DNA from: Candidatus Eiseniibacteriota bacterium | GTDB taxonomy: Bacteria > Eisenbacteria > RBG-16-71-46 > CAIMUX01 > VGJL01 | NCBI GenBank assembly: GCA_963792585.1 | Contig: CAWBWI010000001.1 | Location: forward strand, 96,001-160,000 | Direction of reading: 5' to 3' | DNA length: 64,000 nt | Shown: piece by piece, positions 1 through 64,000 of the stretch | How the letters are laid out: each line of letters begins with the position of its first letter | Position numbering within the stretch: the stretch's first letter is position 1 | The notes under the pieces: generated by a model | Databases searched by the model: none | What the model was told of the DNA's origin: nothing | The model's input: only the letters and a program-made list of their open reading frames with translations | Position numbers and translations under genes: made by a program

Positions 1-96
1 TGCCACTCCGGACTCGCCTCCGCGGTAGCTCGGCACTGATGCCCCCAGGGGCACCGTCTGATGGGAATGCCGGTGGGGAGTCCCCAAGAGGTCCTG

Positions 97-2793
97 CTAG
101 AACCGCGCCTCGACCCCCAGCAACACCTGCCGCCCGGCGGTGAGCGTCTGCGGATTGTTCACCTGCGCCGTCGCCGAGCCGTTGCCCATGTCCACGATGT
201 AACCGCCGGTGTTGTTCCTCTCGTGGTAGTAGGCGAGGAAGTTCGCGCTGCTCACCCTCATCGGATAGACGCCGAAGTCGAACGTCGGAATCCGGCGGTT
301 GAGCAGGTTGCGCACCTCCGCCAAGATCTGGATGCCGACCGCGGCGGGCCTCGGTCCCCATCGAAGCGCCAGGTCGATCGCGAACGGTTGCGGGAGGGTC
401 CCCTTGAGGCGCTGCGCTTCCGTGCAGTCACGCGGCTTGATGCAGATCGAATAGGGACGGCCCGTGTCCCACGCCACCGTCGCCGTCGCGAGAAGTCCGG
501 CGGCGGCATGCCAGGAGAGCCAGCTCCGCGCGAAGAGGCGACGGCTCCAGGGGACCTCCACGCCGTTGTTCGTCGTGTTGGACCAGACCAGGCTCGACTG
601 CCCCACGAGCTTCGAGGAGAGCTGGTGATCCACCACGACCTCGAGGCCCATCGTGTCGATGAACTGCGGCGGCAGCGTGCGCACGCCGAACGCCGCCTCT
701 AACTCGCTCAGGCTTCTCGTGGAGAAGACGATCTCGCCGTATTCGCGCTGGTACATCCCGATCGACGCGACCATCTCGCGGCCGACGTGGTGCTGGATGC
801 CGACCTCGTAGAAGCGAAGGCGCTGGGCCGCCAGATCGATGCCGAGATCCGGGTCCGGCGCCGCGTTGAAGTAGGGCTGCAGAACGGGGAACTGGTAGGC
901 CAGTCCCGCCTGCATGTGGAAGGCGTCGCGCTCGGTCATCGGCTGGTGGAATGCGATTACCGGTGACCAGGTCGATCCGAAGGACGAGCCCGCCCCCAGC
1001 CGGACTTTGCGGAAGTCGTACCGAAGGCCGAGCTTCATCGATGAGAGTCGATCGTTGGACCAGGTCTCCTCGAGATAGCCATAGCCGTCCAGCGCCTCGA
1101 GCTCTCGATCCCTGGAGCCGACGATAGTCGCCGTCGGCGTGACGGTCAGCCAGCGGTGCCGCCCGCTGGTGACTCCCATCCCGAGTTTGATCCTGTGGGA
1201 TTCCGCGACGCGGGCGGATCCCGATCCGCCGATCTGCCCTTCATTGCTCGTGCCCCACGAATACTCCGGGATGAAGCCATGGGTCGCATAGAACCACTCC
1301 TCCTGGTGGGTGGTCCTCGTGATCCAGCGACGCGTCCAGGTGCGGATGAGATCGGCGGTCGACAGGTCGATCCCATCGAAGGAGGTGTCGAGCCGGTGGC
1401 GGCCATAGAGGGCATGCAAGCGCACGGAGGATTGGGATGTGGGGCGCGCCGTCAGAACCAGAAGTCCCAGAGTGGAGCGCGCATCGGATACCGGCACCGC
1501 ATGGGGACCGTCGTAGAAGACCGCACTGTCGGCGTCGGCCGGATCGGCCAGGAACGTCGTATAGCGGTCGTAGGCCGGATTGAATCCGACCCAGCCCGAT
1601 TCCGCGTAGTGATGGTGGTAGTCTTTGCGCCGATCGCGCGCGTGGACCATGGCGGCGGTCACCTTCGTCGCGCCTTCCGGCCGGCGGTAGGTGAGCTTCA
1701 CCGATGCGGCCTCGTTGCCCTCCATCCGCGGGCCGATCGAGATCGTGCCGAGGACCGACTGCTCCGGCCGGGCATGGTCGTAGTGGAACTGCGCGTCGGT
1801 CGCGGTTCCCTGCCAGGACCCGGAGTAGAAGAGATCGCGAAGCGGCGTGGGACCCGAGACGCCGATCTCCGCGATGTCGGTGCGGCGGGACGATTCGCCG
1901 GACATGTCGAGGCGATCGGTGCGATAGCTCGCGCGGGCACCCGTGTGGATGTCGCCTTCCGCCAAACGAAACGACATCACGCTCCCCAGGGCGGTCGCGT
2001 ATTCCGCGCCGAAGGCCTCCGAGACCAGCTCCGCCGAACTGATTGCCTGCGGCGGAGGCAGCACCCATCGTCCCAGGATCGGCTCGCGGACCGGCACGCC
2101 GTCGATCAGGGGGACGACCTGCTCGAGACCCACGCCCCGGAAGAAGGGGCGGTCCCCGCTCACGGTCACACCGGGAAGAAGCTTCACGACGTCGGCGAGT
2201 CGATCCAGCGAGAACTCCCGCAAGATCGCGGGGTGGATCGCATAGCTCGCCCGCTCACCCGAGGTGAGCGGCGTCACCGGCGGCGCCTCCGCGAGCACCT
2301 CCCCCATGAGGTAGGTGCGATGCGCCATGCGGATCGTCACGTTTCCGCTGGATGGTTGCGTGGACGCCTGAATCGAGGGCTTCGAGCGGGGGAGGTAGGA
2401 CACGTGGCGGACCTCGAGGACGTAGGTGCCGGGCGGGATCGAGGCGAACCGAAACCGACCTTCGGAATCCGTGACCCGGGTGTTCTCCGTGGACTGGCCG
2501 CTCTCCGCGCCGGGCGCGTTCTGCGTGCCGACGATGCGGACCGTTGCGTTCGCGATCGGCTCCATTGTCAGAGAGTCGAGGACCGTCCCTTCGATCGTGG
2601 CGAGTGGGGTGCGGTCAGCGTCCGGCTGCGGGGGTGGGGAATCGATGGCGGCGAGTGCTGCGGGCGCGACGGGAGTTGCGGCCGCCGCGTGCGCAACCGG
2701 CGGCAGGGCGAGGATGGCGAGGCTTGCCAGGATCGTGAGGGCCGCCGGAATCGCGGCACGCAGGAAGGACCCCTTGCGTCGCATGGGGCGCAT
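97..2793 (-). CDS. TonB-dependent receptor-like outer-membrane protein with N-terminal carboxypeptidase-regulatory-like domain
   Basis: Signal peptide; IEGTVLDS..PIANATVRI..TDSEGRFRF..PPGTY.LEV domain; plug-like LLPGV..FRG..IDGVPV..FGAEY; barrel strands ending GRQVLLGVEARF. ATG 2793 follows GGGAGG; the ORF track starts at 2805. Confidence 0.85.
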   Translation of the reverse strand: MRPMRRKGSFLRAAIPAALTILASLAILALPPVAHAAAATPVAPAALAAIDSPPPQPDADRTPLATIEGTVLDSLTMEPIANATVRIVGTQNAPGAESGQSTENTRVTDSEGRFRFASIPPGTYVLEVRHVSYLPRSKPSIQASTQPSSGNVTIRMAHRTYLMGEVLAEAPPVTPLTSGERASYAIHPAILREFSLDRLADVVKLLPGVTVSGDRPFFRGVGLEQVVPLIDGVPVREPILGRWVLPPPQAISSAELVSEAFGAEYATALGSVMSFRLAEGDIHTGARASYRTDRLDMSGESSRRTDIAEIGVSGPTPLRDLFYSGSWQGTATDAQFHYDHARPEQSVLGTISIGPRMEGNEAASVKLTYRRPEGATKVTAAMVHARDRRKDYHHHYAESGWVGFNPAYDRYTTFLADPADADSAVFYDGPHAVPVSDARSTLGLLVLTARPTSQSSVRLHALYGRHRLDTSFDGIDLSTADLIRTWTRRWITRTTHQEEWFYATHGFIPEYSWGTSNEGQIGGSGSARVAESHRIKLGMGVTSGRHRWLTVTPTATIVGSRDRELEALDGYGYLEETWSNDRLSSMKLGLRYDFRKVRLGAGSSFGSTWSPVIAFHQPMTERDAFHMQAGLAYQFPVLQPYFNAAPDPDLGIDLAAQRLRFYEVGIQHHVGREMVASIGMYQREYGEIVFSTRSLSELEAAFGVRTLPPQFIDTMGLEVVVDHQLSSKLVGQSSLVWSNTTNNGVEVPWSRRLFARSWLSWHAAAGLLATATVAWDTGRPYSICIKPRDCTEAQRLKGTLPQPFAIDLALRWGPRPAAVGIQILAEVRNLLNRRIPTFDFGVYPMRVSSANFLAYYHERNNTGGYIVDMGNGSATAQVNNPQTLTAGRQVLLGVEARF

Positions 2794-2957
2794 CGACACA
2801 GCCACCTCCCGAATTCAACCCATCGAAGGCAACCCCGCGCGAGCGAGTGTGGCACTGCGGGGGGAGGGGGACAAGGTGAAACTGGATCCTCCTCTCGCGG
2901 CCAAGAGGGCATCGCGGGACACGTGGGGAGCGTGTGCGCGTGTTCGGAAGCGAGAAG

Positions 2958-2993
2958 GGGGCACCCGCCGCCGACTGGCTGCGCGGGTGCCCC
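2958..2993 (-). terminator. Intrinsic terminator-like hairpin
   Basis: Perfect 11-bp stem GGGGCACCCGC...GCGGGTGCCCC followed on the minus strand by CTTCTCGCTT, just after the stop at 3028. Confidence 0.6.
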
Positions 2994-3027
2994 ACAAGAA
3001 GCGGTGCGTATCGAACGCGCTGAACGT

Positions 3028-6000
3028 CTACCGGATCACGAGCATCCTCCGCTTCGAGGTCGTCTGGCCGCCCTCCCCGGAGGTGGTCATGCGACAGAAG
3101 TAGATTCCGCTCGGCAGTTCGCCGGTGTCGAACTCGACCTGATGCCGGCCTGGGAGGTAGCTCGTCTTGTCGATGAGCATGGCGACCTCCCGTCCGGAGA
3201 CGTCGTAGACCTGCAGAGTGACCTGCGTGGCCTTCGGCAACTCGAACTGCATGGTGGTGTGCGACTGGAAGGGATTCGGGACGACACGGAGCACCGCCTC
3301 CCCTTCCGCAATGAGGTCGAGCGGCCCTGTCGCGTCAGCAACGCCGACGCCGCCCGTCGTCACCTGGAACCCCTCGCCGCCGTCGGGGACGGTGGAGGTG
3401 CTGGTGAACTGGGTGAGGTAGACATTGAACGTACGGTGCTCCGGGAACTGATTCGGGTCGTTCATCTCCCATCGCGTTGCGAGCGTCCCGGTCTGCAAGG
3501 ACCCCATCGGAATGCCTGCGATCACTGCGTTCGGGCCGGTCACGAGCATGGTTGAGTCGGGCAGGAGCTCGAAGCCGCTCCCTTGGTGGCCCGCGCCATA
3601 CCAGCGATTGAAGAGACCCTGCTCCATGGTGATCCAGAGCCTTCCATAGTTGAAGTAGGAGTCGGCCAGCTCCTCTTGGGGAACGGTCACGACCAGCTTC
3701 AACTGCGCGGCGTTCGCCTGGACGTTCTGGATGTTCAGGACCTGCTGGATGTTGGCTGACTTGTTGAGGACGTTGTCCACGAGCGTCAGGTTCTTGAGAG
3801 CGATGTTGTTGCTGTTCGCGACGTTGCCCCCGACGGACACATTCTGCTGCTCTCCATTCACCGGATCCTGAGCGGACTCGAACCGGGCGAGCAGACAGAA
3901 GTGGGGATCGCCGTTGAAAATGTTGTTGTTGAAATCGGGCATGTCGGTCCAATGACGCTCCACGGACCAGACCGCTCCGGGCAGAAGATTCGTGATCTGG
4001 ATCGGTTGGGTTCCCGTCCCCCCGACGATGTTGCCGGAGGTTCCATTCGTGAAGCTCGATGGCCAGATGAGACCGGTCGACGACTGTGCCCAGTAGAGCT
4101 GAACGGTCCCGGTCAGCGGGACGCTGCCGTCGTTGCGGATCTTCGTATAGACCCAAGGCCGGTTCGCCGGGATCACGGCGTACTCCGGGTTCTCGTGCAC
4201 GTGTTCCTTGAGGAAACGATCCGGAGAGGTGTTGAACTGCGTGTCCCGCGTGTTCTGCACCCATATGTCGGGGCTGAGATACAAGATGGGGCACGACGCG
4301 TCAGGTTCCACGCCGGTATCGGCCAGGCAGTCCCGGATGTAACCATCCGTCCCATTCACCCGCACCCCGCCGTCGACCATGTACGACTCCCAGAGCGCCC
4401 GGCCGTGGGTGGCCGCCCGGATCTTGTTGGTCGTGTAGTTCGGCTCGATGTCCACGACGATCGCATCCGGCATCTGGTTCTTGAAGGGCTGCCATTGGGA
4501 CATCGATGCGTCGCGATAGTAGACGCCGACATCGGTTCCGATGTAGAGACCATCATTGCTGCCCATCTCGTAGGAGATGCAGTTGACGGGCATGTTCGGG
4601 AGGTTGTCCGTGTAGTCCGCCCATCCCGCGGTGGGCGAGTAGCTCATCACCTTGTAGATGGTCTGGCCCGCGTTTGCCCACAAACCTCTGAAGGAGGCCC
4701 AGATTCTGTTGGGGTCTTTCGGATCGCTTGCGATTCCACTGATTTCCTGCCAATCCGCCCCCACGGGTTGGGTGGACAGAGGCTGCCAGTTGAGCCCGCC
4801 GTCGTTGCTCCTGAAGACCTTCTGATACCTGTTGGGATCGTTCTGTGGTGGATAGACGGCGCAGCATTCGGAGAAGTGCACAACGTCCGGATCGCTGAAG
4901 TTGATGTCGATCGCCTGAATCGATTGGTCGAGGGCCGCGTCATTCGAACCCCCGCTTCCGGCCGTCCAGTTCGATCCTTTGTTTGAGCTTCGCCAGATCT
5001 TGTGCAGGCCCGTCCAGATAGTGCTGGAGTTGACCGGGTGCATGGCGAGAGGAGGCGGGGCGTTCGCGAATGCCGCAGTGCCGGCGGGGCTGATGTATTG
5101 CCAGTTGTACCCATCGTCCTGGGTCCTGGAAGGCAAGCACGTAATGGAGCCGTACATCGTGGTGGGGTTCGTAGGATCGATCATCCCGCGACCCCCGTCG
5201 CCGTAGGAAGTGTCGACCCACGTCCCGGAGTCGTAGATCATCGTCGAGAGATCCTGCAGTCCCCCGACGAGCTTGTCGTGAGCGGGCCCCTCTGCGCCGC
5301 CGAATCCATAGAACTCAGAGATGTTCAGCCCGTAGCCGTTCAGGTCGAGCCACGTCGCTCCGGCGTTCGTGGACTTGGAGATGCCTCCATCATGGACGGC
5401 GAAGACAATGTCGCTTGCCCCTCCAAAGACCTGAAGCGCGCGGACATCCGCGTGGACGTACGTCGGGTCCACCGGGGCGTAACCATGGGTGATCGCGCTC
5501 CAGCTGACGCCGCCATCGACGGACTTGTACATGATGTAGTTGCCGGCGTACATGACGCTGGAGCTGGCAGGCGAAACGGCAAATCCACCCCAGCTGGCGG
5601 GCGCGGAGTTGCTGACCTGGGTCCACCCCGTCAGACCGGGGGAGGATGCGCGGAGAATGTAGTTCGTCCCCGATTTCGCCGAGACGGCCGCCCAGATCGT
5701 GTTCGGATCGTTCGAGCGGAAGCCGAGCAGGATGCCGGCGACGTCCGTGGCCGCGATCGGCGGCGAGGTCGGAAGTACGAGGTTCGGCGTCAAGTTCGTC
5801 CAGTTCGTGTCGTTGGTGGGTGTTGTTGCGGTCCAGGTGTACCAGAGCTGATTTCCGGAGACGTACACGTGGTCCTTACCGCCGGCCCCCGGCTTCGAGT
5901 AGACGCCGTGAAAGTCCGCGCCGGGAACGGTGAATACGGGGGTCGGGTTGGGGCTGGACGTCTTGGTGAAGGTCGTCCCACCATCCGTGGTCTGGTAGAT

Positions 6001-7356
6001 CTTCGAGGCGGAGACGGCGTACATGAGGTTCACGTTGTTCGGGTCGGGGAGCAGGAGCTTGCGAACGAACTCGGGCCACCCGGTCCCAGGCGTGTAGGAG
6101 AGACCTGTCTGGTTCCAGGTCAATCCGTCGTCGGGGGAGACGATCAGCCCGTACGCGTACTCCACGTAGCGGATGTTGATCGTTGCAAGGAACAGCCTGC
6201 CATCGGGGGTCTTCAGAATATCGCCAATACCGAAGTTGGACGGGTAGTTGCCATCGCGTGGGGCCCAGTGCGCGCCGCCGTCCGTGGTCTTCCAGAGGCC
6301 GCCGGAGCCGCTCCCGACGTAGAGGGTCTGCAGCCCGGGATCTCCCCAGAACGAGAAGAGGGCCCCCTTGCCCGTGATGTACCCCCCTCGGATCCCGGGA
6401 TTGGTGAACGGACCCAGTTCCTGCCAGCTTGCCTGGACCTGTGAGACGGGCGGCCTCTGTTCCGGCGAGTGGATGTAATCGTAGAGGGCGCTGTTCGCCG
6501 CATGAAGGGAACCCGAGGCGTCCATTCGCGGCCGCCAGAAGGCGGCATAGTTGGCGTACCCCATCCAGAGGTCTTCGCTGCCGACCAAGCTGTCATTCTG
6601 CGCGAAGAATTCGTCGGCGAGGGCCATCGTTGTTTGGGCGTTCGCGTGGTTGTCGCGCATCATCTCGCGCCAGTCCGCTGTCGGAGTCGGGGCCGCTTCG
6701 AAGACCATGCTGGCGTCGTAGTTCGATCCCAGCACGATGTGGGCCGGGGTCCACTCGGGATAACCGAGGTACGCGCTCTTGAAGACGCTCTCACACCCCT
6801 GCACGGACGCGGCCGCCAGCCAACCCCACTGGGGCGGAAAGGGGTGATCGTTCGCCTGGACGGAGAACCAGATGCGTGTGTTGGCCGGCACGTCCCAGCG
6901 AACGTCCGCGTGGTACTCGTACAGGGGCGTGGTGCCCTGTTGATAGACGAAGGTCTCATTCGCCGGGAACGGAATGCTGTATTGCGCGATGGCGGATGTC
7001 GGCAGACAGCTGGCGTCGTTGTAGAAGCGGACGGTGAAGCTGGAGATATGGGGGAATCCCGGCTGGGTGTTGAAGTATCCTCCCCACCACTGCACCCGGG
7101 TGAGCGTGACCATGGAGCCGGTCTGTCCCGACAAGACAAAGTCGTTCGCTACCTGCGACTCGAACCCTCCCGAGCTGATCACCTCGGAACTCGCGACGAT
7201 TCCGTTCAGATTGGGTGGCTGGGACCACACCGCGTCCCTCGTGCCGGCCAGCGGGTTGGATGACCCCTCGCCGCCGGCGCCCTTCATGTAGTCCGCTGCG
7301 AACGCAGGGGGCGCCACGCAAGCAATCAGGACAAGCAGGGAAATCGCGTAACTCAT
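3028..7356 (-). CDS. Large secreted BNR/Asp-box (VPS10/sialidase-like propeller) protein with T9SS-type C-terminal domain
   Basis: Signal peptide; many S/T-x-D-G-G-x-x-W boxes (KTTDGGAHW, KSVDGGVSW, RSNDGGLNW); LYIGTDVGVY..AATHGRALW; C-terminus VVPNPF..VYDVSGREVAML..LPSGIYFCRM..RRMLVIR. Confidence 0.85.
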   Translation of the reverse strand: MSYAISLLVLIACVAPPAFAADYMKGAGGEGSSNPLAGTRDAVWSQPPNLNGIVASSEVISSGGFESQVANDFVLSGQTGSMVTLTRVQWWGGYFNTQPGFPHISSFTVRFYNDASCLPTSAIAQYSIPFPANETFVYQQGTTPLYEYHADVRWDVPANTRIWFSVQANDHPFPPQWGWLAAASVQGCESVFKSAYLGYPEWTPAHIVLGSNYDASMVFEAAPTPTADWREMMRDNHANAQTTMALADEFFAQNDSLVGSEDLWMGYANYAAFWRPRMDASGSLHAANSALYDYIHSPEQRPPVSQVQASWQELGPFTNPGIRGGYITGKGALFSFWGDPGLQTLYVGSGSGGLWKTTDGGAHWAPRDGNYPSNFGIGDILKTPDGRLFLATINIRYVEYAYGLIVSPDDGLTWNQTGLSYTPGTGWPEFVRKLLLPDPNNVNLMYAVSASKIYQTTDGGTTFTKTSSPNPTPVFTVPGADFHGVYSKPGAGGKDHVYVSGNQLWYTWTATTPTNDTNWTNLTPNLVLPTSPPIAATDVAGILLGFRSNDPNTIWAAVSAKSGTNYILRASSPGLTGWTQVSNSAPASWGGFAVSPASSSVMYAGNYIMYKSVDGGVSWSAITHGYAPVDPTYVHADVRALQVFGGASDIVFAVHDGGISKSTNAGATWLDLNGYGLNISEFYGFGGAEGPAHDKLVGGLQDLSTMIYDSGTWVDTSYGDGGRGMIDPTNPTTMYGSITCLPSRTQDDGYNWQYISPAGTAAFANAPPPLAMHPVNSSTIWTGLHKIWRSSNKGSNWTAGSGGSNDAALDQSIQAIDINFSDPDVVHFSECCAVYPPQNDPNRYQKVFRSNDGGLNWQPLSTQPVGADWQEISGIASDPKDPNRIWASFRGLWANAGQTIYKVMSYSPTAGWADYTDNLPNMPVNCISYEMGSNDGLYIGTDVGVYYRDASMSQWQPFKNQMPDAIVVDIEPNYTTNKIRAATHGRALWESYMVDGGVRVNGTDGYIRDCLADTGVEPDASCPILYLSPDIWVQNTRDTQFNTSPDRFLKEHVHENPEYAVIPANRPWVYTKIRNDGSVPLTGTVQLYWAQSSTGLIWPSSFTNGTSGNIVGGTGTQPIQITNLLPGAVWSVERHWTDMPDFNNNIFNGDPHFCLLARFESAQDPVNGEQQNVSVGGNVANSNNIALKNLTLVDNVLNKSANIQQVLNIQNVQANAAQLKLVVTVPQEELADSYFNYGRLWITMEQGLFNRWYGAGHQGSGFELLPDSTMLVTGPNAVIAGIPMGSLQTGTLATRWEMNDPNQFPEHRTFNVYLTQFTSTSTVPDGGEGFQVTTGGVGVADATGPLDLIAEGEAVLRVVPNPFQSHTTMQFELPKATQVTLQVYDVSGREVAMLIDKTSYLPGRHQVEFDTGELPSGIYFCRMTTSGEGGQTTSKRRMLVIR

Positions 7357-7824
7357 CTTTACTCATCTCCATGGTCCAAGCAGGGCGTTGCCGATTCGCC
7401 CCCTGATTCACTTCGTGATGGGTTCTCCTCGGAGGCGGTTGAACCTAGGAGTACTGATTTGTGGGGGAGGGCTAACAAGTGATTGCTGTCACGAGGTGTT
7501 GGTCGGGGCGGGCGAGGCGCCGGTTGTCTTCCCGCAGAAGATTCTCAGACGTGGAACTCAGTGGGATTGGCGCCTAGCTGAGGCATGAACCTACCGGGGA
7601 CCTACGCAGCAGGGCTCTTGAAAGCTCATGGAGGGGTAGTCACGGATTCCGACCAGGCGAAAGGCGAATTGGTGGCTGACTCGGCAGGAGTCATCCGATA
7701 AGGCGGCGGAGCGTCTCCTAGGCTCCGGCGACCGTATGCGGCGAGGGATCTGCGGGGTTGTCGCGGAGTACGGGTGACGCTCGAGCCTGCGGATGGCCGC
7801 AGCTTTCGTGCCTTGACTCCGCCT

Positions 7825-9351
7825 TCACCGGAAGGCCGCCTTGACCCGGCCCCATGTGGTGCGCTCCACGGGCGTCGACGCGCACGGGTATGGATCGCAG
7901 GGCACACCGTCTCCCTGGTACTCCCCATCAAGATCATCACACTCCTCTGGCGTCGTGATCTCGCAGGATCGAGTGCCGTAGATGCAACAGGCTCCCAAGT
8001 GGGGATGCGTGCAGTCTTCTGTCTGGCAATCCGTACCAGACCCCATCGGATGCCCGCCGTGCGCGAGGCATTCCTCCGGCGTCAGGTAGTCACAGCTCCC
8101 GTCAGGGAAGCAGCACGCCTGCGGTGGCTGCGGGCAAGGGTTCGGGTCACAATCCGTGCCGTATCCCTGGGGTTCGCCGTTGAGCTGATCACAGACCGCT
8201 GCGGTTTCGAAGCGGCAGTCTCCATTGTCCAAGCAGCAAGCCATCGACGGCTGTGGGCAGGGGCTCGGGTCGCAGAGGACGAACATTCCATGGAAGATGC
8301 CCCCCTGCTCGAGGCAATGAGACCATTGCTCATAGATGCACGACCCATCCGGGAAGCAGCAGGCGCCATCCACGCCCATACACGGATTCGGCTCGCACGG
8401 CATGTCCATTCCCTGCCAGAAACCTCCCTGCTGCCGGCACTCATCGGCTGTCACGGCGACGCAGCGACCGTCGCCAAGGCAGCATGCGCCCAGAGGTTGT
8501 GGACAGGTATCGTGGGGATAGCAAGGGACGAAGTCTCCCTGGTAATCCCCGCCATCTTCAGCGCACTCAATGCAGTTGAGAGCCCGGCAGCGCCCATCGT
8601 GGAAGCAGCAGGCGCCCACCACCTCCACGCAGGGATTCGGGTCGCACGGGACTCCGAGGGTGAAGATGCCTCCCAAGTCGGTGCATTCCGTCTCCGGCCA
8701 AGTGATCTGGCACCGTCCATCACAGAGGCAGCAAGCACCGAAGGGGTCCATATAGATCGGGCATTGATTCGTGCCTGTCCCGTCCCAGCGCACGACCCCG
8801 AAGTTCGTGCAAAGGTCCTCTTGCGCTGGGCCGGCGTCGTCGACGAACTTGGCTTCGTTCGTGCTCGGATACGTGCGCGTGCCGAAATAGGTTCCTGGTC
8901 CCTCGATGTAGAAGACAAAGTAGTAGAAGCGGAATACATGTTCATAGACCGGTGCGCCAAGGGCGATCACGTTGCCGAATCCCCACTCTGGCCAGCCCTC
9001 ATCTCGGAGTTCGATGGGGTACGGCCCGCACGGGCCGAAGGTTTGAAAGGATTCTTGACCCGCCGGGATGTTGTGGTCGATCCCGAACTGGATCGCCGTC
9101 ACGGCAGGCGACATCTCCGGACGGAACGCGGCAAGCAGCCAGATCAACTGCGGGAACTCGAGCCCCTGTGTCCCGTTCGGGTCGAGCTCTTCGCATACGG
9201 TCGGGACCCCGGGAAGCTCGCAGTAGAAGGCCGGGGTGTAGATGACCGTGTTGTCAGCATGGACGACCATCGCGCCGTTCCAGTTACGCCCCGCATAGGC
9301 GGGGCCGCTGAGCAGCGCCAGAGTCAGGAATGCTCCGGTAAGATGCCTCAC
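7825..9351 (-). CDS. Secreted Cys-rich repeat protein with C-terminal TWG tail
   Basis: GTG start after AAAGGAG; signal peptide; seven ~41-aa GACC-x2-DG-x-C repeats; ends STPVERTTWGRVKAAFR. Confidence 0.85.
   Translation of the reverse strand: MRHLTGAFLTLALLSGPAYAGRNWNGAMVVHADNTVIYTPAFYCELPGVPTVCEELDPNGTQGLEFPQLIWLLAAFRPEMSPAVTAIQFGIDHNIPAGQESFQTFGPCGPYPIELRDEGWPEWGFGNVIALGAPVYEHVFRFYYFVFYIEGPGTYFGTRTYPSTNEAKFVDDAGPAQEDLCTNFGVVRWDGTGTNQCPIYMDPFGACCLCDGRCQITWPETECTDLGGIFTLGVPCDPNPCVEVVGACCFHDGRCRALNCIECAEDGGDYQGDFVPCYPHDTCPQPLGACCLGDGRCVAVTADECRQQGGFWQGMDMPCEPNPCMGVDGACCFPDGSCIYEQWSHCLEQGGIFHGMFVLCDPSPCPQPSMACCLDNGDCRFETAAVCDQLNGEPQGYGTDCDPNPCPQPPQACCFPDGSCDYLTPEECLAHGGHPMGSGTDCQTEDCTHPHLGACCIYGTRSCEITTPEECDDLDGEYQGDGVPCDPYPCASTPVERTTWGRVKAAFR
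7880..8745 (-). repeat. Seven coding repeats of ~41 aa, six conserved Cys each
   Basis: Units begin FGACCLCDGRC, VGACCFHDGRC, LGACCLGDGRC, DGACCFPDGSC, SMACCLDNGDC, PQACCFPDGSC, LGACCIYGTRSC; most end CDPNPC-like. Confidence 0.9.
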
Positions 9352-10029
9352 GGCCGTCGGCTCCTTTCCGGTCGGCTGATGAATCTCTCAGCGGCGGCGA
9401 ACAATCCCTCGCGAGGTCGAGACCCAGGCGTACGCGGATCCACCGCTATTTGGACGGCACGATTCTATCACCGTTCCATGCCCGTGGTTGACGAAAAATC
9501 CATCTGGGCGACCTCGTGTCCGCACTCGCCACCGGACCACCAGCTCTCGCGGGAGCCATGCTGCGCCCGGGTGTTCCGGAAGGCGAGTGAGCGTGGGGGA
9601 GTTGCGGCGAGCCGGGTATCCTTCGTGACCTCCCGTCGGCGAAGCTGCCGGAATGGATCTATGCCACGAGCCGGCGCGGACTTCCCGGTCGAAACGATCG
9701 CTGGTCTCGACCGAGAGTTGGATTTCACGCACCGCGCCTGCGCCTCTTCAGTTCTCCATCGATGGGTGGATCGTGGGCGCCGGGGCATGGTGGACGATAT
9801 GGATCCGTGCCGGGGGACTGCTGAAAGGCTCGGCCGATACCGCTGGAAAGCCGAGATTGGATTCCTGTTGCCAGGCCCAGCCGCCTCCTCGCGGCGAACC
9901 AAGCCCCATCCCCTGTCGATCTTACTTCTGCCAAGCAGCGAGGAGCCACCCTCTCGCTTGACTCTCGGTGGTATTGACGAGGAAGGTCGATGCTTCGACG
10001 GCGGATCCTGCTGTCGTACGAGGACAATC

Positions 10030-10062
10030 ATCGGGGGCGTCCCGTGTGGTGGCGCCCCCGAT
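10030..10062 (-). terminator. Terminator-like hairpin
   Basis: ATCGGGGGCG...CGCCCCCGAT inverted repeat ~27 bp after the stop at 10089; weak U-tract. Confidence 0.5.
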
Positions 10063-10088
10063 TCGTGCGCGGGGGATGCGGCCGGGTC

Positions 10089-10883
10089 CTACCGGAATGT
10101 CATCTTGACCCGACCCCAGGTGGTGTTCTTTGTCGGCGTGGGCACATCGTGCTTCACGGACGGGACCGCGAGGTACTCGTCGGGAACCTGGAGGAAGCTC
10201 GAGGCCCAGTTGGTGAATTGGTCTTTCAGGAAGTAGGTCGGCGCCTGCCAGTTCGGGACCTCCAGCCGGTAGAGGACCAGGTGTGTGCTGTCCACCGGCG
10301 CATACTCCACCCCCTGATGGCGCTTCCAGCATGGATTGCAAAGGTACGTGGCGGACGAGACGAGCTGGCCCTGCTCGTGGAACTGATCCCGCAGCCGGAC
10401 GTCTACGCCAGGCGAGGGGCCGACGACCCTGTAACACAGAAAGTGATTAATGTCGGTCGGGGGAGGTGGAGATTCAGGGTTCTGCGTCTTGCGCGCGGGG
10501 AGCAGCAGGAAGTCGAGGTACTCGACCTCGAGGGGCTGGCCGCTCCCGAATTGATTGTCGACAAGCACGCTGCGCGTGAACGGTTCGTCGGGCAAGTCCC
10601 ACCAGGTCATGTGCGCGGTCGAATCGCGCGGCGGGAACTCCTGACCCATATGGTACTTCCAGGCCGGGTTAAGAAGGCGTTCGAGCCGCGTCGTTACGAG
10701 CGGCCTATACTCCGTGTAGAACTGGTCCCTTGCTTCGAACGTGATCGGTTGGTCGAGTGGACCCGTCAAGTGGTAAGTCCAGTAGTGCGTCGGATCGATC
10801 TGCGCAGGTGCCTGAGACGGCACCAGGAGTGAAACAAACAGTACCGCAGCCCACGCAAGCCACGGCGTAGCGTTCTGCTTCAT
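10089..10883 (-). CDS. Secreted four-repeat protein (H-x-x-x-Y/W...DQF...P-x-x-K) with C-terminal TWG tail
   Basis: ATG 10883 after GGAGGAA; signal peptide ending APA-Q; ends PTPTKNTTWGRVKMTFR. Confidence 0.8.
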   Translation of the reverse strand: MKQNATPWLAWAAVLFVSLLVPSQAPAQIDPTHYWTYHLTGPLDQPITFEARDQFYTEYRPLVTTRLERLLNPAWKYHMGQEFPPRDSTAHMTWWDLPDEPFTRSVLVDNQFGSGQPLEVEYLDFLLLPARKTQNPESPPPPTDINHFLCYRVVGPSPGVDVRLRDQFHEQGQLVSSATYLCNPCWKRHQGVEYAPVDSTHLVLYRLEVPNWQAPTYFLKDQFTNWASSFLQVPDEYLAVPSVKHDVPTPTKNTTWGRVKMTFR

Positions 10884-11373
10884 GGGTACTTTCCTCCAAT
10901 CGCGGACCTTCCTCACCATCTAAAATCCACCAGGATTCAGTTCGGCGGCGTGCGGTTTCCCGCCTCGATGTGGCCTCTCCGCGCGGGCACGATCATCTCG
11001 GCCGGCACGATCTGTCAGGGGAGCTGGTGGGACCTACGGACGGCCTCCCCCTTCCGTGATGGAAGATGATAGGACGCGGTCGAAGAGACGTCAAGGGAAT
11101 CGCGTTGATGAATCGCGTTGATGCGCAAGTTGCTCGGCTTCAGTGAGTCGAAAAGAGATGAACCGAGGCTGCCGATATGCGCGCATGCTGCTCGGTTTAA
11201 TCCGATGTTGAGGCTCAGTCCTCTTGACGTGTCGTGCACTAATCCGCGAATTATACGACGTGGTGGACTCGGCAACGGGACGTGAGCGGTGATCACCATC
11301 TACAGCCACCGCGCCAGTCCTCGACTCGGCAAGTCATGGTGAAGCGCCCGCCCTCGTCAACAGGATCCGCAAG

Positions 11374-11778
11374 GTGGGATCCGTCCCGGGTACGACGAGA
11401 ATGCGATTCAATGGCCGAGGCCGGATCTACACGGAGTGCCGGGGGCAGATTCTTCATACGTGGTTCTGCCCATGTGTCTTCGCCTTGGATCGGGATCATC
11501 GGCTCGAGCAACTGCGCCAATCTCTGTATCAAATGGGGACGCGATGCACCGTCAAGCGGGCGTTTCCCCTGGCCGTCTCGCAGACGGATTCCACGACGAT
11601 CACCGTGCTGCAGCCGGGCGATAGGGTCGTGATCCTCGCCACGGATGACGAGTCCTGGTGCCTCGTCGAGACCGAGGACGCCATCTGGGGTTGGTTCAAG
11701 ATCCTCGACTACGACTCGGTTCTTCCCCTACGCATCCGCGCAAGTGAGGTCTTTGAGGGTCTCTCGGGGGCCGACTAG
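11374..11778 (+). pseudogene. Probable 5'-truncated gene ending in an SH3-like domain
   Basis: VLQPGDRVVILATDDESWCLVETEDAIWGWF resembles bacterial SH3; no RBS or signal peptide; in-frame TGA at 11290. Confidence 0.4.
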
Positions 11779-11970
11779 ATGGCGTGGCTTCGCGCCGGTG
11801 GGTCCGTGGGTTTCGATAATTGCGGAACCGGCCGAGCATGGGCGATGTACATCTGGGCGCGGAAGTGCAGCAGCCATGACTTCCTGAGACTGTGTTGAAT
11901 GGTGGTACACTTGCCTCCGGGGTAACGACAGACCCACGCATACGATCGCAAGCCCCGGACGGGAGGCTCC

Positions 11971-14900
11971 ATGCCGCGGAGATTCCTGCTCGATCATTGT
12001 CGGCGAACGCCTCGCGCGGCCGGCGCTTCAGTCGCTCCCATCTCACTCGCCGCTTTTCTGATCCTCCTATCGCTCTGGGCGTACGCTTCCCCAGCCAGTC
12101 CAGCCCCCGGCTGGTCGCCCGACTTCGCGCCGCCGGGCCCCGGCGGCGCCGTCCAAACTAGCATCTCTTACCAGGGCGACCTGATTGTCGGGGGGAACTT
12201 CGCATCGATGGGCGCGCTGCCGGCCCGCAACATCGCCCGCTGGGACGGCTCGACATGGCACGCATTCGGAGCAGGCGCGAACAATCGCGTCACCGCCTCG
12301 ATCATCTACAACGGGGACCTAATCGTGGCCGGCAACTTCACGTCGATCGACGGGGTTGCGGCGAACCGGATCGCGCGGTGGGACGGGTCCACCTGGTCGC
12401 CGCTGGCGGGCGGAATCGAGGGCGGCGTCACCAGCCTCGCTGTCTACGAGGGCGAGTTGTATGCCGCCGGCGACTTCCGTCACGCGGACGGGATCCAGGT
12501 CGAGAGCATCGCCCGCTGGAACGGCACGGCGTGGGCTTCGACCGGCTTCGAGCACTCGCCGTACTACTGGCATGCCGCGTTCAGCCAGCTGATCGTCCAC
12601 GCCGGAGCGCTGTTGGGGGCCTGGAGCATCGTGCCGGGAGTGGGCGAAGTGATCGAATGGGCGAGCTATCTTGCCAGCTGGGACGGACAGACGTGGACCA
12701 ACGGGTGGCCCGGTATCCTTCCGAGACCTACCTCGCTCATGCCGACCTCACTGGTCGTCCACGGCGGAGACCTGTACGCATCGGGTCTGTGGTCCGACGG
12801 ACTCGACGAGGCCTTTCACGTCGCCCGCCTGGTGAACGGCGAGTGGGAGCGAATCGGCGCTGAGTTCCCTGATCAGGACATGCTGTTGACCAGCTACCAA
12901 GGTCGGTTGCTCGTGGCGCAGGGGTCCTCCGGCGGACGGGGCCGCTCGTTCGTCTCCGAGTGGACCGGATCGGAGTGGAGGCGGCTCGCCACGGGTCCGC
13001 TTGGTCCGGTCGGCACATTCGGTCAGCATGATGGCGAGCTGATCGCAGGCGGCACGTTCGGCTTTGCGGACGGTCCGCCTGTCCGCGGTCTCGCGGGATG
13101 GAACGCCGAGCGCTGGCGCTCCTTCGGCGAGTTCCCGGGAATGGGGTGCGACGGCAATGTTCAAGCGATCGGCGCTGCCCCGGATCCCGACCACGTGGTC
13201 ATCGCCGGAGCCTTCCAATTCGCCGGCCATGTGCCGGCGGAGCAGGGCGCGATTCTCGACGACGCCGGATGGCAGGCTCTGCCCGCCTCGCAGCCCTACA
13301 CCGGTCTCTCTCGCTCCACGACGCGGATCGCGTTTCTTGGTTCCGACATCTTCGCGAACGGCAGCACCGAGTGGTGCGGCAACCACACCTGCTACGACGT
13401 CGACCGATTCCGCGATGGCGATTGGGAGCATCTGGCGCAGTTCAATGACGTGACCTTCGCGCTTCACGCTGCGGGCGGTCGGCTGTATGTCGGCGGCTCG
13501 TACTACCGCGTCGGCAACATGCCGGCCTCCAAGATCGCGGCGTGGGACGGCCACACCTGGTCATCTCTTGCGACGAGCCTGCACGGCTCGGTCCTCGACA
13601 TCACCTCCTTCAACGGCCAGATCGTCGCGGGGGGCGCATTCGACGGCACGGAGGACGGATCGACGGCGGCGCCGCGCGTGGCGCTGTGGGACGGAGCGCG
13701 CTGGAGCGGCCTCGGCGATGGCCCGGGCTATGTCGTGAACGCGGTCGTGGAACATGCGGGCGGGTTGGTCGTTGCGGGCAGCACCTCGAGGGTGGGCGAG
13801 CCGACGGTCTACCACGTCTCCCGTTGGGATGGGCACGCCTGGTCTCCGTTGGGGGACGCGCCCGACAAGTCGATCGACCGATTGGCGGTCTACCGTGGCC
13901 GCCTCATCGCGAGCGGAAGGTTCACGCACTTTGGGGTCGCGGAGGCGTCCTACCTCGCGGAGTGGAACGGTCTGGTTTGGATTCCATTCGGTGGAGGGAT
14001 CTCCGGCCGTGTGAACGGTCTCGCCGCGCGCGGGGATGACTTCTACGTCGTTGGTCAGTTCGATATGGCGGGTCAAACGCCGTCGTGGCACATCGCGCGA
14101 TGGTCGGAGACGCTCGCCGCGCCAACGGAGTTCGTCGTGGCCCCCGCCGAGAGCACCGCGACCCTCACATGGACCCTGCCCGAGGACCCCGACGTCGTCG
14201 GCCTCGTCGTGCGTTACGCGGAGGGCGACTATCCGACCGGCATCACGGCCGGCGAGGCGCTCCCCGGCGGATCTGCCGACGGTTTCTTCCCGGGCGAGCC
14301 GGGCAGCCGGTTCCAGATCGTGCATCCACAGTCCGCCGACGGCGGGACGACCTGCTATGCCGCCTACGCGATCACGGCTGACGGCTACCTTTCGACGCCG
14401 CTCTATGCGAGCTTCCACCGTGCAGACCTGACTCCGCCGAGGTTGGACGTGATGACCACGCGGGCGCCGTCGATCGGCGATTCGATCGAGGTCGCGTTGA
14501 CCTCATCGGAGCGGCTCGACTCCTCGGGCACGGCGATTCGCATGGACGGGCGAAGCCTGCCCCTGCGAACCGACGACGCGTCGGGGATGCGCTGGCGCGT
14601 GCGCATGCCGGTTCCGGAGTCGGGTGCGTCGCTGCAGCTCGATGTCTGCGGCACCGATCCCGCGGGAAACGCAACGTGCCGGACGATTCACCTCTCCGGC
14701 AAGCGGATTTTCTTCCTGGAAGGGGGGAGCCTCGTCAGTCCCGATGGGAGGCTCACGCTGGATGTGCAACCGTCGGGAGGCGGCACCGATCGGGTGATCA
14801 GCATCGTCTGGGATCCGGCCGATCCGGCCGGTGAACATGTCTACCGCATCGGCCCGGACGGGGCATCGGTCTCACGGGCACTTCTGCAATATCGCTACAC

Positions 14901-15354
14901 CGATGAGGAACTCGACGGGGCGGATCCCCGTCAAATGGTGCTCAGGCTCTTCCCACCGGATGCAACTCCCTCGTACGTCGATCCGGATCAACGGGTGGTA
15001 CGCGCATGGATCAATCGGCTAGGCGTCTGCCGTGCCGGGTTGACCGCGCATCAAGCGAGTCAGTTCCTCGACCCGGAATTCCTGCGGCTCGAGCCGCCGC
15101 GCCCCAATCCGATGTTGATGGTGGGGCAGTTCGCGTTCGAGCTTCGGGATCGCGTCGATGCCGAGGTCGCGATCTTCGATGTGACGGGTCGGCGCGTTGC
15201 GCAGCCATTCCGCGGGGTGGCAGGTCCCGGGCGGCAGGTGGTCACGTGGAACGGAAGATCGGACGATGGCCCCGACGCGCCGAGCGGGATCTTCTTCGTT
15301 CGCGTCTCGACGCCGGGCGCGCAGGCGGTCGAGCGGATCATCCGGGTGCGGTGA
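11971..15354 (+). CDS. Secreted beta-propeller (IARWDG..W repeats) protein with FN3/Ig-like domains and FlgD-Ig/T9SS-type C-terminal domain
   Basis: GGAGG RBS; signal peptide; repeated LIVGGNF..NIARWDGSTW; C-terminus PRPNP..IFDVTGRRV..VTWNGRSDDG..PSGIFFVRV. Confidence 0.85.
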   Translation: MPRRFLLDHCRRTPRAAGASVAPISLAAFLILLSLWAYASPASPAPGWSPDFAPPGPGGAVQTSISYQGDLIVGGNFASMGALPARNIARWDGSTWHAFGAGANNRVTASIIYNGDLIVAGNFTSIDGVAANRIARWDGSTWSPLAGGIEGGVTSLAVYEGELYAAGDFRHADGIQVESIARWNGTAWASTGFEHSPYYWHAAFSQLIVHAGALLGAWSIVPGVGEVIEWASYLASWDGQTWTNGWPGILPRPTSLMPTSLVVHGGDLYASGLWSDGLDEAFHVARLVNGEWERIGAEFPDQDMLLTSYQGRLLVAQGSSGGRGRSFVSEWTGSEWRRLATGPLGPVGTFGQHDGELIAGGTFGFADGPPVRGLAGWNAERWRSFGEFPGMGCDGNVQAIGAAPDPDHVVIAGAFQFAGHVPAEQGAILDDAGWQALPASQPYTGLSRSTTRIAFLGSDIFANGSTEWCGNHTCYDVDRFRDGDWEHLAQFNDVTFALHAAGGRLYVGGSYYRVGNMPASKIAAWDGHTWSSLATSLHGSVLDITSFNGQIVAGGAFDGTEDGSTAAPRVALWDGARWSGLGDGPGYVVNAVVEHAGGLVVAGSTSRVGEPTVYHVSRWDGHAWSPLGDAPDKSIDRLAVYRGRLIASGRFTHFGVAEASYLAEWNGLVWIPFGGGISGRVNGLAARGDDFYVVGQFDMAGQTPSWHIARWSETLAAPTEFVVAPAESTATLTWTLPEDPDVVGLVVRYAEGDYPTGITAGEALPGGSADGFFPGEPGSRFQIVHPQSADGGTTCYAAYAITADGYLSTPLYASFHRADLTPPRLDVMTTRAPSIGDSIEVALTSSERLDSSGTAIRMDGRSLPLRTDDASGMRWRVRMPVPESGASLQLDVCGTDPAGNATCRTIHLSGKRIFFLEGGSLVSPDGRLTLDVQPSGGGTDRVISIVWDPADPAGEHVYRIGPDGASVSRALLQYRYTDEELDGADPRQMVLRLFPPDATPSYVDPDQRVVRAWINRLGVCRAGLTAHQASQFLDPEFLRLEPPRPNPMLMVGQFAFELRDRVDAEVAIFDVTGRRVAQPFRGVAGPGRQVVTWNGRSDDGPDAPSGIFFVRVSTPGAQAVERIIRVR

Positions 15355-15373
15355 GCGGGTAGGGGCGAGTCGG

Positions 15374-16984
15374 ATGTTCCCTCGCGGAGGGCGGGTCACC
15401 GGTCTTGCCGCTGCGGTCGCCTGTCTGGTCCTGCTGGGATCTTGTGGCGACGACAAGACCACGCATCCGGACGATGGCGACGGGACCCCCGCCGATACCA
15501 CCGGGCGCATCTTCGGTCACGTCACGGGTGGATTCGGTCCGCTCGCGGCCAGGGTCGAAGCATTGAATCCCAACACGTCTCAAAGATTCACCACGGAGAC
15601 CGATTCTTCAGGTTCCTACCAGCTCGATCTCCTGCGCGCGAACTACGAGCTCTTCGTCATCTTGCCGGACGGCCGGCGGACCCAGTGGATGCCGGACGGA
15701 CCCAACGACGCGGGCATCGGTGCACAGATCCGGATGACTTGGGAGTATCAGGACATCCAGGTGGATCCGATGTTCGGGGCCATCCACTTCCGGATTCCCA
15801 TGACGGAACAATGCGATGGATCGCCGTTCCGGATCGAGTATCGCCATCACTACGAATGGGGCTTCAACATGCCCCTTCGCCTGAACGCATACCCGCAGGG
15901 GGGATTCCTCGACGTGGTCGCGGACGGGCTCCTCCCCGGCAAGTACCAGATCGACGTCACGACTCACGGTCAGCGGTTCTTCATTCCCTACGAGCCGGCA
16001 GGGTACGGACGCTACATCCTCGTCGAACCGCAGAGCCTTGCAGGATGGGTCCATGAGGATCTTCCTCTGCCGGCGCGGATCGTCGGTCGGCTCACAGGGC
16101 CTTGGGCGGAGGTCCTTCAGGCGCTCGACATTGGGAGGCAACCCTATGTCAGCGCCCACCAGGGGCGGTGGCCGAGCTTCCGTCAGGCGGGCGTGGCCCG
16201 TGTCGGGACCGACGGACGATTCTGCCTCGATACGATGTTTCCCGACTCCATCATGCTGCGCGTGAGCGGCGAGCGGTCCGGAAGCCACTGGGTTGGTAGC
16301 TCTGAGTTGGAACGTGGAACGGTCTTCTTGCCCAGACCTGGCGAAATCCTGGATGTCGGCGACCTGCCGGGGGCGGCCCTTCTCGTCCACTTCGCGCGCG
16401 AGGACAGCCAAGCTCTCGGCAGCGTCTCTCTCGGACTTTACGGGGAGGGCGAGCGCCACGTCACCGGCGCGAGCAACGCCGACTCGATCGTGCACCCACC
16501 GGCGGGGCGGGTCGGCCTATGCCACATCCAGCCGGGGAGATATTTCCTGCGCGCGGACAGAGACTGGATCCCCGGCGACGATGCCCCCGATTGGCCGCAG
16601 CAGTGGTATCCGGGCGTCGCCGACTTCGCACACGCCGAGCCGATCGACATCACCTCCCTGGACCACATGACCGAAGTCCACTGGATTCTGAAAGTGGGGG
16701 GAACTATCCGCGGACGACTCGATCCGTCCCCGGGAAGCCCAGAGAAGAGCGCCAGGATCTACGTCGAATCGGTCGCCGAGCAGCGTTATGTTGACTCGCA
16801 GACGGTGACGACGGCGGATCCCGACTTCCTCCGCTCAGGACTGACGGACGGCTCCTATCGCGTGGTCGCAAAAGTGAGTGAGCGTCGCTACTGGTATCCC
16901 GGCACCTACAATCGTGACGAAGCGACGGTCCTCGTCATCGAGGGGCAGAACGTCATCGAGATCGGTCCTTGGCCCTGGCCGTGA
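15374..16984 (+). CDS. Lipoprotein with carboxypeptidase-regulatory-like domains
   Basis: Lipobox LLGS-C; TGRIFGHVTG..TETDSSGSYQL; repeated W(Y/M)P(G/D) motifs; GLTDGSYRV. The ORF-track start (15197) overlaps the previous gene. Confidence 0.7.
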   Translation: MFPRGGRVTGLAAAVACLVLLGSCGDDKTTHPDDGDGTPADTTGRIFGHVTGGFGPLAARVEALNPNTSQRFTTETDSSGSYQLDLLRANYELFVILPDGRRTQWMPDGPNDAGIGAQIRMTWEYQDIQVDPMFGAIHFRIPMTEQCDGSPFRIEYRHHYEWGFNMPLRLNAYPQGGFLDVVADGLLPGKYQIDVTTHGQRFFIPYEPAGYGRYILVEPQSLAGWVHEDLPLPARIVGRLTGPWAEVLQALDIGRQPYVSAHQGRWPSFRQAGVARVGTDGRFCLDTMFPDSIMLRVSGERSGSHWVGSSELERGTVFLPRPGEILDVGDLPGAALLVHFAREDSQALGSVSLGLYGEGERHVTGASNADSIVHPPAGRVGLCHIQPGRYFLRADRDWIPGDDAPDWPQQWYPGVADFAHAEPIDITSLDHMTEVHWILKVGGTIRGRLDPSPGSPEKSARIYVESVAEQRYVDSQTVTTADPDFLRSGLTDGSYRVVAKVSERRYWYPGTYNRDEATVLVIEGQNVIEIGPWPWP

Positions 16985-17101
16985 TCGTAGCCTTGATCGT
17001 GATCCCAGGCTGAGCGCAGGCATGCTGACGTTTCGCGTTCGTGCTGATTCACAGGTCACGATCTTGGAAGTAAGGGGCCGACGCCGGTCGCGTCCGTCGA
17101 A

Positions 17102-17131
17102 CAACCGGCGGCCGCACAAGCCCGCCGGTTG
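17102..17131. terminator. Hairpin between convergent genes
   Basis: CAACCGGCGG...CCGCCGGTTG perfect 10-bp stem between the stops at 16984 (+) and 17156 (-). Confidence 0.5.
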
Positions 17132-17155
17132 CCTCGACGTCAACCTATCCGCCGA

Positions 17156-17515
17156 TCATGCTGCTTCGGGATGGTACTGAGCGCTCCCGAATCCAAGGAT
17201 CGGCCAGAAGATGAAGGACAGCAGCAGGAGCCCGATCGCGAAGCCGATGTCGTATCCGAACTTCCTGGAGAGGCGCACGTAGATGATGACCGCGACGATC
17301 ACGTTGACCAGTGGGACGAACATCAGCAGCACCCACCAGAGCGGCTTGCCGACGATCTCGAGCAACACGATGACGTTGTAGATCGGGACGATGGCGGCCC
17401 ACCCCGGTTTGCCAGCCTTCACGTACACCTTCCAGCACGATGCGATCATTAGCACGAGGAATGCTAAGTAGAGGATAGACACGATCGGATTGGCGAACCA
17501 TCCCTTGTCGAACAC
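17156..17515 (-). CDS. DUF5684-like membrane protein
   Basis: WKVYVKAGKPGWAAIVPIYN..KFG..GFAIGL..ILGFGSAQY signature; GTG 17515 after a purine-rich RBS. Confidence 0.8.
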   Translation of the reverse strand: MFDKGWFANPIVSILYLAFLVLMIASCWKVYVKAGKPGWAAIVPIYNVIVLLEIVGKPLWWVLLMFVPLVNVIVAVIIYVRLSRKFGYDIGFAIGLLLLSFIFWPILGFGSAQYHPEAA

Positions 17516-18231
17516 ATCTCCCCCCTTGCCGGCGCGAGAGGCGTCATCGGCCCTCGCGACCCTGCTTGACGGGTCCAAACTCCCCATGACCGTGCGGAGA
17601 TCTTCTCCGCATCCCGACGGAGGCGCTTGAATTCACGCGCTCCATGAAGCCGAACTCGAACTCCACACCGAGGTTGAGGCGTGCGGACTCCGGTCTGGTG
17701 CGGGGCATGATGCTGCGGGCTGTACTCTCTTCCAGCGATGGAAGTCCGTGCCACGTCTGCGCGTAACTCAATCGCAGGCAAGGTACGAGCGCATTTGGGG
17801 GGTGTCAAGGAAGAAGCGGGGGGGCTGCCCCGGCCGGTCCGTCGAGGTCGGTGGCGGGGCGCCCAACCTGGTGCGGGCGGCAATCCGGCGCCGACCTTGC
17901 GCCAACCCCGTGCCGACGACGGCGACGACTTTGACGGTGATCTCGTGTCGGCGGTTGGGACGCTTTCGAGGGCGATCTCGTGCCAGCAATGGCGGCCATT
18001 CATATGTGGCCTCTTGTCGACGACGGGGGCGACTCGCTGGCGACCACGGTGGGGCGACGGTGGCGACCCCGCCGATCTCGACCTAGCATGCGAACCCGGC
18101 GAATCCCTATGGCGCCAGGTCGTCGTTGGTGCTAAAATCAGCCCGCGGTACGGAGAATCATAGTCTGCAATTCCAAGCCTGCTCACGCCGACTGCCTCCG
18201 TGCATGCCACTTTTGCCAAGGGGGTCCCTTG

Positions 18232-18924
18232 ATGAGACTTTTGCGATCGCTTGTCATCATCCTGGCGGTCGGTTTCGCAATGGCTCCGGCCGTCGCCCTC
18301 GCCGACTGGACCGACAACTTCGATTCGTACGTGACCGGCACTGGCCTTCATGGTCAGGGTGGTTGGCACGGATGGGACGGCAGTTCTGGTGCCGACGCCA
18401 TTGTGACCGATTTCGTGGCGTTGAGTTCACCCAACTCCGTCAACGTCTCTGGTCCGTCTGACATCGTGCACGAGTACGGCGAGACGGCCGGGCTGTGGGT
18501 CTTCACTGCGTGGCAGTACATCCCCTCCGACTTTTCGGGGCAGAGCTACTTACTGCTGCTGAACACCTACAACGACTTCGGTCCGTACAACTGGTCCTGC
18601 CAGGTCTCTTTCAACAGCGTCGGCAATGTTGTCACCTCCGATCCCGAAGGCGCGACGTTGCCGATGATCACCGGGCAGTGGGTGGAGATCCGCGTCGAGA
18701 TCGATCTCGATGTGAACATGCAGACCTTCTACTACGGTGGCCAGCTGCTCTATCAGAAGAGCTGGACCGAGGGCATGTCCGGTGGGGGAGCCGACTACTT
18801 CGGAGCGGTCGACCTGTTCGCGAATGCCGCAAGCGCGATCTACTACGATGACCTCTCTCTGATGCCGCCGGCCACGCCGACACGCACCACGACCTGGGGT
18901 CAGGTGAAGGGGTTGTTCCGGTAG
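18232..18924 (+). CDS. Secreted single-domain (ConA/LamG-like beta-sandwich) protein with C-terminal TWG tail
   Basis: Signal peptide ending ALA-D; DNFDSY..GQGGW; GQWVEIRVEIDLD; IYYDDLSL; ends ATPTRTTTWGQVKGLFR. Confidence 0.85.
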   Translation: MRLLRSLVIILAVGFAMAPAVALADWTDNFDSYVTGTGLHGQGGWHGWDGSSGADAIVTDFVALSSPNSVNVSGPSDIVHEYGETAGLWVFTAWQYIPSDFSGQSYLLLLNTYNDFGPYNWSCQVSFNSVGNVVTSDPEGATLPMITGQWVEIRVEIDLDVNMQTFYYGGQLLYQKSWTEGMSGGGADYFGAVDLFANAASAIYYDDLSLMPPATPTRTTTWGQVKGLFR

Positions 18925-18955
18925 GGAATCCTCCCATTAGCCAGGTCTAGACGAA

Positions 18956-18987
18956 GAAACGCCTCGGTCGAGCGACCGGGGCGTTTC
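18956..18987 (+). terminator. Intrinsic terminator-like hairpin
   Basis: GAAACGCCTCGGTCG-AG-CGACCGGGGCGTTTC (one G-U pair), 31 bp after the stop at 18924. Confidence 0.65.
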
Positions 18988-19295
18988 GACGTTCTTACGG
19001 AGTGGCCAGTACTCACGGCAGAGCGGGGATGCTCGAGTCGAGCTTCTCGATCGGTCCGCCTGCACACACCTCGATCCGGTGCCTGCTCGTGCTCGACTTG
19101 GCGGATGCTTTGGCGGGCCGTGGCGGTTTGGCGAGCGGGGGAGCTTCGGCTGGAGGGGAGCATGCGCTCGGCAGGTGGGACGCCGAGAGCAGGTGTGGTG
19201 CTCCATCATCGCAGTGACTCCGGTATTCGCCGGCACACGACTGCGCTTTCTTGATGCGCCCCGCGAATTTTCTGTCGGGTGATGGAACTTTTCCC

Positions 19296-19325
19296 TTGCG
19301 CGACCGTACATTTGTATGGTATTCA
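19296..19325 (+). promoter_or_regulatory. Putative sigma-70 promoter with an operator-like dyad in the spacer
   Basis: TTGCGC (19296), 18 bp, TATTCA (19320) with extended TG; dyad TACA-TT-TGTA at 19307-19316. Confidence 0.4.
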
Positions 19326-19334
19326 TCAGAACCC

Positions 19335-21983
19335 ATGTCAATCGACGGAAGCACATCGCCGGGCGGGAAGAAGTCGCGCGGCGCGGAGGAGTCACGGGGA
19401 TCGACGGATCCACGTGATCCACGTGATCCACGTGATCCACGTGACCCGCGTGGCATGGAGGACTCGCGCGAAGCGGGGGAAGTGCGTGGTCGGGAGGACA
19501 GGCTCGATGCGGGTGAAGCGCGTGGCGAGTTCGACCCCTCCGATGCCGCAGAGGCGCGCGGCGCGTTGGACTCGCGTGACTCGGTGGACTCGCGTGAGCC
19601 CGTGGATCCGCGTTGCGAGGCCGACCCTCTCGAAGCGGCAGAGGTGCGTGCCTGGGAGGACTGGCTCGACACGCTGGAATCGAACGACGCGAGGGAGCGG
19701 CTCGAAGCGGGACGAGCGCGTGACCCCAAGGGACCTCGTGCTGGGAAGGGATCCCGTGTGGGCAAGCGATCGAGCGGCGGGCCGAGATCGCGCGATGCGC
19801 AGAAGCCCCGGACCGACGAGCGATCGCGCAATGAGAAGCGGCCGCGCGGTGCCAAGAAGTCACGGCGCGCGGACAACAAGAACCCGGCGGCCTCCTCCAC
19901 CGGTCCCGAGCCTCGCCGGCATTTTGGCACGCCGATCACCGAGCTCGGTCTCCTCGCCGAGGAGACGCTCGCCCTGGCGATCGCCACGCGGGCGACCGAA
20001 GCGCAACTCCTGCGCGCCCAGGCCTCCCTCCTGGCCTGGCTCGCCGAAGGCAATCGGGTCGAACAATGCGGCTTCGCATCCCTGAGCAGCCTCGCCCTCG
20101 AGGTGGTGGGAATCCGCCCGCGCACGGTGCGCGAGCGCCTCGCGCTGCACCGCATCTTCCTGCGCCATCCGGCGATGGAGCGCGCGTTCTTGGCCGGGAA
20201 GATGACGGCCTGTCAGGCGCTCGCCGTCGCGCCCTTCCTGGCGGAGTGGGAGACCGCCATGGCCGAGGCGGCCGCATCAGCTGCGGCGGCCGGGGCGGCG
20301 GCTTCGGATACGGACACGACCGGGGCAACGAGCCCTGCCCCGGAGGGGACACGCCCCCACCCCCACCCCAACCCCAACCCCAACTTCGACTGGGCATCGG
20401 CGGCCTCCCACCTCTCCGTCCGCGAGCTGCGCTTCCAGGCGCGCCAGGTCCTGAAGGAGAAGTCCGAACGCGATCAGGCCCGCCACCGGGAGGAACATCC
20501 GGATGAGCCCGAGGGGCGCACGATCTCCTTCACGGCGCCCGCGGGTTTCCAGGTCGTCTTCGAGCAGATGATGGAGCTCGCGCGCAAGGTGCTCGGGCGC
20601 GATGCCCCGATCTACGAATGCTTCGAGGCCATGCTGCTGGAAACCGACTGGCTGGGGATCGGTCCGCAACAGGAGCCGCTGCGGTATCCCGAGCGGCGGT
20701 CGATTCCGATCATTCCCCGGGACAACGTCCCGCACCGGGAGGAAGCGATCGCCCATGCCCGGGAGACGCTCACCCAGGTGCGGGCCTACATCAAGGACGT
20801 GGCCGATCTGATCGAGCCTCATGAGCCGAAGTCCCCCCACGATGCGCTCTCTTCGCTCCGGCAGATCCACCTCCTGCGGGCCCCGCAGAAGGTCCTCTTC
20901 GCCCGCCTGCTGCGGGATCTGAGGCGCACCCAGGCGATGGACCTGCTCGGCTACCGCTCGATGGCCGAACTGGTGGAGGATCGCCTGCGCCTCTCCGAGC
21001 GCTCGGCGCGTAACCGGGTGGCCGAGTCGCTGCTTTTCGAGAGCGACGAGGAGATTGCCAGAGCATTCGCGGCGGGGGAGATCTCGATCATGCAGGCGCA
21101 CCTGATCCGGCGGCTGTCCTCCTCGTTCTCCCGCCGGCCGTTCGTCGCGCGGGCGCGGGAGGTGACCTGGCGGCAGTTCCAGCGCGAGTCCCGGTTGCTG
21201 GAGCTGCTGAGGAAATGCGATCTGGGGCGCGTGGCGGACAAACCGTTCCCGCAGGCGCGGGTGGAGGAGGCGTTGATCGCGGCCCTGGGAGGGGACCGGG
21301 AATCGATCGAGATCGCGCTCTTCCAGCACGGGATCCCGCCGCTGCCGCCGGATGGATCCGGCGATCCCGCGGAGAATCCCATCCTCATGGATCGGCTGGA
21401 GATGCTGGTGCATCTGCTGGCGTTGCGGCAGTGGGACGACGTGCCGGCGACGGGAGATGCGGACCGGCAAACGTCCGCCGCTGCGAGGCGGGAGGTGACG
21501 GTCCGTTTCTGGGCGCCGTTGACGGTTGCGGGAGATTTATCGAACGTAATGAACCGATATCGGAAACAGGAGCGGCCGTGGATCCCGATGTGGGCTGCGA
21601 TGACGGTGTTGTTCGCGCAGGTGACGGAGATCTGGGAGCAACAGGACCCGGAGCGGCGGCCGGTGCGCTCGAAGATCCTGAAGCGGGACCACTATCGCTG
21701 TGTGATCCCGGGTTGCACGAGTCGCAGTCATCTGGAGACGAGCCACAACCGTCCCCGCTCGCAGGGGGGGACGAACGATGCGGAGAATCTCTCGGTGGTC
21801 TGTCACACGCACCATCACCGGGGGATCCATGCGGGGTACGTGGCGATCGGCGGGCGCGCGCCTTACGCGCTGCGGTTCATGCTGGGACTGCGGCGGGAGG
21901 GTCCGCCTCTGTTGATCTACAAGGGCAACAGGCTGGTGAAGGGGCCGTTCGATGCGGCGCCGCGGGAGGGTGCTGAGGAATAG
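19335..21983 (+). CDS. DUF222-like / HNH endonuclease protein
   Basis: C-terminal ILKRDHYRCVIPGC..SH..RSQGG..NL..VCHTHH; two G(F/Y)xS..R..R.R..RAF.AG units; low-complexity N-terminus. Start codon uncertain. Confidence 0.8.
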   Translation: MSIDGSTSPGGKKSRGAEESRGSTDPRDPRDPRDPRDPRGMEDSREAGEVRGREDRLDAGEARGEFDPSDAAEARGALDSRDSVDSREPVDPRCEADPLEAAEVRAWEDWLDTLESNDARERLEAGRARDPKGPRAGKGSRVGKRSSGGPRSRDAQKPRTDERSRNEKRPRGAKKSRRADNKNPAASSTGPEPRRHFGTPITELGLLAEETLALAIATRATEAQLLRAQASLLAWLAEGNRVEQCGFASLSSLALEVVGIRPRTVRERLALHRIFLRHPAMERAFLAGKMTACQALAVAPFLAEWETAMAEAAASAAAAGAAASDTDTTGATSPAPEGTRPHPHPNPNPNFDWASAASHLSVRELRFQARQVLKEKSERDQARHREEHPDEPEGRTISFTAPAGFQVVFEQMMELARKVLGRDAPIYECFEAMLLETDWLGIGPQQEPLRYPERRSIPIIPRDNVPHREEAIAHARETLTQVRAYIKDVADLIEPHEPKSPHDALSSLRQIHLLRAPQKVLFARLLRDLRRTQAMDLLGYRSMAELVEDRLRLSERSARNRVAESLLFESDEEIARAFAAGEISIMQAHLIRRLSSSFSRRPFVARAREVTWRQFQRESRLLELLRKCDLGRVADKPFPQARVEEALIAALGGDRESIEIALFQHGIPPLPPDGSGDPAENPILMDRLEMLVHLLALRQWDDVPATGDADRQTSAAARREVTVRFWAPLTVAGDLSNVMNRYRKQERPWIPMWAAMTVLFAQVTEIWEQQDPERRPVRSKILKRDHYRCVIPGCTSRSHLETSHNRPRSQGGTNDAENLSVVCHTHHHRGIHAGYVAIGGRAPYALRFMLGLRREGPPLLIYKGNRLVKGPFDAAPREGAEE
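19407..19451 (+). repeat. 9-bp tandem repeat GATCCACGT x4 plus one degenerate copy
   Basis: Read directly; encodes (DPR)5 in frame. Confidence 0.95.
20355..20384 (+). repeat. 6-bp tandem repeat CCC(C/A)AC x5
   Basis: Read directly; encodes PHPHPNPNPN. Confidence 0.9.
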
Positions 21984-22217
21984 CGGGCGGGCCGCAAGAA
22001 AGTGGGCGGCGAACGTCGACAGAAACGCGATGGCGGGGAGACGGTCGACGCTTCCCGCCTGGTCGCGCTCGCGACTGCGTGTCCGGCTGCGCGTTCGACT
22101 GCGCACCAGAATGCGCACCCGACGGCACACATGGCCCCACAAGCAGGCGGGTCACCGGTCCCGCCATCTCGCCCAGCGAGCAGCGCATGCGGGCTCGGTT
22201 CCCGCCTACTCAGAGAC

Positions 22218-24563
22218 TCAGCGAACGATCGCGATTGGCAAGATCCTCACGGCGCCGTCCCCGCGAATCCTCGCGAAGTATCGGCCGGCGGGGAGAAGTC
22301 GCCCCGCCTCGTCCCGGCCGTCCCACAGGATCGAGTGCGTGCCCGCCTCGAGGTCTCCTGCACGGAGACGGCGCACGATCCGGCCCGCCACGTCGACCAC
22401 GTCGACCGCGGAGCGTCCGGCGGTGGCGAGAGTGTAGGTGATTCTACCTGCCCCCTGGATCGGGTTCGGCCGAACCGAGATCGTCGTCGATGCAACCGGC
22501 GCCGGCTCCTCGGCCCCCGCCGGATCCCTCTCGATCAGGAGTTTCGCCACGAAGACATCCGAGAAGTCGCCGTTGTAGTCGGGGTCATACGCGCCGTCCG
22601 TCGACGGAAACGTCGCGTCACCGGCGATGCCTGCGACGATCGCCTGTCCCAGCCCCGAGACCACAAGGTCGAGTCCGTAGTCGTCCCCGGATCCGCCGAG
22701 GAAGCTGCTCCAATCGAGCGCGGATCCATCCTGAGCCAGCCGCGCGACCCAGACATCGCTCGCGCCGTTGTGCGAGGTGTCGTAGCCGTCCGCAGTGGTC
22801 GGGAAATCGGATGCGGGCGTGCTGCCCGCGACGATCGGCCGGTCCGCCTCGTCGACATCGATGCCGAATGCCGTTTCATAGAACGGCACGGTTCCACCGA
22901 GGAACGTCGCCCAGAGGATGGTTCCCGTGTCGCTCTTCAGCTTGGCGACATAGACGTCATCATCACCGTTGTACCCCACATCAAACGCGCCGTCCGTCAC
23001 CGGGAAGTCGGGGGAGCCCGTTTCGCCGCAGACGAAGAGGTTCCCGTTGCGATCGAGGGCGAGACCGTTTCCATAGTCGGCGCCGGAGCCCCCGAATAGG
23101 CGGGTCCAGATAAGGTCACTTCCGTCCGGCCTCACCTTGCACGCAAAACCATCGTAGAGGCCCCCGGCAAATCCATCGCCCGGAAAGTCGGCCGATGCGG
23201 AATAGCCGATGACGAAGGGCGCGCCGTCGGGACCCACCTCGAGCGCGCTCGCCCCATCGTAGGCGTTGCCGCCGATCAGGGTGCTCCACGCGAGAATATC
23301 GCCGGACCCGGTCAGAACGGAGACGAAGGCGTCCTCCTCACCGTTCGGCGAGGTGTCGTAGGCACCGGGAGTCGTGGGGAAGTCGGGGGAGAGCGTGCGT
23401 CCGGCGACCACCGGGTTCCCCTCGGAGTCCGTGTTGATCGCGTAGCCGATATCGTAGTCTAGTCCGCCCAGATAAGTTCCCCAGAGCAGTTGGGATCCAT
23501 CCTGGGACAGCTTGGAGACGAAGACGTCGACGCCTCCGTTGAAGCCGGAGTCGTATGCGCCCGGGGTCACGGGAAAATCAGATGACCACGTGTAACCGGT
23601 GACCATCGGATTCCCAAAGGGATCCAGGGCCACAGCGTAGCCATAGTCGAAGTTCATCGCGGTTCCGCCGAGGAACGTGCTCCAGAGAAGTTCCGATCCA
23701 TCCGCTGAGAGCTTCGACACGAATACATCGCCGAGTCCCTGGTATGTCCGATCGTATGCACCCGGCGTGGTCGGAAACGCCGTGGAGAAGGTGACCCCGG
23801 CCACGACGGGGTGGTCGTCGGCGTCCACGGTGACGGACCATGCGATCTCCTCGCTCGTGCCGCCCAGGAAAGTGCTCCAGAGCAAACGCGAGGCGTCATC
23901 GCGCCCGGCGACTCCGCCGCGACCGATCCGCCCACGAGCGTATGCGGGGTCTGCCCCTCCTGTGTCCCATAGCCCTGCCCCATCCGCGGCCCCGTCGGCT
24001 CCTTCAACGATGAAGCGCGCGCTCCGCAAATCGGCCCCATCCCTGGCCACAGGCGTGCAAATGACGCGCCCATCCTCGATCGCGTACGTGAGATCGATCC
24101 CCGGCCATAGGTCACGGTAGACGACGCTGGAAAACGCGGGGACGTCGCTGTGCCAGTCGGCAGGATCCTGTCCGTAGAAGAAATTGAGTCGCATCGGCAG
24201 GGGGCCGACGCCCTCTACCGGCGCCCCGACCCGGCCACCGTCGAATCGAATCCAGACCGTCCGGCCGCGCCGGTGGAGGGGAGGGGCGAGGTCGACGCCG
24301 ACACGTTTCTCGATGCGCGCGGGCCCCTGGGTCTGCCACTGATCGATCACGACCGCCGTCCGCGTAAAGAAAACGGCGGCATTTGGACCGGTCGCGTAGA
24401 AGAGAACTCTGGGGTCCATCTGGCCACGGTTGACGACGAATCCCGTCGCCGGCGGCAGGGCTTCCGGGGCGGGCGCGGCGTGCGCGGGACCCCAGACGCA
24501 CATCGATGCGAGGGCGAGACCTATAAACTCGATCGGCCGGGACAGAAAGCTGCGGATTGCCAT
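22218..24563 (-). CDS. Secreted SBBP beta-propeller repeat protein with FlgD-Ig/T9SS-type C-terminal domain
   Basis: AAAGGAG RBS; FVVNRGQ..VYRDLWPGIDL N-domain; repeats WSTFLGG..DFPTTPGAYD..DVFVSKL; C-terminus RPNP..DVAGRIVRRL..WDGRDEAGR.LPAGRYF. Confidence 0.88.
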   Translation of the reverse strand: MAIRSFLSRPIEFIGLALASMCVWGPAHAAPAPEALPPATGFVVNRGQMDPRVLFYATGPNAAVFFTRTAVVIDQWQTQGPARIEKRVGVDLAPPLHRRGRTVWIRFDGGRVGAPVEGVGPLPMRLNFFYGQDPADWHSDVPAFSSVVYRDLWPGIDLTYAIEDGRVICTPVARDGADLRSARFIVEGADGAADGAGLWDTGGADPAYARGRIGRGGVAGRDDASRLLWSTFLGGTSEEIAWSVTVDADDHPVVAGVTFSTAFPTTPGAYDRTYQGLGDVFVSKLSADGSELLWSTFLGGTAMNFDYGYAVALDPFGNPMVTGYTWSSDFPVTPGAYDSGFNGGVDVFVSKLSQDGSQLLWGTYLGGLDYDIGYAINTDSEGNPVVAGRTLSPDFPTTPGAYDTSPNGEEDAFVSVLTGSGDILAWSTLIGGNAYDGASALEVGPDGAPFVIGYSASADFPGDGFAGGLYDGFACKVRPDGSDLIWTRLFGGSGADYGNGLALDRNGNLFVCGETGSPDFPVTDGAFDVGYNGDDDVYVAKLKSDTGTILWATFLGGTVPFYETAFGIDVDEADRPIVAGSTPASDFPTTADGYDTSHNGASDVWVARLAQDGSALDWSSFLGGSGDDYGLDLVVSGLGQAIVAGIAGDATFPSTDGAYDPDYNGDFSDVFVAKLLIERDPAGAEEPAPVASTTISVRPNPIQGAGRITYTLATAGRSAVDVVDVAGRIVRRLRAGDLEAGTHSILWDGRDEAGRLLPAGRYFARIRGDGAVRILPIAIVR

Positions 24564-24768
24564 GGGGCACCTCTCCTTTTGATTCGGCCGCCTTCCCGCA
24601 GTCCAACGAATATGGTGCACCGGAGGATCACCATGATACACCTTCGGACGGCTGTCCCGGCGGGCGCCGTCGGCTGGTGCGCCTTTGGTTGGGCATCTTC
24701 GGCCGGTCTCCTCGGCCGGTCTCCTGCTCGGCATCGACGCGGCCCGAGCCGTTTCGCAAGCGTCTCCC

Positions 24769-26037
24769 TCACCGCCGATCCGCGGTCGGCGGATCCTCCC
24801 CCGTGATCAAGCGGATCCCTCGCTGATAGGTCACGTAAGCCCAGGCCCATTGGAACAGCACAAGCGCGCGGTTTCGATACTCGATCAGATAGGCGATGTG
24901 GATGAATACCCAGAGGAGCCAGGCGGCGAAACCGCTGAACCGGAGCCGCCCGAAGTCGGCAACCGCGGCCGCGCGCCCGATCGTCGCGAGGGCTCCCTTG
25001 TTCCAGTACCGGAACGCAGTTCGCGGCCGTCCGGTCAGATCGGCGCGGATGCACAGCGCCGCGTGACGCCCCATTTGCATCGCCGCGGGCGCAACGCCGG
25101 GAATCGGTCCCCCGTCCTGCTCAAGGTGCGCGAGATCGCCGATGACGAACACCTCGTGGTGATCCGGGACAGAGCAGTCGGGCGTGACCTTCAACCTCCC
25201 CGCGTGATCGAGCGGCAGGCCGAGACCGGCTCCCAGCGGCGACGCGACGACGCCCGCGGCCCAGAAGACGTTTCCGGCCTGAATTCGCTCTGCGCCGATC
25301 CGGACCGCGCCGTCCTCGATCTGCGTCACAACGGCGCCGGTTCTCACCTCGACCCCGAGGCGTTCCAATTGCCTGCGCGCCTTCTCACACAGGTCGGGTG
25401 GATAGGTCGGCAGCACGCGATCCGCCCCTTCGACCAGGAGCACCCGAGCGGTCCGCGTGTCGATCGCGCGGAAGTCCCGCGGCATCGACCGGCGCGCGAC
25501 CTCGCTCATGGCGCCGGCCAGCTCGACGCCGGTCGGCCCTCCGCCGACGATGACGAACGTCAGGAGCGCCCGCCGCCGCGCGGAGTCCGCCTCCCGCTCC
25601 GCCGCCTCGAAGGCCCGGAGAAACCTGCCTCGGATCGCCGTGGCGTCCTCCAGGGTCTTCAGACCCGGCGCACGGTCTCCCCATTCCGCATGTCCGAAGT
25701 AGCCATGCGTGACCCCCGTCGCGACCACGAGGTAGTCGTATGCGATTTCCGCGTCCCGCAGGACGACCGTCCGCCGGGCGAGATCGATACGGAGCGCCTC
25801 TGCCATCCAGACTTCGGCGTTCCGCTGTCTCCTGAGTACCGCGCGGATCGGGTAGGCTACATCGCCGGGCGACAGGGCGGCGGTCGCGACCTGATAGAGG
25901 AGCGGTTGGAAGACATGGTGGTTGCGCCGGTCGATCAACGTGACGCGCACGCGGGCGCGCCCCAGGGCCCGCGCGCAGTAGAGGCCCCCGAAGCCGCCCC
26001 CGAGGATCACGACATGAGGAGTTCCTTCGCCTGCCAT
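24769..26037 (-). CDS. ndh: Type II NADH:quinone oxidoreductase
   Basis: GGGFGG, NHHVFQPLLYQVATA, GGGPTGVELAG, WAAGV, IGD, GALATIGR. Confidence 0.9.
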   Translation of the reverse strand: MAGEGTPHVVILGGGFGGLYCARALGRARVRVTLIDRRNHHVFQPLLYQVATAALSPGDVAYPIRAVLRRQRNAEVWMAEALRIDLARRTVVLRDAEIAYDYLVVATGVTHGYFGHAEWGDRAPGLKTLEDATAIRGRFLRAFEAAEREADSARRRALLTFVIVGGGPTGVELAGAMSEVARRSMPRDFRAIDTRTARVLLVEGADRVLPTYPPDLCEKARRQLERLGVEVRTGAVVTQIEDGAVRIGAERIQAGNVFWAAGVVASPLGAGLGLPLDHAGRLKVTPDCSVPDHHEVFVIGDLAHLEQDGGPIPGVAPAAMQMGRHAALCIRADLTGRPRTAFRYWNKGALATIGRAAAVADFGRLRFSGFAAWLLWVFIHIAYLIEYRNRALVLFQWAWAYVTYQRGIRLITGEDPPTADRR

Positions 26038-26043
26038 GCGGGT

Positions 26044-26049
26044 AGTATA
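26044..26049 (-). promoter_or_regulatory. -10 box of a probable leaderless ndh transcript
   Basis: TATACT 6 nt upstream of ATG 26037; no Shine-Dalgarno sequence. Confidence 0.55.
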
Positions 26050-26255
26050 CCGATCCTGCCGACAACCCGACCCCCGTTGCGGGCGCGGTAGAGCGCTGCA
26101 CAATATGCTGAATCCCGGCAGGGCCGCGCAAGGACGCGCTGGGCCATGGGGCCACAGGAACACTCAGGCTCCTCCTCGTTCCCGGATCGGAACGGGTATA
26201 CTCGGGCCCACCCTGACGGTGGAAGTCGCCCCAACCCTGATCAAGGAGGCATGAC

Positions 26256-27185
26256 GTGCATAGACTGTTCGCTGCAGGACTCTTCGTTCTCTCATGTTCC
26301 GCTGCGTCGGCGGCGGAAGTGATCAACGTCGAGTTCAAATTCACCCCATTCGTCGGTAATCCGGTCTCCGAGGATCAAGTCAAGACCGTGGCCGGAACGG
26401 CACGCATCTTCGTGAACGGCATTCCGTATGCCGAGCAGGAAGTGGGGGAGAACGACGTGCCGGTGATGTTCGACGAGCGCGAGATCGCGGCCGCGGTCTG
26501 GCTTCCAACGCAGTCGTGCGGGTCGATCCTGCGGAAGGGCAAGAACACGGTCCGGATCGAATTCGAACCCGTGGACGCGAAACTGCTCTATCGGGCGCAG
26601 TTTCGCTGGGCAGCCGTGATGGATGAGAGCACGGAGGAGAGTTCGGACGGTTCGTACGCGGCAACGAACCAGTCGGGCGAGGGGGGCGAGGAGAAGGAGG
26701 GGAGCGGGACGCTCGCCTTCGAACGGGAGTTCCAGGCGGGTTTCGCGGTCGACCAACCCTGGCATCATGCTCCCCCTGTAACGGCGCTCGACGAGGCGGA
26801 CAGAAAGGCGCTTGCCGCGCTGGTCACAGGGCGGGTCGAGGCGTTCCGGCCCGACTTCGCAAAGGTCTACGCGCTTCTGGAGGGTCGGGAGGGAATCGAT
26901 GTCGCGGCACTCAAGGAGGCGAAGTGCCTGGACAAGGCGTACGAAATCGGCGCTCGAATCGCCTCACCACCGGCTTCCGAAATCGACTTCCTGGTGACGG
27001 GGAACCCCGAGGTCGTGATCCGGGCGAAGCAAGGGAATCTCTTCTTCCCCGCCGACATGTCGGCGTTCCAGCGAATCACGGACGAAGACGTTCAGATGTG
27101 TGTCGGCATGGCATTCTCAGCGATCTATCCGCCGCGCATTCTGGTTGTCCGCTCGGCATCGGGCGGGTGGCAGCTTATCGAGTAG
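26256..27185 (+). CDS. Hypothetical secreted protein
   Basis: AAGGAGG RBS; signal peptide ending ASA-A; no family recognised. Confidence 0.75.
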   Translation: MHRLFAAGLFVLSCSAASAAEVINVEFKFTPFVGNPVSEDQVKTVAGTARIFVNGIPYAEQEVGENDVPVMFDEREIAAAVWLPTQSCGSILRKGKNTVRIEFEPVDAKLLYRAQFRWAAVMDESTEESSDGSYAATNQSGEGGEEKEGSGTLAFEREFQAGFAVDQPWHHAPPVTALDEADRKALAALVTGRVEAFRPDFAKVYALLEGREGIDVAALKEAKCLDKAYEIGARIASPPASEIDFLVTGNPEVVIRAKQGNLFFPADMSAFQRITDEDVQMCVGMAFSAIYPPRILVVRSASGGWQLIE

Positions 27186-27199
27186 CGGGCGGGGGGCGA

Positions 27200-27649
27200 T
27201 CAGTATCCGGCCCCGCGTGCCAGGGCGGCCGCGATGACCACCATGACGATCACGAGGAGCAGCTGAGCATGGCTGATCCCGATGAAGAGCTTGGCTCGCC
27301 GGGTGTCCACCGCCTTCCCCTTGGCCAAGGCGGATCGCCAGCGAATCAGCCCGAGCATGGGCACGATCTCCAGGAGCAGGATCAACACGAGGAGCGACAT
27401 CTTCGCCCAGAACAGATGATTGTGTAGGTAGTAGGCAGAGCCCTTTTCCATTCGCGAGAATGCCCGCCCGAGTCCGGTCACGATCCACAACCCGCCGGCG
27501 ACGCCCCAGAGGACGTCGGCGTAGAACACCCGCCGGAGGCCTACGGCATCCAGCGGTCCACGCAGTGCGCGGGCTCGGGCCCATATGGCGCCCACTCCGA
27601 TCCCGAGCGCAAGCAGGTGAAGCGAGGCGAAGACCAAACGAATCAGCAT
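27200..27649 (-). CDS. DUF2214-like membrane protein
   Basis: LHLLAL..AD.LWG..TGL.R..EKG..YY..N.LFWAK..LE..PM..LIRWR; AAGGAG RBS. Confidence 0.8.
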   Translation of the reverse strand: MLIRLVFASLHLLALGIGVGAIWARARALRGPLDAVGLRRVFYADVLWGVAGGLWIVTGLGRAFSRMEKGSAYYLHNHLFWAKMSLLVLILLLEIVPMLGLIRWRSALAKGKAVDTRRAKLFIGISHAQLLLVIVMVVIAAALARGAGY

Positions 27650-27680
27650 GACGGCTCCTTTCGTCGGTGACGCCGACCCA

Positions 27681-30065
27681 TCAGGGTCGAGATGCGGAGT
27701 CAAGTCTCGGCGCGGCCGGCTGCGACCCCGAAGGGTGAATCAGGCGATCGAACCGCGGATCGCCGCGGAGAGGATCCCACTCCGGCTCGATCCGAGCGCG
27801 TGCGAGGACGAATGCCGGGCTGCCGGCCGCGGCGCCTTCGAGCAAGATCAGGGCTTCTTCTGCATCGCCACGCAACGCGTGAATTGCCGCAGCATAGTAG
27901 CGCGTGAATGGCTCGTCCGCGCCCAGCGCCAAGCGTCGAGAGAATGCATCGAGGCCGGCGGCGAACGACTCCTTGGCGCCCTCTCGGTCGCCCATCGCGA
28001 GCAAAGCGGCACCCAGCCGCAGGTGAAGCTCGATTCGGATCCGCGAACGCAGCGCGTGATCGAGTCGATCCGTGAACGCGAACTCGCTCGCGTGCGCTTC
28101 GCTCGCCTCGCGGAACCGACCCTGGAGGGCCAGGAGATGCCCCCTGCGCATGTAGGCCCCGACGAGTTGAACCCCTTGCTGCCCGGAAAGGAAAGCCTCC
28201 TGCAGCTCGATCGCCCGCTCCGCGGCACTCTCGCCGCGCGCGAAGTCGCGCAGGAGCGCCAGACAGTGGGCGAGCTGCATCCAGTACCAGCCGGCTTCCG
28301 GGTTGCGCTCCAGCGCCCGGCCATAGTACTCAGCGGCGCCTACGAAGTCCGCCCTGCCGATGAAGAGAGCCCGTCCCATACCACCGAGAATGCGGGCGTC
28401 CTCCGGGGCAAGGGAGATCGCGCGTTGTAGGCACTCCAAGCCTTCGTCCAGGTGGCCTTGCGCAACCAGCGTCATGCCCAGCTCGCGCCACACGCGCGGC
28501 AGGCGGGGGCGCGACTTCAGGGCGCGCCGGAGGATCGAGACCGCGCGCTCGTGCAGTTCGGGAGCCGCCAGATAGTCTGCCTTCTGCGCCCACGCTGCCC
28601 CCAGTTCGATCTGGGCGCGCGCATAATCAGGATCGAGCGTCAGGGCCCGCTCGAAGAACAGGATCCCCCGGTCGAGTGACTCGTAGCTGTCGGCGCGCAT
28701 GTTGAGAAGCCCCTTCGAGAGCGCTTCATAGGCGGCGAGGATCTGCGTTTCTTCCCCCTCGTGCGCCGCCGCCACGGTCTTGCGCAACCCGGCGACCAGG
28801 TCGGCGACGATCCTGTCCTGCAGGGCGAATAGAGCCTCCAAGCGGCCATCATTTCGTGTGGCGCGCAGTACGCGTCCCGATTCGACTTCCACGACGCGGG
28901 TGGTGACCCTCACCTGCTCGCCCATGCGCTGGAATCCACCGGCCACGACCCACCGCGCCCCGGTCGCCCGTCCCAACTGCACCGCATGCTCGGACCCGAG
29001 CTCAGCTCCCTCGATCCCCAAACGCCGGAGATTCGCCCGAAGCCGTTCCCGTCCCCAGATCTCCAGCCCCTCGATCTCCTGCAGCGCCGTAGTGACCGTA
29101 TCCGTGAGCCCGATCCCCAGCCACTCGTCCTCGGGCTGCAGGGTGATGTTCGCAAAACCGGCGACGGCCACCGTGAGCGTCCCCTCCGCGGGGGCCGGCA
29201 TCGTCGTTGTCCCTGCGCGCAGGCGGCTGAGATCGTCGCGGACCTCGGCGAGGTCCTTCGGGCGTGCGGCCATCGACTTGGCCAGCATCCGCGCCACGAG
29301 ATGCTCGACCTCGGGTAGACGCGGGTCCGTGAAACGGACGGGGAGTGGGGGAGGATCTCGGTGCAGAACCGCGTCGGTGATCTGAATGAAGTTGTCCCCC
29401 TCGAACGGCCGTCTGCCCGCCAGCAGCTCGTAGAGCACGATGCCCAGGGAAAAGAGATCCGACCGGGCGTCCAGAGGCTGCCCCAAGGCCTGCTCCGGCG
29501 ACATGTAATGCGGAGTCCCCGCGATCGGATCTTCGAGCGGGACCGTCTCATCCCGGCTTGACGTATGGGCGTCGCCGGCGAGGCGCGGCTGGGGCTGTGC
29601 GAGTCCGAAATCCAGGATCTTGAGACGGCCCTGGGTCACCATCATGTTCGAGGGCTTCACGTCGCGGTGGATGATCCCGCGTGCGTGCGCCTCGGCGAGC
29701 GCGTCGGCGGCCTGGCTCATGAGGTCGAGGATTTCGTCGAGCGAGAGCGAACCAGCCGCCGCCAGCTCCTCCAGCGTCACGCCGGGCACGTACTCCATGG
29801 CGAGCAGATAGACGTGACCGTCGGGAGTGTCGGATTCCTCCACGTCGTAGATGACGGCGATGTTCGGGTGGTTCAAGGCCGAGGCCGCGCGCGCTTCGCG
29901 CAGGAGGCGCGCCCGCTCATTCTCCTCGCAACCCGGCTTCTGGCGGAGCAGCTTGAGGGCCACGGGCCGGTGGAGTCGCAGGTCCTCGGCCAAGAACACA
30001 TCTCCCATTCCGCCCCGGCCGAGCCGTTCGACGATGCGGTAGTGGGACAGGGTTGTGCCGATCAT
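27681..30065 (-). CDS. Hanks-type Ser/Thr protein kinase with TolB-N-like and TPR domains
   Basis: LGRGGMGDV, VALK, HRDVKPSN, DFGLA, GTPHYMSPEQ, SDLFSLG; VAVAGFAN domain; TPRs; ends LRGDPRF. Confidence 0.92.
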   Translation of the reverse strand: MIGTTLSHYRIVERLGRGGMGDVFLAEDLRLHRPVALKLLRQKPGCEENERARLLREARAASALNHPNIAVIYDVEESDTPDGHVYLLAMEYVPGVTLEELAAAGSLSLDEILDLMSQAADALAEAHARGIIHRDVKPSNMMVTQGRLKILDFGLAQPQPRLAGDAHTSSRDETVPLEDPIAGTPHYMSPEQALGQPLDARSDLFSLGIVLYELLAGRRPFEGDNFIQITDAVLHRDPPPLPVRFTDPRLPEVEHLVARMLAKSMAARPKDLAEVRDDLSRLRAGTTTMPAPAEGTLTVAVAGFANITLQPEDEWLGIGLTDTVTTALQEIEGLEIWGRERLRANLRRLGIEGAELGSEHAVQLGRATGARWVVAGGFQRMGEQVRVTTRVVEVESGRVLRATRNDGRLEALFALQDRIVADLVAGLRKTVAAAHEGEETQILAAYEALSKGLLNMRADSYESLDRGILFFERALTLDPDYARAQIELGAAWAQKADYLAAPELHERAVSILRRALKSRPRLPRVWRELGMTLVAQGHLDEGLECLQRAISLAPEDARILGGMGRALFIGRADFVGAAEYYGRALERNPEAGWYWMQLAHCLALLRDFARGESAAERAIELQEAFLSGQQGVQLVGAYMRRGHLLALQGRFREASEAHASEFAFTDRLDHALRSRIRIELHLRLGAALLAMGDREGAKESFAAGLDAFSRRLALGADEPFTRYYAAAIHALRGDAEEALILLEGAAAGSPAFVLARARIEPEWDPLRGDPRFDRLIHPSGSQPAAPRLDSASRP

Positions 30066-30366
30066 CCGGTGTGTCCTCGCCCGGAGCGGAGCCGGCGCGC
30101 GCGGCGCATCCCGCGTGAGCCGCACGGGAAGCGCGGGACCGATCGAACCACACAGACGGGTTCTTTCCTTGCCATGACGGACGATCTTAGCGACAGCCCG
30201 CCGGCGTGGCGAGCCCAGGCTGCCGCGAGGGCAAGTTGTCGCGAGCCCCCGGCTCCCGCATGGCCCCCAACCGCTGCCGCGCCTCCCGCCGATGCTCCTG
30301 ACTGGTCCCGTCTTGGCAGCTTCCGGCTTGCCGAAGGCCCGTCCGAGCCTGACCCCGTCCGATGGA

Positions 30367-30852
30367 CTACCGCGGAATCCTCGCGGAGTCCTCCGGCGTC
30401 AATTCGAAACTGGCCCCATGAGCTGCAGGCTCGAACGTGGCTCCGGTCTTTGCCCTCTGCAGGAAGGCGGGGTAGACCCCGCCCTTCGTCAAGACAGGCG
30501 CCTGCCTTGGCCCGGCCCAGCCGGCCTCCGCTGGATTCACGATCGCGTATTCGATGACCAGGAACGCCCCTATCTCGAGCCCGCCCCCGCTTCGTTCCAC
30601 GGCGAGCACCTCCACCTCGGCTCTCACAGCGGTCCTTGCCGAATCGACGTCCCGCGTCGTCACGGCTTTGACCTCGATGATCAAGACTTCGGACGCCTTG
30701 ATCCGCAGCGCATCGTAGGATCCCGGCGGGAGCGCCGCTCGCGCCGCCCCTACAGCGAGTCCTGCCAGCAAGATTGTGAACGCTAGAACGAATCGAGCCG
30801 CCTTGGGCCGAGGCCCAGTCCTGGGAATCCTCGCCGTATCTATGGAATGCAT
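30367..30852 (-). CDS. Hypothetical secreted protein
   Basis: AGGAGGAGG RBS; signal peptide ending ARA-A. Confidence 0.65.
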   Translation of the reverse strand: MHSIDTARIPRTGPRPKAARFVLAFTILLAGLAVGAARAALPPGSYDALRIKASEVLIIEVKAVTTRDVDSARTAVRAEVEVLAVERSGGGLEIGAFLVIEYAIVNPAEAGWAGPRQAPVLTKGGVYPAFLQRAKTGATFEPAAHGASFELTPEDSARIPR

Positions 30853-31146
30853 GCCGCACCTCCTCCTATGCTCGTTTGGTCCACGATATGCCAAGACCCC
30901 CGTCTGCCTCCGTTTGCGCTCCTTGCCCACCGTCGCCCAATAGGCAATCGCCCAGGGGGTTGCGCGATCGATTATCCGAACCCAGACTCTGAAGACCTAC
31001 CGCTGAGTTGACCGGGACTTCCCCTTCACATCGCTGATGCCAATCCGGTATATTCGCTCGTTTCCTCGGGTCGGATGCCGGGTTCACGCCTCGCCGACGG
31101 GGGAACAGCGAACCCTACTCAACATCAATACCGGGAGGACGGAATC

Positions 31147-32586
31147 ATGCGGCGATTCTCGCACGCTTTGAGTGCATCGATAGTTGGTGTGTCCCTCGCC
31201 TTCGCGGCGCTGTCGGGGTGTTCGGACGGCAACGGCGGAAAGTCAACCAACCCTGACGTGACCCCACCCCTGCTTTCCTCGATCCAACCCGACACGGTGG
31301 TGGCGGGAACAACGGCACGCCTTCGCGGCGAGCGGTTCGGCTCCACGCGCGGCGCAAGCCAGGTAATGTTCGGGACGCGGAACGCTCAAAGCCTGACGTG
31401 GACATCGACCAAGATCCTCGCGGTCGTTCCCGATGACGTCACGCCGGGGAACGCTAGCGTGGTCGTCGACGGTGAGGAGAGCAATCTCCTGCCCTTCAAG
31501 ACGGCGAACAAGCCCCCGGTGATCGAGCAGATGCTGCCCACGAGCGGTGAGGTCGGCGGGACGATCCAGATCAAGGGCCGCCTCTTCGGTGTCGCGAAGA
31601 AGGACGGCAAGGTCCGCTTCGACTCGATCGAGGCGACCACGACCGCGTGGAGCGACACCGCCCTGCAGGCGGTGATTCCGGCCGGCGCCCAGACGGGCCC
31701 GGTTCGGGTCGTCGCCCGCGGGCTGGAGAGCAACCCGGTCGCATTCACCCTCATCGCGCCGATCGCCCCCCTGATCGAATCGGTCGTGCCGGACAGCGGC
31801 GCTCCAGGGACGACGGTGCTCATCCACGGCCAACGATTCGGCACCTCCAAACTGCCGGGGCAGGTCAGGCTCGGCGGCGCGTTCGCCGTCATCTCCGACT
31901 GGAGCGACACGGCCATCGAGATCAGTGTCCCCCAAGCCGCGGCGCCCGGAAGCCAAACCGTCCAGGTCATCGCCGGCGAGGAAGTAAGCAACACGTACCC
32001 GTTCAAGGTGCTCCAGCCGGAGGTCCCGGTGGTCATCACCCGGCTCGAGCCGAGGCGGACCACGGTCAGCGACATCATCACGATCTACGGGACCGGCTTC
32101 CGCATGGAAACGGTCGACCCGCTCGTGACCTTCCAGGGCGCACAGGGACGGATTCCGACCACGATCACCGTCTGGGACGAGGAGAGCATCCGCGCCTGGG
32201 TTCCCCAGGGAGCCGTGGACGGACCGGTCATCATCCAGTTCGACGACGCCGTGAGCGAGGGAGTGTTCTTCTCGATCGCGCCCCGGCGAATCACCTATAC
32301 GGGGGACATCCATCCCCTCTTCCAGGCGAAAGGATGCCTCGGCTGTCACACCGGCGCGACGCCTCCCGCGAACCTGAACCTCGAGACGAAGGCACTCGCG
32401 CTTCATGGCGATAGCGACCACGGTCCTGTCGTTGTGATCCGCGATGGACCGGGCAGCATCCTGGTCCACAAGCTTGGCCCGAATCCGCCCTTCGGCGCCC
32501 GGATGCCATTCGGGTGTACGACTTGCTTGAGTGATGAGGAGATCCTGATCGTCTCGGACTGGATCGACGAAGGGGTCGACAATTAG
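31147..32586 (+). CDS. Lipoprotein with four IPT/TIG domains and a C-terminal c-type cytochrome domain
   Basis: GGAGG RBS; lipobox LSG-C; four P-x-I/L..P..G..I.G..F..W(S/T/D) units; CLGCH and distal RMP. Confidence 0.85.
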   Translation: MRRFSHALSASIVGVSLAFAALSGCSDGNGGKSTNPDVTPPLLSSIQPDTVVAGTTARLRGERFGSTRGASQVMFGTRNAQSLTWTSTKILAVVPDDVTPGNASVVVDGEESNLLPFKTANKPPVIEQMLPTSGEVGGTIQIKGRLFGVAKKDGKVRFDSIEATTTAWSDTALQAVIPAGAQTGPVRVVARGLESNPVAFTLIAPIAPLIESVVPDSGAPGTTVLIHGQRFGTSKLPGQVRLGGAFAVISDWSDTAIEISVPQAAAPGSQTVQVIAGEEVSNTYPFKVLQPEVPVVITRLEPRRTTVSDIITIYGTGFRMETVDPLVTFQGAQGRIPTTITVWDEESIRAWVPQGAVDGPVIIQFDDAVSEGVFFSIAPRRITYTGDIHPLFQAKGCLGCHTGATPPANLNLETKALALHGDSDHGPVVVIRDGPGSILVHKLGPNPPFGARMPFGCTTCLSDEEILIVSDWIDEGVDN

Positions 32587-32771
32587 AGATGGCGTCGCCA
32601 CCGGGCCGCAGCCGGGGCATAGCAGGACCGCCGTCCGGCCGCGATTGGGCCGCAACCGGGTCGCAGGCGACTGCGGCCCGGTTGTAGACTCGAGAAGGGC
32701 GTCGCGGAGGTGAACGGAGGTCAGGGCCGCACAAACCCGCCAATCAGCAATCGACATACAGGAGACTGCCA

Positions 32772-33212
32772 ATGGCACGGACAAGCACCTATCTAAACTT
32801 CATGGGCAAGACCGAAGAGGCCTTCCTCTTCTACAAGTCGGTCTTCAAGACGGAATTCGTGGACCGGATCCACCGAATGAGCGACGCGCCCCCGGGCCCA
32901 GGCATGCCGCAACTCAGCGATGCCGAGAAGAACATGGTCATGCACGTCGAACTCCCCATCGTCGGCGGACACGTCCTGATGGGCACCGATGCGCTGGAAT
33001 CGATGGGGCACAAGCTGACGGTCGGCGATAACGTTCACATCAACCTGGAGCCGGACACGCGCGCAGAGACCGAACGGCTCTTCGCGGCGCTCGGCGCGGG
33101 AGGCAAGGTCGGGATGCCGCTCGCGGACATGTTCTGGGGCGCGTACTTCGGAAGCCTGACGGATAAGTTCGGCGTCCAGTGGATGTTCAACTGCTCGGAG
33201 GCGAAGAAGTAG
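32772..33212 (+). CDS. VOC family (PhnB-like) protein
   Basis: YLNF.G..EEAF.FY..VMH..LMG.D..MPL.DMFWGAYFG.LTDKFGVQWM. Confidence 0.92.
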   Translation: MARTSTYLNFMGKTEEAFLFYKSVFKTEFVDRIHRMSDAPPGPGMPQLSDAEKNMVMHVELPIVGGHVLMGTDALESMGHKLTVGDNVHINLEPDTRAETERLFAALGAGGKVGMPLADMFWGAYFGSLTDKFGVQWMFNCSEAKK

Positions 33213-33499
33213 CGACGCGCTCACCCGCATCAGGCAGCATGAGACGAAAGGGCGATCCTCTCTCCGTCCGGAGAGATGATCGCCCTACGAACATCGGGGC
33301 CCGCCTCGTGGTCACCCTTGCGCATCGGCCACCATGACCCGGTTTCCACCGAATCATCGCGCCGCCGTGGCTCTGTTCCCCCCCGGACTTTCCGCTTGGG
33401 AAGGGCAAACTCCGTGCAGGTGAAACGCGCCGCTCTGCGGGGCATGTCCGCCCGTGAGCGGGTGTCACTTCGCGCGGGGGAGATGAAGGACTTCTCCGG

Positions 33500-34201
33500 C
33501 TACAGCGACCGCGCTGTGATCGCCTCCGTCGCATCGGGCGCATCGACCTCACGCGCCACGACAATGAATCGCTTCGGGGCGGGGCCGAGCCAGTGAAAGG
33601 GGTAGCAGGTGACCAGCGTCAGCCGGGAATCTCCGTGCCCGTCCAAGATGCCGATGTCGGATGGCTCGACGATCGATGTCGACTCGACTCGATAGAAGTG
33701 CGTTCGATCGGGCGTCACGATCCGTATGAGATCGTCCGTCCGCACGCCGCCGAGGCTCCGGAAATGGGTGTCGCGGTGGGCCGCGAGGACGACATTCCCA
33801 GCGTCGCCAGGAAGCGCGGAGCCTACCAGGTGCCCCGCGCCGCTAAGGAGAGAGAGAGACCCGGTGCCTTCGACAATCACAGTGGAGAGTCTGATCCGGG
33901 GAATCTCGATCCTCCCGATGCATGCCGTCCCCGTAGCCGCGCCGCGAACATCAGTCGGCCGGGATTGACCCCGCGCCGCGTCTCGCGACGCTGCGGTCAT
34001 CGCCCGGGCCAACGACCGCTCCGCGATGAACTGAATCACCTCTCCTCCGACGACGCCGGCCCACCAGCACGATAGGCTGAGCCCGGCAACCGAGAAGAGA
34101 ACCAATTCCGCTCTTCGCAACAGCGGCCGCCGTTGGCTGACCATTGGGCGCATGACCGCAGCGAACCTCCATCCCCCAAGTCGTCCGAGAAGGTTTCGCA
34201 C
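33500..34201 (-). CDS. Class D-like sortase
   Basis: N-terminal TM; IGRIEIPRI; GNVVLAAHRDTHF (His); LTLVTCYPF (Cys); KRFIV (Arg). Start uncertain. Confidence 0.92.
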   Translation of the reverse strand: MRNLLGRLGGWRFAAVMRPMVSQRRPLLRRAELVLFSVAGLSLSCWWAGVVGGEVIQFIAERSLARAMTAASRDAARGQSRPTDVRGAATGTACIGRIEIPRIRLSTVIVEGTGSLSLLSGAGHLVGSALPGDAGNVVLAAHRDTHFRSLGGVRTDDLIRIVTPDRTHFYRVESTSIVEPSDIGILDGHGDSRLTLVTCYPFHWLGPAPKRFIVVAREVDAPDATEAITARSL

Positions 34202-34270
34202 CCGGCGCCCGAAGGGGGCAGGTCGAACGCCGGGTGCGAGCTAGCTGGGTCCAAAGGAGGGGCGACCCGG

Positions 34271-34765
34271 CTAGTGGCGAATCAGGGCGCGGATCGTCAC
34301 GCCCCCGGCAAACATGAGCAACCCGACGAATGCCAACACAGGAAAGGGACTCGCAGTCTTCGGCATCGTGTCCGATCCGTTTCCAGTCTGGGTGCCATAG
34401 GGATCGGTGGACTGGGATGACGGAGACGACTCCTTCAGTCCGGTTGCGCTCGCATCGACCATCACGTTGGAGACATGGAACGTGCCCGGCGCGGGCGTAT
34501 GATACTCCACCCGCACCGCGGAGCCGGCGCCGACCGTGGCCGGGATGGTGCTCGCCGAATCCCGCGCGAAGATCATCTGATCGCCGCCCTCCGTCCTGAT
34601 CACGAGGGAAGTTGCCGAGACGGAAACGACCGTGCCCATGACGGTGTTTATCATCTCCGTAGATGGAGTGGCCTGGGAAGTTTGCGTGTCGTACTGGGCC
34701 GCGACGGGCGCCGCGAACGCCAGGACGAGGGCGCCGGCCATGAGGATTGCGGTGTATCGGTTCAT
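34271..34765 (-). CDS. Secreted putative sortase substrate (MPKTA + TM + basic tail)
   Basis: AAGGAGG RBS; signal peptide; small beta domain; S/T-rich linker; MPKTASPFPVLAFVGLLMFAGGVTIRALIRH. Confidence 0.85.
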   Translation of the reverse strand: MNRYTAILMAGALVLAFAAPVAAQYDTQTSQATPSTEMINTVMGTVVSVSATSLVIRTEGGDQMIFARDSASTIPATVGAGSAVRVEYHTPAPGTFHVSNVMVDASATGLKESSPSSQSTDPYGTQTGNGSDTMPKTASPFPVLAFVGLLMFAGGVTIRALIRH

Positions 34766-34868
34766 CTGTGGCCTCCTTAGCCTCTTCAGCTCAAAGCCTC
34801 TACCGCTTGAATCCTTTGGAGCCTCCCTGTGGAGGTTCTCGTTACATCGCCCCATGCGATTCGAGTCA

Positions 34869-34884
34869 AGCAAGTCCGGTGCCA
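34869..34884 (-). promoter_or_regulatory. Sigma-54 -24/-12 promoter (substrate-sortase operon)
   Basis: TGGCAC-CGGAC-TTGCT, matches consensus. Confidence 0.8.
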
Positions 34885-35094
34885 CAACGCCGAATCAGAC
34901 GCAGGATGGTCCTTACTGAATACGCGATGGGCAGTTGACCGCATCGTCATCGCGACCGCCGAAATCAGTCGGACAGGAATCGGTTTGTAGCCTTTTCCAA
35001 ACGCCGCGAAAACTACCCACATCGACTTCACCCGAGGTCGGGCCCCACGTTCGCAGGCGCGCGCCGCATATGCCTTTACGATGGAACCTCCCGG

Positions 35095-35110
35095 TGGCTC
35101 ATATGTTGCA
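35095..35110 (+). promoter_or_regulatory. Sigma-54 -24/-12 promoter (trehalose operon)
   Basis: TGGCTC-ATATG-TTGCA, 27 bp before the otsA ATG. Confidence 0.7.
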
Positions 35111-35137
35111 TACAGGTTCGGCCGGGAGGGTGCCTCT

Positions 35138-36604
35138 ATGTCATCGCCAGAGTCCCTTCGTGATCTGGTCGCTCAAAAGATCGGCAAGGCGCTATTCGTC
35201 GTCGTGTCGAATCGGGAGCCTTATACGCACTCGTTCAAGGCGGGTAAGATCGAGTGCCGCAGACCCGCGTCTGGGATGGCGACCGGACTCGAACCCGTCG
35301 TACGTGCGACGAAGGGTCTCTGGGTCGCCCACGGCTCCGGCAACGCCGACCGCGCGGTGGTGGACGCGGGCAACAAGGTCCCCGTGCCGCCATCCTCTCC
35401 CGAGTTCACCCTGAAGCGCGTCTGGCTCACCAAATCCGAAGAGGACCACTATTACCACGGATTCTCGAATCGAACGATGTGGCCGCTTTGTCACGTCGTC
35501 TTCGTACGACCATCGTTCGAACAGGCCGACTGGGAAGCCTACCGGGCGGTCAACGAGAAGTTCGCCGCCGCGGTTCTGGAGGAAGTCGGCCAGGAGCGCG
35601 CCTTCGTCTGGATCCAGGACTTCCACCTTTCCCTCCTGCCGAAGCTCCTGAAGGACGCGCGCCCCGATCTGATGGTCGCCCAGTTCTGGCACGTGCCATG
35701 GCCCACGCCCGAGATCTTCCGTCTCTGTCCCTGGAAGACGGACATCCTCAAGGGCCTGCTGGCGAACGACCTGGTCGGCTTCCATCTCCGCTACCACTGC
35801 GACAATTTCCTCGAGACGATCGATCGTGAGCTCGAGGCGCGCGTCGATCGCGAGCGTTCCTCGGTCTTCTCCTCGGGGCACGAGACGCAGGTGCGGCGGA
35901 TGCCGATCAGCATCGACTTCGAGCGGACGGTGGAGATCGCCGACAGCGCCGCGGTTCTCAAGCAGATCGACGCGTTTCGCGAGAACCTGGGCATCCACGC
36001 CGAGTTCCTGATCCTCGGGGTCGACCGATTCGACTACACGAAGGGGATTCCGGAACGGATCCGGGCGCTCGACCGTTTCCTCGAGAAGTACCCGGAATAT
36101 CTTGGGCGGGTCACCCTCCTCCAGACGGGACCGGTCTCCCGGGTCCACGTGCGGGAATACAAGGAACTCAACGATCGGGTGACCGCGCTGGTCGAGGAGG
36201 TGAACTGGAGGCACGGAGTCAACTCATGGCAGCCGATCGTCCTCACCCGTGGTCACCTCAATGAAGTGGAGATGATCGCCCTCTACCGGATGGCGGACGT
36301 CGCATTGGTCAGTTCCCTCCACGACGGGATGAACCTGATCGCCAAGGAGTTCGTCGCCGCGCGGACCGACGGTGGAGGGGTCCTGATCCTGTCGAAGTTC
36401 ACCGGTGCGGCGCGCGAACTCGAGCAGGCGACGCTGATCAATCCGTACGACACGGAGGATTTCGCGGACGCCCTGAAGCGGGCTCTCGAGATGCCCGAGT
36501 CCGAGCGAAGGGAATCGCTCACCAAAATGCAGGATCTCCTCCGGGAACAGAATGTCTATTACTGGGCCGAGCAGTTCGTCTCGCAGCTCTCGAGGTTGGC
36601 CTGA
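35138..36604 (+). CDS. otsA: Trehalose-6-phosphate synthase (GT20)
   Basis: VVSNREPY, YYHGFSN..WPLCH, WIQDFHL, FWHVPWP, GVDRFDYTKGI, DGMNLIAKEF, LSKFTGAA, NPYD. Confidence 0.93.
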   Translation: MSSPESLRDLVAQKIGKALFVVVSNREPYTHSFKAGKIECRRPASGMATGLEPVVRATKGLWVAHGSGNADRAVVDAGNKVPVPPSSPEFTLKRVWLTKSEEDHYYHGFSNRTMWPLCHVVFVRPSFEQADWEAYRAVNEKFAAAVLEEVGQERAFVWIQDFHLSLLPKLLKDARPDLMVAQFWHVPWPTPEIFRLCPWKTDILKGLLANDLVGFHLRYHCDNFLETIDRELEARVDRERSSVFSSGHETQVRRMPISIDFERTVEIADSAAVLKQIDAFRENLGIHAEFLILGVDRFDYTKGIPERIRALDRFLEKYPEYLGRVTLLQTGPVSRVHVREYKELNDRVTALVEEVNWRHGVNSWQPIVLTRGHLNEVEMIALYRMADVALVSSLHDGMNLIAKEFVAARTDGGGVLILSKFTGAARELEQATLINPYDTEDFADALKRALEMPESERRESLTKMQDLLREQNVYYWAEQFVSQLSRLA

Positions 36605-37374
36605 TGGCGGCGCACCATCCGTTCCGCTTCGAGACCGCGGCGGTCCTCACACGCCTCACCAACCGCCGCGCCCGGTCCCTGCGCGAGCTGCGGGAGGGTC
36701 TGCAGGTCGCGACCGGATCGATGATCTTCCACCACACCTACAACGCGCTCCTGGACCGGCACTTCGTCGCGGGCGCGCCGCAGAACGACTTCGTCCACTG
36801 GGTGGATCGGACGCTGCGGCTCCGCGCTCTTGCGGAGCGCTTCGACGCGATCGACGCCTATGACTTCACGGATCTTCAGGAACTGCGCAAAGAGCTTGTC
36901 CGGATCCTCGACGATCACCTCGCCCATGGGGGAGAGAACCCGTCGGCTGCGCCTGAAGAGGAGTTCCACTTTCTCGAATCGGTGAGCGTCGCGACGCCGA
37001 CCCCGTTTCTGGCCGAAGATCTCGCGGGTTTCCGGGAAGCTCTCTCCAGGGTGGGAATCCGCTCGATCTACCACCATTTTCTGACCGCGCGGCTGAGAAT
37101 GAGCCGAAAGTCGAATGATTTCTCCACCTGGCTCGAGGAAAGCCTCGACGAGCGGGTGCTTGCGCAGGCGTTCGAGCGGATCGATCCCGGGGTGGGCACG
37201 CTCGAGGATGCGCGGGCCCTGATGGTGCAGCTGGTCGACGGAACGCTGGGAACGCGGAAGCGAGCGAAGGTCCTCAGGCTCGGACTCCTGAGCGCTTCCG
37301 TCCTCGGCGCGCTCGCCGCCGGCGCCCGCGTGCGCGGAAAGGGGAAAGAGGATCATGACCGTCACTCTCGATGA
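36604..37374 (+). CDS. DUF5752-like protein
   Basis: Two internal repeats (IFHHT..NDFVHWV and IYHHF..NDFSTWL); overlaps both neighbours. Confidence 0.8.
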   Translation: MAAHHPFRFETAAVLTRLTNRRARSLRELREGLQVATGSMIFHHTYNALLDRHFVAGAPQNDFVHWVDRTLRLRALAERFDAIDAYDFTDLQELRKELVRILDDHLAHGGENPSAAPEEEFHFLESVSVATPTPFLAEDLAGFREALSRVGIRSIYHHFLTARLRMSRKSNDFSTWLEESLDERVLAQAFERIDPGVGTLEDARALMVQLVDGTLGTRKRAKVLRLGLLSASVLGALAAGARVRGKGKEDHDRHSR

Positions 37375-38584
37375 GTATGCTCCCATCGTGGGCGAGTCCG
37401 AAGTGGCCGAGATCCGCGCCCTCGCGCGGGCCGTCCACGCCAAGCGGGTCCTGCACGTGAACTCGACCGCGGTCGGCGGGGGAGTGGCCGAGATCCTCCA
37501 CCGCCTGGTGCCGCTCCTGAACGAGGTTGGCGTTCCCGCCCGGTGGGAGGTGATCAAAGGCGGAGGAGACTTCTTCGCCGTCACCAAGGCGTTCCACAAT
37601 GCTCTTCACGGCAAGGCGGAGACGATCCGGCCCGACCATCTCGAGACCTTCCGGGAGTACAGCGCAATGAACGCCGCCGCCATGGAGTTCGACGCCGAAG
37701 GGATCGTCATCCACGACCCGCAGCCCGTCGCCATGGTCGAGAAGCGTGGGCGTAATGGGCAGTGGTGGGTCTGGCGCTGCCACATCGACGTTTCCCGGCC
37801 CGATCCGCAGGTGTGGGAATTCCTGCGCCCGTGGATCGAAGCCTACGACGCGGCGATCTTCTCCGCGCCGAGCTTCTCGCAGGCTCTGCCGATCCCTCAG
37901 TTCCTGATCCCGCCCTCCATCGATCCGCTCGCAACCAAGAACCGGGAGCTGGAACCGGAGCAGGTTACGGGAGTCTACGAACGATTCTCGATCGACCGCA
38001 AACGACCGGTCATCGTGCAGATCTCGCGCTTCGATCGCCTGAAGGACCCCTTCGGTCTGGTCGACGCCTACCGGATGGTCCGCAAGCGTGCCGATTGCCA
38101 GCTCGTCCTTGCGGGCGGCGGGGCGACGGACGATCCCGAGGGGGCAGAGGTCCTCCTTGAGCTGCAGGCGATGCGCGGGGAGGATCCCGACCTGCACATC
38201 CTCCACCTTCCCCCGGGGAGCGATTTGGAGATCAACGCGCTCGTGCGCGGCGCGACGGTCGTCGTGCAGAACTCGATCAAGGAAGGCTTCGGCTTGACCG
38301 TCTCGGAGGCGCTCTGGAAGGCAAAGCCGGTCATCTCGCGACCCGTCGGCGGGATCTCATCGCAAGTTCTCCACGGCATCACCGGCTTGATGGCGCATTC
38401 CACCGAGGGCGTGGCCTCCAACATCCGTTACTTACTGTCGCATCCCGATATTGCGACCCGGCTCGGCAGGCTTGGGCGGGAACACGTCCGGCACAATTTT
38501 CTGATCACCCGCCATCTCCGGCAGGAATTGCTCCTCATGATCGCCCTGGACCATCCCGGGGAGCGCGACGTGCGGGTGGCCTGA
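37355..38584 (+). CDS. treT: TreT-like GT4 trehalose glycosyltransferring synthase
   Basis: HVNST..GGGVAEIL, TKAFHNALHG, IHDPQP, WRCHID, SRFDRLKDP, DDPEG, EGFGLTVSEALWK. Confidence 0.85.
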   Translation: MTVTLDEYAPIVGESEVAEIRALARAVHAKRVLHVNSTAVGGGVAEILHRLVPLLNEVGVPARWEVIKGGGDFFAVTKAFHNALHGKAETIRPDHLETFREYSAMNAAAMEFDAEGIVIHDPQPVAMVEKRGRNGQWWVWRCHIDVSRPDPQVWEFLRPWIEAYDAAIFSAPSFSQALPIPQFLIPPSIDPLATKNRELEPEQVTGVYERFSIDRKRPVIVQISRFDRLKDPFGLVDAYRMVRKRADCQLVLAGGGATDDPEGAEVLLELQAMRGEDPDLHILHLPPGSDLEINALVRGATVVVQNSIKEGFGLTVSEALWKAKPVISRPVGGISSQVLHGITGLMAHSTEGVASNIRYLLSHPDIATRLGRLGREHVRHNFLITRHLRQELLLMIALDHPGERDVRVA

Positions 38585-38595
38585 TGGGATGCCGA

Positions 38596-39105
38596 TCAGT
38601 GCCCGGTGCGGAACGTCACACCACCCACGATCGACGTCGTGTCCAGCTCCGTAAGAGCCAGACGGCCCTCCAGGAAGAACGAAGCGGTGCGGCCGGGGAA
38701 GATCACTCCTCCGAGGAGATTCAGCCCCGCATTCGTTTCGTTTTCATCCCTGAACCTCGGCCGATCGATCCGGAGAAAGTGGAGGCCGAAGCCGGCGCCG
38801 AGATAGGGTGCGGCGCTGCCGGCCGGGCCGAAGTGGTAGTAGATGTCGAAGTTCGGGTTCACATCCGACACGCGCCCGCTGCTCCAGTAGCGCAAATTCG
38901 GCTGTAGGTGGAGGCGGCTTCCCCGCTCCTCGAACTCCAGGTGTCCACCGATCACGAGGGCTCCGTCGAGGTCTTCAGGATCCGCGAATCCTCCGCTGAA
39001 GCCGACCCCGGACAAACCGTACGCATGGGAAGGTATCGGGGTCGCGACTGTGAGGGCGACCGCGAGAGCGGCCGTGAACATGACGGCGAGGAATGTGCGC
39101 TGCAT
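38596..39105 (-). CDS. Small outer-membrane beta-barrel protein
   Basis: AGGAGG RBS; signal peptide; PYLGAGFG, GLNLLGGV, C-terminal GVTF strand. Confidence 0.75.
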   Translation of the reverse strand: MQRTFLAVMFTAALAVALTVATPIPSHAYGLSGVGFSGGFADPEDLDGALVIGGHLEFEERGSRLHLQPNLRYWSSGRVSDVNPNFDIYYHFGPAGSAAPYLGAGFGLHFLRIDRPRFRDENETNAGLNLLGGVIFPGRTASFFLEGRLALTELDTTSIVGGVTFRTGH

Positions 39106-39209
39106 GGAACCTCCTCTATGGCGCGGTTCATTGGTGAGGCCGCGAGACCGACGCGGCTGCGATGCCGGGCGGTCTCGGGTCCTCCAACGCATCCTATCGA
39201 GCGATCCTC

Positions 39210-39359
39210 CTAGATCACCTTTCGACCCTGGATCAGACGGATGAGCACCGAGATGATGGCGAGCACGAGCAGAATGTGAATGAAGCCATGCACGGTGTAG
39301 GCCGTGATCATCCCGAGCAGCCAGAGAAGCACGAGAACTATGGCGATCGTCCACAACAT
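39210..39359 (-). CDS. lmo0937-family small membrane protein
   Basis: MLWTIAIVLVLLWLLG..GFIHILLVLAII..L.RLIQGR, 49 aa; AGGAGG RBS. Confidence 0.88.
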   Translation of the reverse strand: MLWTIAIVLVLLWLLGMITAYTVHGFIHILLVLAIISVLIRLIQGRKVI

Positions 39360-39441
39360 GACACACCTCCTATGAAGCGAATGGGTCCTGTGGTCGGCCT
39401 CGGTCGAGTAAGGATTCCGCGCGGCCTTGGGGTTGGCAGCG

Positions 39442-39687
39442 TCAGATTCGACCCCGCGCGTGCCCGGCCCCGCCCCTTCCCCTCCAAGCGAACAGCCCCG
39501 CGCCAAGCACGATCGCCCCGGCGCCGGCCCAGATGGGCACGTTCACCGTCTTCTTCTCGCGCAATTGGAGCTCGAGGTCTCCCAGCTTTGCTTCGTGCGT
39601 TTCCTTGGTATACGTGACCTTCCCGTAGACGGCGGCCAGGATTCCTCCCGCAACGAGCAGGATGGCGATGAGTCTGCATACGTTCAT
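39442..39687 (-). CDS. Small two-TM membrane protein
   Basis: TM - YTKETHEAKLG.LEL..EKKTVNVP - TM; GGGAGG RBS. Confidence 0.75.
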   Translation of the reverse strand: MNVCRLIAILLVAGGILAAVYGKVTYTKETHEAKLGDLELQLREKKTVNVPIWAGAGAIVLGAGLFAWRGRGGAGHARGRI

Positions 39688-39776
39688 CGATCGAAACCTC
39701 CCTTCAGGTTCGTGCACGGGACGACTTCCCAACGCCTCCATTCGGAACATGTCGTTCTACACTCCTCGACCCAAAC

Positions 39777-39792
39777 CGCAAGGCCCATGCCA
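39777..39792 (-). promoter_or_regulatory. Sigma-54 -24/-12 promoter (small membrane protein cluster)
   Basis: TGGCAT-GGGCC-TTGCG. Confidence 0.75.
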
Positions 39793-39984
39793 CGGGCGCG
39801 GCGGGTCCATAGATTCTATCAACCCATTACCGCGCCTCGAGATAAGAGGGGTCTGTCCATCTGCGTCTGATTTCACGAATAGATTGGGGGGCCTCATCGC
39901 TACTCATGATTGTAGAATCTTCCGTTGGCCGCCAATCTGGCAGGACGGGAGGTGCTGTTGACCGCAAGCAGTGGGGGGAGTCTC

Positions 39985-41415
<1,431 letters not shown>

Positions 41416-41511
41416 ACTCCGCCGGGACACGCACCACCTCCGCTTCATTCCGATACCCACGGTCGACCTGGGGAGCGGGCCGAAAGTCTCCAGCCCGGAG
41501 CCACCGGAGTC

Positions 41512-42153
41512 CTACCGCGAAGTCAGGGCGTCCCGCCTCGCCGAGGGCGGGATCTTCTCGACCATGACGAGCAGCACCTGGCGCTGGTGGGCGTGGTCGT
41601 CGCCCCAGGCCGCGCGCTCCAGTTCGGGCGGCGTCTCTCCGAAGCTGATGGCGTTGTAGCGGACCATCTGCGTCGGCGCGCGCGAGGCCAGGTAACGGAG
41701 CACCGCGTTCGCTCTCAGCTGGGCCAGTTGCAGGTTATAGGAGTCGGTTCCCCGCGGATCGGCGAACCCGTAGAGTTCGGCGAGGTACTGCGGGCTCCTG
41801 TCCATCTCCTGCGCGGCCTGCTCGAGACTCGCCTTGGCCGCATCGTCCAACTCCGCGCTGTCGAATGCGAAGTAGACCTGGTAACGGGCCGCTTCCCGGT
41901 AGTCGACGTTCCCCAGGGCAAGGGAGCGCGAGGAGTCGGCGCGCATGGCGGCGGCCCCGGCTGCGGTCAGAGCGCGGGCTCCATCGCCACGAACCTGGTC
42001 GAGATCCGCGCGCAGGGCCGTGTTCTTGTCCGCCGTGTCCTTTCGAAGATCGGCGACCTGGTTGCGGACGTATCCCTTGGTCGCGCAGCCCGACGAGGTT
42101 GCGAGCACGACCAGCGCGGCGCCGATCCATACGGGAACCTGATTTCCTCTCAT
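41512..42153 (-). CDS. OmpA-family peptidoglycan-binding lipoprotein
   Basis: Lipobox SSG-C; coiled coil; FAFDSAEL..GFADPRG..YN..L...RANAV..YL. Confidence 0.85.
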   Translation of the reverse strand: MRGNQVPVWIGAALVVLATSSGCATKGYVRNQVADLRKDTADKNTALRADLDQVRGDGARALTAAGAAAMRADSSRSLALGNVDYREAARYQVYFAFDSAELDDAAKASLEQAAQEMDRSPQYLAELYGFADPRGTDSYNLQLAQLRANAVLRYLASRAPTQMVRYNAISFGETPPELERAAWGDDHAHQRQVLLVMVEKIPPSARRDALTSR

Positions 42154-42197
42154 GACAGCCTCCTCACGCGCTCAACACTCGGCATGGGCCTTCGTGG

Positions 42198-42878
42198 TCA
42201 GAAGCCGACGCTCAAGCCCACGCCGAAGGTGACCGTGTTGTAATCGATGTTGCGGATCTGGTCGCGAACTTCCGAATCGAGCTTTCGTTCAGGGTCGACG
42301 AATACGTACTGGGCCTCTCCCGAGAGGGAGACCTTCTCGGACAAGCTGAGTCTCAGCCCGCCGCCCGCATGCCAGCCAAACGTCGTGACCGACTGATCGC
42401 GGAGTCCGGTCATGCGCTCGACGACGCCGGAGTAGTCGTAGATCACGCGGTACCAGCCGGCCCCGGCCTGCAGGAACGGGGAGGCCCCGGGCGCGAGGGG
42501 CAGATAGAGTCGTCCGGAGACGGTCACCGGCACGCTCTTCACGCGCACGTTCGCGCCATCAATCGTGCCGACCTGAAAGCGCTCGCTCGAACGGTAGTCG
42601 ACGGCGCCTCGCACCCCGAGAAACGGGACGAGTCGAAGCTCCATGTGCCCGCCTACGAGGTAGTTTCCGTTGTCGGAATCGGCGGCCTTGGTATATGCGA
42701 TGTGCGGTCCGTACTCGAATCCTTGGGCATACGCGCCCCCGTTCAGAAGGGAAGCGCAAAAGAGCAAGAGCGCAGGGCCGGACAGATGACGGATTCGACG
42801 CCGTACCGACGGGGTCGACAAACGCGGCACATCCTCTTGCTTCGCGGTCTGCGGCATCATCTGCTGGAATCGAGTCAT
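42198..42878 (-). CDS. Outer-membrane beta-barrel protein
   Basis: AGGAGG RBS; signal peptide ending AYA-Q; PFLQAGAGWY, FGWHAGGG, terminal GLSVGF. Confidence 0.8.
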   Translation of the reverse strand: MTRFQQMMPQTAKQEDVPRLSTPSVRRRIRHLSGPALLLFCASLLNGGAYAQGFEYGPHIAYTKAADSDNGNYLVGGHMELRLVPFLGVRGAVDYRSSERFQVGTIDGANVRVKSVPVTVSGRLYLPLAPGASPFLQAGAGWYRVIYDYSGVVERMTGLRDQSVTTFGWHAGGGLRLSLSEKVSLSGEAQYVFVDPERKLDSEVRDQIRNIDYNTVTFGVGLSVGF

Positions 42879-43217
42879 GACATATCCTCCTCTTCTCCGG
42901 CAGGCCCACACATCAGCCTGCCGGCGCACGGTCGGTCGATCCGACCGGAACCGCGGATCCATAAGAACAGGATTCGTGCCGCGGCGATGCCGGGAGGGAT
43001 TCGATCGTCCTACGCGCGATGGGCCCGCGAGTTGGCGGTCAGGGGTTCCCGGATATCCGACCGCGAGGCGACGTCTGGAGCCGTGTGAGAACTACAAGCT
43101 CCACCCAGTTTCTACCGACAACGCAGCCCACAACTCGGTCCACCCGAAGTCTCGGCGCTCCCGCCTCGAACCGTCATCGCCTTGGAGGGGTAGAGGTTCC
43201 CACGGTCCGAATCCGCG

Positions 43218-43233
43218 TGGCACGTCCCTTGCG
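43218..43233 (+). promoter_or_regulatory. Sigma-54 -24/-12 promoter
   Basis: TGGCAC-GTCCC-TTGCG, 57 bp before ATG 43291. Confidence 0.8.
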
Positions 43234-43290
43234 GATCGCGTGCCGGAGCAGATTGAACGAACCGCGCAACCCCGCGGAAGGAGGTAGGAC

Positions 43291-43773
43291 ATGAGGACCA
43301 TTCTCGTAACGATCGCCGTGCTGGCCGTCCTTACGCTACCCGCATTGGCGGGCCCCCAGGATCACGTCGGCTATCGCGGTTGGGGACCGCGGGTCGGTCT
43401 CAGCTCCGGCCCCGACCAGATGCACTTCGGCGCCCACCTGGATTTCGGTTACTTCGCGGAGCACTTTCGGCTCCAGCCGAATCTCGAGGTCGGCGTCGGC
43501 AGCGGTCGAACCATCAGCGCATTCAACGTGGAGACCTCGTATCGATTCCTCACCACGTGGGGGAACTGGTCGCCGTACGCCGGCGGCGGGCTCGGCCTGA
43601 ACATGGTGAGCGGAAACGAGCGCCCGGGCCGCTCGAACGAGGATCTGGGAGCGAACGCCCTGGGAGGAATCGAGAAGGGGCTTTCGAACGGGGATCGTTT
43701 CTTCCTGGAGACAAAGCTCGGGCTGGGCCATGCTCCGGACATTAAATTCACAGCGGGCTGGACGTTCTACTAG
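43291..43773 (+). CDS. Small outer-membrane beta-barrel protein
   Basis: AAGGAGG RBS; signal peptide; RLQPN, PYAGGGLG, LGANALGG, FFLE, terminal GWTFY; resembles 38596-39105. Confidence 0.8.
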   Translation: MRTILVTIAVLAVLTLPALAGPQDHVGYRGWGPRVGLSSGPDQMHFGAHLDFGYFAEHFRLQPNLEVGVGSGRTISAFNVETSYRFLTTWGNWSPYAGGGLGLNMVSGNERPGRSNEDLGANALGGIEKGLSNGDRFFLETKLGLGHAPDIKFTAGWTFY

Positions 43774-44141
43774 AGGCTCGGACTCCCATCTCGAACGATC
43801 GAAGACCGAAGCGGGAAGGCCGGGACTGCAGGGGGCCAAAGGCATCCTGCGATCCCGGCCGACCCGCGCCGCGTGCCCGCCACCTCGCGATGAGGAACGC
43901 CCGGCTTCGGTGTCCGCGCGGGCGGGGTAGGAAGCACTCTCCCCAATGGCGTCCCGTGAGTCATGAGAATCGTGGCACAGCGCGAATTGCGAAGCGACTC
44001 CTCGTCCCAAGATGTGATTTGGTCCCTCGCGGGTATCACTGGCAGTATTCCTACGACTGCCTAGTATGCAGTGTGCAATCACCCGGCCGCATCCGGCGAT
44101 CGGGTGCCCACCGTTCCGATGACCTCTTGGAGGTCACACGC

Positions 44142-46759
44142 ATGCGCTGTAATCTGGCAACGCAACTCCGGCCGCCGCTCTTGTCCCTGTCCCTTCTCAT
44201 GGTCTCCATCCTCGCGCAGGCGGATCCGCCGCCCCTGACCCCGATTCAGTTTCTTCCCGGGGACCTGAGGAGCAGCGTTGCCCCCGGCAATCAGACAGCA
44301 CCGTCCATCGCCATGGGGACCAACCAGATGCTGGCCGTTTGGACCGACGCGAGCAGCAGCCACTCTCTCGCAGGAGTGGAGAGCGAAGCCGACATATTCG
44401 CCGCCAGGCTCGATTCGAGCGGCAACCTCATCGATGCGACTCCGATCGTCGTGAGGCAGGATGGGGGATACCAGCGCAATCCCATAGTTTCGTGGAACGG
44501 CGAAAACTGGCTCGTCCTATGGGAGAACCAGACGTTCACCGGTTCCTACTACGAAACCCGGGTCTTCGGGGCAAGGGTCTCGCCGCAGGGCATCGTCCTC
44601 GACACAACTCCTCTCCAACCCTTCGGGACGAATCTCAGCGAAGAAGTACACGTCACGGCGAATGGCTCGGAATGGTTGGTCGTGACGCAAGGACACAGCG
44701 CGGGGCAGGCCGGCATCCAGGCGCGGCGCATCGCGTCGGACGGGACCTACCCGGATCCAGCGCCGGTCGTGCTCGTGGCGGAGACCTACTACGTCTACTT
44801 CAGCGTGCAGATCAACTCCGCCGCGAGCGAATACCTCCTGACGTATACGGACCCGGATGTCTACCGCGCGCGCAGGTACACGTCCTCGCTGCAGCCGATC
44901 GGGAACCCCTTCACGATTCCGAACGGGAAGATCGCCTCGAACGGACCTCAATACTACCTCCTCTTCTCGGGCGGGCAGTTCGGCAATGAAATGAGGGGCT
45001 CACCCATGAGTCCGAGCGGCGTGTTGACGATTCCCGGCGGCGCCTTCTTCGACGATCTGTCGGATGGCACCTGGTGGGAAAGCGATGTCGCCTGGGATGG
45101 CACCTACTGGTGGATCTCCTACGTCCACGCTTGGACGGGGATCACATATCAGCGGGCGACGGTAGCGGGCACAGTCGTCGATCCGACCGGCTTCGCCATT
45201 GATCCTCCGAATCGCAACTACCACGCCGCCCACCATACCGCGAGCCGCCCGGGTGGAGGCGTGGTCACCGTGTGGCAGGACTGGCGCATCTCCACCGCGG
45301 ACTACAACGTGTTCGCGACGCGCGTGAGCGGCCCGGTGCCGCCGCTGGATCCCGGAGCCCCGATCTGTCTGTCTGGCGCCCACCAGCTCTATGCGGACGT
45401 GGCCGCGGGCCCAGGCTTCTACATGCTCGCCTGCGCGAGCGCGATCTCAGGGGATACGCGCATCCAAGTGCAGCGGATCGACGAGGTCGGAAACGTGCTC
45501 GATGCCCAGCCGATCGTGGTCGCGTCGGGTCCGAACGAGGCGGTCCCTGCCGTCGCGTGGAACGGTTCGGTCTTCCTCGTCGTCTGGAACTCCGCCGGAA
45601 ACATCGTCGGCCGGCGCGTGAACCCCGACGGCTCGTTCGTGGATGGCAGCCCGGTGACCATCATGCCCGGCGGCTCGCCTGATGTCGCCGCGCTCGGGAC
45701 CGACTTCCTCGCCGTCGCAACCCACGCACCGGGGAATCCCCAGTATCGCTTCGCGTACGCCCGGCGTGTGAGCGGCGCAACAGGACAACCGATCGACCCC
45801 GCGCCGATCCTGATCGGCGGCTCGTTCGCGCAGTTCTGCCGTGTGACGACCTTCGGCGGAAGGTGGCTGGCGACGTGGCAGCAGAACTTCACCCACGATG
45901 ATCCGCAGGCGGCGATCTCGGCTGCTTTCGTTGCGGCCGACGGTTCGACGCCGGGACCGTTCACCGTCCTCCCCGCTTCGGGAGGAACTCCCGACATTGC
46001 GGTCTCCGGCAACACGGCGCTCTTCATCTGGAGGAACAACTCGCTCGCGAACGCGAACAACTACATCGCCGCGCGTCGGATGCGTCCGGACGGATCGTTC
46101 GTCGACCCGGGCGCGTTCTTGGTCGACGAGGCGGCCGGCCGCCAGCTCGATCCGGTGGGCGCCTGGAACGGGCACGAGTTCGTGACGGCTTGGGAGGATC
46201 AGCGCAACCAGCAGTGGTTCTTCGACGCCCAGACCGACATCTACGGCGCGCGCGTGCCGGCGGACGGCGCGGTGACCGACCCGAGCGGCTACGCCCTCTT
46301 CGACGAACCGTCTCCCGTGGTCAACCCCGCGATCGCGAGCCTTGGCAATGGAAGGTGGATCGTCGCGGGGTCGATCTTCCGTACCGGCGCTCCGTTCGAC
46401 TGCTATCGGATCGGATTCCGCATAGGCCTGGGCGACGTGGCGGACGTTGTCGGGAACGATGCGCCCGGAGGGTTCCGCGGCCTTCCCGCCCAGCCGAACC
46501 CGACCTCGTCGACGACCATGATCCGCTTCGATCTGCCTACTGCCGCGGAGATCCGGTTGCTTCTCTATGATGCGGGCGGTCGTCTGGTCCGAACGATCGC
46601 GGGGGGACGATGCCCCCGGGATCCCACTCCGCGAACTGGGATGGTCGAGACGATACGGGCCGGACCGTGGCGGACGGGGTATACCTGCTGCGGCTCGAGG
46701 CCGGTCGCTTCGCCGATACCCAGAAGGTCATCAAGATCCAGGGCGCCTCCTCGTACTAG
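44142..46759 (+). CDS. Secreted repeat protein with FlgD-Ig/T9SS-type C-terminal domain (frameshift in the G6 run at 46601-46606)
   Basis: GGAGG RBS; repeats Q..P.V(A/S)WNG..(F/W)LV.W..DI(F/Y).AR; QPNP..YDAGGRLVRTI continues in another frame as SHSANWDGRDDTGRTVADGVYLLRL..KVIKIQGASSY-stop. Confidence 0.8.
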
Positions 46760-46769
46760 CAGGGGTTCC

Positions 46770-46816
46770 TCCGGAGCCGGTCCCGGTTCGCGGCGGATCG
46801 GGGCCGGTTCTCCGGA
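46770..46816. terminator. GC-rich hairpin after the corrected stop at 46759
   Basis: TCCGGAGCCGGTCCCGGT...ATCGGGGCCGGTTCTCCGGA imperfect inverted repeat; its position supports 46759 as the true end. Confidence 0.45.
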
Positions 46817-46921
46817 TCCGGCGCCGCGTTCCTTGACTCCCGCACCGCATCCCGACAGAATCACCTCCACGGTCCATGCCGACTGCCGGGGGATGGCGCG
46901 CATCGCCATTGGAGGTAGTCC

Positions 46922-48424
46922 ATGATCCCGTGCCGGCGTCTTCGATTCCTGTCGTCCTTCGTTCGTCTCGCGCTGGCCGCCCCGACAATCTTGGCGGCCG
47001 CGGCGTTCCTGTCGGTCCCGGAGGCCCGCGCGGCAGATCGCGTTCCGATCACCACCGCCTCCGAACCTGCGCGGAATCTCTTCCTCGAAGCCCGCGGCCT
47101 GAACGAAGGCCTGAAGTTCACCGACGCGCACGGGCGGTGCGTCCGGGCGATCGGGTTGGATCCGAACTTCGCGCTCGCGCATCTTCTCGCCTGCCAGACG
47201 TCGGCGACCGCGAACGAGTTCTTCGAGGGTCTCCAGCGTGCGGTGGATCTCGCGCCCAAGGTCTCCGACGCAGAACGCCTGATGATCCTCGGTTTCGACG
47301 CCGGCACGAAAGGGCGGCCGCAGGAGCAGGAGAAGGCTTACGCCGATCTCGTCAACCTCTTTCCGGATGACGAGCGGGTCCTCAACCTCCTCGGGGGGTA
47401 CTACTTCGGCGCGCAGGATTACGACCGGACCATCGCGACCTACGAGCGGGCGGTCGCCGTCAACCCCGCGTTCGCCCCGCAGTACAACCAGCTGGGATAC
47501 GCCTACCGCTTCACGCAGCAGTTCCCGAAGGCCGATCAGGCGTTTCAGAAGTACATCGAGCTCGTGCCCGACGATCCGAATCCGTACGACTCGTACGGTG
47601 AGTTCCTCATGAAGACCGGCCGCTTCGAGGAGTCGATCGCGAGCTACCGGAAGGCCCTGACCTTCGATCGCAACTTCGTTCCCTCCTACATCGGGATCTG
47701 CAATGACAACATCTTCCTCGATCGAGGCGAGGAGGCGCGCAAGGCGTGCGACGAACTCACCGCGATCTCGAGGACGGTGGGGGAGAAGCGTCAGGCCATG
47801 TTCTGGACGGCGGTTTCCTTCCTGCACGAGGGCCGACCGAAGGACGCGATCGACACGGTCCATCGGATGCATGCGCTGGCGGAGGCGGACAAGGATCTGC
47901 CGACCATGGCGGCCGATCACGTCATGATCGGGAATATCCTGCTCGAAACGGGCACGCCCGATCCCGCGCTCGCGGAATTCCGCAAAGGCGTTGAGGTCAA
48001 TGAGACCGCCGACGTGCCGGCCGAAGTGAAGGCGACGGCGCGCCGAGCGCTCGTCTATCAGGAAGCGAGGATCGCGCTCGCGAAGGGGGACCCGGCGGCC
48101 GCCTCGGCCAAGGCGGAGGAATTCCGAAGGGCGGTCGAGGCGCACCGGATTCCCGGCGAGGTCCGTCAGGTCCATGAACTGGCCGGCCGGATCGCGATCG
48201 CGAGGAAGGACTTCGACCTGGCCCTCCAGGAGCTTTCCGCCGCCAATCCTCAGGATCCGCGGATCGACTACCTGATGGCCCAAGCATACGAGGGCAAGGC
48301 AGACGGGGAGAACGCGCGGCTGTTGGCCAAGCGGGCGGCGGACTTCAACGCGCTGAACATCAACGGCGCGTATGTCCGCAAGCCGGCGCAGGCGATGGTG
48401 GCGAGGTTGGGAGGGGCGCGGTAG
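46922..48424 (+). CDS. Secreted tetratricopeptide repeat protein
   Basis: GGAGG RBS; signal peptide ending ARA-A; TPRs such as AIGLDPNFALAH, YNQLGYAY, PNPYDSYGE. Confidence 0.85.
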   Translation: MIPCRRLRFLSSFVRLALAAPTILAAAAFLSVPEARAADRVPITTASEPARNLFLEARGLNEGLKFTDAHGRCVRAIGLDPNFALAHLLACQTSATANEFFEGLQRAVDLAPKVSDAERLMILGFDAGTKGRPQEQEKAYADLVNLFPDDERVLNLLGGYYFGAQDYDRTIATYERAVAVNPAFAPQYNQLGYAYRFTQQFPKADQAFQKYIELVPDDPNPYDSYGEFLMKTGRFEESIASYRKALTFDRNFVPSYIGICNDNIFLDRGEEARKACDELTAISRTVGEKRQAMFWTAVSFLHEGRPKDAIDTVHRMHALAEADKDLPTMAADHVMIGNILLETGTPDPALAEFRKGVEVNETADVPAEVKATARRALVYQEARIALAKGDPAAASAKAEEFRRAVEAHRIPGEVRQVHELAGRIAIARKDFDLALQELSAANPQDPRIDYLMAQAYEGKADGENARLLAKRAADFNALNINGAYVRKPAQAMVARLGGAR

Positions 48425-48452
48425 GATCCGACCGCAACCTGGGAGGGATGCG

Positions 48453-49664
48453 ATGGATCGGATCCTCTGGTACCCCGGACACGAGCACCTCATGGCCGAC
48501 ATCGTGCGCGCCGAGAACTGCTACCTCTACGACTCGGCCGGCAGGCGCTACGTCGATCTAGAATCGGGTGTCTGGTGCGCCTCGCTCGGACAGGGGAATA
48601 CCCGGATCCTGCATGTGCTGGCCGAGCAGGCCGCGCAGATCGCGCACAACGGCTTCTGCTACTCGACGCCGATCGTGGACGAGGCGGCGCGGGAAGTTCT
48701 CGCGCTGCTCGGCTTCGACGGCGGCAAGTGCGTCTTCCTCTGCTCGGGGAGCGAGGCGATCGAGTACGGCGTGCGGGTCGCCCGGATGCTGGCCGGGCGA
48801 ACTCTGTTCCTCACGATGACCGACTCCTATTTCGGCGCCTATGGTTCGGCGAACCTACGGCGTGAGGACGAGTGGTTCGGCTTCGACTGGTTCCCGTGCG
48901 CGGAGTGCGGACACGCGGGCGGCTGCGATGAGGGCGGCTCCGGCGGCTGCGAGCGCTGGAATTCGATTCCCTTCGACACGATCGGCGGCTTCCTCTTCGA
49001 GCCGGGGAGCTCCTCGGGTCTGGTCCGCTTTCCGCCGGAGAAGCTGATCCAGGCGATCGCCGCGCGAATCCGGGAAGATGACGGATTCTTCCTGGTGAAC
49101 GAGGTGACCACGGGGGCGGGTCGGACCGGGCGATGGTTCGGCTTTCAGCACTATGACGTCGCGCCCGACGTCGTCGCGATGGGCAAGGGGATCGGCAACG
49201 GATATCCGGTGAGCGTCACCGCCTTCTCCCGGAGGATCGTCGAGCGGCTGGGCGATCAGCCCGTGAAGTACGCGCAGTCGCACGAGAACGATCCACTGGG
49301 CGCGGCGGTTCTGCGCGAGGTGATCCGCGTGATCGAGGAGGAGGGATTGATCGCCCGCGCGGCGGAGCTCGGGGCGCTCCTGCGCGACGGACTCGATGGG
49401 ATCCAATCCCGCTGCTCGCGGATCCGCGCAGTGCGCTCCCGCGGCCTCATGGCGGCGATCGATCTGGAAGACGATCCGGACAACGCGTTCACCCTCCGCG
49501 TCCACCGCGGGCTGGTCGCGCGCGGCTTCATCGTCGGGCGCCGCCCGGGAGTCAACGTCCTGCGGATCGATCCCAGCCTCACGATCGAGCGCGAGGAGAT
49601 CGCGAACTTCCTCGCGTCGTTGGAGGAAACACTCTCCGCGGAGTCCCGACCTGGAGCAGTCTGA
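48453..49664 (+). CDS. Class III PLP-dependent aminotransferase
   Basis: YLYD..GRRYVDL.SG.W..LG, SGSEA, FEP, NEVTTG.GRTG, PD....GKG.GNG, LRIDPSL. Confidence 0.9.
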   Translation: MDRILWYPGHEHLMADIVRAENCYLYDSAGRRYVDLESGVWCASLGQGNTRILHVLAEQAAQIAHNGFCYSTPIVDEAAREVLALLGFDGGKCVFLCSGSEAIEYGVRVARMLAGRTLFLTMTDSYFGAYGSANLRREDEWFGFDWFPCAECGHAGGCDEGGSGGCERWNSIPFDTIGGFLFEPGSSSGLVRFPPEKLIQAIAARIREDDGFFLVNEVTTGAGRTGRWFGFQHYDVAPDVVAMGKGIGNGYPVSVTAFSRRIVERLGDQPVKYAQSHENDPLGAAVLREVIRVIEEEGLIARAAELGALLRDGLDGIQSRCSRIRAVRSRGLMAAIDLEDDPDNAFTLRVHRGLVARGFIVGRRPGVNVLRIDPSLTIEREEIANFLASLEETLSAESRPGAV

Positions 49665-50376
49665 AATCGTTCTGGGGGACGGGCGGATCTCCTACGAGAT
49701 TCGCCGGAGTGCGCGCAGGCGCACGGTCTCGATCGCCGTCCACCCGGGCGGTCTCGTCGTGGTCCACTCTCCCGCGCGCATCTCGGCCGAGCGCCTCGAC
49801 GCGATTGTGCTCCGGAAGCGGGACTGGGTCCTCGAGAAACTGCGCCTGGCATCCGACCCCGAAGCGACCCGCGCGCCCCGCAGGGTTGTCGACGGCGAGA
49901 CGTTTCTCTACTTGGGGCGTCGGTATCGGTTGCGCATCCGGCCCGGGAAGGGCCGCGCGAGTTCGGTGCGCCTCTCCGACGGGCACCTGGAAGTCGCGCT
50001 CATACCCCGCTCCGTCTCCTCGCCGGGCGCCGCCCGCAAGGCGCTGGTCGCCTGGTACGCGAAGCGCGCTGCGGCGCATGCGGGCTCCCACGTGGTCCAC
50101 TGGGCGCGCCGTCTCGAGGTCCCGGCGCCCGAGATTCTGATCCGCAGCCAGCGCGCGCGTTGGGGGAGTTGCGACCGGCGCGGGATCATCCGGATCAACT
50201 GGAGAATCGTGCAAGCCCCGATGCGCTTGGTCGACTATCTGATCGCGCACGAACTCACCCACCTCCGCGAACCGGGACACACGGCGGCCTTCTGGCGGGT
50301 GCTCACCGGGGTGATGCCCGACGCGAAGATGCGCCGGGGCGAGTTGAGGAAGATGGCCGGATTGATGGATTGGTAG
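49651..50376 (+). CDS. M48/YgjP (DUF45)-like metal-dependent hydrolase
   Basis: RRS.RRRT.SI, GE.FLYLGR.Y.L, RWGSC, NWR, DY...HELTH..H..FW. Start uncertain (possible CTG at 49651 after GGAG). Confidence 0.85.
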   Translation: MEQSEIVLGDGRISYEIRRSARRRTVSIAVHPGGLVVVHSPARISAERLDAIVLRKRDWVLEKLRLASDPEATRAPRRVVDGETFLYLGRRYRLRIRPGKGRASSVRLSDGHLEVALIPRSVSSPGAARKALVAWYAKRAAAHAGSHVVHWARRLEVPAPEILIRSQRARWGSCDRRGIIRINWRIVQAPMRLVDYLIAHELTHLREPGHTAAFWRVLTGVMPDAKMRRGELRKMAGLMDW

Positions 50377-50593
50377 GGACCCGGCTGAGGCCCCCTGTCC
50401 GAGGTCCTCGGGAGCGTAGGTACTGGGCCCAGCTCGATCCACGACCCCCCCCAGACATATACAGGACAGTATTTGTAGCAATACGAGGGAGGGGGTCGGG
50501 CACCCTCCCGAGGTGGGGAAACAACGTGAAGGTACGGCGATAACGATCTGTGACACACTCAATTATGGGCATCGTCGCGTCGTCTCGGGCTCA

Positions 50594-50609
50594 TGGCACG
50601 AGCCGTGCA
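50594..50609 (+). promoter_or_regulatory. Sigma-54 -24/-12 promoter
   Basis: TGGCAC-GAGCC-GTGCA upstream of ATG 50687. Confidence 0.6.
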
Positions 50610-50686
50610 TTCCAGCGGGAGGAATCGGACCGGTCGCCGCCCGGCGGCCGGGTCCCTCGACCGCCACCGCAAGGGAGGTACCCAAG

Positions 50687-51046
50687 ATGTCGCGACTCGG
50701 CAGCCGACTGATCTACTGGACCCCGCGGGTCCTCTGCATCCTCTTTGCCCTCTTCATCAGCATGTTCGCCCTGGACGTCTTCGGCGAAGGGCGCGGCTTC
50801 TGGGAAACGTTGGCGGCGCTCGGCATGCACATGATCCCCACGGCGGTCATCGTTCTCGTAACCATTCTCGCGTGGCGCTGGGAGTGGATCGGCACGCTCG
50901 CCTTCTTCACGACCGGGGTCCTCTACTCCGTGAGAACCGCGCAGCACCCCGACTGGATCCTCCTCATCGCCGGCCCGCAATTCCTGATCGGCGGTCTCTT
51001 CCTGCTCAGCTGGTTCCAGCGTCGGAGAGTTCGTCCGGCCGTCTGA
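50687..51046 (+). CDS. Small four-TM membrane protein
   Basis: GGGAGG RBS; WTPRVL.I..F.S.FALDVF..H.IP..AWRWE. Confidence 0.8.
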   Translation: MSRLGSRLIYWTPRVLCILFALFISMFALDVFGEGRGFWETLAALGMHMIPTAVIVLVTILAWRWEWIGTLAFFTTGVLYSVRTAQHPDWILLIAGPQFLIGGLFLLSWFQRRRVRPAV

Positions 51047-51049
51047 GCG

Positions 51050-51228
51050 CGCTCATCGATCCACGTGACGAGCGCTCCGCCCACGGCGTCGGAGGCCATG
51101 CCGACGACGGTCTGGTTGCCGGGCGCTCCACACACAGAGATCACCTCGTCGAGCCGCCCGGACCATGCGGGGTCTGAATGCAGGCAGAGAAGGAAGGTGG
51201 GGGCCAACAGGAACAGGATCCGTTTCAT
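51050..51228 (-). pseudogene. Truncated 5' remnant of a secreted repeat protein
   Basis: AGGAGG RBS, signal peptide, one repeat (APGNQ..SDAVGGALVTWIDER); the frame then runs antisense into the convergent gene. Confidence 0.5.
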
Positions 51229-51304
51229 CGCGCGCCTCCTATGACCGAGGAGATTCGACGCCGGAATTCGGGTCACGCAGGAGGCTTCGGCGGCATCGCC
51301 GCCG

Positions 51305-52528
51305 TCAGGCCCGTGCCGGGACGGGTCGCTTCACCAGCAAGACGAACAGCATCACGGCCAGCAATGCCATCCCGCCGCCGTAGAGGAACGTCGCCTGGAA
51401 GCCGAACCGCTGCCAGAGCAATCCGGCGGCAACGCTCGCGAGCAGATTCGCCAACCCATTCGCCATGCTGTAGACGCCGAGCCCGGTCGCGCGGAACTCT
51501 TCCTGCACCAGCTGCGAGGCATACGCCTTTCCCACCCCGTCGGTGAATGCGGTGTAGAACCCGTAGATCGCGAAGAGGACCCAAACCGCACGGGGGGCGT
51601 GGTTGAGGGCGAAGCCGGCGTAGACCAAAGCGAACAGGACGAGCCCAAAGGCGAAGACCCTGCGCGGGCCAATGCGATCCGCGAGCATCCCGGCCGGGTA
51701 CGACCCCACCGAGTACGCGATGTTGTAGACGACATAGGCCAGGATCACGGTGACCGTTGCGTTCCCCGCGGTCGAGAAGACCTCCCGCGCCCGCAGGATG
51801 AGGAAGGTGTCGGAGGAGTTGCCGATCGCGAACACCAGGTTCACCAGGATAAAGACGCGGAAGTCCCGATTGAAGATGCTCCACGCGAACGACGGGCGCT
51901 TGTACCGGGGAGCGGAGGGCTTCTCGCGTACCAGGAAGAGAAGGAGGACGCCCGCGATTGCCGGCAGGAACGCCCACTTGAAGATCGCGCGGTAGCTCTC
52001 CGCGTTCTCACCCATACGGCTCATGAAGTAGATGGCGATCAAGGGGCCAACGACGGCGCCCAGACTGTCCATCGCGCGGTGGAGTCCGAACGCCCGCCCC
52101 CGTTGCGCGGGTGTGGTCGCGTCGGCGATCAGTGCGTCCCGCGCCGAGCTGCGCAAGCCCTTTCCCGTCCGGTCCGCCACGCGGAGCCCCAGAACGAACA
52201 TCCATCCGGTCGCGAGCGCGAGCATCGGCTTCGAGAAGGCCGAGAGGCCATAGCCGCCGATCACGAACGGCCGGCGCTTGCCGACGCGGTCCGACCACCA
52301 TCCCGAGAAGCTCTTCAGGATGTTCGCCGTGGCCTCGGCAAGTCCCTCGATCAAGCCGAGCGCCGCCATCGGGGCGGCGAGCACGGTGGTGAGGAACACC
52401 GGAACGAGGGGATAGAGCATCTCCGACGAGATGTCGGTGAAGAAGCTCACCCAGCCCAGGAGGACCACATTGCGCGGGAGCTTGCCCGCGGTCTCGTTCG
52501 CGGACGGTGCCTTCGTCTCGGTGACCAT
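51305..52528 (-). CDS. MFS transporter
   Basis: VSFFTDISSEM, GWWSDRVGKRRP, DRTGKGLR..RDALIAD, RGRAFG.HRAMD, GMLADRIG; ~12 TM. Confidence 0.92.
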   Translation of the reverse strand: MVTETKAPSANETAGKLPRNVVLLGWVSFFTDISSEMLYPLVPVFLTTVLAAPMAALGLIEGLAEATANILKSFSGWWSDRVGKRRPFVIGGYGLSAFSKPMLALATGWMFVLGLRVADRTGKGLRSSARDALIADATTPAQRGRAFGLHRAMDSLGAVVGPLIAIYFMSRMGENAESYRAIFKWAFLPAIAGVLLLFLVREKPSAPRYKRPSFAWSIFNRDFRVFILVNLVFAIGNSSDTFLILRAREVFSTAGNATVTVILAYVVYNIAYSVGSYPAGMLADRIGPRRVFAFGLVLFALVYAGFALNHAPRAVWVLFAIYGFYTAFTDGVGKAYASQLVQEEFRATGLGVYSMANGLANLLASVAAGLLWQRFGFQATFLYGGGMALLAVMLFVLLVKRPVPARA

Positions 52529-52622
52529 ACGCGGGAGAGTGTACGGCCACGCTGCGTCCGTTGTCGGGCAAAGGTTCCGTTGTCGGCCAAAGCGATGCCG
52601 AACTTGCGACGGGACGACCCGC

Positions 52623-52631
52623 TGGTATACT
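52623..52631 (+). promoter_or_regulatory. Extended -10 promoter of a probable leaderless transcript
   Basis: TG-G-TATACT 7 nt before ATG 52639. Confidence 0.6.
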
Positions 52632-52638
52632 GCGGGGC

Positions 52639-54426
52639 ATGTCAACCCTGCGACGCTACCTACCGCCCATGAATTCCCCCGCCTATTACGTCCTCCTCGG
52701 TGCGATCGCCATCCTGATCCTCGGGCCCCTGGCGAGGCATCACCGCCGCGTACATGAACTTCTCCCTCGGCTTCTTCGTCGGCGGACAGGTTCTGGCCGG
52801 CATCCTCGGGCAGCGTGGTCACCTACGCCTACGGCGCGGAAGGCAAGCACGGCGCCAACTACATGCAGACGATGGCCGCCTCGGTGGCGAGCCTCTCCGG
52901 CATGGCGGTCCTGATCCAGGCGATGACCTGGCTCGGGTTCCCCGAGCCGCCCGTCTGGCAGCTCGTCCTCTACTTCCTCTGCATCGGGATGTTCGGCGTC
53001 GGCGTCGGGATGCTCTACACGCCGATCCTCGTCGACAGGATGCGGCTCTCGTTCCCGTCCGGCTTCGCCGTCGCCAACATCCTGCGGGCGCTGACCGACA
53101 TCCGCATCCTGAAGACCTCGATCACCAAGCTCGGCGGCGGCACCCTCGCGGGATTCGCGGGCGGCATCGCGGCCACCTACGTCCCCAGGATCGCGCGCGA
53201 CCGGGTTCTCCTCCTCGACCCTGGGGGCGGGCATGATCGTCGGGGTGCGGATCGGCGTCCCGGCGCTCTTCGTCGGCGCGATCGGTCTTGGCCTCACCCC
53301 CTGGCTGCGCGCGATCGGCATGGCTCGGCCCCCACGATCCGTTCCGCAAGATCGGCTTCATCGTGGCGCTCGGGATGATCCTGGGCGCGGCGATCGTCGA
53401 CATGTCGCTCCTGGCCATCTCCGCCTCGCACGCCTACAAGGAATCCCGCGGCAAGACGGCGCCGCCCGCGGAGGATTGGAAGCAGACCGATTCGCGGATG
53501 CTGACGATCTGGGTCGTCTTCTGGGCGCTCGCGGTCATCTTCACGGCCACCTTCTTCCTGAAGCTTCCGCTCATCTTCGTCTTGCGTGGCGGTCGCGCTG
53601 GTCTTCGTCTTCCTGATGGTCAACGGGATCTCGCTCGGCATCTCGGACAGCAATCCGATCTCGAGCGCCTTCGTCGATCACGGTCTTCATCCTGGCCGGG
53701 TTGGGGCTGAAGAATCCCGTCATCGGTCTCATGTGCGCGTCGATCCTGCTGGTTTCGACATCGGTCGGATGCGACATGCAGCAGGACCGCTCCACCGGCT
53801 GGCGGCTCGGGACGAACCGGTCGATCCAGTTCCGCTTCCAGGTGATCGGGGTGACGATGGGCGCGGTGATGTCCGTCGTCCTCGCCCGGCTCTTCATGAA
53901 GGCATACCCGATCCTGTCGATCAACCAGTACGCGCACCCCGACACCCCCGGCATCGAGAAATGGCAGTCGGCGATGACCTTCAAGTTCGTCGGCGCCTTG
54001 GAAGGGATCGCCCACCCGAACCCGCGCGTGATGATGGCCCTCGCCCTCGGGGTCGGTCTCGGCATCGCGATCGAGGCGATCCGCAAGTTCATGAAGAGCC
54101 GCGCATCCTACAAGGCGTGGGTAACGGGATCGCGCCGCGGCCGTCTCACCGATCTCGTGCTGGACTGCACGATCCTCGCGAGTCCCTATGCATCCTCGTT
54201 CGGAGGGTTCGTCGACTTCCCGGTCGTCGCGTGGTTCGCAGGGGGAAGTCTGATGAGCTCCGGGGTGCAGGCCGCGACGGCCCATCGCGCGTCGCGCCGG
54301 CCGAAGACCGAGGAACTGCCGGAGGACATGAGCACGAGCTCGCTCGTGGGAGGCGGCCTCATCGCCGGCGATTCCCTCGCCGCGCTCGGCATCGGTATCT
54401 GGGGACTCCTGCATACGGTGATGTAG
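52639..54426 (+). pseudogene. OPT/YSL-family transporter interrupted by six frameshifts (likely sequence error)
   Basis: Successive frames give YMNFSLG, NYMQTMA, LSFPSGFAVA, GISDSNPISS, DMQQD..TG..LG, GGGLIAGDSL. Confidence 0.75.
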
Positions 54427-54435
54427 GAGCGACGC

Positions 54436-54972
54436 GTGAGACTCCTATTCGTTTCATGGTTCCTGGCTTCGTTCGCGCTTGGGTGCCCGGCCCGCGCGGA
54501 GTCTCCTCCTGTGACGCCGGCGCCCAAGGCGTCGCGAACCGTCCTCGTCATTCGCCACGCGGAGCGCGAGAAGGAACCCGCCGACGATCCGGTCCTGGCG
54601 GAGGCGGGGAAGGAGCGCGCGCGGGAACTCGTCCGGGTCCTCGGTGGATCCGGCGTCGACGGCCTTTACGCGAGCGAGACCACGCGAGCGCGAGAGACGC
54701 TTCAACCGCTGGCCGACAGCCTCTCGCTCGTGATCGAGACCGGGAACATCGACGATCCGGTGGGACTCGCGCGCAAGGCGATCGCGCGTGGCGGATCCGT
54801 CAGCGTGATCGCCGGCCACAGCGACACCGTTCTGCCGATCATCGAGGCCCTGGGGGTTCTTCACCACCCCGAGTTCGGCGCAATCACCTACGACGACCTT
54901 TTCGTCGTGACGATCCCCTCTTCCGGTCCCGCCACGGTGTTGAGGCTGAAGTACGGCGCTCGAGTGCCCTAG
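54436..54972 (+). CDS. Secreted histidine phosphatase (PGAM/SixA-like)
   Basis: Signal peptide; VIRHAE; L...G..RA; RA.ET; GHS; YDDLFVV. Confidence 0.85.
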   Translation: MRLLFVSWFLASFALGCPARAESPPVTPAPKASRTVLVIRHAEREKEPADDPVLAEAGKERARELVRVLGGSGVDGLYASETTRARETLQPLADSLSLVIETGNIDDPVGLARKAIARGGSVSVIAGHSDTVLPIIEALGVLHHPEFGAITYDDLFVVTIPSSGPATVLRLKYGARVP

Positions 54973-54982
54973 ACATGCCGCT

Positions 54983-55738
54983 ATGAACGACTGCTGCCAG
55001 CACGCTGCGAACGCGGGGATCGGCTCCCTCAGTCTGGCTCTGCTCTTCACGACCGGTCTGTTGATGAGCCTTGGCCACTGCATCGGGATGTGCGGCCCGA
55101 TCGTCGGCGCCTTCAGCGTCGGACAGAAGGCGCGGGGCGCCACCCCCCGGGCGCTCGTTCTCGCAACGGGTCTTTATCAGGGCGGACGAGTGATGAGCTA
55201 CGTCCTGATCGGCGGCTTCTTCGGCCTGCTCGGCTCCGGGGCCGCGCGCCTCGGTGACACCGGGCTGCTCAAGGGTCTGGTTTCGATCCTGGCCGCCGGG
55301 CTGATGCTCATCCTCGGCATCGGGCTGCTCGGGATCCTGCCGTCGCAACATTGGCTGGACCGTCTTCCCTTCGCGCGACGGGCCTCCCAGGCGGTTGCGC
55401 GATTCTTGAGGACACCCAAGCCGATCGGGCAAATCGGCCTCGGCCTCGCCAACGGCTTCTTGCCCTGCGGGCCGGTTGCGGCCTCCGCGCTCACGGCGGC
55501 CGCCGCAGCGAGCGTGCCGCGCGGCATGCTTGCCATGCTCGTTTACGGTTTGGGGACCGTGCCGGTCCTGTTCGCTCTAAGCCTCGGGATGGGAGCCCTC
55601 GGACGGGCGGTGCGGCTGCGCTTCTACAGGATGGGTGCAGTCCTCGTCCTCCTGATCGGCGTCCAGCTCGGCCTCCGCGGCTTCCATGGGCTCGGCTGGA
55701 TCGAAGGCGTGCGGATCGGCGAGATGGTTCTCTGGTAG
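54983..55738 (+). CDS. DsbD_2 / TauE-SafE-like membrane protein associated with cco clusters
   Basis: HCIGMCGP, YQGGR..SY, NGFLPCG, YGLGT.P. Confidence 0.88.
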   Translation: MNDCCQHAANAGIGSLSLALLFTTGLLMSLGHCIGMCGPIVGAFSVGQKARGATPRALVLATGLYQGGRVMSYVLIGGFFGLLGSGAARLGDTGLLKGLVSILAAGLMLILGIGLLGILPSQHWLDRLPFARRASQAVARFLRTPKPIGQIGLGLANGFLPCGPVAASALTAAAAASVPRGMLAMLVYGLGTVPVLFALSLGMGALGRAVRLRFYRMGAVLVLLIGVQLGLRGFHGLGWIEGVRIGEMVLW

Positions 55739-55871
55739 CGAGGCTTGGAGTTGGGCCCGCGTCTTCCTCACATGTCGTCGCGCAGCCCGAGCAACCTCCA
55801 GCCCTCCTTATACGAGACCTCAGGATTAATTGGGACCGTCGGGCGCCTTCATCCCTTTTAATGCTCTGAGG

Positions 55872-58391
55872 ATGAACAAGGCCAGGACCGTCGAAGCCGC
55901 GACCCAAGATCCGGACTCCGAGCCCGCCCGCCCGTCGGCGGGGGGCGTGGTCGATTGCCTCCATTGTGCCTTGCCGATTCCCTCTTCGCTGCGCGCCAAG
56001 GGAGCGAGGTTCTGCTGCTCGGGATGCGCGCGCGTTTTTGCCCTGCTGAACACGGCCGGCTTGACCCGCTACTATGACCTGCGCCCGGATCGTGGCGTCC
56101 CGGTCGCGACCCTGCGTCCGGACAGCTATGCCTGGCTCGACGCGCAGCGCGGGAACGCGGGACCGTCCGGTGATCGACCGGCATCGCTCTCGCTCGACGT
56201 TCAGGGGGTTCACTGCGCTGCCTGCATCTGGCTCCTGCGAGAACTCCTCCAACGGAAGGCGGGTGGGATCGACCTGCGGTTGAATCCATCCCTGGGTCAG
56301 GCGGAGCTGACGTTCGAGCCCCATCGCTTCGACCTGCGTGCATACCTCCGCGAAGCCGAGACCTTCGGGTACCGGTTCGGCCCGCGTCGCAAGGGGGGTG
56401 CTTCGATCTCGCACGGCATGCTCCTTCGCCTCGGCGTCTCCGCGGCCGCCGCGATGAACGTCATGATCTTCAGTGTCTGTTTCTATGCCGGGCTGGGACC
56501 TTCGGAGGGATCGCTCTACCACCTGTTCGGGAAGCTGAACCTCGCGCTCACCACCCTGGCGGTGCTCGTGGGAGGCTGGGTCTTCGCCCGCGCCGCCGTG
56601 CAGGGACTTCGTCGCGGCGTCGTCCACCTTGACTTGCCGATCGCACTTGGGATCGTTCTCGCATATGCGGGTTCCGTATATGCCTATCGGCACGCAGGCC
56701 CCGAAGCGACTTACTTCGACACCGTGGCGGCGTTCATCACCCTCATGCTGGTCGGGCGCCTCCTCCAGGAGAGAGTCCTGGAGCGAAACCGGAACAGCCT
56801 GCTGGCCGGAGAAGGAATCGAAAATCTCCACACGCGCCGTTTCGAGAGTGGTGCGGTTGTGTCGATTCCGGCCTCTTCGATCCAGGAAGGCGACGAACTG
56901 TGGATTGTCCCGGGAGACATCCTGCCGGTCGAGGCGACGCTGGAGAGCGCATCGGGAGCGGTGTCCCTGGACTGGATCACCGGGGAGTCCGAGGTGCAAT
57001 CCGTGCTCCAGGCGGATCGCATCCAGGCGGGTGCTTTCAACGCGGGCGGAACAACCCTTCGGGTGCGCGCGGCGCAAGGGTTCGATTCCGCCCGCCTGCA
57101 CGAACTGCTACGCGCCCCGATCCTCGCCGAGCAGAACGATGGCGGCGGCGCGGGCGCCCGGTGGTGGCGACGCCTGGGGACCGTGTATGTCCTCGGCGTC
57201 CTCCTGCTCGCGATCGCCGGTTTCGTGAGCTGGATCCCGCAAGGGTTCGAGGCGGCCGCGCGGGTGACCGTTGCGATCCTCGCGATCACCTGCCCATGCG
57301 CGATCGGTCTCGGGATCCCGCTCGCCCACGAGATGGTCCACCTCGCGTTGCGACGGCAGGGGATCTTCCTTCGACGCCGGGGATTCCTGGATCGCGCCCT
57401 CGAAATCCGCAAGGTTCTCTTCGACAAGACCGGCACGCTCACGCTCGGCGAACTGACCCTGACCGAAGGAGCGGCGGCCTCGCTGCGGGCGCTGTCGCCC
57501 GCCGACCGCCGGCTGCTCTATCGGATGGCGATCCGGAGCAACCATCCGACGAGCCGGAGTCTGGCCCGCGCAATCTCACCGGCGATCGGACGTGAACCGG
57601 CGATTCCGGCAAGGGAAATCGAGGCCGACGATGCAATCCTCGAAACGCCCGGACAAGGCCTGGCCTGGAGTCGGATCGACGGCCACTACAGACTCGGCCG
57701 ACCGGGCTTCGCGCTCGCGGCGGTGGCCCCCGAGCCCGTGGGTGAGGGACGCGGCCCCGCGGCGCCGCATACCGGATCCGCAGACGAAGGCGCGACCATC
57801 TTCTCCAAGGACGATCGCCCTCTCGCCCGCTTCTTCTTCGACGAGGAGATGCGCAGCGACGCCCGCGTCGAGATCGAGCGCTTGCTAGAAAGCGGGTACC
57901 AGGTCCACCTGCTCAGCGGTGACACGTCGGCGAAGACCTCACGGCTCGCCGAGCGGGTCGGAATCGCCCCGGAGAATGCGCTGGGAGAGCTTTCGCCGGA
58001 GGCGAAGGCGGAGCGGGTCCGTGCGATCACGCGCCACGACACGCTGATGGTGGGGGACGGGATCAACGACGCCATGAGCTTCGACGCGGCGACCTGTACG
58101 GCGACCCCCGCGGTCGATCGACCGGCATTGCCCGCGCGCGCCGACTTCTACTTTCTTGGGGAGGGGATCGCGGCCGTGCGCCGCGCGCTCGATGCGGCGC
58201 ACCACCTCCGTGCGGTGACGCGGGCGAACCTCCTCTTCGCGCTCGCATACAATGCGATCGCCCTATCCCTCTGTTTCGCCGGATGGATCTCCCCGTTGTT
58301 GGCGGCGATCCTGATGCCCGCGAGCTCGCTGACCGTGGTGGGACACACCACATGGCGCCTGACCGGACGGAGGCTCTCGTGGATGTCCTGA
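55872..58391 (+). CDS. ccoI: CcoI/FixI-type P1B heavy-metal ATPase
   Basis: CLHC..FCCSGC, HCAACIW, YFD, TGES, CPCA, DKTGTLT, HP, GDGIND, YN; adjacent to ccoS/ccoNO. Confidence 0.88.
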   Translation: MNKARTVEAATQDPDSEPARPSAGGVVDCLHCALPIPSSLRAKGARFCCSGCARVFALLNTAGLTRYYDLRPDRGVPVATLRPDSYAWLDAQRGNAGPSGDRPASLSLDVQGVHCAACIWLLRELLQRKAGGIDLRLNPSLGQAELTFEPHRFDLRAYLREAETFGYRFGPRRKGGASISHGMLLRLGVSAAAAMNVMIFSVCFYAGLGPSEGSLYHLFGKLNLALTTLAVLVGGWVFARAAVQGLRRGVVHLDLPIALGIVLAYAGSVYAYRHAGPEATYFDTVAAFITLMLVGRLLQERVLERNRNSLLAGEGIENLHTRRFESGAVVSIPASSIQEGDELWIVPGDILPVEATLESASGAVSLDWITGESEVQSVLQADRIQAGAFNAGGTTLRVRAAQGFDSARLHELLRAPILAEQNDGGGAGARWWRRLGTVYVLGVLLLAIAGFVSWIPQGFEAAARVTVAILAITCPCAIGLGIPLAHEMVHLALRRQGIFLRRRGFLDRALEIRKVLFDKTGTLTLGELTLTEGAAASLRALSPADRRLLYRMAIRSNHPTSRSLARAISPAIGREPAIPAREIEADDAILETPGQGLAWSRIDGHYRLGRPGFALAAVAPEPVGEGRGPAAPHTGSADEGATIFSKDDRPLARFFFDEEMRSDARVEIERLLESGYQVHLLSGDTSAKTSRLAERVGIAPENALGELSPEAKAERVRAITRHDTLMVGDGINDAMSFDAATCTATPAVDRPALPARADFYFLGEGIAAVRRALDAAHHLRAVTRANLLFALAYNAIALSLCFAGWISPLLAAILMPASSLTVVGHTTWRLTGRRLSWMS

Positions 58392-58561
58392 TCATCCTCG
58401 TGTTCGTGAGCTTGGTCCTCGTTGCGGCCGCGATCCTCTTTCTGTTCTCACGGGTCCACGGTGGAGACCTGGACCATGGGGACAGATTGTCCCTCATGCC
58501 GTTGGATGACGATGCGAACCCGAGCCACAAGCAGAAGGAAGGAGAAACGGTTCCTCGATGA
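58379..58561 (+). CDS. ccoS: cbb3 oxidase maturation protein
   Basis: GTG after GGAGG; TM followed by GDLDH..PLDDD; overlaps both neighbours. Confidence 0.8.
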   Translation: MDVLIILVFVSLVLVAAAILFLFSRVHGGDLDHGDRLSLMPLDDDANPSHKQKEGETVPR

Positions 58562-61029
58562 GAGAAGCAACCGTCAAACAAGTCGTCTATGACGACGCCG
58601 TCGTTCGGCTCTTCACTCTCGCCTCCGTGCTTTGGGGCGTCGTGGCGCTCCTGCTCGGAGTTCTCATCGCCACCCAACTTCCGTTCTGGCAAGCGAACTT
58701 CGGAATCCCCTGGCTGACGTTCGGACGTCTGCGACCCTTGCATACCAACGCGGCGATCTTCGCATTCGTCGGTAACATGATGTTCGCCGGCATCTACTAT
58801 TCGACGCAGAGGTTGCTGAAGACCCGCATGGCGTCCGACGTTCTGAGTCGGGTGAACTTCTGGGGCTGGCAGTTGATCATCGTCTGCGCGGCGGCGAGCA
58901 TCCCCTTCGGGCTGACGCAGAGCAAGGAATACGCGGAGCTGATCTGGCCGATCGACATCCTCGTGGCGTTGACCTGGGTTGTCTTCGCGGTCAACTTCTT
59001 CTGGACGCTGGCGATTCGCAATGAGCCGAACCTCTACGTCTCGCTCTGGTTCTACATCGCCACGATCGTCACGATTCCGGTCCTCTACATCGTCAACAAC
59101 CTCCAGATTCCGACCAGCTTCCTGCACAGCTACTCCGTATATGCCGGTGTGCAGGATGCCCTGGTCCAGTGGTGGTACGGGCACAACGCGGTCGGCTTCT
59201 TCCTGACGACGCCGATACTGGGGATCATGTACTACTTCGTCCCGAAGGCCGCGGGGCGCCCCGTCTACTCCTACCGGCTCTCGGTCGTCCACTTCTGGGC
59301 CCTTGTGTTCGTCTATATCTGGGCGGGGCCGCACCATCTGCTGAACACCTCGCTCCCGAACTGGGCCCAGACGCTCGGGACGGTCTTCAGCGTCATGCTC
59401 CTCGCCCCCTCGTGGGGCGGAATGGTCAATGGTCTCATGACGCTGCGGGGCGCATGGGATCGGCTGCGGACCGACCCGGTCCTCAAGTTCTTCGCGGTGG
59501 GGATCACCTTCTACGGCATGTCGACCTTCGAGGGGCCGCTTCTTTCCCTGAGGGAAGTCAACGGCCTGGCCCACTACACGGACTGGATCATCGCGCACGT
59601 CCACGGCGGAGCGCTCGGGTGGAACGGCTTCATGGCGGCCGGAATGTTCTACTGGCTGGTCCCGAAGCTCTGGAACACGAAGCTGCGGTCGGTGAGAATG
59701 GCCGAGAGCCATTTCTGGCTCGGCACCTTCGGAATGCTCCTCTACGTGGTGGCGATGTGGATCGCCGGCGTGAATCAAGGCCTCTACTGGCGGGCTCTCG
59801 GCGCCGACACGTTCCTCAAGTACCCGGACTTCATCCAGGCGCTGATCTCGTCCCACTTCCTGTGGGTCATGCGGATGATCGGCGGAGCGATCTACCTAGG
59901 CGGGTTCGTCCTGATGGTCGTCAATCTGTTCGCGACGATCCGCTCCGGGGCGGCGATCACCGTCACCCAGCAGGTCGTCGTCCCCGAAGCGTTGCCTGCG
60001 CCTTCCGTATGGAGGCTCATCCGTGGCGCACCGGTCGTTCTCTCTGCGGGCGCAATCTTCTTCGGGATCCTCCTCGGCCGCGCGGACGCCGTTGCAAGCC
60101 CGCTCGTGTTGACCGGCATGGCGGCGGTCACGGTCGCGGCGATCCTGGTCGCGGGGATGGAGCGCCGAGAGGCCGGAAGCTGGCATCGCCTCGTCGAGCG
60201 CCGGCCGCTCGCGTTCACGCTCCTGATCCTCGTCGCGATCCTGGTCGGCGGGCTGGTAGAACTGGTCCCCAGTATCGCGATCCGCAAGCGGGTTCCCATG
60301 GTGCCGTCGGTGGAAACCGTCGTCCCTGCGGCGCCCGGCTCAACGGCGGACCCGGCCCCGCCCGGTGCAGTGGCGCCCGCGGTCACGGCCCCCGCGCCGC
60401 TGCCGGTGGACAAGTTCCTTCAGCAGCCGTACAGCGCCCTCGAACTGGCGGGACGGGACATCTACGTTTCCGAGGGTTGCTACAACTGCCACAGCCAGAT
60501 GGTGCGTCCCTTCCGACACGAGACGCTGCGATACGGCGAGTACTCGCGGATGGAGGAGTTCATCTACGATCACCCGTTCCAGTTCGGTTCCAAGAGGACC
60601 GGCCTGGACCTGCACCGGGTCGGCGGGAAATACCCGAATCTCTGGCACTACCAGCACCTGATGGACCCGAGGTCCACGTCCCCGGGGTCCAACATGCCGT
60701 CCTACAAACAGATGAAGACGGCCCGCATCGACCCGGCGCAGCTCGAGCGCAAGTTCAGGGTGATGCGTCAGCTCGGCGTTCCCTACACCGACTCCGATAT
60801 CACATCCGCCCCCGCGTCCGCGCGCCAGCAGGCTCGGTTGATCCACGCCGATCTCCAGGCGCAGGGGGTTCGAATCGAGCCGGAGACGAAGTTGATCGCG
60901 CTGATCGCCTACTTGCAGCGGCTCGGGCGGGGACCGCAGTTCAAGCCGGATGTCCGTGCGATGGGGGATCTGCCGCCCACGGAGTCTCGGATGGCGGCGG
61001 GAGATCGACCCGCGGCGGGAGGGCGCTAG
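58558..61029 (+). CDS. ccoNO: Fused cbb3-type cytochrome c oxidase subunits I and II
   Basis: GRLRPLHTN, QWWYGHNAV, WAGPHHL, HYTDW..AHVH; then GRDIY..EGCYNCHSQMVRP, GSKRTG.DL.R.G, SNMP. Confidence 0.95.
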   Translation: MREATVKQVVYDDAVVRLFTLASVLWGVVALLLGVLIATQLPFWQANFGIPWLTFGRLRPLHTNAAIFAFVGNMMFAGIYYSTQRLLKTRMASDVLSRVNFWGWQLIIVCAAASIPFGLTQSKEYAELIWPIDILVALTWVVFAVNFFWTLAIRNEPNLYVSLWFYIATIVTIPVLYIVNNLQIPTSFLHSYSVYAGVQDALVQWWYGHNAVGFFLTTPILGIMYYFVPKAAGRPVYSYRLSVVHFWALVFVYIWAGPHHLLNTSLPNWAQTLGTVFSVMLLAPSWGGMVNGLMTLRGAWDRLRTDPVLKFFAVGITFYGMSTFEGPLLSLREVNGLAHYTDWIIAHVHGGALGWNGFMAAGMFYWLVPKLWNTKLRSVRMAESHFWLGTFGMLLYVVAMWIAGVNQGLYWRALGADTFLKYPDFIQALISSHFLWVMRMIGGAIYLGGFVLMVVNLFATIRSGAAITVTQQVVVPEALPAPSVWRLIRGAPVVLSAGAIFFGILLGRADAVASPLVLTGMAAVTVAAILVAGMERREAGSWHRLVERRPLAFTLLILVAILVGGLVELVPSIAIRKRVPMVPSVETVVPAAPGSTADPAPPGAVAPAVTAPAPLPVDKFLQQPYSALELAGRDIYVSEGCYNCHSQMVRPFRHETLRYGEYSRMEEFIYDHPFQFGSKRTGLDLHRVGGKYPNLWHYQHLMDPRSTSPGSNMPSYKQMKTARIDPAQLERKFRVMRQLGVPYTDSDITSAPASARQQARLIHADLQAQGVRIEPETKLIALIAYLQRLGRGPQFKPDVRAMGDLPPTESRMAAGDRPAAGGR

Positions 61030-61032
61030 GCC

Positions 61033-61239
61033 ATGTTCCAGGACTTTCTTGCTTCGCAAGAGCTGGGGATCTTCCCGACCATCGCCCTGCTGATCTTCCT
61101 GTTCTGTTTCACGGCGGTCCTGGCGCACCTGTTGCTGAGCCGCAAGGAGCCGCTCGATCGGATCGCGCATCTGCCCCTCGACGATGACGAGCTGCACGGA
61201 GGCGGGCCGGGTCTGCAGGGGAGGAGGACGGGACAATGA
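61033..61239 (+). CDS. ccoQ: cbb3 oxidase subunit CcoQ-like
   Basis: Single TM (ALLIFLFCF), LPLDDD, position between ccoO and ccoP. Confidence 0.75.
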   Translation: MFQDFLASQELGIFPTIALLIFLFCFTAVLAHLLLSRKEPLDRIAHLPLDDDELHGGGPGLQGRRTGQ

Positions 61240-61940
61240 GCAAGCGCCGCGACGAGATGCTCGATCACGAGTTCGATGGAATCCGTGAGTACGACAATCC
61301 GCCTCCGCCGTGGATCATGTGGATCCTCTATGCGAGCGTGGTCTTCGCCGTGTTCTACTGGATGAGCTATCACACCTTCGCGGTCGGGAAGCTCCCGGAC
61401 GCGAAGTACGATGCCGAGATGGCGAAGGCGGCGGAACACCAGCTCGCGCAGATGGCGAAGCAGGAACTGAGCGACAAGACCCTGCTCCTGATGGCGGCGG
61501 TGCCGGCCCGCGTGCAGGATGGACGCAAGATCTTCGAGCAATACTGTGTCGTCTGCCACATGCAGAACGGGGAGGGGAGTGTCGGCCCGAACCTCACCGA
61601 TGCGTATTGGATCCACGGCAGTCAACCGATGCAGATCTTCAACACCGTCACCAAGGGCGTGCCCGAGAAGGGGATGGTCGCTTGGGGAGGGCAACTGGGG
61701 CCGAATCGCGTGCAGGCGGTCGTCGCCTATCTCCTGACCATCAAGGGACGCAATCTCCCTGGGAAGGCGCCCCAGGGGAATCCGGAGGTGGATGCGCCGC
61801 CGGCACCCGCCGGCAGTCCCGCGACCCCCGCCGGCGCGATCCCGGCCGGAGCGACTCCTGCCGGCGCGAATCCGGCCGGAGCGACGCCGAGTTCGCCGGT
61901 CGCCGCTCCGGCGTCCGAGCCGAGTTCGCATGCGAGCTAG
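61236..61940 (+). CDS. ccoP: cbb3 oxidase subunit III (mono-haem)
   Basis: HEFDGIREYDNP.P.W; one CVVCH; GPNLTD.YWIHG; KGM.AW; Pro/Ala tail. Confidence 0.92.
   Translation: MSKRRDEMLDHEFDGIREYDNPPPPWIMWILYASVVFAVFYWMSYHTFAVGKLPDAKYDAEMAKAAEHQLAQMAKQELSDKTLLLMAAVPARVQDGRKIFEQYCVVCHMQNGEGSVGPNLTDAYWIHGSQPMQIFNTVTKGVPEKGMVAWGGQLGPNRVQAVVAYLLTIKGRNLPGKAPQGNPEVDAPPAPAGSPATPAGAIPAGATPAGANPAGATPSSPVAAPASEPSSHAS
61827..61886 (+). repeat. 15-bp coding repeat x4 (PAGAx)
   Basis: cccgccggcgcgatc / ccggccggagcgact / cctgccggcgcgaat / ccggccggagcgacg. Confidence 0.85.
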
Positions 61941-61991
61941 CGAACCGGATTCGGGCGGCAGACCCGCGCGATCGGGAATCAGAGGTTCCGC

Positions 61992-63404
61992 GTGAGTGAG
62001 AACGAAAGCTCCACGGGTCCGCGGACCGAGCGTCTGCGCCTGCCGGATCTCGAGACCGTCTACACGATCAACACCGACGGCTCCCGGAACTTCCTCCACC
62101 CGGCGGACGTGAAGGGACGCTGGCAGCGGCGCAAGAATGCGGTCTTTGCCCTTCTGATCGCCATCTACGCCGTTCTGCCCTGGATCGTGATCCGCGGCCG
62201 ACCGGCCGTCCTGATCGACATCCCGGGGCGCGAGGCATTCCTGTTCGGCAAGACCTTCACGAACCAGGACTTCTACCTACTCTTCTTCCTCCTGTCGGGC
62301 ATCGGGTTCTGTCTCTTCGTGCTCACGGCGCTATGGGGGAGGATATGGTGCGGATTCGCCTGTCCGCAGACCGTCTACCTGGAGGGCGTCTTTCGCAGGA
62401 TCGAGAGGTGGATCGAGGGACCCCGCGACACGAGGATCCGGAGGAATCGAGGACCGATCTCACGGGACAAGGCCGCGCGCAAGCTCGTCAAACATCTGAT
62501 CTTCCTGGGTCTCTCCCTGCTCGTGGCGCACATCTTCATCGCCTACTTCATTCCCGCACGGGATCTATGGGGCGTCGTCCGGTCGGCCCCGTCCCAACAC
62601 TGGACCGCATTCCTGTGGGTCGTCGGGATGACGGGAATCCTCTACTTCGACTTCTCTTGGTTCCGAGAGCAGACGTGTCTTGTCGTCTGCCCCTACGGCC
62701 GACTCCAATCGGCCATGATCGACAGCGACACCATCGTGATCGGCTATGACGGGAAACGCGGTGAGCCGCGATCGAGGACCGTGGAGGCTGCGGGAGACTG
62801 CGTCGACTGCCGGCGGTGCGTCGTCGTCTGCCCTACGGGGATCGACATCCGAAACGGCCTGCAACTGGAGTGCGTCGGGTGCGCCAACTGCGTCGATGCC
62901 TGCGACGAGATCATGGAACGGCTCGGCAGGCCGCGCGGCCTCGTGCGATACGACTCGCGGCGCGGGTTCGAATCGGGAACGCGACGCAGGCTCCTGAGAC
63001 CTCGGGTGGCCCTCTACGCGGCCCTTGGGATCGTGGGCCTCACCGTTGCCTCGATAGCCGTTACCCGTCGCAGCAACTTCGAGGTCCACGCCCTCCGCAC
63101 CCGCGGCATGCCCTACACCCTCGAGGGGGGGACGATCCGGAACCTCCTTCAGGTCAATATCCAGAACAAGGGTACGGAGCGTCACGTGTTCTTCATAAGC
63201 ATGAGTGCGGAAGGCCACGGCGACGTCGAGACCGTGATTGCGCAACCCCGACTCGTCCTGGACGGTCTCGCGGATGCGACCGTGCCGATCTTCGCGACGA
63301 TCCGCCAGGACGCGTACACGGAGGGATTCCCCTTGATGATCGCGGTGCGGGACTCCGCATCGGGAGAGGAACGTCAGGTCGAGGCCCACTTCCTCGGTCC
63401 GTAG
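61992..63404 (+). CDS. ccoG: cbb3 oxidase accessory protein (4Fe-4S)
   Basis: GRIWCGFACPQTV, REQ.C..VCPYGRLQ, CVDCRRCVVVCPTGIDIRNG.QLEC..C..C.DAC. Confidence 0.93.
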   Translation: MSENESSTGPRTERLRLPDLETVYTINTDGSRNFLHPADVKGRWQRRKNAVFALLIAIYAVLPWIVIRGRPAVLIDIPGREAFLFGKTFTNQDFYLLFFLLSGIGFCLFVLTALWGRIWCGFACPQTVYLEGVFRRIERWIEGPRDTRIRRNRGPISRDKAARKLVKHLIFLGLSLLVAHIFIAYFIPARDLWGVVRSAPSQHWTAFLWVVGMTGILYFDFSWFREQTCLVVCPYGRLQSAMIDSDTIVIGYDGKRGEPRSRTVEAAGDCVDCRRCVVVCPTGIDIRNGLQLECVGCANCVDACDEIMERLGRPRGLVRYDSRRGFESGTRRRLLRPRVALYAALGIVGLTVASIAVTRRSNFEVHALRTRGMPYTLEGGTIRNLLQVNIQNKGTERHVFFISMSAEGHGDVETVIAQPRLVLDGLADATVPIFATIRQDAYTEGFPLMIAVRDSASGEERQVEAHFLGP

Positions 63405-63452
63405 GTCGACGTCGGGCGCCGGGACGACCAGGGCCGGTCGGATGTCCCGAGA

Positions 63453-64000
63453 CTAGGCCGCTCGCCCAACTCGGAGCGAGGCGAATTCCGCCTGATATCG
63501 TTCCACCTCGGGAGCGACGCGCGCGAGCAGCTCCGGCAGCTGCGTCATGTCTCCCGATTCGGAGCGGCTTTCGATCTCCTCGAAGAGGCGGCCAAGCGCG
63601 GCTGCGCCGATCGTCCGGCTCGTGCCCTTCAGCGTGTGGGCGTGGAATCGCAGGCGGGGACGATTATCAGACTCGAGCGCGATCTTCATCTCATCCACGC
63701 GTGCGGTGACCGTTCGGACATACTCGTCGATCAGATGCTGCAAGAAGTCGGGATCGCCGCCTCCGATGTCCTGCAGGCATTCCTTGTCGAGTACGGGCGC
63801 GAAAGGACGCCGGACCTCGATGGTCGCATCCGGCGCCCGGCGGAAGCGCAGGAGCGCGTCGCGGAGCTCATCGGGCTTGACCGGCTTGGCGACATAATCA
63901 TCCATCCCCGATGCGATGCACTTCTCGCGATCACCCTGCATGGCGCTGGCGGTCATCGCGATGATGGGGATACGGCGCCCGGTTCCCTCCTCGCTCGCAC
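63453..64000 (-). CDS. C-terminal receiver + Hpt domains of a hybrid sensor kinase (partial)
   Basis: [41 protein letters not shown]; the frame is open to the window edge. Confidence 0.88.

Follow-up and report, generated by a model that had tools for sequence, protein, structure and literature searches.

A short C-terminal TWG tail on unrelated secreted proteins of an Eisenbacteria genome: a probable sorting signal with a likely link to the T9SS

Three genes in the window (the whole stretch of 64,000 nucleotides that was analysed) code for proteins which end in a similar peptide of about 17 residues, here called the TWG tail. This raises the question whether the tail is a sorting signal and which machinery reads it. 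All three tails are present at the stops given by the initial annotation (7825 and 10089 on the minus strand, 18924 on the plus strand), and they are the only motif matches in a six-frame scan of the window (Table 1). The bodies had been described as unrelated, and no BLASTP match at E<=1e-5 was obtained among the three proteins, which excludes that they are homologues. Sec signal peptides had been assigned to all three. Two of the proteins pass our hydrophobicity rule, a crude criterion used instead of SignalP, while the protein at 7825 narrowly fails it and has a signal peptide only when judged by eye.

Table 1 TWG proteins, their tails and neighbouring CTD proteins in the window.
Feature	Position	Strand	Description
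TWG protein, 508 aa	7825..9351	-	signal-peptide-like start, unknown N-terminal domain, Cys-rich repeats, TWG tail
TWG tail STPVERTTWGRVKAAFR + stop	7825..7878	-	
TWG protein, 264 aa	10089..10883 (start possibly 10919)	-	signal-peptide-like start, DUF7450 (PF24247, E 3e-19), TWG tail
TWG tail PTPTKNTTWGRVKMTFR + stop	10089..10142	-	
TWG protein, 230 aa	18232..18924	+	signal-peptide-like start, predicted beta-sandwich body, TWG tail
TWG tail ATPTRTTTWGQVKGLFR + stop	18871..18924	+	predicted helix at residues 222-228 after low-confidence linker
Comparator neighbour, 1442 aa	3028..7356	-	T9SS type A CTD
Comparator neighbour, 1127-aa propeller protein	11971..15354	+	FlgD-like/T9SS-type CTD, TIGR04183 over cut-off
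Comparator neighbour, SBBP-repeat protein	22218..24563	-	FlgD-like CTD

Throughout the genome, 116 ORFs end in PxxxTWGx[IV][KR]xx[YF]R, with three internal matches and none in the reversed-ORF control. Among the six-frame matches to [TS]WG.[VILMT]K, 71 of 86 lie exactly four residues before the stop. The fixed distance to the stop claimed for the window proteins is also seen in the genome, with 106 of 121 regex matches at 4 aa; five of the 121 were discarded as chance or internal matches. The consensus is wider than initially proposed: position +5 is Lys in 77 and Arg in 39 of the 116 tails, and position +8 is Tyr in 70 and Phe in 42. The terminal Arg is single in 107 of the 116 and is accompanied by the Lys/Arg at +5, with no basic run. 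In agreement with the initial annotation, TM segments are absent from the last 40 residues of all 116, which rules out the tail as a TM anchor.

TWG proteins represent about 3% of the called genes (108 of 3963). The proposed scan of the proteome showed an enrichment for signal peptides: by the crude rule, signal-peptide-like starts are found in 92 of 106 tail genes and 192 of 266 CTD proteins, compared with 1002 of 3190 other genes. The tail is spread over 36-37 body groups, where its distance to the stop is fixed, and it also occurs on lipoproteins. TWG proteins are small, with a median of 238 aa versus 644 aa for CTD proteins. Three outcomes had been named beforehand as counter-evidence, namely equal occurrence on cytoplasmic proteins or at internal positions, homologous bodies, and membership in a characterised family; none of them was observed.

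That the tail is undescribed, as had been proposed, is consistent with the comparison to Pfam and NCBIfam, where neither the three window proteins nor 53 tails retrieved a model of the tail. The same holds for an NCBIfam search with 15 proteins from other lineages, and the CTD models TIGR04183, PF18962 and PF13860 matched 0 of the 53 tails and 0 of the 3 window proteins. A Pfam search with the 508-residue protein gave no match at all. The tail profile had no match among PDB sequences, and an ESM Atlas search retrieved only 'hypothetical protein' clusters. A description of the tail is absent among the literature matches listed, which cover mostly open-access papers.

Two AlphaFold models predict a 7-residue helix behind a low-confidence linker, in line with the amphipathic helix postulated from the sequence. 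The mean hydrophobic moment of the tails in this genome is 0.55 at 100 degrees versus 0.36 at 170 degrees, with a net charge of +2.3; the moment is 0.64 in the Fn3 proteins described below and 0.48 in Poribacteria. From these values and models, the tail is predicted to be a C-terminal basic amphipathic helix. MinD, FtsA and PBP5 carry C-terminal amphipathic helices which target them to the membrane, and the TWG helix might likewise enter a lipid leaflet without a reader, replacing the TM anchor of PEP-CTERM proteins. Moment, charge and modelled helix agree with this possibility, as do the TM anchors that replace the tail on a shared body. However, the TWG tail differs from those helices in its reuse on unrelated secreted proteins throughout a phylum, and a lipid anchor has no need of an invariant W-G or of a constant spacing from the stop. 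Tails of Poribacteria include weakly hydrophobic forms and conserve just W and I/L/V; 13 of 47 stop before the aromatic position, where Tyr is found in 5. Nor is a lipid anchor expected to disappear alongside PorV, as the tail does in Chlorobia. We consider direct membrane anchoring quite unlikely.

The bodies of TWG proteins are also found with other C-terminal signals. After removal of the tail, 61 of 109 TWG bodies match CTD proteins of this genome. There are 21 swaps in which two proteins share their last domain but one continues directly into the TWG tail and the other into a CTD, which argues for a T9SS signal; 18 of these depend on one Cys-rich repeat and 3 are independent of it. The last Cys-rich repeats of the protein at 7825..9351 also directly precede a T9SS CTD in C1:1263354-1265279, and the N-terminal domain of the neighbouring 1442-residue CTD protein is common to many TWG proteins of the genome. 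Homologues of the protein at 18232..18924 have PEP-CTERM-like ends in 32 of 120 cases and IPTL-like ends in 2, with the same junction as the TWG tail. In one tandem paralogue pair of this genome, a TWG gene lies beside a PEP-CTERM gene at the head of an EPS/exosortase locus, and the two signals again share their junction.

As a small multi-copy C-terminal module on signal-peptide proteins, the tail resembles the PEP-CTERM/exosortase, IPTL-CTERM, MYXO-CTERM, GlyGly-CTERM and LPXTG signals. With the PEP-CTERM type it further shares the junction on homologous bodies, the basic end and a similar total length after the body (20-22 versus 20-25 aa). It differs in having no hydrophobic TM segment and apparently no Arg cluster (a basic cluster of 2-5 is typical of the PEP-CTERM type), and no linked intramembrane protease was found near TWG genes in 79 loci. 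A dedicated processing or export machine apart from the T9SS might recognise the tail in the way that exosortase recognises PEP-CTERM; the T9SS link would then be due to shared ancestry. Five of the seven attributes of small sorting signals given in 10.1101/2023.06.07.544157 apply to the tail, and one applies in part; the EPS/exosortase locus and four PorV-positive Chlorobia without the tail point the same way. Yet an intramembrane protease would find no TM segment to cut, and the two exosortases of this genome already have 11 PEP-CTERM targets of their own. Moreover, the tail is missing in all 61 PorV-less Chlorobia searched and forms part of CTD leaders in Poribacteria. Such a machine is, in our view, very unlikely.

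The T9SS is represented in this genome by SprA_N, 8 PorV-family genes over the cut-off, PorU over the cut-off and 278 C-terminal CTDs, with sprA broken into several ORFs in this assembly. GldN (PF19841) had no match here; the control was likewise blank and the genome is 84% complete. In a set of 36 genomes chosen for holding a tail, 30 have at least 12 motif matches, and all 30 have 6-32 PorV-family matches while 28 have SprA_N, as expected for a T9SS signal. The tail is found in 6 of 10 PorV-positive but in 0 of 61 PorV-negative genomes of Chlorobia, one natural co-loss which also favours the T9SS. The presence of a T9SS does not imply the presence of the tail, since four of the ten PorV-positive Chlorobia and most of the Bacteroidota sampled are without it (11 of 19 Bacteroidota loci were discarded as chance or internal matches). 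The co-occurrence is confounded by ancestry and depends on one independent loss. Together, domain swaps and co-occurrence support the reading as a minimal T9SS-like signal, which was one of the options raised initially.

PorV-family trees (quick, 63; FastTree, 103), which took in part of the paralogues of each genome, contain no clade restricted to TWG-positive genomes; the only PorV clade missing from three TWG-negative Chlorobia is a lineage-level expansion. No recurring partner gene was found in the 79 tail loci, around the PorV paralogues of this genome or around the Fn3-TWG genes, which have Maf, sigma-factor or ABC genes as neighbours. One Acidobacteriota bin (G140) without PorV or SprA matches has 5 tails, which counts against a T9SS signal. 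Its 14 family relatives have 0-2 pattern matches each, and five loci read from them were discarded as chance or internal matches, none being a C-terminal tail. The one locus read from G140 itself is next to a CTD gene, on a contig of 4 kb, and the G140 tails are likely to be contamination. In low-count bins labelled Legionella, Polyangiaceae and Phycisphaera, motif matches are at control level.

The tail is expanded in the host phylum (119 of 121 genomes) and in Poribacteria (41 of 41). A protein consisting of signal peptide, Fn3 and TWG tail occurs in one copy in a KSB1-type phylum (exactly one in 50 of 61 genomes), Ignavibacteria, Balneolales and Chlorobia; an orthologue was sought in this genome and none was found. 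Its TWGSIK is invariant in 120 of 120 proteins, which resembles conservation against a receptor and speaks for a T9SS signal. While [TS]-W-G and K/R belonged to the search pattern in this genome, the Fn3 proteins were gathered by a whole-protein search. In Chlorobia, 6 loci end in Fn3 and TWG, and 6 others end in the same Fn3 module and a CTD.

In Poribacteria, the peptide is found 6 residues ahead of the CTD motif N[YF]PNP at 26 places in 21 of the 41 genomes (control 0), in favour of the T9SS. All 16 loci read have TWG followed by the CTD, most after a linker of the [AS]VE, AVN or SVD type, and they fall into 3 body groups. Upstream of the top-scoring CTDs of Poribacteria the peptide occurs in 0 of the 39 readable ones (of 40), which counts against the T9SS. 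The statement that no protein has both tail and CTD is thus correct for the window but not beyond it, as a CTD-like fold precedes the tail at C3:1272738-1273193 of this genome and the peptide lies directly before the CTD in some Poribacteria. Since the Poribacteria tail takes the place of a CTD leader, one may ask whether the TWG tail is a functionless leftover after loss of the beta-sandwich. We find this hardly credible, as the tail is invariant in a one-copy protein across a phylum, is maintained on so many body groups with constant spacing to the stop, and has a weak match upstream of the CTD in just 1 of 278 CTD proteins here.

The proteins with both TWG and CTD are a minority and could mean that the tail alone is insufficient for export. 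They would also fit a docking tag: after Sec export the helix would bind an envelope receptor inherited together with the T9SS, and TWG proteins would be tethered or piggy-backed. The receptor could be the periplasmic side of the T9SS itself, a lipoprotein of the outer membrane, or a carrier that has a CTD and takes the TWG protein along. The small size of TWG proteins and the tails on lipoproteins are compatible with docking, as are CTD genes, which lie within two genes of TWG genes more commonly (39 of 108) than of other genes (708 of 3584). The near-invariant one-copy Fn3-TWG protein likewise resembles a subunit with a fixed partner. However, no receptor gene recurs in the tail loci or beside the Fn3-TWG genes, and a sorting role accounts better for bodies on which the tail alternates with a CTD or PEP-CTERM. 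Docking is possible but rather unlikely.

The tail is C-terminal and modular, takes turns with the CTD and PEP-CTERM on shared bodies, and co-occurs with T9SS genes. That it is a sorting signal is well supported; that it is a T9SS signal is only likely. The chances are about even that it is a swappable module of about 17 residues acting as a minimal helical signal for the T9SS pathway. Sec would first export the TWG protein by way of its predicted signal peptide. A T9SS component would then bind the free end with its predicted helix W-G-x-[IV]-[KR]; the most likely candidate is a shuttle of the PorV family acting at the SprA translocon. After this step the small cargo would traverse the outer membrane. 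Finally, the PorU sortase would probably cut the small-residue/Val linker, and the protein would be anchored or released. In Poribacteria the linker resembles the cleavage motif, as 40 of 47 have Val at -9, but in this genome 87 of 116 tails have Pro where the cleavage site usually has a small residue.

The proposed T9SS signal can be compared with type A CTDs (TIGR04183, PF18962; PF13860-type in these phyla), which are read by PorV/SprA and cut by PorU. Both are found at the extreme C-terminus of Sec-exported proteins and recur on many unrelated bodies within a genome, and the two have bodies and genomes in common; neither has a TM segment, and both have a conserved Lys/Arg near the end and a linker of Thr, Pro, small residues and Val ahead. 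The TWG tail is predicted to be helical and has about 17 aa, whereas type A CTDs form beta strands over 43-90 aa, the short CTDs of Prevotella intermedia included (PMC11969387). It lacks motifs B, D and E and any HMM match, is absent from most Bacteroidota searched, has much smaller cargo and occurs also on lipoproteins. The T9SS signals known so far consist of beta structure, with three strands and 43-55 aa in the shortest cases (PMC11969387), and PorU-cut CTDs have 67-88 aa (PMC11285876); both argue against the T9SS, as do the replacement of PEP-CTERM, an inner-membrane sorting signal, and the tails on lipoproteins. In its favour, PMC10994853 describes a plastic, mainly hydrophobic pocket in which PorV/SprA bind signals, and PMC12618676 specialised shuttles for different signals. 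Type B CTDs with PorP/SprF-like shuttles exemplify a second class of signal that has a shuttle to itself (PMC12618676), and TWG-rich genomes have at least 6 PorV-family paralogues. Type B CTDs, however, are folded domains often encoded beside their shuttle, while TWG genes are as a rule not near PorV-family genes.

More tentatively, the T9SS of the wider FCB group may read a second, ancient signal, a ten-residue helix at a free C-terminus. It would persist in the one conserved Fn3-TWG protein from the KSB1-type phylum to Ignavibacteria, Balneolales and Chloroherpetonaceae, and would have been lost in PorV-less Chlorobia and most Bacteroidota. In Eisenbacteria, Krumholzibacteriota, Latescibacterota and Poribacteria it would have expanded to become the principal path for small surface proteins and would have acquired cargo that depends on PEP-CTERM in other phyla. 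If the tail is a T9SS signal, a helical tag of 17 residues would change the rule by which a folded beta-domain has to serve as the signal on T9SS cargo. About 3% of the called genes here would then gain an assigned location, as would tens of proteins in each genome of several uncultured phyla, among them the sponge symbiont Poribacteria, and the tail could serve as a very small secretion or display tag. Should it be a docking tag instead, it still points to an envelope receptor that is undescribed and conserved in several phyla. The Fn3-TWG protein is also found among cultured Ignavibacteria, in Rosettibacter firmus, and the question therefore becomes testable in culture.

All three TWG tails that the initial annotation had placed at the stops of window genes are present (see table), and the window contains no further match to the motif. 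The bodies of the three proteins had been described as unrelated, and BLASTP indeed finds no matches between them; the only Pfam domain matched is DUF7450 in protein 2.

Proteins with TWG tails and T9SS-type C-terminal domains (CTDs) in the window
Feature	Position	Strand	Evidence
TWG-tail protein 1	7825-9351	-	tail at stop
TWG-tail protein 2, with DUF7450	10089-10883	-	tail at stop; Pfam match
TWG-tail protein 3	18232-18924	+	tail at stop
Proteins with T9SS-type CTDs around the tail genes	3028-7356, 11971-15354, 22218-24563		library matches

The six-frame translation of the source genome (5.4 Mb, 7 contigs, 84% complete) contains 86 matches to [TS]WG.[VILMT]K, and 71 of these lie exactly four residues before a stop. 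A wider pattern gave 121 C-terminal matches, from which 5 without an aromatic residue, H or N at position +8 were removed. The resulting 116 tails (9 on ORFs of less than 100 aa from the called start, which may be fragments) have the consensus [TV]-P-[TVI]-x-x-T-[TS]-W-G-x-[IVL]-[KR]-x-L-[YF]-R-stop. Elsewhere in the genome the pattern has 3 internal matches, and 0 in the reversed-ORF control. The tail had been proposed to mark secreted proteins and to lack a TM segment. Signal-peptide-like starts, assigned by a crude hydrophobicity rule, are found for 92 of 106 tail genes versus 1002 of 3190 other genes (CTD genes: 192 of 266), and no TM segment occurs in any of the 116 tails. With a median of 238 aa versus 644 aa for CTD proteins, the tail proteins are small. 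Their 109 tail-less bodies of at least 60 aa form 36-37 similarity groups, the biggest with 61-62 members, and 18 of 58 scanned bodies have a Pfam match (beta-helix, CBM_4_9, LTD, F5/8, CHRD, PPC, FlgD_ig and, below cut-off, DUF7901). Three tail genes in tandem code for lipoproteins, judged by their lipobox (contig C2:291757-293914, locus L139); similar arrays were seen at loci L038 (at least six genes) and L055 (three), and the arrays have no family match.

No Pfam or NCBIfam model matches any of 53 tails, in line with the earlier proposal of an undescribed signal. A PDB sequence search for the tail returned no entry, matches in the ESM Atlas are restricted to clusters without names, and no description was found in the portions of the literature accessible to our searches. 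Because it has no TM segment, the tail falls outside the tripartite sorting signals as delimited in the available part of 10.1101/2023.06.07.544157, and because it has no beta domain it falls outside the T9SS CTD family. The TWG tail is a real C-terminal module that is absent from the catalogues and behaves like a sorting signal.

The tail is exchanged with known C-terminal signals. Among the best 120 of 516 homologues of TWG-tail protein 3, the C-terminus is TWG in 74, a PEP-CTERM-like TM+Arg segment in 32, an IPTL-like one in 2, another TM+Arg segment in 1 and of some other kind in 11 (classes set by an ad hoc rule, with one Pfam PF07589 label); in most, the tail begins at the same junction. 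Three body homologues with other short tails were also seen (P0118, P0077, P0115), one ending without a TM segment (YLPVIMK) and two with hydrophobic ends led by PTAVTL, types which we take to occur in Chloroflexota. The source genome, which codes for 2 exosortases and 11 PEP-CTERM proteins, has a TWG gene (C1:754739-755503) in tandem with a PEP-CTERM paralogue (C1:755439-756260; 36% identity over 135 aa), and this pair opens an EPS/exosortase locus.

Exchange with CTDs is also found. CTD proteins of the same genome are matched by 61 of the 109 bodies, and in 21 cases one and the same last domain directly precedes TWG in one protein and a CTD in another, a single Cys-rich repeat underlying 18 of the 21. 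In Chlorobia, an Fn3 module has a TWG end at 6 loci and directly precedes a CTD at 6 others. In Poribacteria, 26 places spread over 21 of 41 genomes have the peptide 6 residues ahead of the CTD motif N[YF]PNP; all 16 loci read agree with this layout, which occurs in three body groups. It is a minority layout: none of 39 top-scoring Poribacteria CTDs shows it, and the 278 CTDs of the source genome include 1 weak case. The sole protein of the source genome with both a CTD-like fold and a TWG tail (C3:1272738-1273193, minus strand; L141:4-453) has 150 aa, comprising a signal peptide, the FlgD-like/CTD-like fold and then the tail, and could be an adaptor.

The strict DNA pattern is present in 119 of 121 genomes of the same phylum (control total, 1 match), and all 41 Poribacteria genomes carry the tail, with 8-105 matches each versus 0-19 in the control. 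The Poribacteria form (n=47) is [AP]V[EDS]PxxKLxTTW[GA]x[LIV]K, followed by 0-10 mostly polar residues. Among the matches listed in a collection scan are records titled Eisenbacteria, Krumholzibacteriota, Latescibacterota, Poribacteria, Fibrobacteraceae and Gemmatimonadota; of 77 tail ORFs that the end of the locus does not truncate (two counted twice), 69 have a signal-peptide-like start. In a viral collection (IMG/VR, L340-L346), 6 of 7 matches are TWG tails, on ORFs 118-512 aa long; either prophage cargo or host DNA within the contigs may account for them.

The tail is not expanded in 81 sampled Bacteroidota genomes (at most 2 matches each). At 8 of 19 Bacteroidota loci fetched, it belongs to a single family of 130-150 aa (Fn3-TWG), with a signal peptide, a domain of about 95 aa that is Fn3-like by Foldseek, and the tail. 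Family members come from sources named Ignavibacteria, Melioribacteraceae, Rosettibacter firmus, Balneolales, KSB1, Calditrichota and Chloroherpetonaceae. In a KSB1-type phylum, 50 of 61 genomes carry a single tail each (control, 1), and Fn3-TWG is encoded at 11 of 12 loci read. Fn3-TWG genes were seen at L150-L157, L053, L260-L271 and L328-L333 (e.g. L151:5402-5788, plus strand), often beside Maf. NCBIfam has no model for the protein, and no orthologue was found in the source genome. A TWG-like peptide, in one copy, also closes a Bacteroidia protein (L031:1946-2533, plus strand) that has a hydrophobic segment near its N-terminus. That TWGSIK is unchanged in 120 of 120 Fn3-TWG homologues counts against the view that the tail is a vestige, which we consider very improbable.

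The source genome has a T9SS set consisting of SprA_N, 8 PorV-family genes over cut-off, PorU and the CTDs. Its sprA is broken into at least 3 ORFs (C4:15479-20297, minus strand), likely by frameshift errors, as fragmentation affects several further genes. GldN had no match in this 84% complete genome, and its control was blank too. Among 36 genomes chosen because they bear tails, 30 are tail-rich (at least 12 loose-pattern matches); each of the 30 has between 6 and 32 PorV-family matches, and SprA_N is present in 28. Poribacteria have CTDs, PorU-like proteins below cut-off and four SprA_N matches, which are below cut-off yet lie within ORFs of 2,230-2,260 aa. In the accessible part of a 2014 paper on Poribacteria, CTDs were found but Por structural genes were not (PMC3909097), whereas SprA-like, PorV-family and PorU-like proteins are seen here: G121-G124 have 9-11 PorV-family genes and SprA-like ORFs some 2,240 aa long, and there are three PorU-like proteins (1,650-2,260 aa) in each of three of these genomes searched.

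SprA is described as FCB-specific and missing from Chlorobiota (PMC12611786, part seen). PorV is present in 10 of 71 Chlorobia genomes, and the tail in 6 of these 10 versus 0 of 61 PorV-negative genomes; this co-loss is one evolutionary event. PorV does not entail the tail: four PorV-positive Chlorobia lack it, and two genomes of the source phylum without strict-pattern matches have PorV. One Acidobacteriota bin without PorV has 5 tails, likely by contamination. The co-loss and the occurrence of the one-copy protein in a cultured species allow tests.

AlphaFold models of Fn3-TWG and TWG-tail protein 3 both finish with a 7-residue helix whose first residue is the Trp. The linker pLDDT is 62-64 and 68-74 versus more than 90 over most of the bodies, which suggests that the modelled helix may hang free. 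In the source genome it is both amphipathic and basic (moment 0.55, charge +2.3), as a membrane helix would be, an explanation we hold to be improbable. Poribacteria tails are less amphipathic (moment 0.48) and 13 of 47 stop short of the aromatic position; this argues for W-G-x-I-K being read by a protein rather than for plain lipid insertion. We see even chances that the reader belongs to the T9SS: the cargo, predicted to be exported by Sec, would be recognised through its helix by a T9SS component and would pass SprA, and PorU would probably cut the linker. Literature backing is by analogy. In the parts available, the pocket formed by PorV and SprA is reported to be plastic and mainly hydrophobic (PMC10994853), shuttles may be signal-specific (PMC12618676), and CTDs that have a PT/GI cleavage motif can be as small as 43-55 aa (PMC11969387).

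Several points count against the T9SS reading. Known T9SS signals are all beta structures, as far as the source seen in part goes (PMC11285876); no clade in PorV-family trees follows the tail; and Pro occurs within the linker in 87 of 116 tails. The neighbourhoods of tail, PorV-family and Fn3-TWG genes also have no recurring partner. A machine of the tail's own is slightly less probable than the membrane helix. That the tail is a docking tag seems rather unlikely.

Elsewhere in the window, about 100 unrelated residues come after the CTD-like domain encoded at 44199-46925 (plus strand), probably owing to a frameshift within the CTD. At 19251-21983 (plus strand) lies a 910-aa ORF, possibly a mobile or repeated element, whose N-terminus is of low complexity and whose C-terminus has a weak HNH match (E 0.084). 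The gene run at 54983-63404 (plus strand), judged by eye, presumably encodes a cbb3-type oxidase and its maturation proteins.
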